A stretch of 62,461 nucleotides of DNA, filler included, from Hausera hauseri (taxonomy: Eukaryota): NCBI GenBank assembly GCA_046269625.1. It is 10 parts of 10 records of this genome, joined end to end, with 100 filler letters (N's around TTAATTAATTAA, not from the genome) between each part and the next. Parts side by side here need not be neighbours in the genome. Positions count along the whole stretch, not along the records: positions 26,700 to 30,690 come from JBJURY010835081.1; positions 30,791 to 38,244 come from JBJURY010013566.1; 8 more parts are not named here. The stretch is one strand, 5' to 3'. The stretch's first letter is position 1, and each line of letters begins with the position of its first letter. Shown one piece after another: positions 1 through 62,461 of this stretch. Made by a program: the position numbers and the translations under genes. The notes below the pieces were generated by a model that was not told the origin of the DNA, made no database searches, and saw only the letters and a list, made by a program, of their open reading frames with translations.

Positions 1-2794
1 TAATTTATTTTTTATTAAAATAATAGTTATGTATAGGTGTAATAGTTGATGTCATCCGAAGGTACTGGGGTCGGTCGTAGGCGTTGGGGTAGGCTGCGGT
101 GAGGTCGCCGGATCATCCGCCGAATCGCCGGTATTTAACTAATTGTTTTTCTTAGGTAATTATGGTATAATTATGTTTTGTATCGCCGTATCGGCAATCA
201 CGACGAAAAGCCCAATCGTAATCTTCGTCAGTGACCTTGATCAGTGACCCGTATCGGCAATCACGTGGAACAGCTTTCGACAACGACCAATCGTAACAAT
301 TGTCAATCACCTTGGTCAGTGACCGTATCGCCAATCACGTGGAAAAGACGTGACCTGTGTCGCGAGCATAAATCATTTGACATGTTTGTCAAAGCTTCGT
401 GCCCTATTTGTCTAATGACGCGTGACCTTTGTCACGTCTTAGCTTGCGCTTTGTCAGTGACCTTTGGCATGATAAAGACGACATCCAAAATTACATGCCC
501 GTTTCTTAACGGGATAAAGTTTCCAGTATATGGACATGGCTTTCGCACTATACGGACACATCGTCCGTTGTTATCGGACTAAGTTTTCACTGTACGTCCG
601 CGAAGTGCGTTGTTTATGTATACAATTATATAGTGTAACGACAAGCCATTTTCACTGTACAGCCACGAAACCCGTTGTTAAAAGGAAACGTTTTACACTA
701 TATGGGCACGACGGCCGCACTATAAGGACAACATACGGACATGAAGTCCGTTTGTTAACGACACAAATATGTCTTATATGGACATGAAGTCCAGTTTGTT
801 TACGGCTGAAAACCGTTCCTTGTCCATTAACCCGACAAGTTTACTTGTGGAAACCTTTTCAAAGTCCAGTAACGACGGTCGTAACCTAAAGAAATCAGCC
901 AAACCACTGATCGTTCCTGTTTGTTTGTTGTCAGCGAACGTTAAGTTTCCAGCCGACATACGATGATGACTACTAATAAAACATGTCCCCAATACAAATC
1001 CAACTTTACCAAGTCACAATACAACCAACAACATACCCTAAATCAGCGACCTTTTGTTAACTTTCCGACCAAAGACACATGATGATGATAACTAATAAAA
1101 CATTTTCCCCCAACACGACATTTCCCTATCACTACAACTTTACCAAGACACAAAACAACACTACATTCCTCCTATACAGCTATCCATACAACGCTAAAAG
1201 TACAGAACCGTCACCCAACGGCACTTACTGATGATGATAATTAACAAAAAAGTTTCCCCAACACCACATTTCCCTATCACTAAAACTTTACCAAGACACA
1301 AAACAACCAACATTTCCCACAAACTCATCGAACTTTCGACCAGCGGCACACGATGATGATGCTGATTTGTAGACAAGCAATGATGATGTTGTCCGACAGA
1401 ACAACACAACAAGAGACAAGACTAAAAAAAGCAACATTTCCCTATCCAACTATCACTATAACACTACAAGTACAGAGCCGTCAACTAACGGCACACGATG
1501 ATGATGATGATTTTTAGACAAAACGATGATGATGTTGACTGACAGAACAACACAACAAGTGAAAAAACACTAAAAAAGCAACATTTCTCTATCCAATATG
1601 TCCCCTATACAACTAAAAGTACAGAGCCGTCCACCAACGGCACATGATGATGATAACTAATAAAACGATGACCAAATCAAGCAATGATGATGCTAGAACA
1701 CAACAATAAACAAGACACTAAAAAGCAACATGTCCCCTATCCAACTACAAGGCCAGCTTTACCAAGATACATAATTAAAAAATTGAGTCATGTTCAACGA
1801 TGCATAAGAAGAAGAAGGGGCCACCGTGAACCCAAATGACCACTTGACTAGCTTAATTAAGCCCTATAGCAAGTATTTCAGACTTTATACAAGAAAAAAC
1901 AATCAAGAACTCGCGCAATTAAGCACCTCCAACTAGTAGTCGCCCCTTACGTGTCGACCTAAACCACGCCCGCGACGTAAGAAACACGCCATTACATGCC
2001 CCGACCTGTCCCTAAACATGAAGAACACAACCTAAACCACTGCCCGCAACCGTAAGAAACCCGCCCTTAACAGCAAAATATAACACTCCCATGTCCCTAA
2101 ACACGATACCTAACACAATACCAGCATCGAGACACGGTAAACACAACCTAAATCCCCATCATCACCGTGAGAAACACGCCCTTAATAGAAAATATACGTA
2201 ACTAAAGAAATTACGTCATCAAGATGCTGACGTCATCAAAAAGATGATACAGCCTCTACTATTACAAAGACATAATGTGCCACTACCCAATAACACATCT
2301 CACGTCTAACTTAAGAAATGTCATCAAAACAAGAATGATGATAAAGAAGAACACACCTAAAAATATTTGTCTTATATAACGTATCAAAGAACACACCAGA
2401 GCCCCATTACCCCTAAGTAACTAATCAGCAAAAAGAATGATGATGACGATGCTAACGACAGGTTACTAAAAACAATAACACCACTACACACGTCCCTCGC
2501 TCTATTACCCCTAACTACACATAAAAAGAATGCTAATTAAGAAACAACGCACTGCGCCTAAATAATATTTATTTTACACGGGTCACTTTACCCATAGAAG
2601 ACCTGCCCATAAGTCTCTCTTGACCTAATTACACGCATGAGAAACCACGTGCCAACCTCGTGACCTGACCTTGTGACCTGACCTGGTGACACAACCTTGC
2701 ACCAGCCTTTTTCAGTCGTGCACCAGGTTTTTTTCCTTATATCCGCTATTTAACGCATCCTGAAATAATACCCCGATTCCCTAACTATACTACT
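1..2794. repeat. Non-coding, strand-biased region built from nested imperfect direct repeats; possible terminal region of a large DNA element
   Basis: Recurring motifs GTCAGTGACC, TATGGACATG, CATTTCCCTATCACTA.AACTTTACCAAGACACAAAACAAC (about 1119 and 1268) and AAGTACAGA.CCGTC...AACGGCAC (about 1198, 1468, 1617). No credible ORF. The block ends in ...CTATACTACT at 2794. Confidence 0.55.
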
Positions 2795-3799
2795 ATCGTC
2801 CATATGCATAGATTATATCTATATTAGCAACCCTCTTGAATAACTGAATCATGTGTCTACATTTGTGTTTTAGCGATCGCTTACCTAGTCTGCTACACGT
2901 AAGAAGGGAGTTCGAATTCTAAATTACGGAGCTTAATTATTCATAGTCGATCGTTCAGAGATTTTAGGAAATCTAATCTTCTGACAGATCTATTTGCAAC
3001 TTGCTTTCAAAATGTAAATGGATCATCCGCTACTGACGTAGCATGCAAAACGTGTGCAGTCCAGATATATGTCGCCTTATGTCGTGCTATGTCGTGCAAA
3101 AATAATAAAGATAATTATAAAGTAAAATTGTAAACTGAAGTATAATGAGGAAAGACGGAGAACTGTCATGAAGGAAATATTCTGCTGTCCTCTAAAAAGC
3201 TGAGAGTTCTGTGGAGAAAACAAAATCATAAACGTACTGTCAATGAGTCAGATTATGTGAAAAAATGAGCTATGCATGAAACAAAAAGGTAAACATGCTA
3301 AATTAAAGGGATAAAGATATGATTGTACATAAGTAGGGGAGATTGTACTTTTAACAACAAGACAGAAATATAATGAGGAAAATATTAGGAAACTACAGAG
3401 AAAAAGATAAACATTAAAATAAAGAGAGAACTACAATGAGTTAAAGAAAGAGTTGCACTAAAGAAAAAAAGGGAGATAAGGCAAGAACGGAACCTTGCAC
3501 TACGAACGCCTGACGTCCCAGAGGTCAACCGCTGAATTCCAGAGAAATTTGAACCGTAGCTCGAACGATGCAAGGCTTAACCGTTTAAACTGATACCATC
3601 TCTTTCATCTGTGATCCATGGATCAGCAAGATCTCGGATTTCAAAAAATTGTACACAAGGCCAATGTTTCAGATGTGCTTGAGATAACCAAAGACAGAAT
3701 TGACCCTCAGAGACTTTTAAAAATATAATAACAAAATCCTTCATTGTTTACGGACCGTTGTTTAAGTATAGCGTGCAGCTTCTTTCAGGACAATTAACT

Positions 3800-4650
3800 C
3801 TTGTTGGAAGAGACAATGGCTAGAGATTTCGAATACTTGGAACCAGCGACTCTGAGCAAGCGCATTTAGTTGAAAGTGATTGGAGAATTACTGTCAATGT
3901 GATTTCCTCGTCATTAAATATATCAGTTGGATCAGTGGAAATAATCTTCTAAAAACTGAAATAAAATAAATTATCAGCACAGTGTGTGACAAAATTATTA
4001 AATGCAGATAAACTAGAATTTCGTAAATATTGCGCTGTTTAGTTTATCGAAAACTTTGATTCCAAGCCAGAATTGTTTTTAATCAGAATTGTACCCGGTG
4101 ACGAAACTTGGATATATTTATTTGACTCGGAATCCAAACTACAATCAAAGCAATGGTTGCTATCTGGATCTAAACGGCCTATTCAAATAAAAACAGAAAG
4201 ATCTGCTGCAAAAATCATGGCTAAAATTTTTTGGGACGCTGAAGGAGTCCTGCTGATTGATTTTCTGGACGATTTGAAAACAGTCACAGCAGAATATTAT
4301 GAAACTATCTTGTTAAAGCTAAGAAATAGTTTAACCTACAAAAGGCGCAAATAGTTACAAAACAATATTTTATTACATCACGACAGCCCACCAGCTCAAT
4401 GCTTTAATCCTGTAATGTAATTACTAGAAACTTTTGAATTGAAATTATTAAGTTATTCACCATATAGCCCTCATTTGGCATTTGATTAATAGTTTTTCTT
4501 CAAAATCTGGAAAACTATTAAGGGAATCCGATGAAAGGCTTCAGAAAGTCTAAAAGTGCAACCATGATTAGTTAAATTCAAGAGACAGTATATGATTATG
4601 AAGTGGACTAGAAAAATGGCGTTATCGAATACAAAAATGTTATATGTCTA
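3800..4650 (+). mobile_element. Mariner (DD34D) transposase remnant
   Basis: IVPGDETWIY...SKQWL...KIMAKIFWDAEGVLLIDFL, then degenerate LHHD and PYSPHLA motifs with stops and frameshifts. Confidence 0.9.
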
Positions 4651-6026
4651 GTAATGGATCAAAAATAAATAAAAACTACAATTATTATTTATTTTTAAAA
4701 AAAGGCGAATTTGTTTGAAAAATTGTGATTAATAAATTATATTTTAATTCTAACTCTAAATTCAACTTTTGACGAAATGTGCGATAAGATGTCAGGTGAT
4801 ACTCCGTATTTCGATCCACCGATCTTGCGGAGCAAACTGATCATAACTGCATATGTTCAAACTATTCGGGAAATTTTATTTTGAAATATTTGCATTTTTG
4901 GAACACGAATTCGCATATTAAAAAATTAATTGTTACCTAACAAGGAAACGAATTTTACTGTAAATTTGTATTTTAATAGTCAGAGGAGTTCAAGATATAA
5001 TGCTGGTTAATAATATAAAAAATTGCCGAGAAAGGCAAAATAACGCATTTGGAACCTTTAAATGTAACATTATTTCGCACTTGTTCAAATCTCCCACTAT
5101 GTTGAAAAATTTTGAACTTTGACAACATTCGTTCCTTTTCTCGTGCTGTTTTTCTTAATATTCGATTCATAATGTTTTCGTGATGTTCAGTCAATGTAAA
5201 ATGTATTGGTTTAAATCACAAGTAATGGAGCAGCAAAAATAAATAATAAGCAAATTATTATTTACTTTAAATTTGTTTAAATATTGGATAAATAAATACT
5301 TTTAAAAACTCTTTAGACTTATATTTGAATTATGAGCGAAAAGAAAGCAAGTGAACTCGATGATTTCGATCCTCCGACTTTGCCCAGCAAAGTCTTCTTA
5401 AATGTATCGCCATTCCTCAGATTTTTACCATTAGCATTTTCTGATTATAGATATATAATCCTGATGACATTATTTACGAACGTGAATATTTTTACGGTTG
5501 GTGATTGGTGACTACAATAATGTACATAATGTAAATAATGTACAATAGTGTAAAACGGTACCTCTTTATTAATAGTTGTAACCAAACTGAATAGAAAAGA
5601 GTAAATACGTAAACATTTACTTACAGCTGCACCAGCCATTATTCACAATACATCTACAGATTATTGCCCAGTCGGTAAAATTTTTCTGTATATTGTTCAT
5701 AATTTATAAAACTATATTTTAATACAAATTTTCGTTGATACAATATTATATGATTTAATAAACCCGCTGTAAATAGCTTGGTTTCAAAAGAATTATCTAT
5801 TCACCAAATCCTGCACTCAATGATCAATACACTGTGTCAATTAATGAGTGATTAAATTGTAGATATTTTAACGTTAATTTTTGCGGGGATATGTTATATG
5901 TTCCGAAAATTAATGACGAATTCGTTAATGCATACATATACCAAACAATATAGATTTTTTTGCTACCATGGTGAACCATAAAAATATTCTGCGTGTGTTG
6001 GGTTCGAAATCTAATTTTCAGTGTTC

Positions 6027-6257
6027 ATGGAAATTTTAAACTGTTTGGATGGTTTACAGCAATTAACACGGGACGATTTAGAGTTTCTAAGTAAAAATTT
6101 ATTTCCTTTTTTTAAAATTTCATAAAAGTAAATATTAGAAAAGAATAAAGTTTTAGAAAGTGTTCGCGAAAGCCTTCTAAATTTGTGTCATTCCAAACCA
6201 GTCGATCCGTTCGACTATCTGATCGATTTGTACTCCGAATTTTGTTCATGTTCTTAA
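6027..6257 (+). CDS. Small (about 60 aa) spliced protein with a Dpy-30/RIIa-type dimerisation-docking motif; join(6027..6090,6139..6257)
   Basis: Removing a 48-bp GT..AG intron (which holds an in-frame stop) gives MEILNCLDGLQQLTRDDLEFLKKNKVLESVRESLLNLCHSKPVDPFDYLIDLYSEFCSCS*. The LxxLxxxKPxDPxxYL pattern matches Dpy-30-like motifs. Confidence 0.55.
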
Positions 6258-6612
6258 CGTTTTTTCATTTGAATAGTTTTTGAGAGTTGAAGTCAGATGC
6301 ATCATCTATAGAAGGAAAACGTTCAGGTACCACAGCTGAACAGAACATCAGACCAGGTGTACCTTCTATGGAAACAAAAAAAGAGAACCTGAAAATAAAA
6401 GCTAACATAACATCAGATAACGCAAAATTCTAGAGTAGTAGGAGAAAGTAGTAGAGTGAAGAGAAGTGGTCAATTCATCCTCCAGCAGTCTAAGCAGCAT
6501 AACTAATTAACTGTAATAACTAAGGAATACTTTAGGGAACGTAAACATAAGTATAGGATTTATCAAAAAGGAAAGTCTTCTGTCTAGTCTTAAAAGCAGA
6601 CAGAGTGTCAGC

Positions 6613-6712
6613 NNNNNNNNNNNNNNNNNNNNNNNNNNNNNNNNNNNNNNNNNNNNTTAATTAATTAANNNNNNNNNNNNNNNNNNNNNNNNNNNNNNNN
6701 NNNNNNNNNNNN
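6613..6712. other. Artificial contig spacer
   Basis: N-run + TTAATTAATTAA (stops in all six frames) + N-run. Confidence 0.99.
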
Positions 6713-6830
6713 AGAGGCTCCTCTTTCCCCCACTCATTACCTGTATTAATGGCACCTGTTTGAAGTCGTTAACAGTATAAAAGACACCTCCCCACAACGT
6801 CAAACAGTCACACTCCAAACACTGGACAAA

Positions 6831-7460
6831 AAGGCCTAAGATCCGGGGAGATCCAATAGTATGCAAGTTTATGTATCTGCCACAAATCCAAAACGTTTCC
6901 GGAGCTATACGGGGAGATTTCATCTGTAACAGATCCTAGTACAGGATATCCTCCGTATACACAACTGTAAAAGATCCTAGTATAGGATATTTTTTGGATA
7001 CACATCCGTGAAAGATCCTAGTATAGGATATTTTCCGGATACCCATCTATGATAGATCCTAGTATTGGGTATTTCTGGATACCCATACATAATAAATCTT
7101 GGGAGATCCAAAAGTATGCAAGTTTATGTATCTGCCACAAATCCAAAACGTTTCCGGAGCTATATGGGGAGATCTCATCTGTAACAGATCCTAGTACAGG
7201 ATATCCTCCGTATACACAACTGTGAAAGATCCTAGTATAGGATATTTTTGGATACACATCTGTGATAGATCCTAGTATAGGATATTTTTGGATACACATC
7301 TGTGAAAGATCCTAGGATAGGATATTATGGGATACACATCTGTGATAGATCCTAGTATATGATATTTTTGGATACACATCTGTGATAGATCCTAGGATAT
7401 GATATTTTTGGATACACATCTGTGATAGATCCTAGTATTAGATATTTCTGGATACCCATA
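6831..7460. repeat. 40-bp minisatellite plus a larger internal duplication (probable subterminal repeats)
   Basis: Unit GATAGATCCTAGTATAGGATATTTTTGGATACACATCTGT with period 40. 6845-7010 is repeated at about 7100-7265. Confidence 0.92.
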
Positions 7461-7462
7461 CC

Positions 7463-7463
7463 A

Positions 7464-7490
<27 letters not shown>
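7463..7490. repeat. (TG)n microsatellite
   Basis: Directly visible. Confidence 0.95.
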
Positions 7491-7495
<5 letters not shown>

Positions 7496-9111
7496 CCTAT
7501 CTTCACACAAATCCTAAAGGATTTTCTATCAAATGTACCTTACACATATGGGGAGGGATGGAGTGTCAAAGCTTGTCAAAGATTTTGTAGTGGAAGATTT
7601 TCAACAAAACTGACTTAATATTATTATTATTATTGTTATCAAATGCTCCCTCTGGTAACTGTCATGGCCAAAACTGTTCCATTGACTTCCGATGAAAATT
7701 AAAATTGATTTGATCTTTCTTTAATCAGTTTTAAACTATTAATTAAACTATTCATTTTTAGTGTCAGCATTTCACTTGGAAAAAAGTAGTGATGGTTGAC
7801 ATTTTTACTAGATTCTACCATTCAGCTGTTGTTCCAGCAGGAAATCCTTGTATTTTGAGATTTATTTTTAAGTGCATCAGGGAACCACAAGGGGGCACTA
7901 AAAGTTATCTATTTGGATGTTAAGAATTTTTCACTAACACACACAAAGAAAATAAATTGTGATTAACTCTTAAGTACTTTCCTGCAGTGACCCACTTTCT
8001 TTGTGCAAGCTGATCATGACATTGTGGTGCATTCCTGATGCCTTGATTGTTTGCATTTGTGAGGGTCTGTATGAAGTAGCTAAATTTTAGGTGTCTAACT
8101 ATGCAATTTTGGAATATAAACACACAAGTCATCACACATTTCTTCTTTAAAACTACATTTTTGTATTTGTAAAACAGAAGTTTGTTGGGCATGGCTACTA
8201 TAGGAACAAATTCGTTTTTTGGCTCAAGAGATGTAAAACCTCTAGCATTTGCATATTATCCTGCTTCTTTATTCCAAATGGGATTGATGACAATCATGCA
8301 TATTTCTGGCATGCCCGTGTTCCGTTTGAAATTTCATTTTTCTTTATACTGTCATGACTGCTAACGTTAAAAATTCATTTTTTAACTATAAAAAGGACAT
8401 GTGAATTGAATCTAAATAGTTCAAGAGCAGTACTTGATTTAATTTGTGTGTACTTTAAGGCAATTTAATCTATTTTTGTCCCGTAGGTTAAGGGGATCAT
8501 ATGTACTCTCTAAAATGAGTCTTGGGTACATCTGTGACTTTCAGGAATAATTAGATGCTCTATTGATGCAACTGGCATCCCCCTTCCTTTTTTGAAACAT
8601 GGTGTGAACCCCCCCCCACACCACCACCACCTGATATCTGCCCACTCACCATAACAAAAGAAGTCCTGCAGCATAGGTCTCCTTTTATTTAAAGGTGTTG
8701 GTTCATAGCTTTCATCACATCATAGCTACAGAGACCTGCTGAGAACTGCAGCGACATTTTAAGAACTGCACACAACTACTGAGCTGTTGACAATTGCAGA
8801 ATAAACTTGTTTTTTTCCTACCCAAAAAGTTCTTTTCAGAACTAAATTCAGAGGTTATTATTCGACAGCAGCTATTCTGTTGGTCATTCACTGGACAATA
8901 AATTGGCTTTTGCATGGTAAGTAAATACATTTTATAATTGTGTTTTTATCAGTAGAGAGAAGTGATTAATGAAATACTTTTTATAAATCTTGTTGTTTAT
9001 TAACTGAACAATAAAATCCCTAATCCCAGTCCCTTTTTTTACCTCTCAGCAACATCCAGTCACTTGAAGTCACAGTTGTGAAAACCAAACCAGAGAAGTC
9101 ATATACTGCAA

Positions 9112-9760
9112 ATGAAAGGTATGAATTGTAAAAAAAAATTACATCCTTATGTGACACAATCCCATTCATTTATTTACTGTACTTATAATAGTAGTCCTAA
9201 CATTTTCTCTTCCAGGACCAAAAAATGTCTGGATTGTTGGTGACAGCTACATCAGACGGAGTGAATATCATGTAAGGGACACTGTGGGGACCAACCTGGG
9301 TCTTCATGCAGACATAAAATGGTTCGGCAGGGGAGGATTGACCTGGACATCTGTTCTCCCCATTTTACAACAGCGTATTCAGAGTAGCACAGCTCCAGAC
9401 ATACTTGTAATCCACTGTGGTGGAAATGACCTGGGTAGAACGAAAAGTCTGCAGCTTGTCAAATCAATGAAAAAAGATTTGCATTACCTAAAGAAACAGT
9501 TCCCAGAAATGAAGATAATTTGGTCTTCAATCAATCAAAGATGTCACTGGAGGTATGGCCACCCAGCAAAGATAGAAAAAGCAAGAAAGTTTGTCAATAG
9601 GGAAATGAGCCACTTCTGTAAAAATGATATTGTACATCATCCACAAATATTGTTTAACAAGCCTGAGCTGTTTTTGAAGGACAATATACATTTGAGTGAA
9701 AAGGGAAATGATGAATTTTGGAAAGCAATTGCTGAACACCTGAAAAACCATGTTTTCTGA
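9112..9760 (+). CDS. SGNH/GDSL hydrolase; probable join(9112..9118,9216..9760)
   Basis: Blocks intact: VWIVGDSY (I), WFGRGG (II), IHCGGND (III), DNIHL (V). GT..AG intron 9119-9215. AATAAA overlaps the stop codon. Confidence 0.85.
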
Positions 9761-11169
9761 ATAAAAGCAAGGGTTAAATGTAACAGATGCCACTCTGTCT
9801 TTATTATTTAAATTAACAGAAAAAACTATGACAATATTAAATCCATTACCTCAATGTGAAGTAATATAACCAGCAGAGTGCTTAAATCAAGGTACGTGTC
9901 TTTGAAATTTTACATACAGGGTAGTCAATTTACCCCAATGAGGTATATACATTGATATATATTACTGGATTGGGCGTCACGTGACCAGGACGTGCTTCGC
10001 AAGGCGGATTTTTATGCATTGAGCTAATGCTAATGCTAACCATTAAAATGAATGAGCAGAACGCAGCGTGGTGCAAACAAACGTTTATAAACGTACAATT
10101 GGTACAAATACTTTACTATAAACTACAGAAATTGTTACATGTTTACAAGAGTTAAAACGGTTATGTTTTACAGGTAAATATTACGCATAATCAACCAAAA
10201 TTAATTATTGTAACTGTAAAACCTGTATGCTAACACTAAACAGCTTCAATCGTCATGATTAACCTTATTTTAAATCTATTATATCTGTTATCAAATATAT
10301 TATTTACTGATATTAAACATGTAAATATGGACTTTATTGGATTGTTGACTAGTTAGACTGCATAATAATTCAGAAATAATTATGTAGACTCACTAATGGC
10401 AGACAGTAATTATTGAGCATCATAAATATAAATAGTCACGTTGTCAGACAGGCCGGTTTATTCAGATATTTGCTACATCCAGTATTTGTGTTTTTCAACA
10501 TTTGCAGAGAAAAAGGAGGAAAAACGTGTTCCAGCAGTGGGTCAGTGTCAGATATAGCCTGCGTCATTGTGAAGATGAACAATAATTGTTTGTGATAAAA
10601 AATAAATTCATTAAACAATTCTTTGTTATGAGGTCCTAACATTTTCCACTACGATTGCTGCAAGCAAACGCAGCACTGTGACACGGCATTATGGTATGTT
10701 CAATGGTTAAATGACAAGACGGAGTTGCGTTTAGCATACCCAAATTCACGTGATAGCCCCTCTAGTAAATATACTTCATTGGTTCACCACATAGCAATCT
10801 TTACCACACTTGGCAGCCGTTTTGAGAAAAAAACAAGCACAATGTTTCCTTGATAATAAACCAAGCAACTGTAATGACATCTTAGTTTAGAAATAATTAG
10901 TTTTTGGCTCAAGTTAGGCTTCAGCAATGTTGAGAGAATCTACAGAGTTACACTCTTATCAGTTAATTGTTTCTGTCATCTTCAACAGCACAGCTGTGAC
11001 CGCAAATGCTAGTTCCAGGCATCTGTAAAGCAGCTTAATTATTACTAAGTAAAACTCGACGTTGTACCTACATAATTCAGGCTTGTAATAAAAACATATT
11101 AAAATGTTAATACATTTAACAAATAAATAAAAGCAAGTTTGGAGTGTTCACATAAATCTTGACACATGG

Positions 11170-11330
11170 TTTATTCAATTCAGTTTGAATTCAGTTTATT
11201 TATATCACAGTCTCCCGTCCTGAGCAAACAGTGGAGAGGAAAAACTCCCTGTTAACAGGAAGAAACCTCCAGCAGAACCAGGCTCAGGACAGGCGGCCAT
11301 CTGCCTCGACCGGCTGGGTTGGAGGAGAGA
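11170..11330 (-). mobile_element. Teleost L2-type LINE 3' end fragment
   Basis: ATTCAATTCAGTTT..TTTATTTATA tail plus GGAGAGGAAAAACTCCC..AGGAAGAAACCTCCAGCAGAACCAGGCTC, which I recognise as the reverse complement of common fish L2 3' ends. Confidence 0.65.
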
Positions 11331-11429
11331 AAAGAGACACAGACAAACACAGAAGAACTGGTCCAGGTACAGCTACTTATGGAAGAGAGACAAAAAAAGA
11401 AAAAACATGTTATTGATAGAAATAATTAC

Positions 11430-12010
11430 AAAGTGACATTTACTAATGTTTAGGCAGTCATACTGAAATAAAGAACAGTGTCCGAAAATTCAGGCCTCAG
11501 AAGTGAAACTCAGAAGTGTTTACAAACTGACATTCCATACTGTTCAAAAAGCGAATAAAATTCAATTAAAAAAAATAAAAAATGTACATAATAAACAAAA
11601 AACTCATTAATAAACAACATCAAACTGGAGTATTACAGTTACGGTATTACTACTAAATAAACTTATATTACCTACTGTTCAAAAGCAAATACAATAAAAA
11701 CTAATTACAAATGTACCTAATAAACAAAATACTCTTAAAAAAAACAATATCATACTGTAGGACTACTGTTAAGGTATTACTACTAAACAAAGTGACATTT
11801 CCTAAAGTTTAGGCCATCATAGTGAAATAAAGAACATTGTCTGAACATTTAGGCCACAGAAGTGAAATTCAGAAGTGTACACGAACTGACATTTCCTACT
11901 GTTCAGGCCATCGTAGTGAAATGCAGGACCACTTCCTACAGTAAGGCCACGTAGTGAAACTCAGAAGTGTTCACAAATTGACATTCCCTACTGTTCAAGA
12001 AGCAAATAAA
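11430..12010. repeat. Imperfect tandem duplications downstream of the transposase
   Basis: AAGTGACATTT..TTTAGGC..AGTGAAA.TCAGAAGTGT..CTGACATT..CTACTGTTC recurs at about 11430, 11790 and (partially) 11950. Confidence 0.75.
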
Positions 12011-12189
12011 ATAAAAAACTTCTAAAAATGCTACTAACATTTGTAAACTTCCAAGTCAAAAGCTTTGCGTAATTGAATATTTAAAATATGGCTTCTTACA
12101 AATTTTTTAGATAACAACATTTTTTTCTTCCATAAGCATTAAAAAAAGGATCCAAAAAAAAAGAAAAAAGTTAATTCAAATCCTTTCCC

Positions 12190-15100
12190 CTAAATGCATC
12201 GCAGTGATGGCACTGGAACCACAACATGTACAGTTTCCTCCCTACTTCTTGAAAACCTAACCTTACACTTGGCATACGCACAACGACTAATGATTCTTTT
12301 TAGTGGGAGGTAGGTTGCATAGGAAAAAGGTTCAAAACCCACTTCCCAAACTGAACATGAATCACTATGACTGTAAAAATGTCTATCACCATGTTGTTTA
12401 AACCATTTCACCTCAGCCACAGTATGCTCAGCTTTAACTGTCTTACCATCTCTTTTCAAAAAGATTATGACCTTAAGCATTTTGGAAATCAATGCTGGTC
12501 GAGCAGCAGCTTTCGGATCAATAACAGGTTCGCCTGTTTTCTCATCATTTCTGAGCCACCTTGCGAAAACACATGACTTTGCATCAGCTCTGTAGTCTCC
12601 ACTTGATAGCAATTCCCCTCCTACTGTGCATCTGTCAAACCTAATGGAGTTGAAAGACACTCTGTGTACACAGTCGTTTTTGTACAAAGTCTTAAACATT
12701 GAAAGGAGAGCGTCACTTTCTTCATACGAAATATGTCTTCGGTGTAAAGGTGGAAGCAGATTCTCCAAAGTCTCATCAAATCGGAAGTCATGCGGAACAT
12801 CACTGTCTGACATAATTTTAAGTCTATTAATCTGTTCCATTGTAAGTTTGTAGCTGCATTTTGATGCTTTCTTTTTAGAGAATTGTAAATGCTCTTCAAC
12901 CTGTTTTGGTAAAGATTTCGATTTACGAAATACCTGCCAGCCTAGCAACCATTTACGCATCATAATGACTTCTGCATGTCGGTTATTAGTATGGTAGTCA
13001 CCTAAAATCCCATTACACCTTTCAAAAGAAAAGCACCAAAATGAATGAACTGGACCATAGTCTAAGATGCACGAATGTAGGTGTAAATGCAGGTGTAAGT
13101 TCATGGTACACCACTCTTTTCCATATTTGTCTTCAAATAAATCACAGAAAATTTGAAGACACCTATGCGCATCATCCAGCTGACTTGTTGTTACAATCCG
13201 GGTACAAAGTGTCCTTGCAGCAGAGACAAAAGATGTCCAGATATTATAATCTGCTTCAGGCAAAAGACCTTTCAAGGCATACAAAGAGTAAGTGCATACC
13301 CAAATCTTCCACTGGGCTGCTGTAAATCCTTCAAACGCAGACTCGATTTTTCCAGGAATTCCAGGATCAAGGTCACTCGGGACTTTTAAGGAATCCACTC
13401 GTGACTGCAAAATTAGGAAGGACTGCCTATTCAGTATACCTTTTTCTTTCCACACTTGCATTACTCTTTTGGCTGTGCCCTCCAAGATATTATGCATGGG
13501 GTCAATAACATGCATTCTAACTGGGTCAAAATAAGGCAAGTCGTGAAGAACACTATACCTGGCACCATAAATTCCTTCTAATCTTGCTTGATCTGCCTTT
13601 GATTTGGCTCTTTTTGCTTTCCTGGCATACAAAATGTGATTTTCTTTTGACCTGGGGAGCCACTGATCACACCGGAAACCTGAGTAGTCGACCTTGTTAT
13701 CAGTGGTTCTTGGAAATTGTTTTAAACATTTAGAACATCCCATTTTAGCCATGTGCCCTAGAAAACCTCCAGTCTTGCGAGATGCTGGAATATCACTTGA
13801 CAAACACAGTAGAGCAGCTCTGTATTGTTGCCTTCCTAAACCCGTAGAGTCTAACAAGTAAACCCCCTTCCACAGGTCATGAAGGTCATCAACAAGTGGT
13901 TTCATGTAGGAATTAATATGCCCTTTGGGTTCATGTGGTCCAGGAATTATTCCTGCGATTATAATATTCTCCTCCTTAAATCGCTCCTCACGAGGAAGAT
14001 TCATTACAACTAGATACATAACACCTACAGAATCTTTAACTTTATCATAGGGCTGAAACCAGTCAACATTAAGCATGAGACCCAGATTACATGCTTCAGA
14101 AAGAAATGGCTTTCCATCATAAGCTTGAAAATCTTTCCAAATCTGTCCATCAAACACATCAGCAATAACATTGTCGCACATTTCACGTTCTCTCCACTTT
14201 TCACAGGCTTGATTAAAACCTGGTCTCTGTGCTAAATCCTGCAAGCTCTTTGTTATGTTTCTATAGCAAAAGCTACGTTTGGGATATAAATAGGGTAACC
14301 CTTTTTTCCCAATGGCTGTTTTCAAAAGCACAGTCCCACATTCCTTACGATGCCGCTTTTGTGCATGTTTTTTAAAACTTACATGACTACATCTTGCTGA
14401 TTTTTTTCTTATGCTGTGTCCATCCTTTACAATTATGGTTGCCTCCTCAAGTGTATATACTGTGTCACAAACTGGGCATGCCACATAGTGAATGAAGTCA
14501 TCTTTTTGGAGTGAAAGCATTTTCCTGATATTATACATGGTTGAGGGAATTTTTTCAGCCAAATGTCTCAATGTATCAATCTTTAAAATGCTGCCAACCA
14601 CAAAAAGAAATGACTTAACCAGATTTAACAGTGCGATGTAAGCATTGTCTGAAATTGTAAACTGGGACTTCCACATTGTAAGTTGAAGGATAAAATATGT
14701 CAACCATGAGTACTGAACATCATCAACATTGCTGTTATCATTCCTCTCTTCATCTGCTTTGTCTTCATGTGTGCCTTCAAATGCAATGTCTTCTCCACTC
14801 CATTCCATGTCCTCATCTTCATTGCTGCCTCCAGTGTCTTCTTCAACTCCAACATATTCTTCATCGCTATTGTCACTTTCCTCTTCACGGCATCTGGTGT
14901 TCCTATTTTCTTCAACTCCAACATATTCTTCATCGGTATTGTCATGTTCCTCATCATGGCATCTGGTGTTCCTTGTGCTGCATTCGCTGCTGCTGCTAGC
15001 ACCTGGAATCACATTTCAATCACAGTTCAATCATCTGTCAAAACAAACCAACAATGACATCAATCTTATACAGAACTTAAAAGAACAAACATTTTCCTCA

Positions 15101-18100
15101 GCAACTCCTACTAAAATGAATTTTATTCTAAATTAAATTACATATTTTTAGTTAGTTCTGTGTTTCTTGATTAGGACCTAATATGGACATGGTGGTTCTT
15201 TGGACTTCACTTTTCATTTATCACAATCAGGACAATAGTATCACTACTGCTGACAGTTGGGCAGAAGGAATTGAGTTATAAGATTAGTGAAAGCACCCAA
15301 ACAGGAAAATAACTGGAAGACCTGCTGCAGTACAACATCTATGGAGTTTGGAAGATCCTGAAGACAATTTCAGTTTACAAAACTTTACTCCAGACCTGCA
15401 GCAGATTCAAGGTGTGTGAATGATCTGAAACCACCTCCCCCGATTCTCCCCAACAGCAATGCCCTCATTACCATTTCACACATTGTTAACATTCCCCACT
15501 TTGGAAGACCCCCAGTGAGTTCTTCAGCCGTCAGTAGCTTTACATAGTGGACAAACAAGTTTAACTAGGATTAAAAAGTGTTGTTGATATGATAAGAACT
15601 GGTGTTGGTATTCCAACGTCGACCATTTGCCGATTATTAGTGCCCTTATTATCATCTATTGTTGAAGGAGTCAAACTTACAAACACCATGGTGGGAGGGA
15701 GACACACCTCCCAGTGCTAATTCATGCTCACTCAAGTCGTTCTGAACCCTCGTACAGCTGGGGGAGGGTGGGCCACTGTGCGCCTGACCCAGATTGTGTG
15801 TGAGCAATTACAAAAGCATCAAATTCATTATGGTGGTATCGATATGAGAACAGGTATCGTCTTGGTATTGATCGTTTCAAGCCCTGAAATATCAAGGCCC
15901 ACCCCTACAACAACAAACAAATCAGTAGAGAATTGCTGACAAATGTACCTGCATATGTTTGCTCTTCTCCATCATCTTTGTAGAATGAGTCATCACTATC
16001 CTGTAACACAAATATAGAACATTAAATATTATTCCACTTTTCCTCCTTACAAACCATCAGCATTACATAAACATTGATCCAAACGTTTATTTTAATGTTA
16101 ATGTTTGAATACAAAATTTAAATCAAACATTAAAAATTCAAGTGTAATTTGTTTCACGTTGCACAATACATATATATCAATAAATCTATAAATTTTACAG
16201 AAGATACAATTCAGAGATGCAGCTTTTCTGTGAAGAAGGGCAAGAGATGCAAATGTGTGAAGTGTAACTTTCAAACAACATTCCAAAGCATACATCTCAC
16301 AAATTCCAATTATTTCACTATGAATTTTCTTAAGAATTCTTCTTGTTCAGGTTGGGGTTTACAACCCACCTCAAGGCAACATAAATAGTGAAAACCTTGA
16401 CTTATCAATGGCATGGAACAACAATATCCAGATGTACTATCCATTATCACGTGGGACTTTAAAATAGGAAAATTTAAACATGAACTACCAAAATATAAAC
16501 AGAATGTTACCTGTTCCACCAGAGAAAATAACAGACTGCATCACTGCTTCACCTTTTTAAAAGACACATATCACTCAGTCCACTGTGTTACTATGGGACA
16601 CGACAACTGTTTGATATTGGTCCAAAATACAGGCAGAAACTGAAATGTACAAAACCTTTAGTTAAACTTCACCTGAGGCGGAAAGCATAAACTACTGGAC
16701 TGATTTGAATTAATCGAGTTGAACATCTGCGGATCTACAAATGACAACATGGATCATCTCGCTGACTCTGTGATATTATCAAGTAATATAAACAATAAAT
16801 ATTTGTGCAAAGACCTTCTTCACGTTGGCAACAAGGTAAATCTTAACTTGGTGCACAATGACACTCATGTCCTCAGTGGGCCAGGGCTGAAGCCTACAGG
16901 ACTGTGAATAAAGGCCAAGAACACACAAACAAAACACATCACAGCAGCTCCCAAAAAGTCCAGTTGAAACCACAAAAACATGTTTTCAACCAACGATACT
17001 GTATCAGTATGAGGAGGACTCGTTGACATCACAAACTGCAGCAACTCCTTCTATTCAGTGTAGTAAACAAAGGCCTGGCTGAATATCTGAGTGACTTGTT
17101 TGGAAGGTTTAGGGACACATTCACACCTCCTAACTACTCACACTCAACGTCAGCTTCCATGCATATGGGGGCACTCCTGCCCCCACCTTTGGTCACCCAA
17201 GTTGTACCAAATCCAGAGGAGCCAGAGACAGGAAACAACATGCTTTGTGATGGTGTTTTCCAGTGATGTATGAAGTTACACAAAGTGATAGTTGAATAAA
17301 AGTACAGGTATCTTACCCAAACATTACTTTTAGTAATATTACTTAAAGTAAAAGTGTAAAGTATATGATAATTGTTGGACTTAAGTATTAAAAGTTAAAG
17401 TACTGATTTAAAATTAGCAGTAAGATTTTCTGTAATGACATTTATTAGGAAAACAATGCAGACTGCTAATTAGCTAAACTAGCTAATTAATTTATGTCTA
17501 ATTTAGGATGCACTAGTCAAAATGTTTCAATTTAAAAACATATATCACAGCTGCACAAACATTTCTCCCCAAACTAAAAATGTAGCTGATCAATGGTGCC
17601 AAATGAAATAATGTAATTCATGAAATCCAAATACTTACTAAGTACAGGTCTTTTATTTTAATGATTATGTCAATTTTTATGTTATGATATGTACAATATA
17701 TGTGGATAGTACTTATTTTTTGTATGTGCTTCAATAGAAAGCGGTTTACTAATTGTTTTTAGAATAAGTTTTCAGCTTTCCTCTGAGTTATCTATTTAAT
17801 TGCTTAATCCACTAAATCTATGGAGCTGTTTTTAATATTACACTCCTTCCATACTGTTGGTTGTCTGTGTGAATGAATAATGAAATACCCTACTCATGTG
17901 AGAACTTAAACATTGAATCACTTTGAACAAGAAGTGCATACCATGTTGCTTACCTGATTTTCGTCAAGAATATCACTGTCAACTTTGTTTGCTCTTCCAT
18001 TCACTCGTCTCATTTCAGAATTGTCTTGCGACATCCCCTGTGAGATCAATATTGAAAAACCATAACTTGTTATTTTGAATAAAGACAATTGCAACTATAT

Positions 18101-19307
18101 GAGACTGAAAGATTTAATATTGTTATTACATTAATACTACAACAAGAAGTACGGAAAAAGATTGTGCCTTTCAGTTGTGCTGACATATAATTTGGTAGAC
18201 TAAAACCGTTTCCTTCTGCCCTAACAAATAGCTAAAATGTATGTTAATTGTGTGCATTTTTCAGCTTAGTCTTTCAAAAAAAAAAAAAAAAAGGCTTTAC
18301 ACACGTGTTGTCTGAGGCCATAATGTAAAATATTAAAACATGTGTTTTGATCAAACATGCAGTACTAGTAGTCTTTTAACAGAAACATTTTTTACTCTTA
18401 CTAGTACATTGTCTTGGGTGTATATCCGTCCAAGATGTAAGCTTCCTACATTTGCTAACATTTGAGACTAATCTTGTGGTACTTTCGGTATGGTACTAGG
18501 ACTTTACACAACACGCTGCGTGTGCATTCTGTTTATGTACCTTAAAAACATCCCCTAGCAAAAATTAATGTTTACTGATGAGTATAAAGCTGAGTAAGTT
18601 CATAACTGAGGAGCAAATCTCAGAGAAAACTTGGAATTTCTTCGATTAATTTCTGAAATCTTTACCAAAAATCAAGTAAATTTTATGCGTTTGTTGTGAG
18701 TGACTGGAGCACTAAGTTAGTGAGTAAACATTATTTAAATAGCCCCTTTCGTGGACATGAACATCACAAATTCACTTTTTCTGTTATGTGCGTAACAACA
18801 GCAAAAACAAAATCAAAAGATCCAGAGACCTTTATTTTGAAATATCCGGTTACCTAAACAGGATATTTAACCCCAAACTGTGTAAATTGACAGTGATATT
18901 GCATGTCTGCATAGAGTGATGAAAAATGTTTTTCTCAAGGCCCCGTAGGCTAATCATTTCGGATGTTCCTATTGCTAGTCACTCAAGCGCTCTCACCCTT
19001 ATATGTGGCCAAGCAGAGTTTGTTCATAAAATGCTTGAAAAGTGTAATTCGGAAATTATTCTCAGAAATTCTGAGTTTTTGCTCGTAGATTTGCTCCTCC
19101 TTTTTTTCCATCTGCAAACCGGCCCTAATACGCCGTCGTAGTGTTTATACATACCTTATTGGTATCCACCAGTCCGTAGCTTTTTTTCCGTCCAAATTTA
19201 CGTAAATGGTCATAGTATGTAGTTTTACACACAACTTCTCTACAGTGGTCACAGTACATGTACCTGGGTTTTCTTTTATATTGTTTTTTAACTGGCGTAC
19301 TCATCAT
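12190..19307 (-). CDS. EnSpm/CACTA (CMC) transposase, Transposase_21-like, 4 exons: complement(join(12190..15002,15949..16000,17954..18037,19155..19307))
   Basis: Motifs DVFDGQIWKDF, LMLNVDWFQPY, NLPREERF, IPGPHEP, SDIPASRK, GCSKC, IDPMHNIL, FSFERCNG. The three introns are GT..AG with compatible phases (0,0,1). Exon 1 carries a CxxC...H zinc-finger-like segment. The reading frame is intact. Confidence 0.9.
15280..15480 (+). mobile_element. Rex1/Babar LINE fragment in a transposase intron
   Basis: Degenerate LEDLLQYNIYGVWKILKTISVYK. Confidence 0.5.
16400..17200 (+). mobile_element. Rex1/Babar LINE remnant (endonuclease-to-RT linker region)
   Basis: IITWDF..LPKYKQNVTCSTRENNRLHHCFT.LKDTYHSV..YRQKLK matches the Rex1/Babar pattern (IIxGDFN..HVTCPTR..LDHCY). 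Confidence 0.7.
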
Positions 19308-19580
19308 GGTGTCCTGCTACAGATATCAAAACAGTAGTGATGAGTAGAATTCATATACTGTTTTAATAATAATGTTATAATCTACTCCACCTATACCAAT
19401 GCTTTGTGGTTCATTTGATTGGTTGTTCACCCCCTGCGCAGCAGTAGCGTGCATTTTCATTGGCTGCTTCCTCTAGCCGATCACATCAAATCCACAGGTA
19501 GCCGCGCAGGTTAAATTACGGTCCAACGCTGAGTTTTGGCCAATTTTGAGTTGAGTTCACACCGAGTATTAGCCTACGGA

Positions 19581-21579
19581 ATGTCTGGAAAAAAACGACT
19601 CCTCGCCATGTCTTCTGACTCGGAGGACAGCGATGTCGGAGGTGATGTCAGCGTACGCCGAAGAACCGACGAAACCCCTATGTGTGGGTCTTCAAAGGGC
19701 GGCCAAGTAAAACGGCGCATCGTTGGATCCAGAGGGAGAACTCAAAGTCCGGAGATTGGTGTCACAATACACGATGTGTGGAAGTAAGTAGATATATTTT
19801 TACGCCCTGTAAGACCTCATTTTGTAATAACGCATTATGTGAAAATGTAGCTGACAAAGCCAGGTTTCAAAATATAATAAACTCGCGCTAAAACCGGGGT
19901 GTAGGATGACCATCAGCAGCGGAAGGGAAAGGGGCAGAATGCAAATGAAAGATGTGTGCTGCAAGTCAATGTAAAAACATGATTCAGTCAGTTTGTTTTC
20001 TGTTATGGTTCTGTTCCAATTTTCTCATTCATTAACTACAATGTTGCAAAACACAACTTAATATGTTTCAGGGCACTGTCCGAAATAAGCAAAAGGATGG
20101 ACAAGATGGAGGAGAACCGGGACCGGAAACTGGACGAGCTTACTGAGGCTGTTGCAGACATAAAAGACCAATTGGTGACAGGAGCAGCAACAGCTGCAAC
20201 TCGAAACACATCAACGATCATCCCCAAGGCCCTGTCTGTAGGTTATAAGCCTGTGTATTGTTCTTCCCATAAATTTATAATGTCTGTCGAAACGGATCTA
20301 TGATCTGATTAAAGTACAATGGCTATGGATTATCATTCACTTACTTTTGTGTAGGTAGCTACCTAGGGGTAAAAACATTTAGAAAATGGAAGACAACAAA
20401 AACTTCATCAACGTCTTTCTCTTGAAAGGGATGGAGAACTATTGAACTGCATTTGCAATTTAAAATAACTGCCTAAGTGGTTATCATCATTATGTTAAAA
20501 TATTTTGTTTTTAGACAATGTAACACACCTTGATCTCTGTGATTGTTTTTTTTAGCGTGAAGTAAAACGGATACACAGGAGTCTGGAGGAAGAACGTAAA
20601 TACAGGGGAAATGAGAGGTAAGATATAACTAAACATGTATTAGTCTTTCGTCTGATTACAAGGTCGCTGATCAATATTTTTTCCTCCAGAGGGTACAGCG
20701 GCATCGCTGAAGGAATTTTTAGAAATTTATTTCACAGCTCCACTTTGTTTGAACTGTTGAACAAGTTTTGTAAGGCTGACATGACCCTTTTTGTCTCCAG
20801 TCCTTTAATATTTATGCACTGGAAAAAATATGTTCTTTATGATAGCAGTGTCCAAGCATTCATTTTTTTATTAAGTGCCTCACCTCCCGCCCCACTGTAG
20901 GGACCACTGCTTTAGTTCCAAACAATGTATCACTTTAAAGAACTCAAAAACCAATGTTTATGGCAGCTGTTTGATATGTCATAGTTTATGTTGCTTTATT
21001 CATTTCAGATTTCTTTAATGTAATCTGCAGGTTTACGTCTGAGCACAACAGCGATGTCACAAACTCGGTGTCACGGACAATTCTGGATGCGGAGGAATAT
21101 GATTCCTCTTTGATAAGAAGTAAGTTATGATTTTAAAATTGGTTTTACCTGAGACACTAGGTTTATTGTAGTGCATTTTTTCAGGCAGTTTAAAAAAGTA
21201 TAGGTATTGTACATAAACTACTTTCTGTGAAAAACAAAATGTACCCATATGTGAACAACTGGTCAGTGTTAATGGATTAAACTAGAAGTTTATAACTGTG
21301 AAACAAAGTATCCGAATACTGTTCAATTCCACAAAAAGACTAATGGTAATGGTAGTTTATTTGTATAGCACTTTTTAGCAGCAAGGCCATACAAAGGGCT
21401 TCTATATAAATACATACAAATGATAATAAAATACTAAGTGCAGACAAATGACATGTCACTTGGTGTTAGGAGCCTGCAACAGATATTTCGAAAACATCAA
21501 GAGGGAATCGAAGTTGACCGAGGACAACAGAATTGAAGAGGATCGCAGAGCCAAAGCTCTTAATAACAGAAGGCATAGG
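19581..21579 (+). CDS. Spliced accessory protein of the CACTA element, C14orf93/DUF4616-like, 3' truncated: join(19581..19783,20072..20237,20556..20617,21031..21119,21470..21579)
   Basis: Five exons with GT..AG introns splice in frame. Coiled coil, then IPKALSREVKRIH...FTSEHNSDVT...ACNRYFENIKR...NNRRHR, resembling C14orf93-family proteins. Divergent from the transposase, with about 270 bp between start codons. Confidence 0.7.
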
Positions 21580-21680
21580 GTGAGTTGACCAACAGTGCTT
21601 GTTGACATAAAATTATAAAAAATAATAAATAAAAAAAAAACATATATATATATATATATATAATATGTGTGTATATACAC

Positions 21681-21780
21681 NNNNNNNNNNNNNNNNNNNN
21701 NNNNNNNNNNNNNNNNNNNNNNNNTTAATTAATTAANNNNNNNNNNNNNNNNNNNNNNNNNNNNNNNNNNNNNNNNNNNN
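21681..21780. other. Artificial contig spacer
   Basis: N-TTAATTAATTAA-N. Confidence 0.99.
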
Positions 21781-22610
21781 GGAAACGACGGATTCATTTG
21801 TAATGACGTCGACATTTTTGTAATTTCGTCATTTGGTCATTTTGTCAGTCCCACCCATGAACTGATTGTATGTCTTCACCACCGCTGGACAGTCAACTGG
21901 TATACGTTTGTGCTGCTTGGCATCATAACGTAACTCTGTTGTATCGGGATCTAATATGTACTTTGTTGAGAGAAAGTAGATCGGCCGTTTGTCGCACCTT
22001 ATGAGAGCTGTAGTTTTACCGTTGTACATAACTCGGTGTGATCCACGTTGCATTTTCTGCTTGGTGGAGATCTTTTGGAAACCGTTTTCTATTTGTCAAG
22101 GCCGTTCCGCACATGTATGTGTTCTGCTGTTGAAGATGTTCAGCAACGTTCACTGAAGTGTAAAAGCGGTCTGTGAAGACACAGTGATGTCGGCCCTCAA
22201 ACGTTTGTAGTAGGCGGTAAACCAAATTTCCTGTAACACCAAGTCCTGCATGTTGGTCTGTTTGTACTTTACCAGTGTAGATTTCCGCATTCACAATGTA
22301 GCCTGTTTTGCTTTCACACAAAAGAAACGCCTTGAGTCCCCATTTGATTGGCTTGTCCTTGATGTATTGTTTGATACTAATCGCATTTTTGGTGGGAATC
22401 ATTCCTTCATCAAGTGACAGCTCGCAGTCAGGCATGTAGAATTCTTGAAAGTTTACGAGGATGTGATTGAAGATTGGTCGGCTTTTGTAGATCTGATTTA
22501 TCAAGATCTGGATCCTGTTCATCAGCACAGTGCAGCATCGACTAGATGGCAAGAAAGCAATCACAAGTGATGACTTTAGTAAATCCGGATGTAGCTGTCA
22601 ACGAACTATC
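21781..22610 (-). mobile_element. piggyBac (PGBD4-like) transposase remnant
   Basis: LSLDEGMIP, KQYIKDKPIKWGLK, EIYTGK, VFTDRFYTSV and YNQFMGGTD cover the DDD triad; frameshifted. Confidence 0.92.
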
Positions 22611-22624
22611 CTTCTTTTTCCCCA

Positions 22625-23842
22625 CTTAGGCCCCACTTGATGCGATACACATATGCCAACGAGTAATCCAATCATCGAAACACTTGTTATATGCACTTTG
22701 CAGTATGGCCTTCAGCTCCTTCTGTGAATTATGTTTAATGGCTTCAATGGTCTGAAAACGTCTTCTGCGAAGTGGTTATTTGTTTGAAGAGGAAAAATTC
22801 ACACGGGGCCGTATCTCGTGAATACGGTGTTTGGTCGATGACATTTGTTGAGTTTTTGGCCCAAAACTCCTGTATAAGGATTGGTGTGTGAGATGGCGTA
22901 TGGTCCTGGTGAAAAATCCAAGAATTGTTTACCCACAAATCTGGCCTTTTACGGCGAACATTCTCTCAAACGCTTCATAACACCCAAGTAATGTTTGTTG
23001 ACTGTTTGCTTCTCTGGAAGGAATTACGAGTGGACAACACCACGACAGTCAAAGAAAACAGTCAACAGGACTTTGATTTTTGAACGACTTTGACGTGTTT
23101 TTTTTTTCGGTTTTGGATCGTTATTGAAGCGCCATTCCGAAGATTGTTGGCTGGTTTGCGTGTCAAACTCGTAAACCCACGTCTAGTCACCCGTTATGAT
23201 GTGTTTTATGAATGTAGTGTCCGAATTGACTCGTTCAAGCATGTCTTCAGCAACCTGTTTCCGGTACTCTTTTTGAAGAAAATTCAGCTACTTCTGAACA
23301 AGCCGTGCTGCAACGCGTCTAATACCCAAAACATCAACCAAAACAGTGCAAAGGGATTCATGAGATATGTCTACATCCTGAGTCATCTCTCTTAAGCTTC
23401 CATGACGATTTTCCATCACCACTTGCTTCACTTTGTTGATGTTTTCATCAGTTGAAGATGTTGAAGGTCGACTAGAACGAGGCAAGTCTTCAATCACTTG
23501 TCGGCCTTCTTTGAATGCTTTGTACCACTCGTATGATCGTGTTTTCGATAAAGCTGACTTACCATAAGCCTTCAACATTTTCCATGATTCAACACAAGAT
23601 ATTTCATTGGCAACACACAATTTGAGGCAAACTCTTTGTTCGATATTTTTATGCATTCTAAAAATAGCAAAACAAACTTTAGGTCAACTAACAAAACAAA
23701 CACTTTAAACAAACTACTTCACAAATAGTGACGAAACTGTATGTGACAATCAGGTACCAACTTAACAGCAAAAATTTTCTTTCATAACTTTTACACGGGC
23801 TTTTTAAATAAACAAATCCCAGTATTTATTTGACAGAATGTA
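22625..23842 (-). mobile_element. Mariner transposon remnant with 5' TIR
   Basis: EQRVCLKLC..YEWYKAFKEGR..DLPRSSRPST, WIFHQDH, PYSRDTAPCEFFLF and CFDDWITRWHMCI. TA + CATTCTGTCAAATAAATACTGGGA TIR-like end at 23842; 3' TIR absent. Confidence 0.9.
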
Positions 23843-24499
23843 TGTACAAATTGTAAAAATTGTGCACGGAAAGTTAACTAAATATCTGTATTTGGGTGAG
23901 ATTATGAAGTTTAACATGGAATTTTTCGTCAAAAGCTCAGACGTAGACTTTTACTTACGTCTTTATTTGTATTCATGATTTGATCGTATGCAAAAAGCAG
24001 TGTAAAAACGGGCACTGAGACAAACCCTATTCCACTCCCATTAAGGTTACATGAAGTCAATGTTATGAGTAACCAAGGTAATGAGTCATAACTGGGATCC
24101 ACAGAATTTCGCGGCAAAAAATAGATTTTACACGACACAATTTCATAAATTCCGCGGCAAAATGAACAAAAAGAAATCTTTATCAAAATGTCAATTTTTA
24201 TAAATAAATTATTTTCGGCACGGCTTCAAAAGTGACAAATTCCACGACCCGAGGAATTTCGTGGGCCCTAGGCATAACGTTTCACCCATCAAGGTCATAG
24301 GAATCATAAACAATGATGACCAACACCTTTATGACTCTTATGACCCTGATGACTCTCCTTTCAGACTCAAATGGCCTTGATGAGTCATATCTTATAACTC
24401 TTATGACCTTAAGGAGGTAAGGTAAAAAATTCTATTTCTAAACCGTATAATACAAACTTCAAAATTGGCGCCGTTGTATCCATTTAAATCGAGTGAATG

Positions 24500-25650
24500 T
24501 TTTTCTGTATCGATGCAGCAAATTAACAGGGGACCTTACTACCCCACCTCAACGTCTGAAGAAGACAATGCCAAAGATAAACACGAATCACCAAAAATAT
24601 TGAAGATAGCTTAACGACATAACCATGCAACGAGAAATGCTGCGACTTTAAAGCACTTAATTTGAGCTCAAGAAATGCCTGAAAGGTTTTCAAGCTTCTT
24701 TCATAGAAAGGCATTGATCAATCAGTTCCATCAAAGTCAAGCATATACAAAGCAACTGTCGAAGCAGCTGAAAAAATCAAGTTCAAAATGAAGGAAAGTT
24801 TGAAAATGGAACAATGGGTTTTGCGTTTTGATGGGAAATATTTCGTTTAAGATGTCGATAGAAAATTATCGGGCTCAAATAATTGCAACTGGCATCACAG
24901 AAACACTAGATTGTTATGAATTATGGTCAGTAATAAAAATGCTGAATAGCGACAGATTTGCTGTAAACACCAATAAACGAAATGGCATTGTTTCAATTTT
25001 ATAACGGCATTTATATCTTTAAGTTCACCAATTCCTAAATATATTGGTTACCAACGTCTCATTCTTGATAGAATACTTAAGCACGTGATGGATGAAATTT
25101 TGGAATGTAAAAATCAAAAATTGTCAATAAAAAAGTCAAAAATTGACTCATTGAACTAGGAATTCATCCAAATTAATAATTCAACTGTGAAACTCGGTGA
25201 TATAGGTTGGAGATTACATGAGATTCTTGCTAGAGCTTCGTCGGTCTTTTCGGTTTTATTAGGACAGAAATGAATTCCCATCCATAAAATGTAGAACTTT
25301 ACCAAGATTGAGTAAGCCCGATGGAACTTTGGGGAAATATTCGGAATGTTGGCTTCCATCCTGCTACCAAATCAACGAGAATGGATAATTTCCATTTGTC
25401 AATATATTTCGGATGTCTCGATGGATTTAAGGTTTTCAAATCAAACATCCAACCCTATTTTATATAAGGTTGGAAGAAGCCATGCAAAATTTTTTACAAA
25501 GAAAAAATTTTCTTTAAAATTCATTGGTGACGAGAATCTTCAAGAATCAATACACAACGAACTAGCATTTGTGCGAAAAGGGTGATCCATCTTTTGTAAA
25601 CCTTACATTGCCTCAGAAATTACACTACAAACAACCGGTTTAACCAAGGT
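24500..25650 (+). mobile_element. Degenerate hAT-like (hATm-type) transposase
   Basis: WVLRFDGK, IKMLNSDRFAVNTNKRNG and IGYQRLILDRILKHVMD resemble the LHxDGK / DTTxxNTG / CxHHxLD motifs. Many stops. Confidence 0.5.
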
Positions 25651-26188
25651 AATGATGTTTAATTTGCTATGAAGTCTAGTGATTACGTTCATAATTAAAT
25701 ATCTGGCTTTTACACTTTCCTTTTGTTTGATGGAAGAGATTTCTAAAAGCAAAATGAATGCAAAACTTATAAAAGGAATATTTAGGTCACGTCTGATATT
25801 GTAAGATCATGGCCGAATCAAACTTCACTAAAAAGTCATACCCGTACTGCTCACATTGCTCGTCTGACTTTTCTCACTAAAGCCGTCCCTCGAACTTGTC
25901 TCTTGACATATCTTTACGATGTCCCACAAGTCAACTCTCATTGATTCCCCGGTCGTCAATTTATTGTTATCACAACTTCGGTAGCGTAACAACTTGTCGG
26001 TTTTGTTCAATATTTTCCTTTATATTTGGTTTCCGTCATTTTCCTGATAAATTTTCATTCAAATTGACATCTTAAAATTTGTCAAAATCATCGTAGCCGT
26101 AAATTTTTGAAATGCCTACATATCCGTGCTGCTTATGCCGTTGTAAATTCAATTAATGAATTAATTTCACATTGTGTTCTCATTTTAA

Positions 26189-26394
26189 CCCTAGGGGGTC
26201 AGAAATTCTAACAATCACACGGCGTCAGCTGATCAAGAAATGTGACAAACTGAGCATAGAATTTGGTAGCAAAGAACTGTTGCAATAGTGCAACACATGT
26301 CCCAAAAGGCATAGAAACGCACGTAAGCTCAAAATTAGATAACTGCAAAGTGTTATTAAACCGTTGCAAATTTGCAACTTCTGAGCCCATAGGG
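26189..26394. mobile_element. piggyBac-type MITE (206 bp)
   Basis: TTAA on both sides (26185-88, 26395-98). TIRs CCCTAGGGGGTCAGAA / CCCTATGGGCTCAGAA match 14/16. Confidence 0.8.
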
Positions 26395-26599
26395 TTAATA
26401 GTTCATTTTGACGAAAAAACTTCGTTGTTTTATCATCTAAATTCAGTAAATTGATGTTTAACACAAAATTGTTCAATAATAATTTATTTAATACAGAATT
26501 GGAATTATAATAATTTAAATCATGTGTTCTTTCGTCACCAGGAAAATGTTTCTTTTAAGTTTTTCTTTCTGGAATTTTAAATTTGACTAAATTCAAATC

Positions 26600-26699
26600 N
26601 NNNNNNNNNNNNNNNNNNNNNNNNNNNNNNNNNNNNNNNNNNNTTAATTAATTAANNNNNNNNNNNNNNNNNNNNNNNNNNNNNNNNNNNNNNNNNNNN
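26600..26699. other. Artificial contig spacer
   Basis: N-TTAATTAATTAA-N. Confidence 0.99.
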
Positions 26700-27102
26700 T
26701 GAGTTTAAATTGAAACTCATGACGATATTACACTTGTGAAAGCAGTTTAACTGAAATATAGGAAATATTATATTTAATAAATCTCGTGTACGTGCTAATT
26801 CTGAATACGATTTTATCAATACAAGTCCAATAAATCTGTTTAGATTAGTGATTTCGAACTCGTTTCCCACTTAAACCGATATGAAACAGAAAAATATTTT
26901 AAGATTGAGCCGACAATTCAAAGTAATTAAAAAATATGATGTCTTATAAAAGTTCGACAGAAAAAACAATTTTTCGAAATTCGTCTATTGGTTTCTTCAA
27001 ATGCACACAAAGTGATTTTCAAAATTATTCTGCATTTATAGCAGGCCCATAGTGCTGCTTCTGGTTCTCTGATTAAAATGATTAGTAATTTCCAAATAAT
27101 AT

Positions 27103-27977
27103 TGTTATATTTTGGGGTGGCCCTTATACAACTCCCACTATATAACAATAAGTACACTTGAGATTTGAGTACCTTAATGCAGGTAAGGTTTACCGTTATC
27201 GAATAGACAGATTGTGCCTTATAACAATTAGTTTAATAAGTAATGCTGGTACTCATTAGCGGTTCTGTGCAAAAATGTTTAACAAAATTCTTCTCTTAAC
27301 TATGTAATTTTACAGTAGAATTTTAGACCTTAGTGTAGTCAAATCATCCTTAAAGGGCAATGAAAAACTATATAAGATTTTTAAAATAACAAATATATTT
27401 TACAGCAAAAATAATTACGCAGCTCCTGAATACAACTCCGGTATCGGATTCAAATCAACTGGTTAAGGAATCAATCCATAGCAATAATAACTTCAACGAA
27501 TTAGTGCTCCTTTCAGTTTCTGAATATTTTGTCTTCTCAACGATTCAACAGTTCTGCAACAATAGTTCAGCTTCTTGATAATTCTCAATTTAGCTTCTTA
27601 ACTTCTGTAAGGAAGTTTAAATAAACTCCAAATAGCTTCAAATAAAAACTCAAAAATTTCGTGTCTGCTACTCGCTTATATACTAATACAACTGCGTATG
27701 TGACTGATTTCATTTCATATTCTTGGAATTATAAACAGCCTTTAGCTGAATTTTTCAGTATTATCCGATTTGAAAATTAATATAAATTCAACGCGTTTTC
27801 CAAAAATTCTAAAAAATGTACCAATTTATTGCTAAATTCCATCTTTATATTTGTACAAATTCCTAAGTTTGTATAATAATGGAAAATATCACAAAATAAT
27901 AAATATTTGCAATATGCTGCTTATAATAGTATTTATAATTTTTGGACGTCTTCGCAATATTGGACGTCTTTACAACA
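27103..27977 (-). repeat. Probable 3' LTR of the contig-4 element
   Basis: On the minus strand a short purine tract AAGGAGAAA is followed by TGTTG..., a TATATAAG box near 27675-27682, and ...TAACA at 27103. The distal end is tentative. Confidence 0.5.
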
Positions 27978-30536
27978 TTTCTCCTTGAGCGGCATCCTCG
28001 GATGTGCCCATTGCGTCAGGAGAGATGACGCCATAACGTGGTTGTCTTAGGAGATTTATTCGTCTACGTAAGCTCACTTCTGAGTCCGTATTTGGCTGAG
28101 TTTCTCGGGAATTTGTTTCCAATTCATAACTGTAATGGGGTTTTATTCGAACTACACGGGTATAAGTACCGTTCGAAAAGTATTTCAGTTCCGTTGCTTC
28201 GGTTCTACACACCGGGCAGGTGGTTTTGCCATTATCTAGGGTCTATTTTTCCAAGCAATCTCGGCAATATTTGTGTCTACAATCCCGATTATGCAAAACA
28301 ACGTATCTTTGACTGAGATTCGCTTCACATATTTGGCATTCGCCTTCCTCTTTATCCCATTTCTCGTCATCTAAATCTACTTTTATTTTGAACTTTATGG
28401 GTTCGAATATGAGACCATCTTTATCTTGATATAGGTAACCATGGATTCTATTTTGTTTGGTGTTTACAGAACTCTTTCTAGGGTCACAACCTATTGGTAC
28501 TAAGATCCAATCGGCGATGGTACCTCGATCTAAATAGGAATTTCGCCATCCGTTTGATACTTTTGATACTGTTTTTTCAACAAAGCTTTCATTTGTTTGT
28601 CTACTGACACTGTTAACTTGCCGTTTCTTTTCGATATGAAAACTGGCGCAATATACCTTCCTATTTTAGGATTTTCCGAAATGTAGGTGTTTTCGTATAC
28701 TTCTCGAGCTGGTGTGGTCTTCATGAAAATCATTGCTTCTTTAATTTTCTGGTGACTATAATACTCGGTAGATATTAGCATCTTCGGGTAATCCTTAGTT
28801 GTTGCGAAGTGTACATCTTCTTGGGAATTCCTTTTTCTTAGGATATTTACTTCCGGGAACAGTTGTTGAAATCCGCTCTCTAGGTTCTTGTGCTTGTATG
28901 TTTTTCTTTTGGGTTTTTCTGAGATTGTCATTTGGTCATTTGCGGACATCGCTGCGATTTCTCTTGCTATCTCTGAAATTTCGGGTTCTTCGTTTGTTTT
29001 ATCGGTTTGATCTTCTTGAGCTTGGTTTGAACTTGTTCCTTTATTTTTCTGTCTGAACAAGTAACCATAGAAGGATAATTTTCTTTTGATCGGGGAAATT
29101 TGTGTTCCAGCTTTTTGCTTTTGCGGTGGAATCTTGGGCACTTTGAATGTCTAGATTTCTTCTATTTTTTGATTGTAGATTTCATTTCTGGAATTGGTTT
29201 GACATTGGAACTATAACTGGTTCTTAACACATTGGTGCACGATTGATCTGATTTTTGAATAGTTATTTTGATATTATCCTGTCCCATGGGTTTCACGACT
29301 CTACACGGGGAATACGAACGATACTGCTTCCGACAATTTTTATTCATAGTTTCCAGGTCGGATGTACTTCGTAAATTTTGTTCTGAATTACTGGGTGTCC
29401 ACTCATGGTCCTATTTTAAAGCTACGTAAATGTCGCGCAAGTAGTGAGTGCGTTGACTTGCGGTTAACAGTTTGCTAATCTTAACATGTTCGCTGTTCGT
29501 GGCGTCAACCATTAATTTGAAATAGGCATCCATAACTTTTGGCTAAGATAATTCCTTTCCCGTAATATTTGTTTACTTTGTTCGGTGACTTTTGGGCGCG
29601 TCCTTATTTCATGAATTCCTACGATGCTTGACATGGGTATTTCTAAGAGTTCGACAATGCTATCGATGCAATATCCAGTTATAATATATACATATAAACA
29701 ATGTTCTAACTCGGCCTGAACAAGTTTGATATCTCTACCTCTCGAGAGTGTTTCCTTACGAATTCCTGTCGTATTATAGGATGTTTCGCTAGCACGTTTT
29801 CTCAGTCTGATAATCGTACAATATACTTCTGTTCCGTTGGTTTCTCGAACTGAGACTTCCACTGGGATCCTCTGTGAGCCATCTCCTTCTCCAAAATTGA
29901 TTGCTATGATTCTGGTATTTCTGGCATCTTTTCCTAGTCTACACGATTGTAAGAAGGTGTCCAAATCCTTTTCTGATATAGAGGTAATCATCGTGCGTTA
30001 CCTCGAACATTAATTTTGCAGGAAGGGCCGTTACTCTGAATTCTAATTCATAATGCTGTAAATTTTCGCTACGTAAGCTGAGAGTACTGAATCTGTATTG
30101 TTTTCCGTTGTTTGTGTTCCATTCTTGGTCTTTGAACCGGTAGTATATTTCACCATCTGCCAGGTGGATATAAATAATTTGTCAGTTCCTGTACGTGATC
30201 ATCTATTTAAGTGAATATGCTCGGGCATCTTTGTCTTCTCTGATGGCGTAAAGGTAAACAATCCTATTTTCTTACGTTATACCCTTTAAATTGTTAGGAA
30301 TTTTACTCGTCTGATCATACTTCACAAAGGTTTTCTCGTGTAATTTCTTATGCATTTCTCTATATATTGATTTCGAATTTGGGAGAAAGACTAGCGTAAT
30401 TCTGCAAGAACTCGTCAATACTAAGTAGGCGTTTTGGTGATTTATCGATTCCACATAGTTCTCGTTCTTGGATAGATCGTGGTCCGTCGATGCAAGGTCG
30501 TCCGGTATCCGTTTTCGTATTTCTCTCTTTACTCAT
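27970..30536 (-). pseudogene. Retroelement accessory gene (about 850 codons, disrupted): shared N-terminal domain + DEDDh-fold pseudo-exonuclease + low-complexity linker + C3HC4 RING finger
   Basis: ORF-track pieces join through stops and frameshifts. IPNNLKG is shared with 33728..35035. IIAINFG..IPVEVSV..GTEVYCTII..TTGI exonuclease-like core at about 29415-29915. CQIC-x15-CRHKYCRDC-x12-CPVCR at 28204-28338. Confidence 0.75.
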
Positions 30537-30690
30537 CAGTCTAAAAAATAAACAGTAAGGGTTAATCCTGCAACGAAGGATGGTTTTAAAATAAAAGCAA
30601 TTCTTCGTTAGATGATAGAATAACCCGCTCTGTAGTTGTCAGGTTATTTCATCATACGCATAAATAGGGGTTTCCAATTTCCTTAGTTCC

Positions 30691-30790
30691 NNNNNNNNNN
30701 NNNNNNNNNNNNNNNNNNNNNNNNNNNNNNNNNNTTAATTAATTAANNNNNNNNNNNNNNNNNNNNNNNNNNNNNNNNNNNNNNNNNNNN
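30691..30790. other. Artificial contig spacer
   Basis: N-TTAATTAATTAA-N. Confidence 0.99.
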
Positions 30791-33631
30791 CCAGGAACAC
30801 GCAATGCGAATGCAGATTATTTATCAAGAATGCCTGACATACCCAAGCCAAAAGAAGTGGTTGCGGCGGTATGGAGTATGGATGGATCCGTAGAGAAAAT
30901 AAAACAGAACCAACAAGAAGACATGGAAATAAAGGCAATTAGAAATTATATACAGAACAAAGTATTACCGTTAAATCGAGAATTAGCTAGACATTTGGCT
31001 CGATTTAGTGATGCCTACGAAGAAAAAGATGGATTTTTATACTACATCCATCAGAATGGACCAACCTTAGTAATCCCAGAAAAGAACAGAACAGTGTTAT
31101 TGACGCAATACCATGACGGACTATTAGGTGGTCATCAGTCAGCAAGAAAAACGATAGCCAAATTAAAAAGGAAATATTTTTGGCCCACGTTAATAAAGGA
31201 CGTACAAGAATGGTGCGATAGCTGCAAACTATGCGCTACGCGCAAGAATGCCGGATCGAAGTTCAAAGCTCCCCTTAAAGTATGGGATAATCCGCCAGCT
31301 CCATTCGAGTTTACAGCTATGGACATAACAGGTCCCTTACCATTAACACGAAATGGAAATAAATACATTCTAGTTTTTATAGACTATTTCACTCGATGGG
31401 TAGTAGCGTTACCAATGGCTGATATGAAAGCTGATACAATAGCTGAAAAATTCGTGGAGAATATAGTGTTCAATTATGGAGCTCCAAGAATCTTATTAAC
31501 AGATCAAGCATCTAATCTTACGGGTAACGTAATGCAGGCGATATATGATATTATGCGAATTCTAAAGTTACGCTCAACACCAGGACATCCAGAAAACAAC
31601 GGGATGGTAGAAAGATATATCGGTGATCTAAAAAGCAAATTACAAACGGTTGTTAGCTCTCGACAGGACGATTGGGATGAATACATCAACGCCTGCGTAT
31701 TTGTAAATCGAACATCAGTGCATGAGGCCACTAAGGAAACACCATTTTATTTGATGTACTTAAGAGATGCTCGACTACCTATTGATTTAGATTTTAACGT
31801 CAAGCCCACATCTCATTTAATGGAGATAGAAGAGTATAAATTATTAATGCAGGAGCGCCTTCAACTAGCTTACAAAATAGTGAAAGATAATCAAAAGGAT
31901 TATAAAGCCACGTATAAAAAGTATTATGACGAAAAAACAAAACAACCTAAGATTAAAGTCGGAGATAAGATGATGCTGCATGTGCCTCTGAGTAAAAAGG
32001 GAAAGACATCCAAATTGGATAGACCGTATAAAGGCCCATATGAAGTAGAGAAAGTGGATCTACCGAATCTCTGCCTAAAGAAGAACAATACTATATTCAA
32101 AGTTCATGTGAATAGATGCAAGCCCGCAGCCAAGGAAAGTAAGCTTAGACAAGACGAACAAGATATAGTAAGAAGTATCAAAGATAAATCGACTATAGAC
32201 CATAGATCCTATGAACCAAGAAAACATTTCTTGTGGTTAATATTAATGTTACTGCCACAAGTGTTGAGCCAATTAACTAAGCAAGAAATTGAGCAAGCCA
32301 AAATACGACATGCAATAGCTATAAATGAAGATTTAATGCTAAAAAGTTTGAGGTATCATATGACGTACACTATGAAAGGCCAAAAATGTGCAATCTGGCA
32401 TACTACAAGACAAATGACCAGTGACTATATGATAGGAATACAAATGATCCCTCGGAGTGACTATGAAAGGGATCCTAATGAACGACAGTACGACTGTATA
32501 CTTCACCCAACCGTGAACGAGACACAATGCTCATTAGAAACTTCCGGGACTCATGCGGTATACCTTACGCTTATAAAGAGAAGAGGGGATTACTATCGCA
32601 GTCTATATACTAAATTCAGTAAATATATTAAAATTCCCCATCGATCTGAAATGAACGAGACCTTATTAGACGAAATTATACTTAAACAATTAAGAATAAG
32701 ATCAAAGGGATTCAAAAGTGGACGTAGTTGCATTGAGGTCATGAGTATAATAGAACTGGAATATATTCGATGGATAACGATATCAATAAAGGCAGTAGAT
32801 AGCAAGCAAAAGTCAAAATGTGAAATTACGTACGAACAGCAGCATGTATGCTGTAACGTAATAAGAGGTAAAATATATAACGTAAATTATACGTTATCAC
32901 GAAAAGAATACGGAAAATTCAAAGGAAAAATACGAATAAAAGGGCCAACCATGTATATTAGGTACAAAAACAAGGTAGAGTACGATGAAAAGGTTGGAAA
33001 TGTCACAAAACCGTCTAGGGTTATGGAGCCACCCGTACACGCTCCGTCGAATAGTGAACGGAGAGACATGACTATATTAATTAAACCATATACATCATAT
33101 TACCGACAAAAGCGCTCAATATGGGAAAACGTTACAGTTACGACTACCCCAACAGCCCTGATAATGTCAATAAAACCCGACCTTGATTTTGCGAAAGTAA
33201 GATTTGTTTGTAAATTAAAAGACATAATAGTAGCAAAGGGATACATAACCCCTGATGATCTAGTAGTACCCTGCGCAGCACTCAGACCTAATACCCAATA
33301 CACCGTTATACTTCAATTAGTTGATGATAATAATAAAGTAACATCAACCAAAATACTAACAGCTATTACTCGAAAAGAAATAAAAACCCTAGAGTTACAT
33401 AAGAAAGGTGTTATTAAGTATGTCACCACTCAAAGGCCGACAAGAGCCGTGTATAAGTATTCCCGAATAGAATTAATAATAGCAGGTGTTTGTACCCCCA
33501 TAGTATCGATGATATTAGTTTTAATAATAATAAAAGTAATATCGTACGTACGACGACGTCGCAAACAATCATGGATCCGAATAGACTTGCGACGTATCAC
33601 GAATACCTTGGAAATCGATAATCCAAGCTGA
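30791..33631 (+). CDS. pol: Ty3/Gypsy Pol C-terminal part (RNase H tail, integrase) fused in frame to an env-position membrane protein; 5' truncated
   Basis: Frame open from the contig edge: PGTRNANADYLSR; HHCC (YHD..GGH..CKLC); D-D-E (AMDITGP, LTDQA, NGMVER); GPY motif (YKGPYEV). About 470 further aa contain HFLWLILMLLPQVLSQ, RQKR, LRPNTQYTV, a TM helix and RRRRK. Confidence 0.93.
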   Translation, partial: PGTRNANADYLSRMPDIPKPKEVVAAVWSMDGSVEKIKQNQQEDMEIKAIRNYIQNKVLPLNRELARHLARFSDAYEEKDGFLYYIHQNGPTLVIPEKNRTVLLTQYHDGLLGGHQSARKTIAKLKRKYFWPTLIKDVQEWCDSCKLCATRKNAGSKFKAPLKVWDNPPAPFEFTAMDITGPLPLTRNGNKYILVFIDYFTRWVVALPMADMKADTIAEKFVENIVFNYGAPRILLTDQASNLTGNVMQAIYDIMRILKLRSTPGHPENNGMVERYIGDLKSKLQTVVSSRQDDWDEYINACVFVNRTSVHEATKETPFYLMYLRDARLPIDLDFNVKPTSHLMEIEEYKLLMQERLQLAYKIVKDNQKDYKATYKKYYDEKTKQPKIKVGDKMMLHVPLSKKGKTSKLDRPYKGPYEVEKVDLPNLCLKKNNTIFKVHVNRCKPAAKESKLRQDEQDIVRSIKDKSTIDHRSYEPRKHFLWLILMLLPQVLSQLTKQEIEQAKIRHAIAINEDLMLKSLRYHMTYTMKGQKCAIWHTTRQMTSDYMIGIQMIPRSDYERDPNERQYDCILHPTVNETQCSLETSGTHAVYLTLIKRRGDYYRSLYTKFSKYIKIPHRSEMNETLLDEIILKQLRIRSKGFKSGRSCIEVMSIIELEYIRWITISIKAVDSKQKSKCEITYEQQHVCCNVIRGKIYNVNYTLSRKEYGKFKGKIRIKGPTMYIRYKNKVEYDEKVGNVTKPSRVMEPPVHAPSNSERRDMTILIKPYTSYYRQKRSIWENVTVTTTPTALIMSIKPDLDFAKVRFVCKLKDIIVAKGYITPDDLVVPCAALRPNTQYTVILQLVDDNNKVTSTKILTAITRKEIKTLELHKKGVIKYVTTQRPTRAVYKYSRIELIIAGVCTPIVSMILVLIIIKVISYVRRRRKQSWIRIDLRRITNTLEIDNPS

Positions 33632-33727
33632 CGGTGGATAACAAGGATTGTAATCTACGCAATCCACTTATGTCAGATAGCTGAACGTCGTATAGCTACC
33701 CCTTTTATATTTAATAATAAAACTACA

Positions 33728-35035
33728 ATGATTACCGATTTTAAATTGATAACCGTTGTATTATTGTTAAGCTTTTTAAACCTCCCATTGACTAATTTCG
33801 TTACAGATATGCTGGACATACAATCAATTCAAAGAAGCAAAAACTGGTATGAGAATGCCAAGACACACCTCATCAACGCCAACCCAACTAATCCATACCA
33901 TGTTATCCTCAATGAATCAACGTTTAGTCTAAACTATCCTAAATTACAACAGATCCCCAACAATCTAAAGGGATACTCATGCCACAATCGGTCACTCGCC
34001 TTAATACAAATGACCAAAGCTACATCGTTTTTCATATCGGAAATAATAACACTCCCTGAAAAGTATTTTGCTATTACCATTTTCGATATCGTTGGAAAAT
34101 TTCAAATTAAGACCAAAAATATCAAAACATCCCAACAAGGAGATCTTATTAACTTGGACCCCAATAACGGTGTAACGATTGATATCAAATTTATAACAAA
34201 AAATACTTTGAAAATTCGGTCATTGACAAATCGTATAATGTTCGGTATCGAAATCTTACGACCAGAACCCTTCTGGACGACTCCTGAACATGGAAAGTGT
34301 TTCAATTTAACCGAACCTGATTATGCGAAGTACACCGAAATTCCATACCGACGTATCCCGGAAATAACTAATGATGATATTGTGATAGCAGCCGTGAACC
34401 TCGCGTATGATCAGGACAACCAACTAACACCTATTGAATGTTCTGTCCTAGACATACATGGAAATTCAGTATTCTACACAATCATAACGCCACGAAAAAG
34501 AATCAACAATTACGACACCCACATTACCGGCTTGACCGAAGCTCAAACGAACAACCAGATGGATGAGAACACTTTCTTCCAGAAAATATCAATGCTCCTC
34601 AATGATAAAATGATAGTTGGAGCCGCAGTTTTGGAAATGCTGACCAAATACCTGAAATGTCCATTACGCCGAATTTTAGGTATTCGTGATATTCTATATC
34701 ACGACGAAGTAGCTCAAAAATATAAAATGGACAGACCCAATTATAAAGAATTGGCCAAACGTTTTTACAATATGAGAGCCATGCCGTTACGTAGTACGGC
34801 ATTGGCACAGTGCTATCAAGCCATTTATCGTACGTTACGATTTGATGACGAACTCATTACCGAAGCCACGGCCTCCGACAGGGTCTTAAAAAGACCACCA
34901 GAAGTAACAACACGAAAGAGAAAAATTGTGATTGAAGAAGAGGTGCTAATTGATGGAGAAATATATACTCCCGATGGACTTCGTTACAGGTCACAATCCG
35001 GTAAAACGATATTCCGAGCGTTGCCAAACCAATAA
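33728..35035 (+). CDS. Retrotransposon accessory ORF with DEDDh (REX4/ISG20-like) exonuclease fold lacking catalytic acids; likely start 33809 after a splice acceptor
   Basis: IECSVLDIHGNSVFYTIITPRKRINNYDTHITGLT...ISMLLNDKMIVG...IRDI...YKELAKRF follows the REX-family pattern. The ORF is intact and lies between pol and the LTR. Confidence 0.78.
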   Translation: MITDFKLITVVLLLSFLNLPLTNFVTDMLDIQSIQRSKNWYENAKTHLINANPTNPYHVILNESTFSLNYPKLQQIPNNLKGYSCHNRSLALIQMTKATSFFISEIITLPEKYFAITIFDIVGKFQIKTKNIKTSQQGDLINLDPNNGVTIDIKFITKNTLKIRSLTNRIMFGIEILRPEPFWTTPEHGKCFNLTEPDYAKYTEIPYRRIPEITNDDIVIAAVNLAYDQDNQLTPIECSVLDIHGNSVFYTIITPRKRINNYDTHITGLTEAQTNNQMDENTFFQKISMLLNDKMIVGAAVLEMLTKYLKCPLRRILGIRDILYHDEVAQKYKMDRPNYKELAKRFYNMRAMPLRSTALAQCYQAIYRTLRFDDELITEATASDRVLKRPPEVTTRKRKIVIEEEVLIDGEIYTPDGLRYRSQSGKTIFRALPNQ

Positions 35036-35074
35036 TGAAAAGTTCGGGACAACTTTCTTTAACCCCCCTCTATC

Positions 35075-35855
35075 TGATGATTTGACAAACGACAAACTTT
35101 AGTTTATAAATGACAAACTTTACTTTAAATCCATCATCCGGTTGATTAACATTATTATAAACAGACTCTTTTGATCTTAAATGATTACGACAATTATTAA
35201 ACCATTTCTGTTGATCATATGATCACTTTCTTAATATGATGATCAATTATTGCATGTGACGGTCATTTACTGAAGCTATATGTATAATTTTATGGTATGT
35301 TTATGTATTTAATCGACGTTATACGTTATCAAACGCTACTATAAATACTACACTCTTATTGTAAATGGACACAAGTTTTCAAACGTCTATGTGGTTTTAT
35401 TGGTACGTGAGTTTATCTTTTATTGTAATTGAGCATTTATATTTTGACGATTAATATATTTTACGGTATTACGAATTCTTATTTTACCTAAGTAAATTAG
35501 TAATTGAATAAAACTTAAGTAATTTGGAATAACGCCGTCTAGGTCCAACCTACCTAACGGCAGCCCGTCTAATTTTTATAATAAAGAGTGTCAAATAATA
35601 CAGTAGTAACTAAGGTATACGCCCCACAGGCAGAGTGTCCCCTTCACATATTACCTATAAGCTATAATTAGGTAGGATACGCATTCAGTAACAACTCTAT
35701 CACGACTTTGTTCACCCCTTTAACTCAATCAAGTAACAATAATAAAAGTCTCTCCCATTTCCTAGGTTAGAGGGAACTGAACATAATTGCTTAACATTAT
35801 CTGCCCTGTATTTTAAGGGTACACATTTTATACCAAATGCCATCACAGCTCATCA
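35075..35855 (+). repeat. 3' LTR (781 bp)
   Basis: Begins TGATGA and ends TCATCA (perfect 6-bp inverted termini). TATAAATA at about 35340 and AATAAA at about 35507. Mariner coding sequence starts abruptly at 35856. Confidence 0.7.
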
Positions 35856-36250
35856 GAGGTGTTTTGCTTTATGAGTTCAAACTTGGAAGTTCTGCTGCGG
35901 AGACCACCAGAAAAATGTGTACAACATTTGGAAATAATACTATAAAGGAGCGCACAAGAAGAAAGTGGTTTGAGAGATTTAAAGCTGAAGATGAGTCTGA
36001 ACTACCATTGAAGGAGATAGTAGTCTAACCTGTCAGGAACTTGCGCTGATATTCCATGTTAAAATTGTCACTATCCGAGATCATCTGCATAAAATGGGCA
36101 AGACGTAAAAGTTGAGCAAGTGGGTTCCACATGCATTTTCTGATGCCAATAAGAAACGGATGACGGCTTGCTTTGCCCTGCTCTCCCCTCATCATATCGA
36201 ACTTTTCCTTAATCGTTTGTTGACTTATGATGAAAAATGGATCCAATGAT
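35856..36250 (+). mobile_element. Mariner transposase remnant (insertion target of the Gypsy element)
   Basis: RGVLLYEFKLGSSAAET..RKWFERFK, HLHKMGK..KWVPH and LLTYDEKWI. Confidence 0.85.
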
Positions 36251-38176
36251 TAAAATTTAAAAGTGAAACTCGAATTGACATTTACATTTTCACATGGAAA
36301 GCAGAATGGAAAATCGTTCCTCAACTTGCCTAAATCTAATAAAACCTCCGCATTATGTATGTCGCTCATAATCTTAAAACAATGCACTGGATTGTAAAAA
36401 AATTCAGCATGTCTGAGTCTCAAATTGTTGGATAATTCATTTTTACCATTCAAATCAATCATCAGTTAGTTCAACCAATGTCATTGTTTTATTTTCACAT
36501 TCTATTTGAAGAATTTTCTGATATCAAATAGACACGACAATAAATTGTGATTATTAGAAACAATCATATAAGTTGTGATGATTCCAACAAAATTTCAGTT
36601 CAATTAGCTAGTGTTTTGTCAACAATGTGAAATTTTATACTGCAATTCATGCCGAGAAAAATGCCATCAGATGCGTGGACCGTTAGAAAAAACACAATCT
36701 GTTGCTAATGTCGGATTTCAAATCTCTAACTCGAAAAAAAAACGGTGAAATGTCAAAACCACCCGTCAGAGAAATTAGAATACTTTTGTGAACAATGTAA
36801 GTCATATTTGCCGACTTTGTCATGAAAACGATCATTCACGACATCTGCCATTGATGGTTTCCGCTCACGCAAAAAGTGTAAATTAAGAAATTTTTATGTT
36901 AATTATTATTAAACTTCAGAGCGGAATAATTAATGCTATAACTTTAAAAATTTATTGGGCTCAATTCCAATCGATTTTAATTTCTGAGTGAATAATATGT
37001 ACCGTACAATGGTTTCAAAAATAAGTAATCAATAACCATTTGAATTAGTTGAATAATTAAGGCTACTTTAATACTTATCAATCAGATGTAGGCAATTGAT
37101 TTTTAAACGTTATTCATTCTACCGTGTAATTCATTCTCATAAGATTTATTATAATAAATTCGAAATCAACTGTGAATTGACAGAAGCGACTGAAACATAT
37201 GTTAATCATGATAAAATATCGTAGCGTTTGTTTATCATTATGTGAAGTATATCCTCCACAAAAAACGTATTTAATAACGACATTTTTCTGCTTTTTTCAT
37301 TTGAACTGATAGGTAAATTCGTTTACTGTTTATATAAAAACAAGTCCATGTTGAATTATATAACGTATCTCAATGGAAATGTAAAATTCTTTTGGTTAGT
37401 TTATTGTCAGTATTGCATTTTCATTGTAACAAATTAATAATATCAACTAAGAGACATTTCATATTTTGTTATCAGTTCACTAAACCAATTTGGACATATG
37501 TGGGTTTACACCGACATTTCTGTTTAACTTTAGAATTATCAGTTTGTCTTTTGTGTACGTGCTTTTGTGCGATATCTGAAATTTGATTTTAATTACAAAA
37601 TATTTCCGAAAAACGACAATAATAGACGAATTTTAAATTTAATCGAACTAGTCGTAATACAAACAATGCAGTCTAAACAATAATAACGATGGATTATGAC
37701 AGCAGTAACTATGTAACAATAAAGTATCCTGGTTTTGGGATCGTTTTAAGAAAAATAATAATTAAACGATATAAAAGTTTCAGTTAATAAACTGTTTGGT
37801 AAATCATTTTACAAACGAATGTAATGGCAGATGCAGTGAGTTTATATTATTATTACTTTTACATTAACTAATGATTTTAATGACCTACAAATCATTGCCC
37901 TTGTTACTTACTCGAAAGTTATTTGACAGAAAAATTTAATTGATTAATGAAGAATATTAGCTCAAAGAAAAGGGTAGGAAAAACGTCATGAAAGTGTAGT
38001 CGCAGAGATTTGAACACATAAAACTAATTATTTTGTCAAATAATTAATTTCCCTGTGATATAGTACTGGATTTATTACAATATTTTTGTGTTTGTGAGGT
38101 AATAAGCTATTTCTTGTCTTCTGATCTAACATTTATCTATATGGAACAATACACATTCCTAAAACGTACCTTCAAT

Positions 38177-38177
<1 letters not shown>

Positions 38178-38244
<67 letters not shown>
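38178..38244. repeat. (CAT)n microsatellite at contig end
   Basis: Directly visible. Confidence 0.97.
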
Positions 38245-38344
38245 NNNNNNNNNNNNNNNNNNNNNNNNNNNNNNNNNNNNNNNNNNNNTTAATTAATTAA
38301 NNNNNNNNNNNNNNNNNNNNNNNNNNNNNNNNNNNNNNNNNNNN
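38245..38344. other. Artificial contig spacer
   Basis: N-TTAATTAATTAA-N. Confidence 0.99.
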
Positions 38345-38599
38345 TTATTATATTTTTATAACTTAAAAATTTGTATTCACTTAGACAACCTTTCAAAATT
38401 GTTTAAATTGTTCAAATAATTGAAAGCGAAATTTTCAAATTTGTAAAAATTTCAAAGAAAATTTCAAATTTGTGAAAATTTCAAAGAAAATTTCAAATTT
38501 TTGAAAATTTCGTAAACTCATTACTAAATTTTAACAGAAAAAATACGGATGTTACACCTCGTAGCAGGAACGAAAACTTGTTTAAACCAATTATTAATT

Positions 38600-39230
38600 T
38601 TGTTAATTGTTTTTGTAATGATGCATTATCAGCACAATTTAATTAACTGCTGTTCAATCGATGTGTTTTGTTGACCGTAGTCTGTTGTGATTGCTGCTGA
38701 CACGATTGGTGGTGATGTTATGTGTAGCACTTTGTATGCTCTACCTGCAAGCTCTGCTAATTTGTCAAGCGCCGTGGAGTCTTCAACAACAGTGAGTGGC
38801 TCTGATTTGGATATGAAGAGCGTTCAGAATGCAGCGACGGAGTAAATAGGTATTATGTTGTTTGGTAACACCGAGGAGTTGTAGGTAAATCAGTGAAGTA
38901 CGTAGGAAGTCAGACGGTCTTTATGTCCTAGGAAGTTTTTGTTGTAGTATTTCTGGATGATAGTATCAAGTGAGGGTTCAGTGAATTTTATTAAACAGTC
39001 TTGTAAAGATTTGTAAGGGTCGACATTATTGAAAATTTGGGACAGGTTGATTATGTTAGATTTGATGTTGGGTGGTAAGCGGACGAGAAGGCTATTGGCT
39101 TTTTAGAACGAATCGATGATTTTGAGAGGTCAAACACTTGGCGTAGACGTTTAACCATGTGCGACTTGAATTTTGTTTATCCAGTAAGACGTCAACACGT
39201 TGAAAGTTAGAGAAAGAAGGTGCGGTTTGA
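38600..39230 (-). mobile_element. Degenerate Gypsy gag remnant
   Basis: LLVRLPPNI..DPYKSLQDCLIKF..LG..RPSDFLR..LDKLAELA matches the PYxxLKxxL / LGDxxPSxxL / LxxLAxxAD gag pattern. Confidence 0.6.
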
Positions 39231-39769
39231 GATAAATGGATTACCGGAATGCCTGGGGATTTTTTGATTTTGTCAGGATTTAGGTCTGAACCATCGCGAA
39301 GTCGAAAATTATGCGTGACGCAGAGGAATGAGGAAAGATGGGAGAGAAAATTAGATAGTCTGTCGTTTGAATGAATGGTGAACCCAGATATTTGGTGGCG
39401 TGCGAGAGTGATGTGTATAATTGATTACCTAGGGTGTTGTGATGTGCAGTGTATGTGTAGATGACCATGTTTTGTTGGAAAACGAAGACCGGAAATCTAG
39501 CCTGACTTAAATCAGGGACGTGGAGTGATGACCCGGTGCCCAGAACAAACAACCGAAGGTGGAGACTCATCACAATGACACCACGTTTCGTGGGAAAGAA
39601 ATCCTCATCGGAGTGTCCAATTGTGGGAACAGTACATAAAACTTTATTACTGTCCAACGGTGTACCTGTATTTTTCTCATCTTGATTTCCATGACAATGA
39701 TAATCATTGATGGATGCCAGTATTTTAACTCCCTTGCCCATGAAGAAGTTACTAAACTTTGAGCAGTAA

Positions 39770-41111
39770 CACTATGTAACACATTTTTGTTCCTGTCTAA
39801 TGAGTATTATTTCCTGATTGGTTATGACTAATAAATAAAAAAAATCGCTTTTATTCCCCAAACTTTATTTTTGCGATCAGGGTAGAGATATTCTGCTTCT
39901 ACCACAATGTGATAGGTCTGTTTGATGCTATCGGAATAGCAAGTAACCCGAAAGAGTGGCACCTCTTTATAGATGGCACGTGCAGGAACCTTAAATCAGT
40001 GCTGTTCCATAACGGTAACAAGTACTCGACCCCACCTCTGGCTCACTCATTCTACTTCAAAAAGGAATAAATTAGAGTCAAGACCTTGTTGTACGCATTG
40101 AAGTATGACGAGTACGGCTTGGAGGTCATCGGAGACATCAAAATGGTGGCATTTCTGATGGGTGACCAAGGCGGTTTTTTCAAGTTTCCTTGATACCTTT
40201 TCCTTTGGAACAGCAGTGATATCACGACACACTATAAAAAGAAGGGCTGGTCCCAGCGGGCCCAGTTCTCTGTAGGGAGTAACAGCATCAAATGGATTTC
40301 ACTAGTTGACCCCCAAAAGGTGCTGATGTCTCTACTGCACATTAAACTGTGCCTCATAAAACAATTTGTCACAGCTCTAGATAAAGAGTCGCCAGCCTTC
40401 AAGTTTCTTTAAGACTTCTTCCCTAAGCTATCTGAGACTAAGATGAACGCTGATTTCTTCTTCGGGCCACAAAGAAAGAAGATTTTGGAATGCAGCGAAT
40501 TTCCCAAGAAGCTTACCAGGAAGGATAAAGAGACCTAGAACAGCTTTGTCATGGTGATTTTCTGCTTTCTCGGTAACAACAAAGTCAAAAATTATATGAA
40601 GCTGGTTGAGACTCTGGTGAAGAAGTACTGCAAAATTGGGTGCAGAATGTTCCACAGAGTCCATATGCTTGATGCGCATCTTGATAGATTCAAGAAGAAC
40701 AGGGTAGCATATTCGGAGGAGCAAGGTGAGCGCTTCCACCAGGATATAATGGACTTCGAACGTCGCTACGAAGGACAGTACAACAAGAACATAATTTCAG
40801 ATAACATCTGGGGTTTGATTCGTGAAAGTGATTTACAATATAAACGCAAATCTCGAAAAACCGCTCACTCCTGAATAAAATGTTACACCTGAAGCAGTAT
40901 GGTTTTATTTCTTGACTTTATGTGAACGAGATATAATGCAAATTTACCTTTTCCCTATGTAAATTAGGTAAATTCAAAATTTTCATTGTCTCAGTAACAA
41001 AAGCAAAGTTTGTGGAAAACAAATTTCGTTTTCCATTACTCTTAGGCATAGGTAGTCAGGAAATAACACTTATTAGCCAGGACCAAAAAAGTGAAAATTT
41101 GTTGCATAGTA
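39770..41111 (+). mobile_element. Chapaev3-type (CMC) DNA transposon, internally deleted, with both TIRs
   Basis: Transposase motifs LFIDG..LKSVLFHNGN, GDIKMVAFLMG, LHIKL.LIKQFV and SEEQGERFHQDI. About 65-bp imperfect TIRs (CACTATGTAACA..TTATTTCCTGA / reverse complement at 41045-41111). TAA flanks. Confidence 0.8.
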
Positions 41112-42199
41112 ATTAAATCAGGTCGGCAATCGCCAAGGTCGTACAAGTGGGGAAAAAACTATAGCCTGAATAATTTTGCCTAACCCCATTTCGTCTGCCA
41201 AAATACAATTTAGCTTTTCTTTATGAAGTATATTGAGCCAATTAATACCAAGCATCTGATAAAATAGAAGGTTTGAAGTTTAATTAAGGCATTTATAACT
41301 TTTCAATATTAGATGCTCTAATTCAGCACCATTTGAAAGTAGTTGTATATAATTGCTTTTTAAGTGCCGTCCAAGAACGTTTATGAATTGGAATTTGAAT
41401 TTCTCACATTTCTGAAGCAATTTTGAGAGCATAAGACTCATTCAATACATCCTGACATTTTCAGATAAAAAATTTATTGTTTTGATTTTTGCTGCGAGAA
41501 AATTCGTACTTGTAAATGGTCGTAAAGAAACGATTTCATCTGTTTTTGTAGTGGCCATATTTGACATATTAGTTAATTCATTAACTGGTGCTTGATTGAA
41601 AAATTTCAATGGATTAATTATTTTTCCTTCGTCTGATAATTGTCGATGACATTTTTGCCATTTCATCATCACTGTTATAATCTGTGTGACCTTTATCACC
41701 TTTTCCTTTCGTTTTTCGCCGTTTTGGTAGATTTGGATATTCAATGCATCCACTCTTTACTGCAACCGCTATCTTTTCTGTCTTTAAAGAATTCATTTCT
41801 TTAGTAATATATGTTCTCTTTCTTGTTTCAAATCATTAACCTTTTAGTTCGAAAAAACCTTGGTTTATTATAAATGTCAGGTTTAATCCTAGACTCCACT
41901 TGTGCACTTTTGGTTGGGACTTGACTAGAAACCGCTTGTTGGCAATTGGAGTAAACAGTTACAATGGTTTACGGTTGTTTAAGTGTGACCAGAGGTTTAA
42001 TAGGATATTGAACTTTGCAACTAGAAGCCTTCGCAGGAAACTTGTTTCTCCACGGATAAATTGATTCAACTTTTATATCACTGTTTGCTTTTTGGTTCAT
42101 CCTGGACGAACATTTAGTTGGATGACTGACGTTCATATTTTTGGTCAGCATTTTCTTTGGGAAAAAATCGTATATGTATATCGCAGTCCATAGCATATT

Positions 42200-42335
42200 T
42201 CTCTCCCTCTCTCTCTCTGTCTCTGTCGCTCTCTCTCTCTCTGTCTCTGTCGCTCTCTCTCTCTGTATCTGTGTCTCGCTCTGTCTGTCTGTCTGTCTCC
42301 ATCTCTGTCTCTCTCTCTGTCTATCTCTGTCTCCT
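42200..42335. repeat. (CT)n/(CTGT)n compound microsatellite
   Basis: Directly visible. Confidence 0.95.
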
Positions 42336-42435
42336 NNNNNNNNNNNNNNNNNNNNNNNNNNNNNNNNNNNNNNNNNNNNTTAATTAATTAANNNNNNNNN
42401 NNNNNNNNNNNNNNNNNNNNNNNNNNNNNNNNNNN
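42336..42435. other. Artificial contig spacer
   Basis: N-TTAATTAATTAA-N. Confidence 0.99.
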
Positions 42436-42889
42436 TCAAACTAACGTCAGGATGCACAATCAATTCTGGTTAAATCGTAAAAGTACCAGTGAGAAATCTG
42501 TTCATTCTCTAAAGACAAGAAATCGACATGATGAAGAAAATTCCAAGAGTTACGTGAATAATTGCAACGAAAAGCCTAACAGGACTTTTACCGTATCTTC
42601 AGAACTTCGATCTTCGTTTTCTAAAGCAAATTCGTTTGATTTAGATTTCTTACCGAAGAAAGCAAACATTTCCGAAAGGATTGGATAATTGTAATCATCA
42701 TGATGGGTAAAAAGGTCTGATTTCATTGAAAATGATTTTCTCCAAATCGTTGAACATATCGTCGACAAGAATGAGACGTTCTAATGATGTCCAAGATCGT
42801 AAAACCGGCGATGTTGCTAGCCACTTGTCTGTGAAAAGTGACGAAGACGATCGAGATTGGCATTATTCATTGCACCCCATGAACAGTAA

Positions 42890-44100
42890 CAAAGCGGAAA
42901 TTACACCGAAGGATATCGCAAACAATGGCAACACATGTTATATCAATTTCATCACCCAAATATTTTGTTCTCGATGAATTCGTTCATGATAGGAAATCTT
43001 CGAAGAATTCAGACACTATGAATTTGATGTTAACGAAATTCTTTATGTTTCTCAAAAGTCTCTGGTTGTTACAACTCGACTGTAATTCGTTGTCCAATGA
43101 TTTCAGTTTGGAATTGTTAAATACCGAATGCAGTTTTCAAAGAAATGATCAGCGGGACGCCCAAGAGTGTCTGTTGTTTCTACTCAACCATTGCCACGAA
43201 CCTTTGAAAGTCGGTGTCGTTTTGGAACCGAAGAAAGTCAAGAAACCGAGAAAGAATATTCTCTATTTCGAAGCACAGAAAATCGTCAACCAGAACAAAT
43301 CCCGAATTCATTCGATTTTCGCCACACATTAACAGTTGGTTATTGTCTATTCGATTTGTCGCACTCGACAGAAGAAATTGGAACCGAATCTTTGCCTTAT
43401 TCTTCCAGTTCCGGCTAAAACAATGGAGTTGTTGTATTGTTTTGTTGAAAAGAGCGGATCACAAATATTCAGAGCGATGTGATAAACACTGTCAGCCCTG
43501 CACAGTTTGTTCGTGAAAATATCGCTCACATATTTAGAATTAACGTCAATGACACCATGATCATGGTCGTCAATGAATCAGCATTCGGGAAATGTTCTCA
43601 CAAATCTGACACGTCTATCGAATTGCTGTGCGGGAAACAGTCCACTACAAGCAACATATAGAATGGTGTAGTCGCCCTTAAGACATTATACGTAAACAAT
43701 AATTCATTTCGTCAAGAAACCGATCCAGACTGATCAGTGCGCATCAGATGAAAAATAGCAATTTTCCATTGAGTAGAATTACTTTCGATAACACCAATGA
43801 CATACGACATCGAACTGGACATTATAATAATTTGTCTTTAAATGAGGAAAAGTGCACATATACTTCATTTGACGGTATGAAAACACTGTTGTCAGTCGAC
43901 TAATGCACCTGTTAATAAAAATCAGTCAAAGACCGACGACGAATCATCCGAAAGTCAACTAAAGCTCGTCGTTATTCACGTTGAAGTACTTGTCGATGTG
44001 CTAAAACTTACAGATCGCGAATATCTCGGCATTAAAGCTTGCACACTCAGAACTCTAACGGCCATAATTCATTACAGTAAACCTACGTTTTGCTGGTCTG
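42890..44100 (+). pseudogene. Ubiquitin-specific protease (peptidase C19) pseudogene
   Basis: Cys box IANNGNTCYIN, then QRDAQECLLFLLNHCHE in another frame, and degenerate LVVIHV and LTAIIHYS downstream. Multiple frameshifts. Confidence 0.75.
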
Positions 44101-45999
44101 CGTTGAAAGACATGTCGGGAATGAACTCATCACGGAAATTTTCCGACGATATTGCGTAAGCCGATTATTGATTTGGTTCGGCGTAAATTCCATCCATTTG
44201 CTGACACCAGCGAACAACAGTTCACAACAGCGATTTCATCATTTCTTTATCATTTGGCTGGTATGAATGCAGTCAGTTCTAGCCAAGGGAATCCTGTTAG
44301 AACCGGATTACTTGATTTCATGCAGGAAATCACAATATGGCACACTGTTCAAACAGATTCACAAAGGTAATCCAATAAATGTTGTAATATATATTAAGTG
44401 CTATATGAATATTTTGATCAAATTTACCTATAAAAACTATTCTGTTCACTTCCCGCTGTTGAAGTCATTTGTAACCATGCCCGGTGAAGCCCAGCAACTT
44501 GCCTCTACAGCCGACGACTACGATGAACAACCAGAGTGGTCATCTGTCACCCCGAAATTTGGGACTCGCCGCTGCGAGGCTCAGTTGTTGAACTGAGCTA
44601 AATATCCGTCAGTAACGAGTGAAAGTAATTAAAGATTAGAATCCAAACGAAATGTCAGAGATTGGTAATATAGTTCCAATATGGAAAGAAAACAATTTAA
44701 TTTTAGAACCAAAAACTGCAGACGACGGGCATTGTAAAACTAAACAGAGCTAAAAATCAATCGCAAAGATTTTCGTTATCAAAATGGTGAAGTAATTTCA
44801 AACACGTTTTTTTTTCGTTGAGTAAAATTATTAGAACAGATTTTTTTTGGTAATACGTTGCAAAATGCATCACGATAAAAAAATTAAAAGAAACGCTAGA
44901 CACTTGTTTACAAACAGCAATACATACACATACTTGAACCAAGTCAAATAAAGTTCACTATACTAGAACGACAGAGATAGAAATTGCAAATTTACAAATA
45001 ACTATAATTAGGATGGATCAAACGAATTTCCGTAGAAATCTAAAGTTCTTTTACAGATACATAATCCAGCATTTTAAGGAAGTAAGGACGTCTGCAAATG
45101 ATATAAATGCACTAGCCATTGAAAAAGAAAATCTAATGTCGGTCTAATCAGAAGGTCCTTTGTTAGCTTTTCTTCGTTTATTTTGATTTTCAACAATGTA
45201 ACATTCTGAAATAGTTGTGGAAATATTATTGTATAAACTAGTAGTCTTGAATGATTGATTAACTTTAACCTTTTCGCCGGACATTACACGGTAAAGACCA
45301 ATATTATTTCTGTTTAAGGATTCCTGAGTTTATTTCACTGAATTCGTTAAAGCATGATTAATATATTGTAATTGAATGAGCAGAACCTCCTTTTCATCTT
45401 CCATTTGTTTGATAACATTTTTTTCATTGGAATCCGATTGGAGTTTCTCGTACTTTTTCTTTTGATTCATCAAACTGATCGGTTTGGTTTCGAAAGAAGT
45501 CATATACTGCTTTCAAAATGTGACTTTTACTTCGATAAAAATCCAAATTTCCGTTAAGTGATAAAACAGATTTATCTTTCGGATACTGAGAATTTGACTG
45601 TGAAGACTCTTCATCAACTAAGAGAGTTATGTCTGCTTCACTGTACACAGAACAAGAATAAAAGCGATAGTTTGAGTTGTTAGATTGAATAGGATGTAAT
45701 GTGATAGCCAGATACAAATGATAGACGTGAATGATCGCTGGCTTTTTCGGTTTGAAATTGATGACTCTATGGCTCCATTGCTAAAATAATTTCGAGGCGA
45801 TTCTAATATTTTCTGAATTATTTCATCAGTTGTTAAGCTGTTGGATAATTGAAGTTGATGAGCAACTAAAATGAGAGATGAATTTCCGATATTACTGAGT
45901 GAAGAGCCATTATCTAATGACTATATTGAGCATCGTTTGACGGATCAACAGTGCTGTCATTTGTGATACTAGAGGTGCTATTTGACGTAACTTCTTTCG

Positions 46000-47297
46000 A
46001 GGCAAAAAATCGGGCCCGCCTTTGGTCCCGACGCAGCGGCGGCGGACGCCCGGTCGTGTCCAACCAAATGGGCCAGAGGGCCCCGGCCGCTGTGGGCACC
46101 ACATCACCCCCTCCCGTGGTAAATTGAAAACTATAGAGGGTAAAAGAGACAGAGAGAAAAACCGCAAAACGAAAAAGTGTCTGTGTCAGTCGGTCTTAGT
46201 GTGAACAAGATTTTGTGTGGCTTCTAGTGATTTTTCCCGGCTATACTTGCTGAATGTGACTCTGCGTGTTTTGTTTTTGTGCTGCGTATTTGTTTGCAGA
46301 GGTTGAAGTTGGGGGAACATTGCCGGATTTTGTTGTGAGTGATGTATTGTACGAAGATGAGTCAGAATAAAGAGAAGTAGAAGGTGAAGGAGGAAAAGAG
46401 ATTGTTGAAGGCGGATGGTTAAAGGTATTCAAGGAGGTATTAGAAGACGGAGGAGTGATAAAAGGTGTAGTGGCGGATAAAGGAAGAGAGAAAAGAGTTG
46501 GAGTAGAAGTTGGAGAAAGAAAACGCCAAAGATGAGTAAGGTGTGGAAAGAGAAGGAGAGAGCGAGAGAGAGAAAACGGCGAAGAGGTATTAGGCTAAAG
46601 AGAGCGAGAAGATGCAGAAGGCAAGGGAAAGTAATTGAAAGGAGGCATGCAAGAGGTAGGAATGATGAAAGGTGTAGGTGGAGAGATTGGTGAAGTCGAA
46701 GTGGTGTCTGATGAAGGAAATACTGTAAGAGGAGAAGGCAGGTTGTTATGAGGGGATGAAAGAGGTGTGAAAAGGCTTGAAGGTGCAAGATCGGATGGGG
46801 AGAAAGAGGCTGAATTGTGAGAAGAAATTGAAGTAAAAGTCTTGCGAGAAAGCGTAGGCAAAAGTGGATTAAGAAATTGAGCAGAGATGAAAGGTGGATT
46901 GTTGGATTGCTGCGCGTCGTGTAAAGATGTTGGTGGAGAGGTAGTTTCGATGGGAGACGTATTGTCGATGACAAAAGCCGGTTTAGCGTTGTTGATGTGA
47001 ACTGTTACTTCTTTGTCGTCTTTGAGAATGATGATGTTGTGGGAGTGTAAGCAAATTACTTTGTAAGTGCCAACATACTGAGGTTGAAAACCACACAGCG
47101 TCTCATTTTTTAGACAAACGAACTTGGCAGTATATAAATCGTCGAGTATGTTGGGTTTATTGGCGTGTAACAATCTGCAAAATGAGCTTTTTTCTGATCT
47201 CAACGAAGTGCCTCTGTGCCGCTTGTATGGTTTCGTCTGTAGGAGTATTGTCCAGCTCAGTCAGCTCGAATAATGATCTGATGGAAGTGCCAAATAA
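46000..47297 (-). mobile_element. Gypsy element 3' part: integrase C-terminus, S/P-rich tail, PPT and start of 3' LTR
   Basis: QPQYVGTYKV..VTVHINNAKPA (GPY/F region). PPT GGGAGGGGG followed by TGTGG at 46103 on the minus strand. Confidence 0.7.
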
Positions 47298-47397
47298 NNN
47301 NNNNNNNNNNNNNNNNNNNNNNNNNNNNNNNNNNNNNNNNNTTAATTAATTAANNNNNNNNNNNNNNNNNNNNNNNNNNNNNNNNNNNNNNNNNNNN
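47298..47397. other. Artificial contig spacer
   Basis: N-TTAATTAATTAA-N. Confidence 0.99.
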
Positions 47398-47974
47398 AAC
47401 ATAATTGAACAAATTTTATTTAAACATCATATCATAACGATGGATGAATCAAAAATGTAAATCAAAAAGGAACAATTTTTGTTTAACTTAACTCGTTTGT
47501 GTTTCTTTAATAATATAAATTTTTAGTTACTTGATTACATTTAAAATCTTAATGCTATTATATTTTTAGCGTATCATTAATGCAATAAATATTAGTTCAA
47601 CTTCTGAAACTAAAAATTATTAACTATGAGTTCATAGTGTCCTATAAATTTGGATAATAATTTTTTGAACATTTATATATTATGGAATTGCTGGAACTCT
47701 GGGCAAAATAGAAGTTTTCGTACCTTCTACCCTTTCTTTCTACCTACAGTAATTTTATGGTCAGATTTATTTTCTTAAATATACATATTGATTATTAATT
47801 GATGAAAGTTGAATATTTTATATTTTTCTAATTCATTAACAATAACTTTTATCCAATTATCAAAATTCAGTTGACAAATGCATATTTTCTTAACAAGCAA
47901 TAATTTATAGAAAATTTACCAAAGTTATTGCAATGTCGTATGCAAATATTTAGGATTAATAAAACATTACCCGA

Positions 47975-48400
47975 ACACTCGAAAACTGCGACAAACCAAA
48001 TTGATTGAAAGTTTGCCACAACAATCATTGTGATTTCTTAAAAAATATAACAAAAATTTTAGATGTGGTAATTTACTTAATCGACAAACAATTAAAATTT
48101 AAAAATGTGAATGTCTTTAACATTCACTAAATAGTGATCACAGAATTCTTCCCAGGGTCACCGATTTTTAATAATATTTGTTTAAGAAGCGAAAGAACGT
48201 ATTAAATAAATATTAATAAAATTTTGTGGCTTTAAAAATGATTCTATAATTATAATTTAGTAAATATTATAATTATTCTAATTTTTAAATTTCAATTTTC
48301 TGCTTAGTAATTTAATTACCACATCTAAAATTTTTGTTGAGTCATAAAGAACATTGTGACAAACTTTTGTCAATTTGCTTTGTCGCAGTTTTGGAGTGCT
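47975..48400. repeat. Diverged inverted repeat pair (about 47975-48105 and 48281-48400)
   Basis: AAAACTGCGACAAA.CAAATTGA..AAAGTTTG.CACAA...ACAAAAATTTTAGATGTGGTAATT...AATTTAAAAAT occurs on both strands. Confidence 0.8.
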
Positions 48401-49849
48401 CCTTGTTGGATTCCAATTCTGTCTAAATTCCATCTGCGGCAATTCATTAATATGCGCAAACATGAAAAATATTCTGGTAAAATTTCATTAGATTTGCCAA
48501 GGAGCGATATATAATTATTTCTAGTATGATTTTATATATATCACATTTTCATTGCAAATTTAAGTTTAGCAGAGAATAAAGTTAAAACTCAAAGTCGACT
48601 TTTCATTTAATTTTATCTTGTTCTGTAATACGCATTCACAAAAAAAAATAAAAGTGAAACCAACATTTCTGAACATTATGTAAACACGAAAATATAAAAT
48701 TTACATATTTATATCTGTAAATCACATTGAAAATTTACTTTTGGACTACGTTTTAATTTCAGTTGATATAATTTATTGGCAATGTTTGTTGTAACCAATG
48801 GTGTAACGGAATGCATTTTGGGAAGGGTTGAACTTTTCCACGGAATGTGGCTTCATGATTTTTATTCATAGGATTCGTCCATCAAAAATTTTATTTGTGG
48901 AGACAACATTTAAATCTTTTCCCCAGAATGGAGGAATGGGGAAAACGGCAAGGTCCAATATGACATTGGCGGATTTTATGAAATTTAATTAAGTGGAAGA
49001 ATGTGATCCACCGGCATTCGGGAAAGAGGATTCAACACCAGACAGAGACAAAATGAAAGGACAGAAAGCATATGCAGATGAACTCCAGCACATCATGAAA
49101 TCAAATACGGATAAGTGCACCACGTAATTCATACGACGAATCAATAACGACCGACACTCCAGATAATAAAATCCATGGAGATGTTAAAAAGTAGTATAAT
49201 TGCTGCATCTCAATGGCCAATTAACATCGTTTTGCAGAGCACTGAAACGTCTCAATCGTGCCATTGAAAACCAAATGGACATGGCCTATCTAGACGTACA
49301 GCAGTTGGGTGTGTAGTGATCAGTGGCTACTGCAATGTTTTGTTGAATAGAAATAAAATTAAACATATTTTTACCTTTTCAAAAATCTATCACATTCGTT
49401 CAATACTGTGCTGAATAGGCGACACCCTCCATTTAAACGTAACATTGTTTTGGAATTATAACAAAAGTTCCGATTTCTGATTATCTTAATCAAATAAACG
49501 GTGTTTTAAATTTAGATTAATTTTCCATGTAGACACAAAAATATTTCATAATGACTATGTAGTATATTAAACTAGATATTATAATAGAATAGTTTGGAAT
49601 TTCAATACATATTTAATTTTTGTATTTGATATTTATATATTTGATGCTTATAACCATCATTTAAAAATTATAATATTAGGGGAATATAACACAAGTGCCT
49701 ATTACAATAACAAATTTTTGTAACAATCTCATTTACCATGGAATTGCAAAAATTACACTGATTACATTTTTGTAGTGATTTTGTTTTACATTTAATAATT
49801 AGAATTGTTATTAGAAAATTTGAAACTTATCTTGTCCATATATCCTATC

Positions 49850-51180
49850 CATATTAATCACCATACGCCCAATATATTACCTTCTTAGTCCATATGGTAC
49901 TCATAATTATCCATATAATTCTCATAAAATCCTTCTATATTCCCTCAATATTCCATATAATCCATCCATATTTCCTCAATATTCCATATAATCCTTCTAT
50001 TTTCCCTCAGTATTCCTTACATATTCCTTATTATCTTCATACATTCCCTATCTAGTCCTTATAATATTTGTATATTCCCCAACTAGTATTCATTATCTCG
50101 GTATATTTCCTCTATATATTCCATATAATCCTAATATATTCCTTCATATTCCATATATATTCCATTCATATTCCTCAATATTTCTTTCAATCCTTTTATA
50201 TTCCATATAATTACTATATATTCCCTATAATCCTTCGATATTCTCTCAGTATTCCATATAATCCTTCTATATTCCCTCAGTATTCCTTATCATCTTGGTA
50301 TATTTCCTTATAGATTCCTTATTATCTTCATACATTCCCTATCTAGTCCCTGTTATCTTGGTATATTTCCTTATAGATTCCTTATTATCTTCATACATTC
50401 CCTATCTAATCCTTATAATATTTGTATATTCCTCAACTAGTACTCATTATCTCAGTATATTACCTCAATATTTCATATAATCCTCATATATTCCATCCAT
50501 TTGCCTTATAATCCTGATATATTCCTGCTCATGTACCCCGTGTTTTGTCTATATTTTACATGTAATTTTACCTACCATATCCAATATAACTTATGTAAGC
50601 CATATATTACCTGATTATCACCCATATATCACATGTTTTGTCTCTGTTCTCCATAATTATTCACCATATCCCCAATATATTACACATATTCCCTATGTTC
50701 CTTATATATTCCCTATATATTTTCTCATATAATGCCTATAATATACTTGTATTAGCTGCAGTTTACCTGTATTTTACATATATCACCCATATAACTTGTA
50801 TATCACATGCATTTATTTCCCCATAATTTACCTGTATTACCCCACATGTTACCTCAGTCACCTAGATATTACCTCCATTTCACCCATATTACTTGCATAT
50901 TATATACAAGTATTATCTGGATATTACCTGATTTTTCGTTACTTCCCAACTAATCCTTATCATCTTGTTATATTCCCTAACAAGTCCTTATTATCTTGGC
51001 ATATTCCATCTCATATTCCTCAGTATTCCTTATTATTCCTCATATATGCCCTCTTAATTCCTCATCATCTTGGTATATTCCATCTCATATATTCCCTATA
51101 CTCCAGATATATTCTCTAATCCTGAATAATACTGATATATTGATTCCATATTATCTTGGTATATTCCCTCTCATATTGTT
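49850..51180. repeat. Low-complexity G-poor degenerate repeat (ATATTCC/TAATCC-type)
   Basis: Extreme strand bias with internal near-exact duplications, e.g. 50292-50350 and 50355-50410. Confidence 0.85.
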
Positions 51181-51479
51181 GTCAACATGTTACATTGTCA
51201 GAATTTTTGTTTTAATGCATCAAAATACATGAACTTTTCACATATTAATTTAAGCAAATGTCAAGGTAAAACATACTTGTATGAATCTATGTATATACTG
51301 CATTTTTGTTTTAATGTATCAAAAATACATGAACTTTTCACATATTAAACAAAACCTTGAATCCGTGATTATATATTGCTATGATATTGCTAACATTTGT
51401 TTTAATGCGTCAATAAAATTAACAAACCCAGCCAAATTTAATCTAGGTTTTTGGGAAATCTATTGAGCTCATCAGATTT

Positions 51480-52620
51480 TTTCGAATAATGCACATTTTA
51501 TCGATTTTTTCGAATTCGAATCGATAATTATTCGATTTAGAATAATTTATTCGAATATATGACATTATATTTAGATTGTCAATGTATGCTTTTTTATCCA
51601 TGTACGCTTAAAAATTTCTTGATTTCTGTATGTTTCACCTTCAAATTCACCTTTTAAAATAAATCAATTAGTTAAAACAAAAATATTACATAATATTACA
51701 TCATTTATTTAACAGCCTTGATTAAATATACAATTATGCACTGCACGACTTTATTTCGATTTCCTTTTAGGTTTTCGCATATGAGGAATCAAATGCCGTC
51801 ATTAGATTATTGGAATAATGTATTCTTGATCGATATTTCGAGTTCGAATCGATAATTATTCGAGTTAGAATAATTTATTCGAATATCTGACATCAGATTC
51901 GGATTCTCCATATTTGCTTTCCTATACATGTACGCTTAAAGATTTCTTGATTTCAATGTGCTTCACCTTAAAAATCACCTCAATTGGTTAATCAATATAA
52001 GAATTACTTTGCATTTATTAAGAACTTTTTTACATGTTGGAATTTGCATGTTTTTTATACACTGCACCGCACTTGTGTTGATTGCCATATAGGTTTTCGA
52101 CCATGAGGAATCGAATGCCATCGTTTGATTCGTCAAATAATGCTTGCTTCATCGATTTTTCGAGTTTGAATCGATATTTTCTCGAGTTTTAAGCTCGATG
52201 TCAAATATTTAACATCATATTCCTAATCTCAATATACATGTTCCTATCTGCTGTGCTTAAAGATTTATTGACTTCAATATGCTTTAGCTTCAAATTCACA
52301 TTATTTTGTTTAATCAAGAATTACTTTGTATTTATTATGCACTTTTAACATGTTGGAAATTGTTTTGTTTTTTATACAGTGAGGTGCACTGTACCTTACT
52401 TGTTTTGATTGCCGTATAGGCTTTCGACCATGCTGAATCGATTGGCATCATCTGATTCTTCGAATAATGCTTGCTTCATCGATTTTTCGAGTTCGAATAG
52501 CTAATTATTCAAGTTCGAATATTATTTCCGATCATCTAACAAAATATTTCGATTCCACATACACGACTTTATATCCCGCCCCGCTATTACATTTATCGAT
52601 TTCCTATTCAGTGAACTTTA
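51480..52620. repeat. Tandem array of about 325-330-bp units (about 3.5 copies)
   Basis: AATAATG..TCGAT.TTTCGA.TT.GAAT recurs at about 51485, 51814, 52136 and 52463, with collinear downstream sequence. Confidence 0.85.
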
Positions 52621-52699
52621 AATTCACATTTTGCTTAATTCGAAATATTGATTATATATAGTAGGGGAAAAAAGAGAGTTCTAGCTCAGGGGGAAGGAG

Positions 52700-52872
52700 T
52701 CCGCCCACGCATCACGTGATCCGCCCACGCGTCACGTGATTGCTCACGTGATCCGCCTACGCGTCACGTGCGGCACGTGATTGGTCACGCGATGCGTGCG
52801 GAAAGTCACCAGACATTTGTTACTTATAATAGTTATTCTCACGTGACATTGTCGATTCTCACGTGACATTGT
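52700..52872. promoter_or_regulatory. Dense E-box (CACGTG x7) and GC-box cluster, probably the terminal repeat region of a mobile element
   Basis: Seven CACGTG and two CCGCCC within 170 bp of an otherwise very AT-rich contig. Confidence 0.45.
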
Positions 52873-52972
52873 NNNNNNNNNNNNNNNNNNNNNNNNNNNN
52901 NNNNNNNNNNNNNNNNTTAATTAATTAANNNNNNNNNNNNNNNNNNNNNNNNNNNNNNNNNNNNNNNNNNNN
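52873..52972. other. Artificial contig spacer
   Basis: N-TTAATTAATTAA-N. Confidence 0.99.
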
Positions 52973-53333
52973 ACCAAGTATGACAATTTTTCCACTGCTA
53001 AACACATTGACATAACTTGGACGAAACAGTGTTAATCTCAGTGCGGGAAACGGTTCAGGCTCATAAATACATTCAGTAGCTATTGCTCATTTGTACGGAT
53101 TGACTGGCTGATGGAAATCTAACGGAGTCGTTAACGTTTTTGATTTAATTTGGTCCATGACAATTCCGAATGGTAGCTTACTGTTTTCAGTTGTGATTGG
53201 TTTGCGACAACCTATAATACGACACTTGCCAGATTGAAATATGATGCATGTAATATCCGGTGGACATTTGTGAACATACTGCCTCGGCTTCCATTGATTA
53301 AATGGCAATGCGTTAGTTGATATTGGATAACAT
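52973..53333 (-). pseudogene. TATA-binding protein (TBP)-like gene, disrupted, 3' truncated
   Basis: Repeat 1 ITCIIFQSGKCRIIGC. Reading through TGA at 53087-89 gives repeat 2 CIYEPEPFPALRLTLFRPSYVNVFSSGKIVILG (TBP: YEPELFPGL..LIFVSGKVVLTG). Probable start MLSNIN at 53333. Confidence 0.82.
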
Positions 53334-53394
53334 TATGAAAACAGTACTCATGCCGTAGCAATATTTTTGTGTGGCGTGCATATAAACAAAAAAA

Positions 53395-54074
53395 TTTGAC
53401 GAAAGGTGTCTTATTATTAACAAGAAGCTACACAATAATGCTATTTTCGAGGTTGTAGGCTCCGGTGCAAGTGGCAAAACACACTTTGTAAACTATTGCA
53501 AAACTACCGTGACGTATTCCATTATCCGCGGTTTAATCACATTTACTGCCATTATGGTTCTAGTGGAGATAATGGAGAGTCTGGTTTGACACGTCAGGAA
53601 TTTTGTAAATTAAAATCGATGAGAGTAATAAATGGGCTTGATGAGAAATGGTCAGGACGATTATATAATTGTGATGTTATGGTCATTGAAGATTTATTCA
53701 AGGAAACCGCGAAACAAACCGACTTCAACAACCTGTTTACAAAGATTGCACGACATCGTGCAGTGACTGTTATTTTCATTACGCAAAACATGTTCCATCA
53801 TGCCGGACAGCATCGAACACAAAATCTAAACATACACTATTTGGTGTTGTTCAAAAATCCCTGTGATCAAACTGTCATTGATTATGTTGCACGACAAGCG
53901 TTTCATTACAACCGAGCATACTTGATAGATGAATATCATGATGCTAATACCAAGACAAACGGATACCTGTTCATTGACTTTACACAACAGTGTCCAGATG
54001 ACATGCTTGTACAAACAGACATTTTCAATCCGAAAGGCGTGTATGACTATAAACAAATTCAAAAATTGACATGA
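53395..54074 (+). pseudogene. Polinton A32/FtsK-like DNA packaging ATPase (one frameshift)
   Basis: Walker A VVGSGASGKTHFV (about 53452-53490, different frame), Walker B VMVIEDL, FTKIARHRAVTVIFITQNMF, HYLVLFKNPCD and GYLFIDF. Confidence 0.92.
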
Positions 54075-54285
54075 TAGCAATAGTGAAAAATGAGTAATTA
54101 TCGCAAAACAAATTTAAACGTAAACCTACTAAATAGTTGTTCAGAAAGAAACGTGCATCAACTACGGAAAAACGTAACGCTACAGGTAAGCGATTAATCA
54201 ATTCAGTGCTTCGAATAACATCAGCAGTGAGTCGCAAATTACCCGCAAAGTGGTAACAATTATAAACAAATAGGTCGACGCATCA

Positions 54286-54619
54286 ATGCGCACTGACGAA
54301 ACATACGTTTCAAACGTAGTCAACCATACTTTATTGCTTTGCTTAAAGCACCGTCGAGTCATAAACGAAACGTGCTACGATCATTCGGGCAATTTGTAGT
54401 GGACGATTTAATGGAAATTTTGTACAATATTGTTGTGTGTCACGTTGGCCTTGATATTAGAAAGCGGAGTTTACTATAGTATCGAAAACGACTCATTAAT
54501 CTTGCCAACGCTCGTAGTGAGAAGTCATGTACCAGCACGACGGCGGATTTCGTGGTACAATTCTACCGGTTGTCATGTCATTACTGGGTGGTATCATCGG
54601 TGGCACCCGTTTAGTATAA
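54286..54619 (+). pseudogene. Conserved small Polinton protein with C-terminal xGG-F cleavage-like site and hydrophobic tail
   Basis: FIALLKAP..KRNVL..LMEILYNIV..RKRLINLA..QHDGGFRGTILPVVMSLLGGIIG; contains a stop and frameshifts. Confidence 0.65.
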
Positions 54620-54742
54620 TATAAACAATGAATGTAAGTATATTATGTTTTAGTGGTATGAGTACATGGTTTTCATCATTTTGTCCCACTTTCCTTTCGA
54701 ATTGTTTCAGTGCAAACAAAAGCCATATCAGTAACACCGACG

Positions 54743-55135
54743 ATGGACGTAGGGTTCGATCCGCGTTATCCCGTCGGGTATACTGGCGTCGACAAAATGG
54801 CAGAGTGTAAAACAGAGTCGACGACAAACCCAACATTAGGTGGGAAAACAGTTAGCATACAGTCTGAACAAATAGATAAGAAAACTGTTTCCAACTTTTG
54901 CATACCATGCTGCAGCCGTAAACAACGCATGACAAATGGTTCTGATAGAAATTATCCCGTACGCTAGTATCAACAATGGTTATTGGTACGTGCTGATGTG
55001 TATTGATGTATTTAGTCGTTTTGCACGTGCAATGGATGTCAAATAAAAATCCTGTAAAGAAATTGCAGACGCTGTTCACACATTAATTAAGCCGCCGAAA
55101 TATGCACAAACGGATTTTGTAAAGAATTCTACAAT
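54743..55135 (+). pseudogene. Polinton retroviral-like integrase, truncated
   Basis: FDPRYPVGYTGVDKM; QLAYSLNK*IRKLFP; IPYASINNGYWYVLMCIDVFSRFA; PKYAQTD. Ends before the catalytic E. Confidence 0.85.
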
Positions 55136-55183
55136 TATATGCGATAATATTTCCCAAATCATATTTTTTATTTAAACAATCGT

Positions 55184-55920
55184 TTGTTTCTAAAATACCG
55201 ATATCCAATTGAATTGCAATTTAAATCAATAGCCGATGCTCAGGCATGGGGTTTTCAATCTGTCAATATACGCTTTAAAGGTTTGCAACTAGGTGGACAT
55301 GTAGTAGCTAGTGAAAGAAAATCAAACTTTTCCAAACCCATGAAAACCGATATTACGGTGAACTGGCAAATGACAATATCAACCTTTTACTCGCATTCTG
55401 TTGGATACGGTTTACTGTTGGAATCGGAAACAGAATTGTGCTTATCCATGAGAGACGTGGTTAAATTGGCTCTAAAGACATTTGAATTAAACGCCGTTGG
55501 TCGTATTTCGTTTACACTGCAAGATAATGTTACATATTGTGCCTTTGATGAATTATTGGCACGTAATCGGGGCTTTACGAAACAAGAATTCGATCAAACC
55601 GGTGGCGGTCGATCTATTGTGGCTAAATACAAACCACGACTCTATGGAGCATTTGAACAAATCAACATTGTAACGGATGTAACCGAACCTGTATTTGTTG
55701 GTAAAGACCGTAAACAACTATTGGTTTATATTACACTGGATTCTGATACGTACAAAACACCCGACGAAACGGTTCACATTGATATCATCCGGCCCATGAA
55801 ATATCGTTATCTCATAATGTTGTGCACAGCATTGCAGTGCACATGCTAGATGAATTTTGGAAACTCGTTAAATTGCTGTTCGGGTCAACAATACATTTGA
55901 CGCTACATTTTCGACATTGA
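55184..55920 (+). pseudogene. Minor capsid protein (penton, PX-like) paralog 1, N-terminus missing
   Basis: INIVTDVTEPVFVGKDRKQLL, then after a frameshift SIAVHMLDEFWKLVKLLFGSTIHLTLHFRH*. Confidence 0.75.
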
Positions 55921-55959
55921 CAATAAACAAACTGCATCATCATCACTACAATCAGCAGT

Positions 55960-57022
55960 GCGAATACGAGTCTTTATATGGTGTTACTGAGCAATAGTTG
56001 TCCTACGACTCGTCCGAATAATTCAGCCAATCAATACATTGCAAATTGAGACAATCCGATAGATTTATCCAGACAATGGGAAGTTGCACTAACGGAATTT
56101 AACTTTCCTTATGCAGCGTTGATATTGAAAGGCAATATGAAAATACATTACAGCACAACTCACCGGGTCACAGCAAATGAACCTTGTCGACTACTTTTTG
56201 AAAATAATAAACTGTGTGCCAGAACCTTTTATGCTTTTACGAACAACTTTAAAAAGAATACAAAAGAAGACAAAATCCCTGTTATGCTAAAAAATGAAAA
56301 AGTATAGTTTGAGTAGAAAAGTGAATTTAGTGCCCGCTTCAATTCCATTAAAATGGTGACAAAAATTGGGTTCAAAACTACAGAAATCAAAGGTAAAAGC
56401 ATCGATGTTGATGATGCCCTCGCACAAAATACGTTTCTATGAACATATGTGGACATTATTTTTAGTGGACAAAATATATCAACGGTGCATGGTACATCTA
56501 TCGAAATTGACGATAATGTCTATTGTGAATCTGGAGTGGATCTTGTTCGACATTTTTCCGCTAAAATGTACCAATATTTAAAGGTTTATCGTTAGATACA
56601 AATGAATACATCATATTCGAACTGTACAAGGATGTGGTCGGAATTTCGTTATATAAGGCTTTGGCAATGGTACTGAGCTTTGCAAAACAGCAGTTTGAAC
56701 CGAATAAAATACATGTTGCGACAATTAAACCCAAACAGAAAAACGGACTATATCAAATGTATATTTATACGATCTCACCGAACCGATTTTGGTCAGTGGA
56801 GTACGTGTACTGCTACTCCATGCAATCTGTCCAGGAAGTAACCGGTATACTGCTGGTGATAAAAGTACTGCCAAGCTTGATAATTTAATGTACATACCCG
56901 TGGCATCTACAACTACAAACAATGTTGAAATGAATATCAGATGTGAGGCGGGCTAATTTATTGAATTTCCGTTCGGTACAAAAACCAGTTTAACGCTTCA
57001 TTTTCAACGAAAAAGTGATTAA
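55960..57022 (+). pseudogene. Minor capsid protein (penton, PX-like) paralog 2
   Basis: LYMVLLSNS..PNNSANQY..PIDLSRQWEVALTEFNFP; MYIY.DLTEPILVSGVRVLLL; MYIPV..VEMNIRCEAG*FIEFPFGTKTSLTLHF. Confidence 0.85.
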
Positions 57023-57374
57023 TTTTGCACACGTTTCCATTTACAGCAAACCTCAGCAGAGTGGTGAACTGCCGTATTTTGTCGACAAACAGTATGGTTC
57101 TGGGTAGTTGCGTACATTGGCTTGTTTAGCATTTCCGGTGTTGAAACGAATTGGTGTCGTGGCAGCAAAAACAGCACAGGATGTGCTACATGAAAACAAG
57201 TCAATTCTGCCATCGTTAAAGGAACACGCCTTGGCAGAAATAAAAAGCGCTGCACCAGGAATCGTTGAAACAGTCAGAATACAATTCACTGGCAGTTGCT
57301 TGAGAAAACGACGTAGTGTATCATCGAGCTTTTCAATTTTAAACAAACGCCGACGTCGTACGATTTTCAACTGA
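57015..57374 (+). pseudogene. Small basic Polinton core-like protein upstream of the major capsid gene
   Basis: QQSGELPYFVDKQYGSG*LRTLACLAFPVLKRIG..AQDVL..QFTGS..KRRRRTIF resembles the QxGxG..FRxxxP.LK..DV..QxGxG..DIF protein typically found at this position. Confidence 0.7.
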
Positions 57375-57383
57375 TTGATTGAA

Positions 57384-57736
57384 ATGGCATCTGCAAAATC
57401 TGAATTGTGTATGTTTAACAAAGCCGCACCACAAGTCGTTATTGAAAATGCAATATTTGAGGAAATCTATCCCATTGATTTTGTTTCGAAGGACGATAAC
57501 ATTGACATTCAATTCAACATTATGGCATCGGACAATAAATATCTGGATTTGAACGATACTCTACTTTATGTAAAAGTCATTGTTAAAAGGGACGCGGCAA
57601 CGGTTCTCGCTGCAACCGACACTGTCACACGGGCCAATTACTTTTTCCTCACACTGTTGCAGGAGGCTTCACTGACTCTGAACAGTGTCAAAATCGAAGG
57701 CAACACCAGTCTGTACAGTATCAAGGCACTCATTGA
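57384..57736 (+). CDS. Polinton major capsid protein (PY, double jelly-roll), N-terminal part
   Basis: KSELCMFNKAAPQVVIE..EIYPI..IQFNI..KYLDLNDTLLYVKV..NYFFLTL matches the KSELDLF..TQxxI..Y(I/L)DL N-terminus. Cut by the contig end. Confidence 0.88.
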
Positions 57737-57836
57737 NNNNNNNNNNNNNNNNNNNNNNNNNNNNNNNNNNNNNNNNNNNNTTAATTAATTAANNNNNNNN
57801 NNNNNNNNNNNNNNNNNNNNNNNNNNNNNNNNNNNN
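57737..57836. other. Artificial contig spacer
   Basis: N-TTAATTAATTAA-N. Confidence 0.99.
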
Positions 57837-57839
57837 CAC

Positions 57840-58507
57840 AACAGATAATCTTTTCTTTGAAGTGGAGGAATAGATTTTTGAAGTAAATTGGCGGAAAGGT
57901 TTTTTATTTCTGTTTGATTCTTTGTTCAAGTTGCGTCTCATTTTCGAGGGTCCAGCCATTGTCGTAAACCTTCAACATAAGGTGGGCCCAGAAGCGCTCA
58001 ACTGGGTGGATTTGTGGTGCACAAGGTGGAATTTTCTCTTTGGGAATAAATGGTATTTTCTTGCTTTCGAACCACGCCAATGTGGCACAGGTATAGTAAC
58101 ACGAGGCTAGGTCAGGCCAAAAGATGTAATATCCTCTGGGATAGACAGTGGAGAGAAATGTTGATAAATGCTTTTTAAGCATTCAATCACGTAAATTGTA
58201 GAATTGAGAGCAAGTGAACTGGACACATGTGTCTTGGAAATATTAAATTTCCTTCCTAGCTTTCGAAGGCTTTGGCCTGTCTTTCCAATGGCAGCAAAAA
58301 CAAGGCGTTTATAACGGCTTTTAGGCATTTTAGAAAATTTTTCTATCACTTTCAGGCTTTCTCATTACTGTTTCCCTTTCTTCATAACGTTTGAGAACCT
58401 TGTAAACATCTTACCGTGTCATTTCAATGCCAGCGAACTTCTTCATGGTGTCTCCTTTTGAGTGGTTAAAATTATAGGAAATGATCATTTCCGTTGAGGT
58501 CTTCATT
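57840..58507 (-). mobile_element. Tc1/mariner superfamily (ITmD37E-like) transposase remnant, internally deleted
   Basis: IFWPDLASCYY...IPPCAPQIHPVERFWA, with HTH-like QSLRKLGRKFNISKTHV upstream. Confidence 0.8.
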
Positions 58508-59292
58508 TTAAAAAATTTACTTAACACAACTATCAAATTTAAACAAACTTTTATTAATACCTCTACCATCATAGTTATATTTTCCAACAATAAAATTAGT
58601 TGACTTAAATATTAGTGAAATTAATTTTTATTATGCGTTGATTAGTTTGTAAACTTGACCTTCTTGAATTTTTTACAATTTAAAATATCTAGTATTTTAT
58701 TGGTGTATTGCTCTTTATCTAAAACTACCAGGCCGATACCTTTATCAAATTTGCAAATGGAGATATTTTCATTCGGTTATCAGCTTTCCGATTTTTACGC
58801 CAGGAATTCCTAGATATATTAGAAAATTATCGTTTTCAGCTTGCCATGAACCAGTAGCTCCGAAAATTACGATGCCCACTTTTATGATCCATCTTGTAAG
58901 CGTATCCTGCATATTTTTTTCCATTTCTTTGTAGTGCTCTTGATTTTTTTGCCCGTTTTTGCTCATATCCTGAATATCTGGACAAAGGTCAAAATTAAAT
59001 TTAAGACGCTCACAATTTATGTAACATTTCAAATCAGACACTTTTGCAAAGGCCTTACCAACGTCACTCAAAATTGAATTAAGACGCTGTCTTTCGAGCT
59101 CTGTATTTATTATAGCAATTACAGAACACATGACTCAAGTTTTTAAAATGCTCTTACATCGTTTTCATAAGCTGTTCTTTTTGCAATGTTCGGTTTTGAG
59201 TGTCTAAATAGTTTGTCCTGGCCAACTGAATAAGTATCCATGTGTATATTGTGATGTTGGATTAAAGTCGCGATTGGCAGGTGGACAGAGTA

Positions 59293-59850
59293 TTAACGAT
59301 ACGCTGCACTCACTTTGTGCTTCCTGAAAGCGTTCTGAAAGCAAATCTGAAAGCAGTCCGTATAAAACGATGGTCGAATTTTCTCACCAATATCAGCAAT
59401 CGCAATCAGTTTTTGCGTCGGATGCAAATCGAAGCCTGTTAAAATTGAAATGTGTCCAAGAACGATATGTTTTAACTTTGCACTGTCTTCGTTCGCGTCT
59501 ACTTTGGTATCATCGTTAAAATTGAACGGAATGAGTAACAAATATCCAAATTTATCAGCAACGAGAATACGTTTCACATCCAATGAGAAGTTGATTTTTG
59601 AACAACGTCTATGTAAGTAACGTTTTCTTAACAGTGGCCAAGAATCATTGGATTTATAATTATTTCACGTCATCGGATGAACATAAATATTTTCCACATT
59701 TTGACAAATCTGATGACAGAAAACAACGCAACGTTTCATCTTTTGAACTAGTGTTCAAACGGATAATTTCGTTGGTCTCGTTCTTGAGATTGAAGACTCT
59801 AAATTTTGATTATTTCTAACAACAACAAGGTATTGTTTGTACATGAAAGC
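59293..59850 (-). pseudogene. WDR4: WDR4/Trm82 (tRNA m7G46 methyltransferase non-catalytic subunit) fragment
   Basis: SKCGKYLCSSDDVK..W..RRCSKINF..ILVADKFG..LGHISIL..IAIADIGEKIR aligns with WDR4 (VLVADKSG..LGHLSML..TADRDEKIR). Frameshifted and truncated. Confidence 0.72.
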
Positions 59851-62461
59851 ATAAGTACGTTCGAGAAAAAGTGTTTATATAAACAAAAAATCAATGTTCA
59901 TTAATTTGACTCTTTGAAACAAAATTTAAAGAACGTCAATTCAAGTATTTCCAAATAGTCGGGTGGGTGTGGTCAATTAGTAAAATTTAATTTATTTGGC
60001 CTCGCTAACCCCCTCAATTCAATATCCGATCTAATTATTCACATGCTCTTCTTTTTTACTTTTAAAACAAATTTGGAATCGCACGCGGCCACAAGAGTAA
60101 ATTCAAAAAATACAGGCGAAAACTTAAAATTTAATCAAAAAGCATAAAAGGGCACAATAAAAATTCGATTAAACTGTATATTTGTTTTAAATATTCCACT
60201 TGTAATCACTAATTTGTCTCTTAGTACTTGTCTTTCCTTACTTTGCTACTGTACTGTGTATAAATATTGTATTTTGACTTTTACATTTATTTCGGACGTC
60301 AGCTTCGAATGGCATATGACTTTCGGTTTCCTTGTCATATCTGCCGAGATAGGGAGAAACATTTGCGCAGGTCTGTGTCTTGATTTCTTCGAGAATTCTG
60401 AGATTATCAGAAGTACTCCACAATGGACTGAGGTTATTCTATCGTAAATTTTCCACGAAAATAATTCGTTCATATATTGAGACTATTTTGAAATATCTTG
60501 GCAAGTCTGGATATTGTGACAACTAGTGACGCTGTAGTCGAAAAAGTAAATTTTCATTGGGGCACGTAAACGGATCAGCTAAATTAGTTATAATTTCTTT
60601 ATTTTCTAAATAAAGCTTATCAGATGTTGTTTCTTCTCGATATCGTTTGAACAAACTAAGACACGTTTTTGGGATCCTTTTATTGTAAAAAATTTTCTTT
60701 TGTTGATTTTTTAATGATTTTGTTTCATAAGTCGGCTTTCCGGGAAATTACAACCAGCAATAATCCTTGCTGATTCCGGTAATTGATTTCTGATTGTCAA
60801 TTGACTCTTGAGCATAAAATGGATGACATGTTTTCTAACGTCAACTCGATCGTTTTTGGAATTAACAACGTCTGTATCGTCATTTACTTTCCAATTTTGT
60901 TTGACACAACTCATACATAAAATTCTATAGGAAATTTTAATGTTCTGATTACATTCTGTGGCGATAATTTGGAAGATTGCTTCGGTAAAACTGTTAACTT
61001 TTTTTATTTGGAATAATAATTCTTCATCTGATTCCTGAATTTAGTTTAAGTGCCACATTGATAAATCCAAGCGTTTGGATAAATGTTTGACTGTATGGAT
61101 TTCTGTATTGTCCATGAACATATTTAACGCAAACGACTGTGGCGAAGAATTCTGATCGAAATTTCCCAATATTTCATCAGCCATTTTGTCTGTTTTGTCT
61201 ATCAAAACTTTCGAATAATAAATCTTATAATTTTCTCGAAAACACTCCCTTTCGCAATAATAATACTGGAGCATTCATTTGGGGATTATAAGGCGTATTA
61301 TGTATATGATGTATCCCCAATCAGTTAACAAGGCATTTCAACCTGCTAATCCATGTACGAATGAAAACGTCAGATATGGTGTGAATGAACTGCCATTGTT
61401 AAGAAAAAACGGAGTGCATGGGAAATGATGATGGGTTCCAAAAACGACAGTTTCTGTATCCCACTTCTGACAAAATTGCAGAAATTTGTCATTTCATTTC
61501 GATCATCTTTTGTAAGATTTAAAATATCCAAATTCGGTTCATTTCGCTTTTGTTTCGGTTAATTCGATATTTTTTAAAACACAATTTTAACTGGAGATTG
61601 GACAAATTTATAAATAAGTTCAAAGATGTAAAAGTATCTTGAACAAAACAACACCAATATTTTAGTCTTCATATTCAACAAACATTGAATTTTGTCTATA
61701 TTGTCTATTTTTATGTTGGATAAAATGAGCACCAAAATTATTAATTATATTTTATTTATTTGATGCTTCCTCCGTGTGGCAATCGCAACTCAGTGCCACA
61801 AGCAGGAAGCGAGAAGGAAATGTTCTCAATCTGAGATTCATCTCATTTTTAAAAGACAACTATGTTTAAGAATAGTAATATTGTCAGCAAGTTTGAAATA
61901 TATTATTAGCATATGAACAAAAACAGTTTGAAATATTACATATATTTTTGTGTAAAATGTTTCTGAAACAGTTTATACAGAATTTACAATAACACGAAAA
62001 TCTTAATATTGATTTATTCATGGGAAATTATGAAAAAAATAATTAATAGTAATTATACTTGTGCATACTACTTATAAACTTAGCAGTAACACTTATTAAA
62101 ATCATTTTCTCTATTTATCAAATGCAACTTTGTTAAAATAGTGGTTGAAAAATACAATCTATCAAAATGAAAATGATATATTATATAAAAATGCGTACTT
62201 CCTGAAGAACGTCCTCTGTCCACCTCTCGGATGGTGGGCTGAAGAGAAGCTTACCTACATTCCATTGTAAGACCACGCACCACATCTTAGGGATCATCCA
62301 TGAACGCTGAATGATAAAACCGTGGCTGAAAACAGTGTCCACTGCTTTCACCGTTACATCTCGGTGGTCCCTTTTTACCGCCATCCAATAGTGGGGGAGT
62401 AACAATTCGGTATTATTTTTAGGCTAATGGCTTCGGTGTGACTGCAAGTTGGCCTTCGAAG

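Follow-up and report, generated by a model that had tools for sequence, protein, structure and literature searches.

A gene coupling a predicted jelly-roll domain to an ISG20-like exonuclease fold, catalytically complete or dead, beside LTRs of probable Gypsy-type retroelements

In the Juno and Vesta LTR elements and the Terminons of bdelloid rotifers, a DnaQ-like exonuclease has been captured as a separate open reading frame (ORF) after pol, according to the accessible sections of the source (PMC5408684). The same sections contain the word 'nematode' 0 times, and a literature search gave no nematode case; the nematode precedents named in a first-pass annotation of the DNA studied here were not found. 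Burro elements of planarians are described, in the available parts of two papers, as carrying apoptosis and ubiquitin modules as cargo (PMC6431247) and as being silenced by PIWI (PMC8532177). Function without catalysis has a precedent in the PXL of the host protein PML, again from sources available in part (PMC13659232, PMC10123124), and the arenavirus nucleoprotein (NP), as portrayed in the text available, is a case in which an RNA-based parasite employs a DEDDh domain to counter innate sensing (PMC7968707).

The window, the whole 62,461-nucleotide stretch of Hausera hauseri DNA (GCA_046269625.1) that was analysed, is a concatenation in which two separate contigs, A (26700-30690) and B (30791-38244), carry related accessory genes. 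On the plus strand of contig B, a polyprotein tail running off the 5' contig edge encodes a Ty3/gypsy integrase (30794..32150; Pfam Integrase_H2C2 E 2e-19, rve E 7e-12), which shares 38% identity over 535 aa with the Gypsy polyprotein of a related locus, L003. It continues in frame into an extension (32213..33631, plus strand) whose translation contains a hydrophobic signal-like stretch, a beta-rich region, a basic RQKR site and a transmembrane-like stretch; this extension has no significant match in Pfam or PDB, and a similar layout follows the L003 integrase at 22% identity in global alignment. A putative 3' splice acceptor (33788..33806, plus strand), with a branch-point-like CTAAT, a pyrimidine tract and CAG, ends three bases before an ATG at 33809, and the intact gene probably starts at this codon, Met28. 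A signal peptide in residues 1-27 (pLDDT about 60) was considered and rejected; because the acceptor precedes Met28, these residues are more likely intron sequence. TAATTTT..AG acceptors lie directly upstream of the same gene in four of the six related loci (L003-L006), and in L004 they also precede three accessory ORFs.

The intact protein (AlphaFold mean pLDDT 84.5) comprises an N-terminal double-stranded beta-helix domain, an exonuclease-like domain and a C-terminal tail with the stop codon (34853..35035, plus strand), modelled with low confidence (pLDDT <50 across most of residues 385-435). A C-terminal beta motif that by eye seemed shared was rejected, scoring 5.4 bits in the window protein and 7.5 in the relative P0001, with 8.9 for the best of 740 shuffles. 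Beyond the gene lie a pre-LTR motif with a C-rich run at the usual place of the polypurine tract (35045..35074, plus strand), a layout matched in related loci, and a putative 3' LTR of 528 bp (35075..35602, plus strand) whose inverted ends are imperfect and which contains TATAAA at 35340 and AATAAA at 35507 and 35580, the right end being placed solely by the inverted terminus because the contig has no second LTR. Run X1 contains one 741-base contig that is identical to the gene and reaches a depth of 84, compared with about 5-10 along the flank; in this run the element has the look of a young, multicopy one, contig depth being no copy number.

The exonuclease-like domain (residues 217-375; 34376..34852, plus strand) had been likened to REX4 and ISG20 in the first-pass annotation, and structure prediction with a Foldseek check bears this out: the predicted model matches human ISG20 at Z 17.7 and rmsd 2.5 over 155 aligned residues (Foldseek E 5e-9), and the closest fold matches are the restriction factors ISG20, Plex9 and TREX1. 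The closest sequences are ISG20L2, matched by the family profile at E 9e-31, and REX4-like proteins; the model of an active relative, P0008, matches ISG20 at Z 18.4 and RNase D at 9.6, and Atlas assigns the window protein to RNase_T clusters. Loss of catalysis, likewise proposed earlier, is complete in the intact copy, where the five catalytic positions read A222, N224, M304, L354 and L359 (0/5 kept). The route described for it needs correction, the ExoI register having been off by two: A-V-N aligns with D-x-E, giving Asp to Ala and Glu to Asn, and the 'same D-to-N substitution' reported for both genes is a misalignment in which Asn occupies the Glu position. Because the pocket is filled by non-polar residues (listed as Ala, Asn, Met, Leu, Leu) and the domain, nearly neutral at 20 K+R against 19 D+E, has no net positive charge, binding of RNA ends is not evident for the window protein.

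The N-terminal domain (residues 28-181; 33809..34270, plus strand) was correctly noted before as shared by both genes; its jelly-roll identity went unrecognised, and so did three further features described here: the fusion to a RING finger, the start behind a splice acceptor and a context resembling Burro. It is predicted to be a metal-less double-stranded beta-helix of cupin/AlkB-like type, the window model matching ALKBH6 (Z 13.7), ALKBH7 (13.0) and ALKBH5 (12.4), and viral 2OG-Fe(II)/replicase matches heading the BFVD list. In P0008, small cupins are level with or ahead of AlkB (Z 11.5 vs 10.5), and the Atlas search with the P0007 domain gave weak cupin/2OG leads only, below the bar of the tool. 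The HxD/E metal motif is absent from the window domain, and no conserved HxD/E column exists among 37 relatives, 10 of which have HxD/E somewhere, scattered across 11 different columns with at most two rows per column. Six bacterial AlkB proteins gave no match in profile-profile comparison, and we therefore refrain from calling the domain an AlkB.

Homology between the diverged genes of the two contigs, as first proposed, stands (tblastn 26% over 114 aa, E 1e-7, plus the IPNNLKG block). The description of both as ORFs holds for contig B alone, the contig-A gene being broken: against the intact relative P0025 it forms five colinear blocks over 30391-27982, with five in-block stops and several frame changes. 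On the minus strand, an acceptor-like TTTTTTAG at 30548 precedes a broken jelly-roll part (29984..30548; 45% to P0025 residues 68-206, three stops), followed by an exonuclease-like part in which ExoI is dead, reading A-I-N, and the frame changes near 29550 (29415..29967; 44% to P0025 residues 227-366), and by a linker and C-terminal region (28207..29414; 36-47% to P0025 residues 573-866). This region terminates in a C3HC4-type RING finger (~28338-28207, one stop inside; Pfam zf-C3HC4 E 5e-4), which in P0025 scores E 2.6e-7, and the last residues of the two genes are nearly identical (QGGEML vs QGEML). Read from the sequence, the copy at ~30550-27970 is one long decayed gene with a RING-finger end, a fusion seen in two sequences only, contig A and P0025. 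The gene's last codons are overlapped by a pre-LTR motif with a purine tract and an LTR-start TG at 27977 (27970..27999, minus strand).

Placement of the genes in LTR elements, another earlier proposal, is supported for the 3' end of the elements: both genes stop at an LTR edge. No far end was located for the LTR of contig A. The pattern GGAC..tract..TG, fitted by eye on these same cases so that its shuffle control is generous, has two occurrences when both strands of the entire window are counted, 35045-35075 (plus) and 27999-27977 (minus), against a shuffled mean of 0.11. A tract and a TG-started LTR directly follow the last gene in both window genes and in five of the six related loci; the tract is a C run in L004-L006 and a purine run in L001-L002, and the C run does not track catalysis, since it accompanies active (L004-L006) and dead (window) versions alike. 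All six loci are Gypsy elements with active versions, a uniformity that arises because the scan pattern was built from active members, and context for dead versions comes from the two window contigs only. Among these loci, L003 encodes a Monjiviricetes-type fusion protein (env) in frame before protease-RT-RNase H-integrase (PF24664 E 8e-84), L004 carries RING and TRAF/MATH genes, and L005 has an LTR from 3033 to about 4615, then a TGGCGCC primer site, then gag. The elements hosting the window genes are likely Gypsy-type LTR retroelements resembling planarian Burro, a likeness drawn from the loci of the relatives, since contig B shows the integrase onward and contig A, which begins just before the accessory gene and carries no integrase, the 3' end only.

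The first-pass annotation had taken the altered active site to define the family and had named retention of the DEDDh acids in other copies as evidence to the contrary; that retention is what the survey found. Among 41 fully covered family proteins from a full HMMER scan, scored at five catalytic positions, 22 keep all five residues, 19 keep 0-1 and none keeps 2-4. ExoIII has His, not Tyr, in 22/22 active rows, and the ExoII acid is Glu (DEED) in 15/22. P255, R256 and D279 are kept in all 19 dead rows; R256 lies in the substrate-side loop, and a basic residue stands at the lost Glu in 9/19. Several catalytic losses are suggested by the trees, their number estimated at 4-6. Rejection of a single-loss tree is marginal (p-AU 0.035; LG+G4, long branches), and the exonuclease-only mixture tree is compatible with one loss, more not being forced. 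A clade uniting both window genes is not rejected (p-AU 0.36), yet it appears on no starred branch. Word-index protein searches gave one match for the window protein, five for the family alignment and, for P0025, only itself; no relatives of the window protein were found in a scan of metagenome contigs, nor any relatives in two scans of viral contigs.

The earlier suggestion of a selected pseudo-nuclease gains support from sequence variants, of which the best-supported 40 of about 300 were analysed, a choice that favours shared old differences. Within this set, residues 28-372 contain 28 variants, of which 22 are synonymous, where 21-27% would be expected (P at most 2e-8), and none is a stop; in the C-terminal tail, 6/12 are synonymous. 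P0001, a full-length protein, is 57% identical to the window protein and likewise has 0/5 catalytic residues, with both domains at about 60% identity and the tail at 41%. Judged from these comparisons, the intact dead copy is under purifying selection, and we hold the anatomy and selection of the window gene as described with high confidence. The dead protein is therefore likely a binding module that helps the element past host RNA defence.

Our best reading of the family is that a counter-defence exoribonuclease was the ancestor and has repeatedly given rise to binding or adaptor modules, the counter-defence purpose itself being evenly balanced in our judgement. A spliced sub-genomic RNA, suggested by the acceptor seen in the sequence, would probably yield the gene product. 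The ancestral form, with the residues kept by 22/41 proteins, was likely an active 3'-5' exoribonuclease, which by analogy with arenavirus ExoN and SDN1 might destroy the RNA by which the host detects or silences the element. Several lineages have lost the whole catalytic set yet kept the fold under purifying selection, and the dead form would then bind, without cleavage, either RNA ends or a protein of the host's RNA defence. In the contig-A/P0025 lineage an added RING finger would, by analogy with PML, tag the held target for degradation. Our leading account of the accessory protein of the window, which we put at even odds, is that it counters host RNA defence as a module that binds or serves as an adaptor and does not cut. 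A more specific proposal, that a giant enveloped Gypsy lineage encodes its own suppressor of small-RNA silencing, in which the jelly-roll recognises a small RNA by a chemical mark or by its end and the exonuclease destroys that RNA, several sub-lineages exchanged cutting for holding independently of one another, and one acquired a RING sending the bound PIWI/Argonaute complex to degradation, we consider unlikely.

Other roles have to be weighed against counter-defence. The protein might serve the element's own cycle, the active form trimming element RNA or primer at the 3' end, and the dead form acting as an RNA chaperone or a structural component of the particle, with no anti-host role. Such 3'-end processing was first suggested for the DEDDy ORFs of rotifer LTR elements in the available text of PMC5408684, elements with a C run for a polypurine tract may prime unusually, and the sequence proximity to ISG20L2 and REX4-like proteins is in keeping with it. 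We nevertheless find it doubtful: catalysis that served a core step of replication should not be lost completely time and again, the C run is independent of catalysis (active L004-L006, dead window) and the neighbouring cargo is host-directed (RING, TRAF). Confinement of the gene to mobile multicopy elements, with no domesticated copy seen, makes it distinctly unlikely that the module restricts competitors, limiting, in the manner of ISG20, TREX1 or PML, RNA viruses or further retroelements that share the cell, to the benefit of element or host. This is despite the closest folds being those of restriction factors (ISG20, Plex9, TREX1), the PML-like layout of RING plus pseudo-DEDDh, which promotes L1 ORF1p degradation in the portion available of PMC10123124, and the antiviral roles proposed for retrotransposon accessory domains in that of PMC6338049.

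The non-polar pocket filling and neutral surface of the window protein, and the persistence of family-specific residues in dead rows (D279 in 19/19, for example), would suit a protein-only scaffold or decoy that binds the active paralogue or host REX4/ISG20 partners and no RNA. That reading seems quite improbable, however, given that R256 is kept in 19/19 dead rows, that the basic residue at the lost Glu in 9/19 fits phosphate binding there, and that no element with both active and dead forms was seen. The notion that dead versions are decaying passengers without function, to which the broken contig-A copy and the long branches of the dead rows lend some colour, is largely refuted and very improbable: 22/28 variants are synonymous (among the best 40 of about 300), full-length dead groups exist at deep divergence (window/P0001, P0003/P0022, P0012/P0046, P0039/P0053/P0054) and no intermediate active sites occur among the 41 rows.

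Whether animal retrotransposons encode anti-RNA-silencing proteins is, to our knowledge, a long-open question with few candidates. The module is a compact, well-folded candidate in a natural series of active nuclease, dead form under selection, and dead form with RING, three forms directly comparable by expression; a planarian host, to which the Burro-like relatives point, would mean that methods for PIWI knock-down and small-RNA work are already available. Should the suppressor reading be true, an animal retrotransposon would possess a weapon dedicated to countering piRNAs, observed at three stages of its evolution. Even without a counter-defence function, the combination of jelly-roll and ISG20-like domains would be an unreported architecture, and the family a clear example of pseudo-enzymes arising repeatedly within mobile elements; our literature searches found no description of such a protein, although the figures of Grohme 2018, Repbase or Dfam could already show the ORF.

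Among known systems, the ISG20/ISG20L2/REX4/SDN1 proteins are closest to the window family in fold and sequence; they differ in lacking the jelly-roll domain, and the host ISG20/REX4-type rows form their own starred clade, with 7/7 catalytically complete. Exuperantia (Z 10.1), ESRP1 (Z 10.3) and Maelstrom share a DEDD fold without the catalytic set, but are host genes and match far less well than ISG20; the conserved columns of the window family include no conserved Cys/His zinc tetrad. AlkB-family dioxygenases, including viral AlkB domains, are the best fold match of the window N-terminal domain, which differs from them in having neither the HxD/E metal motif nor profile similarity. Arenavirus NP, a weak Atlas lead (0.86), is active and zinc-binding as described in the text available (PMC7968707) and is no close fold match to the window protein. 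The Burro/GYPSM1 likeness lies with the relatives, in whose loci env precedes protease in frame (L003), genes for RING and TRAF/MATH proteins occur together with coiled-coil ORFs (L004), and gag has a knuckle, this cargo matching the Burro apoptosis and ubiquitin modules; the window contigs lack the gag-env-RT part, and of the cargo they show the RING on contig A only. The sections available of the Burro review list no exonuclease, jelly-roll gene or membrane-type post-integrase extension (PMC6431247). With the bdelloid elements the family shares an ExoII acid that can be Glu (DEED), yet rotifer ORF3 is, in the text accessible, RNase D-like DEDDy with intact sites (PMC5408684), whereas the window family is ISG20/REX4-like DEDDh with a jelly-roll domain and is about half dead. 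PML likewise combines a RING finger and a dead DEDDh domain of active ancestry in one protein, as a host gene with an N-terminal RING within RBCC and a TREX1-like domain, so far as the available sections describe it (PMC13659232, PMC10123124), whereas the window family is element-borne and ISG20-like, with a C-terminal RING; the two are convergent in layout rather than members of one family.

A HMMER search of 1.84 billion proteins with the window protein (the product of the intact gene on the plus-strand contig at 30791-38244) returned 52 matches, 43 of them judged family members and nine host REX4/ISG20-like proteins by reading of the sequences. The AlphaFold model, built from a 42-sequence alignment (mean pLDDT 84.5, pTM 0.77), bears out the DEDDh-type exonuclease fold proposed in the first-pass annotation: residues 217-375 of the predicted structure match human ISG20 (Z 17.7, rmsd 2.5), and the family profile matches ISG20L2 (E 9e-31), ISG20 (E 1e-18) and SDN1 (E 2e-17). 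Residues 21-181 are predicted to form a double-stranded beta-helix with best matches to ALKBH6 (Z 13.7), ALKBH7 (13.0) and ALKBH5 (12.4), and 2OG-Fe(II) and replicase entries were top for this domain in a viral structure library. For the N-terminal domain of P0008, a relative with all catalytic residues, ALKBH6 (Z 10.5) and small cupins (Z 11.5) match about equally well, and profile comparison of the domain with bacterial AlkB was blank; it is therefore named only a ‘cupin/AlkB-like jelly-roll’. No conserved HxD/E was found in the domain across active or dead members of the family alignment, making dioxygenase activity unlikely in any of them.

The comparison of catalytic residues took in 47 family rows, made up of the window protein, two loci, P0053, P0054 and all but one of the 43 HMMER family matches, together with seven host rows, leaving out fragments (P0040, P0055), host-like sequences (P0035, P0043) and cluster mates (P0056-P0058); six family rows lacked coverage of all five positions and 41 were counted. 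The split is all-or-none: 22/41 keep D, E, D/E, H and D, 19/41 keep none or one, and none keeps two to four. The retention of acids by other copies, which had been named as evidence against a selected pseudo-nuclease, is thus found in the family at large, and not in the window's own lineage. The window protein carries A222, N224, M304, L354 and L359 at these positions, and A-x-N is common to the broken homologue on the minus-strand contig at 26700-30690, P0025, P0034 and P0001; the earlier reading of a D-to-N change reflects a two-residue slip, as A-V-N aligns with D-x-E. In nine of the 19 dead proteins (P0003, P0012, P0021, P0022, P0026, P0039, P0046, P0053 and P0054), K, R or H replaces the ExoI Glu and Glu replaces the ExoIII Asp, which may amount to a charge swap where the metal site used to be; the window lineage is without this pattern.

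The gene pair is spread over two of the ten spacer-joined contigs. The 5' edge of the intact gene's contig falls inside a polyprotein ending in a Gypsy-type integrase (plus strand; Pfam H2C2 E 2e-19, rve E 7e-12), followed in frame by a translated membrane-protein-like extension (32213-33631, plus strand) that has a signal-like segment, repeats rich in beta structure and a transmembrane-like segment. A similar in-frame layout follows the integrase at ~7700-8935 of L003, a related Gypsy locus; neither extension has a family match, and, given the separate env upstream of the protease in L003, they look like a second membrane protein. The intact ORF (33728-35035, plus strand) contains a putative splice acceptor ending at 33806, three bases before Met28 (33809), and an acceptor occupies the equivalent place in four of six related loci, so that the protein probably starts at Met28 and comprises 408 residues. 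A GGAC..tract..TG motif starts 10 bases after the stop, leading into a putative 3' LTR of 528 bp that has inverted ends as well as TATA and poly(A) signals (both plus strand). At 35060-35074, just before the LTR TG, a C run replaces the expected polypurine tract, as at the equivalent places in L004 (4811-4842), L005 (3002-3033) and L006 (3014-3045); in L001 and L002 the purine run is normal, and plus-strand priming in the C-run elements may differ from the usual. A mariner-like remnant (35800-36250, by eye) lies just beyond the LTR.

The broken homologue shares 26% identity with the window gene over 114 aa (E 1e-7). Its counterpart P0025 (870 aa) has the jelly-roll and a dead exonuclease joined through a long linker to a C3HC4 RING (E 2.6e-7), and aligns to the contig in five colinear blocks from 30391 to 27982 (31-47% identity, five stops inside). 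The small ORFs first annotated at 29150-27970 are thus parts of one decayed RING-ended gene. The final codons of this gene overlap the purine tract and LTR TG (27986-27977), and the near-identical C-terminal residues of P0025 suggest that its gene likewise abuts an LTR. A protein search with P0025 returned only itself, and the RING form is therefore known from two sequences.

Scanning with active members as query identified six loci, by design carrying active versions only, with the pre-LTR motif within ~190 bases of the stop in five. Past the gene in L005 lie a ~1.6 kb LTR, a TGGCGCC primer site, presumably of tRNA-Lys type, and then gag. A single 2978-aa frame makes up L003 (2-8935), with a fusion glycoprotein of Monjiviricetes type, a pair of protease-like repeats, RT, RNase H and an integrase region 38% identical to the window's. 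Accessory ORFs at 54-2995 of L004 encode a RING protein, a complete TRAF-like protein with RING, zinc finger and MATH domains, and a pair of coiled-coil proteins, the later ones preceded by the same acceptor motif.

Elsewhere in the window, 6713-21680 is CpG-poor relative to the element contigs and encodes an SGNH/GDSL protein at 9155-9760 and a transposase of CACTA type at 12190-15015, so that the window may mix organisms. Fragments of piggyBac-like (PF13843) and mariner-like transposases occur at 21781-26599. ORFs at 53439-54074, 55148-55849 and 57375-57736 (contig 52973-62461) have no Pfam match and by eye resemble Polinton/adintovirus ATPase and capsid pieces.

Repeated loss of catalysis in the family is likely, if not proven. 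The dead label needs four changes on the exonuclease-domain tree (48 rows), where starred branches force only one, and five (bootstrap 4-6) on a two-domain tree (37 rows, catalytic columns removed, four short-N-domain rows left out), where they force two and dead P0021 clusters with active members (99/98). A single dead clade is marginally rejected (p-AU 0.035), and one uniting the window protein with P0001 and P0025 is compatible with the data (p-AU 0.36); long branches weaken all of these results. As the host outgroups are active, the change is more naturally read as a loss than as a gain.

Position, predicted fold, catalytic loss, selection, the all-or-none split and the RING fusion are directly supported. 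Simple decay of the dead form is highly improbable and does not explain its sequences: P0001, likewise dead and itself full length, is 57% identical to the window protein, and further dead pairs are also full length. Four public runs contain the stretch or part of it; one has a contig of 741 bases that matches the gene exactly, at depth 84 versus ~5-10 on the flank, only a hint of copy number, and abundant diverged relatives. Among the best-supported 40 of ~300 differences for the gene, synonymous changes account for 22/28 in the folded part, where 21-27% would be expected and stops are absent, and for 6/12 in the tail. Between the active copies L004-L006, dN/dS is 0.02-0.04 for the exonuclease domain and 0.09-0.15 for the jelly-roll.

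A counter-defence module has about an even chance of being the right reading: expressed from spliced RNA, the ancestral accessory protein would act as an exoribonuclease against host sensing or silencing, catalytic loss would turn the nuclease into a binder, and the RING form could serve as an E3 adaptor. This is argued from the neighbouring apoptosis/ubiquitin modules and viral env, from PIWI control of Burro (PMC8532177), and from parallels in reports on arenavirus ExoN (PMC7968707) and on PML, a nucleic-acid-binding protein that combines a RING with a dead DEDDh domain and promotes retroelement-protein degradation (PMC13659232, PMC10123124), although the non-polar pocket and neutral surface of the window protein count against it. 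That the protein serves the element's own replication is unlikely, restriction of competitors is improbable, and a dead form acting as a protein-only decoy is slightly less likely still.

Pseudo-nucleases are known as host proteins. Rotifer LTR elements have exonuclease ORFs, described as intact DEDDy enzymes (PMC5408684, PMC5718144); neither a Gypsy-borne gene that joins a jelly-roll to an ISG20-like DEDDh domain nor its repeated dead forms and RING fusion was found in searches of full-text literature, which did not extend to Repbase, Dfam or the original description of Burro. The Burro section of PMC6431247 names no exonuclease or jelly-roll gene; it gives in-frame env and TRAF/MATH/RING cargo as marks of planarian Burro/GYPSM1. 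Since the window contigs are without the diagnostic 5' part, we infer that their elements are Burro-like from their relatives, L003 sharing the in-frame env and L004 the TRAF/MATH/RING cargo.

Follow-up and report, generated by a model that had tools for sequence, protein, structure and literature searches.

A decayed gene next to an LTR in Hausera hauseri and its intact relative point to a retroelement fusion of beta-helix, dead DEDDh nuclease and RING-HC domains

A canonical RING-HC domain lies at the end of a decayed accessory gene in Hausera hauseri, in a window (the whole stretch of DNA that was analysed) of 62,461 nucleotides. As an intact relative, P0002, shows, intact members of this lineage encode a beta-helix domain, a dead DEDDh domain, a linker and a RING-HC domain as one protein. 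The best reading, to which we give about an even chance, is a putative nucleic-acid-guided ubiquitin ligase of a Ty3/gypsy-type element. The window consists of ten contigs joined by artificial spacers and has a GC content of 35%. The RING is on contig 4 (26700-30690). A relative without a RING is on contig 5 (30791-38244), a separate piece, so the integrase found there has no physical linkage to the RING. Feature coordinates are collected in Table 1.

Table 1. Features of the accessory gene, its LTR and the contig-5 relative (positions in the window)
Feature	Position	Strand	Basis
Whole decayed accessory gene, about 855 codons	27970..30536	-	five collinear tblastn pieces against P0002, 31-47% identity
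Splice-acceptor-like site, 4 nt before start codon (inferred)	30541..30557	-	family ORF comparison
N-terminal double-stranded beta-helix domain (AlkB/cupin-like)	29984..30391	-	45% identity to P0002 68-206
ISG20/REX4-like DEDDh pseudo-exonuclease	29400..29967 (lower limit approximate)	-	44% identity to P0002 227-366
Middle region, fold unmatched	28560..28853	-	36% identity to P0002 573-679; common only to P0002
RING-HC (C3HC4) domain, stop-interrupted in this copy	28204..28338	-	translation, Pfam, P0002 alignment
Internal stop codon, specific to this copy	28243..28245	-	other contigs' letter at 28244; P0002 open there
Polypurine tract, inside last codons of ORF	27978..27986	-	P0002 ends in the same four residues
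3' LTR, 875 bp, TG...CA, 6/7 terminal bases inverted	27103..27977	-	sequence and contig loose ends
Contig-5 Ty3/gypsy integrase, in frame into signal-ectodomain-TM protein	30791..33631	+	PF00665, PF17921, hydrophobicity
Contig-5 relative: beta-helix and pseudo-DEDDh ORF, without RING	33632..35035, likely start 33809	+	profile and alignment

An earlier note on this DNA had recognized the RING as canonical with one stop. Its translation was reproduced exactly, and all eight zinc ligands are present (C28338, C28329, C28281, H28275, C28266, C28257, C28218 and C28209). Their spacing, C-x2-C-x15-C-x-H-x2-C-x2-C-x12-C-x2-C, is that of canonical RING-HC domains and is the same in P0002. With X at the stop, the domain passes the Pfam cut-offs for PF00097, the zf-C3HC4 profile that the note had proposed as a check (27.3 bits, cut-off 21), PF13920 (30.2 bits, cut-off 27) and PF13639 (29.9 bits, cut-off 27.3). 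A loose RING pattern that allows no more than one stop occurs in 0 of 200 local shuffles of the stretch; the real stretch has two matches, this domain and a stop-riddled one at 14637-14837.

The note had also proposed that reading through one TAG gives a canonical RING. The stop in the RING is real and copy-specific: at 28244, its middle base, 58 contigs of a public sequencing run, with 4164.4 of 4234.3 summed depth, carry another letter. It is not the sole lesion. The gene, whose two proposed ends both hold (ATG at 30536, TAA at 27972-27970), contains about seven internal stops (3+2+1+1 by segment) and five frame breaks (near 30391, 29967-29984, 29542-29551, 29150-29170 and 28534-28559), so it is dead far upstream of the RING. 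This copy is a pseudogene and cannot make the fusion protein. Upstream of the RING its frame contains no Met, so the RING could not stand alone.

The lesions of this copy are its own. Four of the five frame breaks coincide with length differences in contigs of other copies, of sizes that explain the frame changes; no indel among the best 12 of 32 falls at the fifth (28534-28559). Among the best-supported 40 substitutions (the tool's selection from a set with 782 more, not a random sample), 27 fall inside the ORF, and at nearly all of these it is the other contigs that differ from this copy. Codon positions 1-2 hold 24 of the 27 and position 3 holds three (binomial p 0.008); in the last segment, all eight listed substitutions are at positions 1-2 (p 0.04). 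Such a pattern is expected if the other copies are conserved as protein.

The RING gene almost certainly belongs to an LTR element, the retroelement setting that the note had given it. A polypurine tract and a TG...CA LTR stand directly behind the RING frame, and the accessory ORF runs over the tract into the LTR start. On contig 4, 4599 contigs of the public run align at a likeness of at least 80% and cover 28 of 30 bins. Run contigs end at the LTR limit (64 loose ends at 27103, agreement 0.4), and 26700-26967 is bare. Two run contigs span the RING and both flanks (28012-28460 and 28149-28469). This shows that many divergent copies include the RING; contig depth is not a copy number. The run was the one matched in the public-run look-up, carries 0.27 of the sampled words and may not be independent of the source of the stretch; the look-up listed no RNA run carrying those words. 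Contig 4 ends with only the 3' LTR present and no pol, and the link to a gypsy pol is therefore by homology only. At its other end (30586-30690), contig cover is far higher than elsewhere in the internal region, and loose ends lie at 30590 and 30656; this piece is perhaps shared with other element families.

P0002 was the best new match among 135 proteins found in 1.84 billion with a query profile made of the contig-5 ORF, P0001 and the contig-4 nuclease piece. It is a natural, intact protein of 870 amino acids, encoded on one ENA contig of 16,242 bp. Contig 4 matches it in five collinear pieces (45, 44, 31, 36 and 47% identity), it has a PF00097 match at 747-790 (30.8 bits), and its last four residues are those of the window frame. 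Since the pieces line up along P0002 in their original sequence and the RING is among them, the fusion stands without a consensus of copies, the route by which the note had meant to establish one continuous ORF. We regard it as virtually certain that the nuclease-to-RING gene is a single ORF. The pseudo-nuclease and RING that the note had joined are one ORF in P0002, with the catalytic positions lost; the P0002 RING has the same position and frame with its ligands kept.

The fusion is known from one intact protein, P0002, and from this copy family. A word-based search with the contig-5 ORF gave one match (P0001) among 7363 candidates. Similar searches with the middle piece and with the RING piece, both limited to longer proteins, gave none, and these are weak since both missed P0002. 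The RING piece was found in 0 of 80 candidate metagenome contigs, and locus searches of viral contigs gave 0 of 102, 0 of 34 and 0 of 5.

An AlphaFold2 model of P0002 (47-row alignment) is confident only for about residues 55-420. The RING half, which lacks alignment depth, has a pLDDT below 50. The beta-helix domain in front of the nuclease was absent from the earlier note. In the model, residues 50-206 resemble Ofd2 (Z 10.0, rmsd 3.7, 137 aligned), ALKBH6 (Z 9.5) and a cupin (Z 8.3), and this modeled fold match does not separate AlkB from cupins. The HxD...H motif is the metal triad of AlkB and other 2OG-Fe(II) oxygenases. The domain here conserves a single His (in 38 of 47 rows) and a single Glu (in 39 of 47) and lacks a conserved triad, so it is unlikely to be a 2OG oxygenase. 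Over residues 243-417 the model aligns with human ISG20 (Z 17.4, rmsd 2.3, 158 aligned; Foldseek E 7e-8). The catalytic D, E, D/E, H and D are all lost (0/5) in P0002, the contig-5 ORF and P0001, and none of the three positions covered by the contig-4 nuclease piece is kept. The middle region of P0002 (560-745, pLDDT below 50) has no match among the proteins or loci compared.

Together the beta-helix and DEDDh domains mark out a family of about 47 proteins. An iterated search with the N-terminal domain as profile found 53 of 138 sequences, 47 of them at E < 1e-6, with one duplicate dropped. In the set of 48 rows (the 47 and the contig-4 piece), several members are truncated, and P0137 belongs to the same cluster as P0011. 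All five DEDDh positions are present in 21 rows and none in 23; four rows are partial. P0003 is, with contig 4, P0002, contig 5 and P0001, among those that keep none. A quick family tree with long branches (46 rows; P0136, P0137 and weaker matches left out, and P0033 scored as intact though truncated) requires at least three changes between intact and dead states, and the lineages of contig 4 and contig 5 are not sisters in it. The RING is, as the note had suggested, a variable module: it was found in one of 135 matches by pattern and one of 50 in the Pfam scan, and is confined there to P0002 and this copy. P0003, the nearest to P0002, ends inside the nuclease domain and is therefore uninformative on the RING. 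Most family members do without a RING, which is therefore dispensable for transposition. Four proteins of 733-804 amino acids (P0005, P0017, P0064 and P0092) have three or four nuclease-profile matches and no N-terminal domain.

The contig-5 relative is distant from the contig-4 lineage (26% identity over 114 residues). No RING pattern was found in it in any frame, in agreement with the note. The integrase frame before it continues into a putative signal-ectodomain-TM tail (32210-33631, plus strand) that has no Pfam match and is at most a candidate fusion protein. One TGA (33629-33631, plus strand) stands between the pol frame and the accessory ORF, which share a frame. A metagenome scan with a narrower family alignment gave eight loci from 394 candidates; all come from one JGI set and are thus not independent samples. 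In two of these, L001 and L003, the family ORF follows stretches of 3012 and 3207 residues with a Monjiviricetes fusion domain (PF24664), proteases, reverse transcriptase, RNase H, integrase and a terminal membrane protein. The order protease, reverse transcriptase, RNase H, integrase therein precedes the family ORFs, and contig 5 has the integrase (41-45% identity to those of L001 and L003). The order integrase, membrane protein, accessory ORF is common to all three. The membrane-protein tail of contig 5 is alike in layout to those of L001 and L003, with no sequence similarity found between them. The polyproteins (L001:2-9037 and L003:1-9621) exceed 3000 amino acids, have two or three protease matches and a Burro-like layout; L003 has an extra signal-ectodomain-TM insert between proteases.

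Other loci carry neighboring genes of a different kind. L004 encodes a RING-H2, an IAP-like RING, a TRAF and a coiled-coil protein in separate ORFs upstream of a nuclease ORF with an intact site, and L006 has a TRAF ORF upstream of its nuclease ORF. In these cassettes (L004:303-6730 and L006:640-4655) the TRAF protein is RING, zf-TRAF and MATH, and the DEDDh ORF has an intact site. Their likely place is the 3' cargo region of a large gypsy element; L004 and L006 themselves showed neither pol nor LTR. In L007 (1344-6782), a gag (Retrotrans_gag and CCHC) in the same orientation lies about 2 kb downstream of the nuclease ORF. Such an arrangement would be expected across an LTR junction; LTR limits were not found.

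The family ORFs may be reached by splicing. We defined an acceptor-like site as a YAG at most 4 nt from the ATG with at least 60% pyrimidine. Of the 10 family ORFs examined, 8 have such a site ahead of the start codon (four of these belong to a single subfamily, and the start codons were chosen by eye), compared with 93 of 1135 background ATGs. This suggests that the accessory gene is expressed from a spliced sub-genomic RNA. On contig 5, an acceptor-like site before ATG 33809 likewise suggests splicing rather than read-through.

The RING is the best-conserved part of the gene: 29 of 45 residues (64%, hand count on the alignment) are identical to P0002, against 31-47% for the pieces. RING E3 ligases bind their E2 through a hydrophobic residue in loop 1, an aromatic residue in the helix, a Pro in loop 2 and an Arg after the last Cys, and the P0002 RING keeps all of these. 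In intact members we consider the RING a likely active E3. Among solved structures it is best matched by the generic cellular RINGs RNF4 and TRIM5. An origin from the RING-H2 of L004 is unsupported, as the match to it (17.1 bits) is no closer than that to TRIM5 (27.9 bits). Atlas searches gave leads all below 0.9, to RNase_T clusters and generic RING clusters (several viral), from which no RING donor can be read.

We predict the following course for an intact element. The accessory gene would be read from a spliced sub-genomic RNA. The beta-helix and dead DEDDh domains would bind RNA or single-stranded DNA without cutting it; we rate nucleic-acid binding by this putative module as somewhat better than an even chance, and dead DEDD domains that still bind RNA are known in Maelstrom and EXD1 (PMC5408684). 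The RING would recruit a ubiquitin-loaded E2, and proteins on or near the bound nucleic acid would be ubiquitinated. The substrates would most plausibly be host RNA-surveillance or restriction factors that engage the element's RNA or cDNA; host defence proteins as candidate substrate are put forward only tentatively, a little short of even. In favor of selection on the RING count its standing as the best-conserved part and the bias to codon positions 1-2, and the RING and TRAF genes of L004 and the TRAF gene of L006 suggest an interest of the lineage in ubiquitin. A wider reading, which we think rather unlikely as a whole, is that an undescribed beta-helix and DEDDh family, carried by a lineage of large invertebrate Ty3/gypsy elements, lost its nuclease site repeatedly and that one branch became an RNA-guided E3 that removes host RNA-surveillance or piRNA-pathway proteins from element RNA. 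It would be an anti-silencing device and a mirror of host PML.

The fusion could instead be an E3 directed at signaling (apoptosis, innate immunity or the survival of stem cells), in the manner of the TRAF, IAP-like and BCL2 cargo that Burro-type elements carry. In that case the dead nuclease would be a protein-interaction scaffold, and the fusion would merely merge two neighboring accessory ORFs. Such ORFs do exist: immediately before the nuclease ORF lies a TRAF ORF in L004 and L006, and in L004 an IAP-like RING ORF as well. The part of the Burro review available to us notes domains that occur as accessory ORFs or subdomains, many linked to apoptosis or ubiquitination (PMC6431247). The fusion protein itself points away from it: a Pfam scan of P0002 found no MATH, BIR or TRAF zinc finger, its RING resembles the L004 RING-H2 no more than it does TRIM5, and the RING follows the nuclease here whereas the L004 RING genes precede it. 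We hold a signaling role to be rather unlikely. Many RINGs dimerise or auto-ubiquitinate, and this one might be structural or self-regulatory, acting in dimerisation or the protein's own turnover with no host targets. The lack of a substrate-binding domain of known type in Pfam would fit. We find this quite unlikely, given that the canonical E2-activating residues are kept in P0002 and that substrates could be bound by the conserved region of 170 residues that precedes the RING.

The remaining alternative takes the RING for a neutral passenger, picked up at the element's 3' end and retained without function, or for a gene of its own with no relation to the nuclease ORF. It was found in one of 47 family proteins, and this copy is dead. 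P0002 largely refutes both versions, with its RING in the same position and frame, all ligands kept, and 64% identity where the rest has about 45%. The RING has no start codon of its own, and the last-segment substitutions, all eight of those listed at codon positions 1-2, also argue against a passenger, which we judge highly improbable. We return to the nucleic-acid-guided ligase as the best reading.

RING and TRAF cargo in giant gypsy-like elements is already published. According to the part of the Burro paper available (PMC6431247), Burro carries RING-type, MATH/TRAF, BIR, IAP-related, coiled-coil and BCL2 cargo and a mononegavirus-like env in frame before the protease. Like Burro and GYPSM1 of planarians as described there, the relatives L001 and L003 have PF24664 before protease, reverse transcriptase, RNase H and integrase, and L004 and L006 have TRAF, with RING ORFs in L004 as well (PMC6431247). 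The exonuclease and beta-helix domain are not among the Burro domains listed in that part (PMC6431247). Further differences are the LTR of 875 bp here and a RING element without pol on its own contig. Burro elements are above 30 kb in total and have BIR, BCL2, ankyrin and dUTPase domains; the Pfam lists for the covered parts of L001 and L003 include none of these. The Burro env is between gag and pol; in L001 and L003 the fusion domain is before the protease, and gag would lie beyond the covered part; contigs 4 and 5 do not include this region.

The bdelloid LTR elements Juno and Vesta have an intact RNase D-like DEDDy exonuclease as ORF3 (PMC5408684). The family here is alike in having a DnaQ-like 3'-5' exonuclease gene behind pol, separate and probably spliced (PMC5408684). 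It differs in being DEDDh (with the His in intact members), nearest ISG20 and often dead, and in having an N-terminal beta-helix domain and, in this lineage, a RING. The known accessory domains given in the available part of PMC6338049 include a DnaQ-like exonuclease, and no RING occurs there; the available part of PMC13524379 has no exonuclease, RING or Burro. In orchid Ty3/gypsy elements an AlkB ORF is an active m6A demethylase, according to the part of the report available (PMC9289625). The beta-helix fold here is likewise extra cargo of a large gypsy element (PMC9289625, same part). Unlike the orchid AlkB, it does not conserve the HxD...H triad and is fused to a DEDDh domain.

PML combines a RING with an active or dead DEDDh domain in one protein, as the available part of PMC10123124 describes. 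The fusion here is like amniote PML-I in having a RING and a dead DEDDh fold, in a family with active and dead forms (PMC10123124, same part). Unlike it, PML is a host TRIM with an N-terminal RING-B-box-coiled coil and restricts L1 (PMC10123124, same part). Here the domain order is reversed and the gene is owned by the element; the likeness is an analogy. Herpesvirus ICP0 and other viral RING E3s are RING-HC proteins encoded by a genomic parasite. As compared with ICP0, the best PDB matches here are the cellular RNF4 and TRIM5, and no counterpart of the ICP0 targets or motifs was found. Each part of the fusion is thus known as retroelement cargo, and the combination and the family appear undescribed. 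No account of the beta-helix and DEDDh family or of the RING fusion was found in the literature covered; Repbase and Grohme 2018 with supplements lie outside it and may hold one.

To our knowledge, few animal retrotransposons are known to encode counter-defence proteins. The cargo of Burro has been proposed to interfere with host ubiquitination, with experimental confirmation awaited in the part of that paper available (PMC6431247). P0002 is a compact, natural and intact protein for a direct test of cargo that meddles with ubiquitination. The family pairs active-site and dead-site members, with and without RING, and so offers a switch from enzyme to adaptor within a transposon. This copy, a pseudogene, matters only as a pointer.

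The window has several other features. An open frame of 941 amino acids (12190-15015, minus strand) matches Transposase_21 (CACTA-like), and a piggyBac-like fragment (22016-22597, minus strand) matches DDE_Tnp_1_7. An HTH fragment (23288-23683, minus strand) is presumably mariner-like. Together with the GC content, these CACTA-like, piggyBac-like and mariner-like pieces point to an invertebrate genome. A GDSL/SGNH lipase-like ORF (9155-9760, plus strand; PF13472) is of a known retroelement cargo type. Contig 7 has a fragment of a ubiquitin C-terminal hydrolase (UCH; 42883-43332, plus strand). Tandem arrays are present at 6841-7491, 49909-51176 and 51508-52629, with periods of about 40, 31 and 325 bp, respectively.

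Follow-up and report, generated by a model that had tools for sequence, protein, structure and literature searches.

A broken gene in the genome of Hausera hauseri is a dead fragment of a conserved, many-copy Polinton gene that encodes a small homolog of the TATA-binding protein (TBP), here called mini-TBP. Intact relatives of this gene are element-borne and under purifying selection, and in the elements that carry them a TATAAAC-type box marks the packaging and virion genes and never the TBP gene itself. From sequence comparison and a predicted structure we propose, with moderate confidence, that mini-TBP is made early and switches on the packaging and capsid genes as late genes, for which it would bind the TATAAAC-type box and recruit host TFIIB and RNA polymerase II (Pol II). 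The interest lies in the mini-TBP family and not in the dead copy through which it was found: the family bears on how Polintons control their capsid genes and on whether they have a true viral cycle.

The TBP-like gene and its neighbors

The window is the whole stretch of DNA analyzed here (62,461 nucleotides), in which ten genomic pieces are joined by nine 100-base N spacers, with a CpG ratio of the pieces ranging from 0.43 to 1.19. The segment 52973-57736 (part of JBJURY010444802.1) was handled as a separate contig of 4,764 bases, and both of its ends fall inside genes (Table 1). At its left end the first-pass annotation had described an intronless gene with both TBP saddle repeats, and this description was confirmed. 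Both quoted motifs lie in a single frame of the minus strand (53332-52976) that contains one in-frame stop, and no intron was found in the alignment of the copy to residues 16-126 of intact relatives. When the read-through translation, with X at the stop, was searched with the Pfam TBP profile (PF00352), as had been advised, the score was 41 bits (E 1.8e-10; curated cut-off 22.9), and 35 of the 36 matches at E<=10 in a PDB sequence search were TBP chains or fusions with TBP. The gene has its start codon at 53333, and the opening codons, which include an early stop, are in a different frame; the damage thus consists of two stops and, close to the start codon, one frameshift. With the intact relative P0003 as yardstick, about 23 last codons are missing, since the segment stops at the N-run beside 52973. 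Seven of the nine invariant columns of the mini-TBP family are retained, among other residues the stirrup glutamates E97 and E99 (P0003 numbers) being both kept.

Table 1. Features of the segment 52973-57736 (coordinates of the window)
Feature	Positions	Strand	Evidence or remark
Mini-TBP gene, broken, with start codon, 3' end lost at segment end	52973-53333	minus	Pfam TBP; about 70-75% identity to intact P0002-P0007
TATAAACAA box	53381-53389	plus	35 nt before ATPase homology start; inverted, about 50 nt upstream of TBP start
A32/FtsK-type packaging ATPase gene, one frame change	53416-54074	plus	tblastn with L024 ATPase, 54-60% identity; Pfam Pox_A32 on L024 and close relatives
TATAAACAA box ahead of short basic ORF (about 54090-54260)	54048-54056	plus	
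Small core-type gene, broken, with protein-X-like motif at end; TATAAACAA box at 54261	54261-54610	plus	family member in L001 is 37% identical
Truncated and broken rve integrase gene (homology 54758-55115), with TATAAACAA box at 54620	54620-55115	plus	49% identity, four stops
First penton-like (minor capsid) gene, broken	55148-55917	plus	similar to family F6 of L030 and L046; no Pfam match
Second penton-like gene, broken	55969-57013	plus	position and motifs
Small virion-module gene before the major capsid protein gene, one stop	57033-57371	plus	44% identity to L046; one-mismatch box at 57338
Putative major capsid protein gene, 5' part, cut by segment end	57384-57736	plus	46% identity to 412-aa ORF of L046

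The remaining genes of the segment are all on the plus strand. The ATPase homology begins at 53416, 82 bp from the TBP start, and the head-to-head arrangement at less than 100 bp that had been noted before is thus borne out in the window. This tight layout is uncommon in relatives: among 17 loci with an ATPase gene, the TBP gene is upstream in tandem in 14, head-to-head in 2 (gaps of 373 and 1700 bp) and far downstream in 1. In the small core-type family, Pfam Adeno_PX gave a weak match to the L021 member (E 0.005), and Pfam rve matches the integrase relatives in L008 and L024. The penton-like and putative major capsid protein (MCP) ORFs gave no Pfam or PDB sequence match, and they are conserved, with fitting size and order; we take the former to be penton-like from their position, size and motifs, and the latter to be presumably MCP from its position and size. 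Two penton-like genes in tandem were seen at 55148-57013 and in L030 (5616-7684), while most relatives have one. The penton-like genes carry stops and frame changes, and every other gene of the segment has stops or frame changes except the MCP fragment, which has no stop in its 120 codons; the TBP gene has therefore decayed together with its neighbors (the ATPase, integrase and penton-like genes included), as had been supposed.

Judged by its gene content, the whole segment is one Polinton/adintovirus-type module, sharing with Polintons and the proposed Adintoviridae the ATPase, rve integrase, penton-like, MCP-like and protein-X-like genes. Neither PolB nor protease was found in the 4.8-kb segment or in the rest of the window. 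Among the TBP-bearing relatives, pPolB (DNA_pol_B_2 on L053) and the adenovirus-type protease (Peptidase_C5 on L024 and L025) are present.

Other copies and linkage to Polinton genes

The TBP gene plainly belongs to a many-copy element family. In the public run X1, possibly the sample from which the segment derives, 14,245 contigs (a depth that is not a copy number) lie on the segment at an identity of at least 85%, covering all 30 bins, the TBP part included; 872 of them are at 99% or more, 2837 at 95-99%, 6512 at 90-95% and 4024 below 90%. Over 52973-53720 there are 1,685 contigs at an identity of at least 80%, and three contigs bridge the TBP side and the ATPase side.

A search with the broken copy yielded two intact relatives (74% and 71% identity), whose clusters comprise six sequences of 149-172 aa. 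Of 3552 candidates, 715 proteins matched the profile of these six at E<=0.001; the top 120 of the 715 are mostly 144-165 aa long, and 118 of them are new, with 45-62% identity. The median length of mini-TBP is 149 aa (124 sequences). An alignment of 119 mini-TBP sequences was used to find 59 metagenome loci, 24 of which contain a core gene (ATPase, MCP, penton, integrase, protease or PolB). Among the other loci, 23 share an accessory family with the core-gene loci, 5 more do so in a second round, and 7 (1.0-1.6 kb) are unplaceable; among the loci of at least 3 kb, a core gene is present in 17 of 23. The 59 loci, many of which come from a few related data sets, reduce to 37 TBP clusters at 80% identity, 18 of them with a core gene. 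The first-pass annotation had regarded the TBP gene as part of the element and had suggested a search for intact copies and their linkage in other genomes; intact relatives of about 149 aa do occur beside Polinton core genes, and the three bridging contigs join the TBP gene to the ATPase side in X1. Its refuting possibility, that the gene might be absent from other copies of the Polinton, was examined as well, and the gene is present in many copies and relatives.

A search of genome contigs by ATPase first gave two loci, too few to serve as a TBP-less control: L060, in which a TBP gene is located just upstream, and L061, which is cut at the ATPase and shows an ordinary TATA upstream and no TBP within 3 kb. 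Viral contigs searched with TBP alignments A2 and A3, with the window ATPase, with the window MCP and with alignments A4 and A5 gave no match. As an indirect sign of linkage, 15 of the 85 ATPase matches (contigs of at least 1.5 kb) equal in exact size a contig with a TBP match (1.2 expected after jitter), the two closest pairs among them. The median dN/dS is 0.22 and the maximum 0.43 (67 non-independent pairs).

Several genes were noted around the TBP gene. The commonest TBP neighbors (L035:2934-3512; families F1, F7, F9 and F10) are without names. F7 and F1, with GT..AG in between, have the appearance of two exons of a single gene. One common neighbor is similar to proteins of giant viruses, and 10-18% of its cluster members have DUF5871/DUF2738; these domains are presumably those of single-strand DNA-binding proteins. 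Cargo genes of six loci (L009, L030, L032, L046, L050 and L053) include dual-specificity phosphatase, ubiquitin-conjugating enzyme, LRR, RING finger, KilA-N and phospholipase-A2-like genes and a weak Tet/JBP match. In L021, L027, L030, L039 and L046 a short frame that begins with Met-Gly and contains a Cys-Cys pair lies behind a box and overlaps the start of the integrase gene, out of frame with it; it could be a lipid-modified peptide or a frameshift.

Predicted structure and conserved residues

Mini-TBP is predicted to be a two-repeat TBP saddle whose first repeat is without both helices. The model of intact P0003 has a pLDDT of 96.4 and a pTM of 0.85 (a model from a 6-sequence alignment, pLDDT 33, was discarded). 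It contains no helix of at least 4 residues before residue 84, so that repeat 1 consists of strands only and repeat 2 is complete. In Foldseek, 39 of the 44 matches at E<=0.001 were listed and all 39 are TBP chains; in VIA-align, P0003 against human TBP 164-337 gave Z 13.9 and an rmsd of 2.5 over 146 residues, the first non-TBP row having Z 6.4. In structural alignment the family shows 19-26% identity to solved TBPs (20-22% to human TBP). The shortened first repeat of the earlier description is real, but it is the normal form throughout the mini-TBP family and not a product of decay.

Helices H1 and H2 of the N-lobe, with the basic regulator-binding patch, are gaps in the alignment and absent in the model. 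Among the 119 sequences (P0003 numbers), three of the four intercalating phenylalanines are kept (F40 in 119, F101 in 118, F117 in 119) and the first phenylalanine of repeat 1 is replaced, by Q in 102. Conservation within the family is highest on the DNA-binding face, where N6, R46, M48, S71, R105 and N115 are fixed as polar or altered residues; residues were mapped by sequence alignment to the plant-type TBP P0183, and those taken to contact DNA are in part assumed. In the stirrup, E97 is found in 114 of 119 sequences (D in the others) and E99 in all 119, and no TFIIB was detected among the 74 of 252 locus ORFs scanned with Pfam; from these two results together we infer use of the host TFIIB. 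According to the available text of Ravarani et al. (PMC7221094), the TFIIB contact of TBP consists of two C-lobe glutamates, and the surface for TFIIA, TAF1, Brf and Mot1 is largely on N-lobe helix H2. A point against the proposed role of mini-TBP is the loss of one of the four intercalating phenylalanines, as in TRF2, which cannot bind TATA (PMC10005294, in the part available).

A TATAAAC-type box upstream of packaging and virion genes

In the segment, TATAAACAA occurs four times, always on the plus strand and always ahead of a gene; three occurrences in all were counted in the nine remaining pieces of the window. Over the whole window TATAAAC occurs 26 times, where 17.5 would be expected, and 4 of 100 shuffles reached that number; this enrichment is only mild, and the signal of the box is positional. 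For counting in the TBP-bearing loci, the box was defined as (T/C)ATAAAC(A/G) within 90 nt of the first ATG, after removal of near-identical upstream regions. Of the packaging and virion genes, 35 of 48 have the box, as do 10 of 49 accessory genes but 0 of 40 TBP genes; among background windows it is found in 148 of 4244. In these counts gene starts were taken as the first ATG, which may be wrong, and regions from one element are not independent. By gene, the counts are 13/14 for the ATPase, 8/8 for MCP, 4/8 for penton, 3/4 for the protease, 6/9 for the small core gene and 1/5 for the small gene before MCP; a box also precedes LRR genes (4/4), the integrase (3/7) and an unnamed gene (8/9). An unnamed conserved family, F3 (L024:5870-6352, L030:9591-10052; about 160 aa, box 8/9), lies behind the protease in many loci and gave no Pfam match; by eye it is like a DEDD nuclease with Cys/His motifs. 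In the relatives, 11 of 13 ATPase boxes are 32-37 nt before the ATG (for the box of the window ATPase, see Table 1).

An unbiased ranking of 6-mers in the regions upstream of packaging and virion genes put ATAAAC first (37/48), and the top 7-mer was ATAAACA (32/48). Where the box lies inside the gene preceding MCP, the Ile-Asn codon pair that spells the box is used in 6 of 6 cases, as against 53 of 324 overall. An ordinary TATA was found before 14 of 40 TBP genes and 13 of 49 accessory genes, and virion genes had one in 3 of 48 cases. Upstream of the TBP genes the top 6-mer is inverted AAACAA (TTGTTT; 18/40, often 54-67 nt before the ATG), which is often seen where there is no ordinary TATA (L005-L017, L024, L037, L045, L052; window 53381) and is possibly an autoregulatory site or the site of a host factor.

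Repeat 1 of TBP reads the 3' half of the TATA box. A Hoogsteen pair in a TATAAAC box has reportedly been studied, and the PDB title of 1qn3, a row in the structure comparison, names a C(-25) variant. In the available text of one study (PMC10005294), cellular promoters seldom have C at TATA position 7 (2/389; 0.01 in 171 plant promoters), and TATAAACG, with two changes, kept 27% activity in plant cells; host TBP is still able to make weak use of such a box. Polintons in general may carry this box.

Proposed mechanism and alternative explanations

In the mechanism that we propose, host TBP would transcribe the mini-TBP and accessory genes early, from ordinary TATA promoters. Mini-TBP would then bind, through its changed DNA-binding face, the variant box that cellular TBP rarely uses; its kept acidic stirrup would recruit host TFIIB; and without helix H2 it would escape control by TFIIA, TAF1, Brf and Mot1/BTAF1. 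Redirection of the host polymerase by an element-encoded factor, which the first-pass annotation had suggested, fits this scheme since a promoter-like box marks the packaging and virion genes, and we likewise infer it for mini-TBP.

It is unlikely, although it deserves weight, that the box is instead read by host factors, either of the Forkhead type or TBP or TRF binding weakly, and that mini-TBP has another job, e.g., as a TFIIB decoy or a promoter blocker. The top 7-mer ATAAACA fits the Forkhead consensus, and the inverted AAACAA upstream of 18 of the 40 TBP genes would agree with a host factor; the box is, however, strand-specific and tightly spaced before the ATPase ATG (11/13 within 32-37 nt), as in a core promoter. 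A decoy would be consistent with a TFIIB stirrup that is kept while one phenylalanine and both first-repeat helices are missing, but a pure TFIIB decoy would not need a DNA-binding face, and in this protein that face is conserved more than any other part.

We regard it as improbable that mini-TBP is a control-proof factor without box specificity, boosting all AT-rich promoters of the element with no early/late split. The presence of the box before some non-structural genes points in this direction, and in vitro EBV BcRF1 binds TATT just as it binds TATA (PMC4893493, available text); against such unspecific action, no box was found at the 40 TBP genes, the canonical TATA is depleted before virion genes (3/48), and the DNA-face residues differ from those of cellular TBP in a fixed way. 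The pairing that we propose, of an element-encoded TBP with its own box, would allow capsid-gene control in Polintons to be tested directly, and the box could flag expressed virion genes in RNA data.

Phylogenetic placement

In a tree of 61 rows, for which a profile search of representatives with family members and cellular TBPs mixed (1130 matches at E<=0.001, 142 at 1e-10) was a source of rows, the window copy joins P0002 and P0003 (support 100/99) within a short-form clade of 34 rows (100/97). Twelve ordinary two-repeat TBPs are on one side (100/99), and longer element-type forms lie between. The possibility raised in the first-pass annotation, that the copy groups with host TBP, was examined in this tree, where the copy sits in the mini-TBP clade apart from the cellular TBPs. 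The tree is rooted at its midpoint, has long branches and contains no animal TBP or TRF2, and therefore it cannot give the TBP donor. We reject as exceedingly improbable the reading that a TBP or TRF pseudogene of the host entered a single element by chance: the window copy is broken and the tree is without animal TBP or TRF2, which would leave room for it, but the copy has 70-75% identity to intact relatives of 149-172 aa (as against 19-26% between the family and solved TBPs), nests in the mini-TBP clade of 34 rows (100/97), and the 14,245 X1 contigs on the segment take in its TBP part, with three contigs bridging the TBP and ATPase sides.

The longer element-type TBPs (about 160-190 aa; L053-L055, L059, L060; e.g., P0221, P0215, P0226) span the first-repeat helices, and their branching between the short forms and ordinary TBPs suggests stepwise shrinkage. 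An NCBI tardigrade protein named TBP-like (P0243) branches between ordinary TBPs and the element-type forms and might be an element-borne gene annotated as host.

Comparison with known systems

Mini-TBP shares with cellular and archaeal TBP (PF00352) the saddle fold, three of the four phenylalanines, the TFIIB glutamate pair and a complete second repeat. It differs in its length (about 149 aa as against a core of about 180), in the missing repeat-1 helices, in the replaced first phenylalanine and several changed DNA-face residues, and in having only 19-26% identity.

The herpesvirus vTBPs (EBV BcRF1, KSHV ORF24, HCMV UL87) are likewise viral proteins of TBP fold with a variant TATA box; use of host Pol II is proposed here for mini-TBP. 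In the available text of PMC4893493 and PMC7498053, the vTBP of beta- and gamma-herpesviruses pairs with the variant TATA (TATT) on late genes and works with host Pol II. The vTBP is, however, large; it has an extra N-terminal domain for binding the Pol II CTD, depends on five partners and reads TATT, whereas mini-TBP has no extra domain (the fold match, residues 1-149, is the whole protein), keeps the TFIIB stirrup, and goes with a box that varies at position 7. No herpes-type partner protein gave a Pfam match among 74 of the 252 locus ORFs, in loci that are incomplete and in which many ORFs are unnamed. By analogy, mini-TBP may work like vTBP without being a member of a vPIC, as it has no Pol II-binding domain; that a variant TATA box marks structural genes, as in the vPIC system, is a correlation (35/48 against 0/40).

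Giant-virus (Nucleocytoviricota) TBPs have also lost the N-lobe regulatory surface (PMC7221094, available text) and gave weaker structural matches to mini-TBP in BFVD. Giant viruses mostly encode their own TFIIB, and their stirrup is about 40% conserved (same source, same text), in contrast to the near-invariant stirrup of mini-TBP. Neither TFIIB nor RNA polymerase of the elements' own was found among the 74 scanned ORFs, which include, for the loci of 12.6, 12.8 and 18.3 kb (no locus being complete), their ORFs or the family representatives of these.

The first-pass annotation had held TBP homologs to be untypical of Polintons. This has to be corrected, as a "TBP" label already stands in figure legends of Starrett et al. 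2021 (PMC8502044; bioRxiv 10.1101/697771, in their available parts) on MELD viruses and elements from non-animal datasets, i.e., on Polinton-like elements. These TBPs may be of the mini-TBP family, the comparison being by legend label. The adintovirus accessory-gene text (section 3.2), the readable labels of the animal maps and the portion of the supplement that was examined have no mention of TBP, and in the available text of that paper no TBP family, structure or promoter box is described. Sporadic TBPs are found in mirusvirus-like algal elements (PMC10675990, available text), and the available part of PMC12220804 holds no relevant passage. Our literature search, with subscription journals outside its scope, found no paper on the mini-TBP family.

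Taken together, and tentatively, a large clade of animal-type Polintons (a label based on their gene module and on the work of Starrett et al.) may run an early-to-late programme by means of a single 149-aa factor, which would be the smallest known two-lobed TBP, retuned to TATAAAC, blind to host TBP regulators, plugged into host TFIIB, shrunk stepwise from longer element-borne TBPs and independent of the herpesviruses. A natural TBP without the helix for TFIIA, TAF1, Brf and Mot1 would show the minimum needed for starting Pol II transcription, and mini-TBP with its box is a possible orthogonal TBP-promoter pair.

Other features of the window

In the other pieces, Pfam matches correspond to a GDSL lipase-like gene (9155-9760), Transposase_21 (12190-15015), a DDE_Tnp_1_7 fragment (22016-22597), a retrotransposon integrase (30791-33631) and a UCH fragment (42883-43332), all unlinked to TBP. 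The end of the piece that precedes the segment (52641-52872) has short tandem repeats, 7 CACGTG words and GC-rich boxes and could be a mobile-element end or a promoter; it was not counted as a Polinton end, having no useful match in the 59 loci. The 31-bp tandem array at 49909-51196 is diverged and strongly strand-skewed, and behind it, at 51478-52629, come three to four units of about 325 bp.
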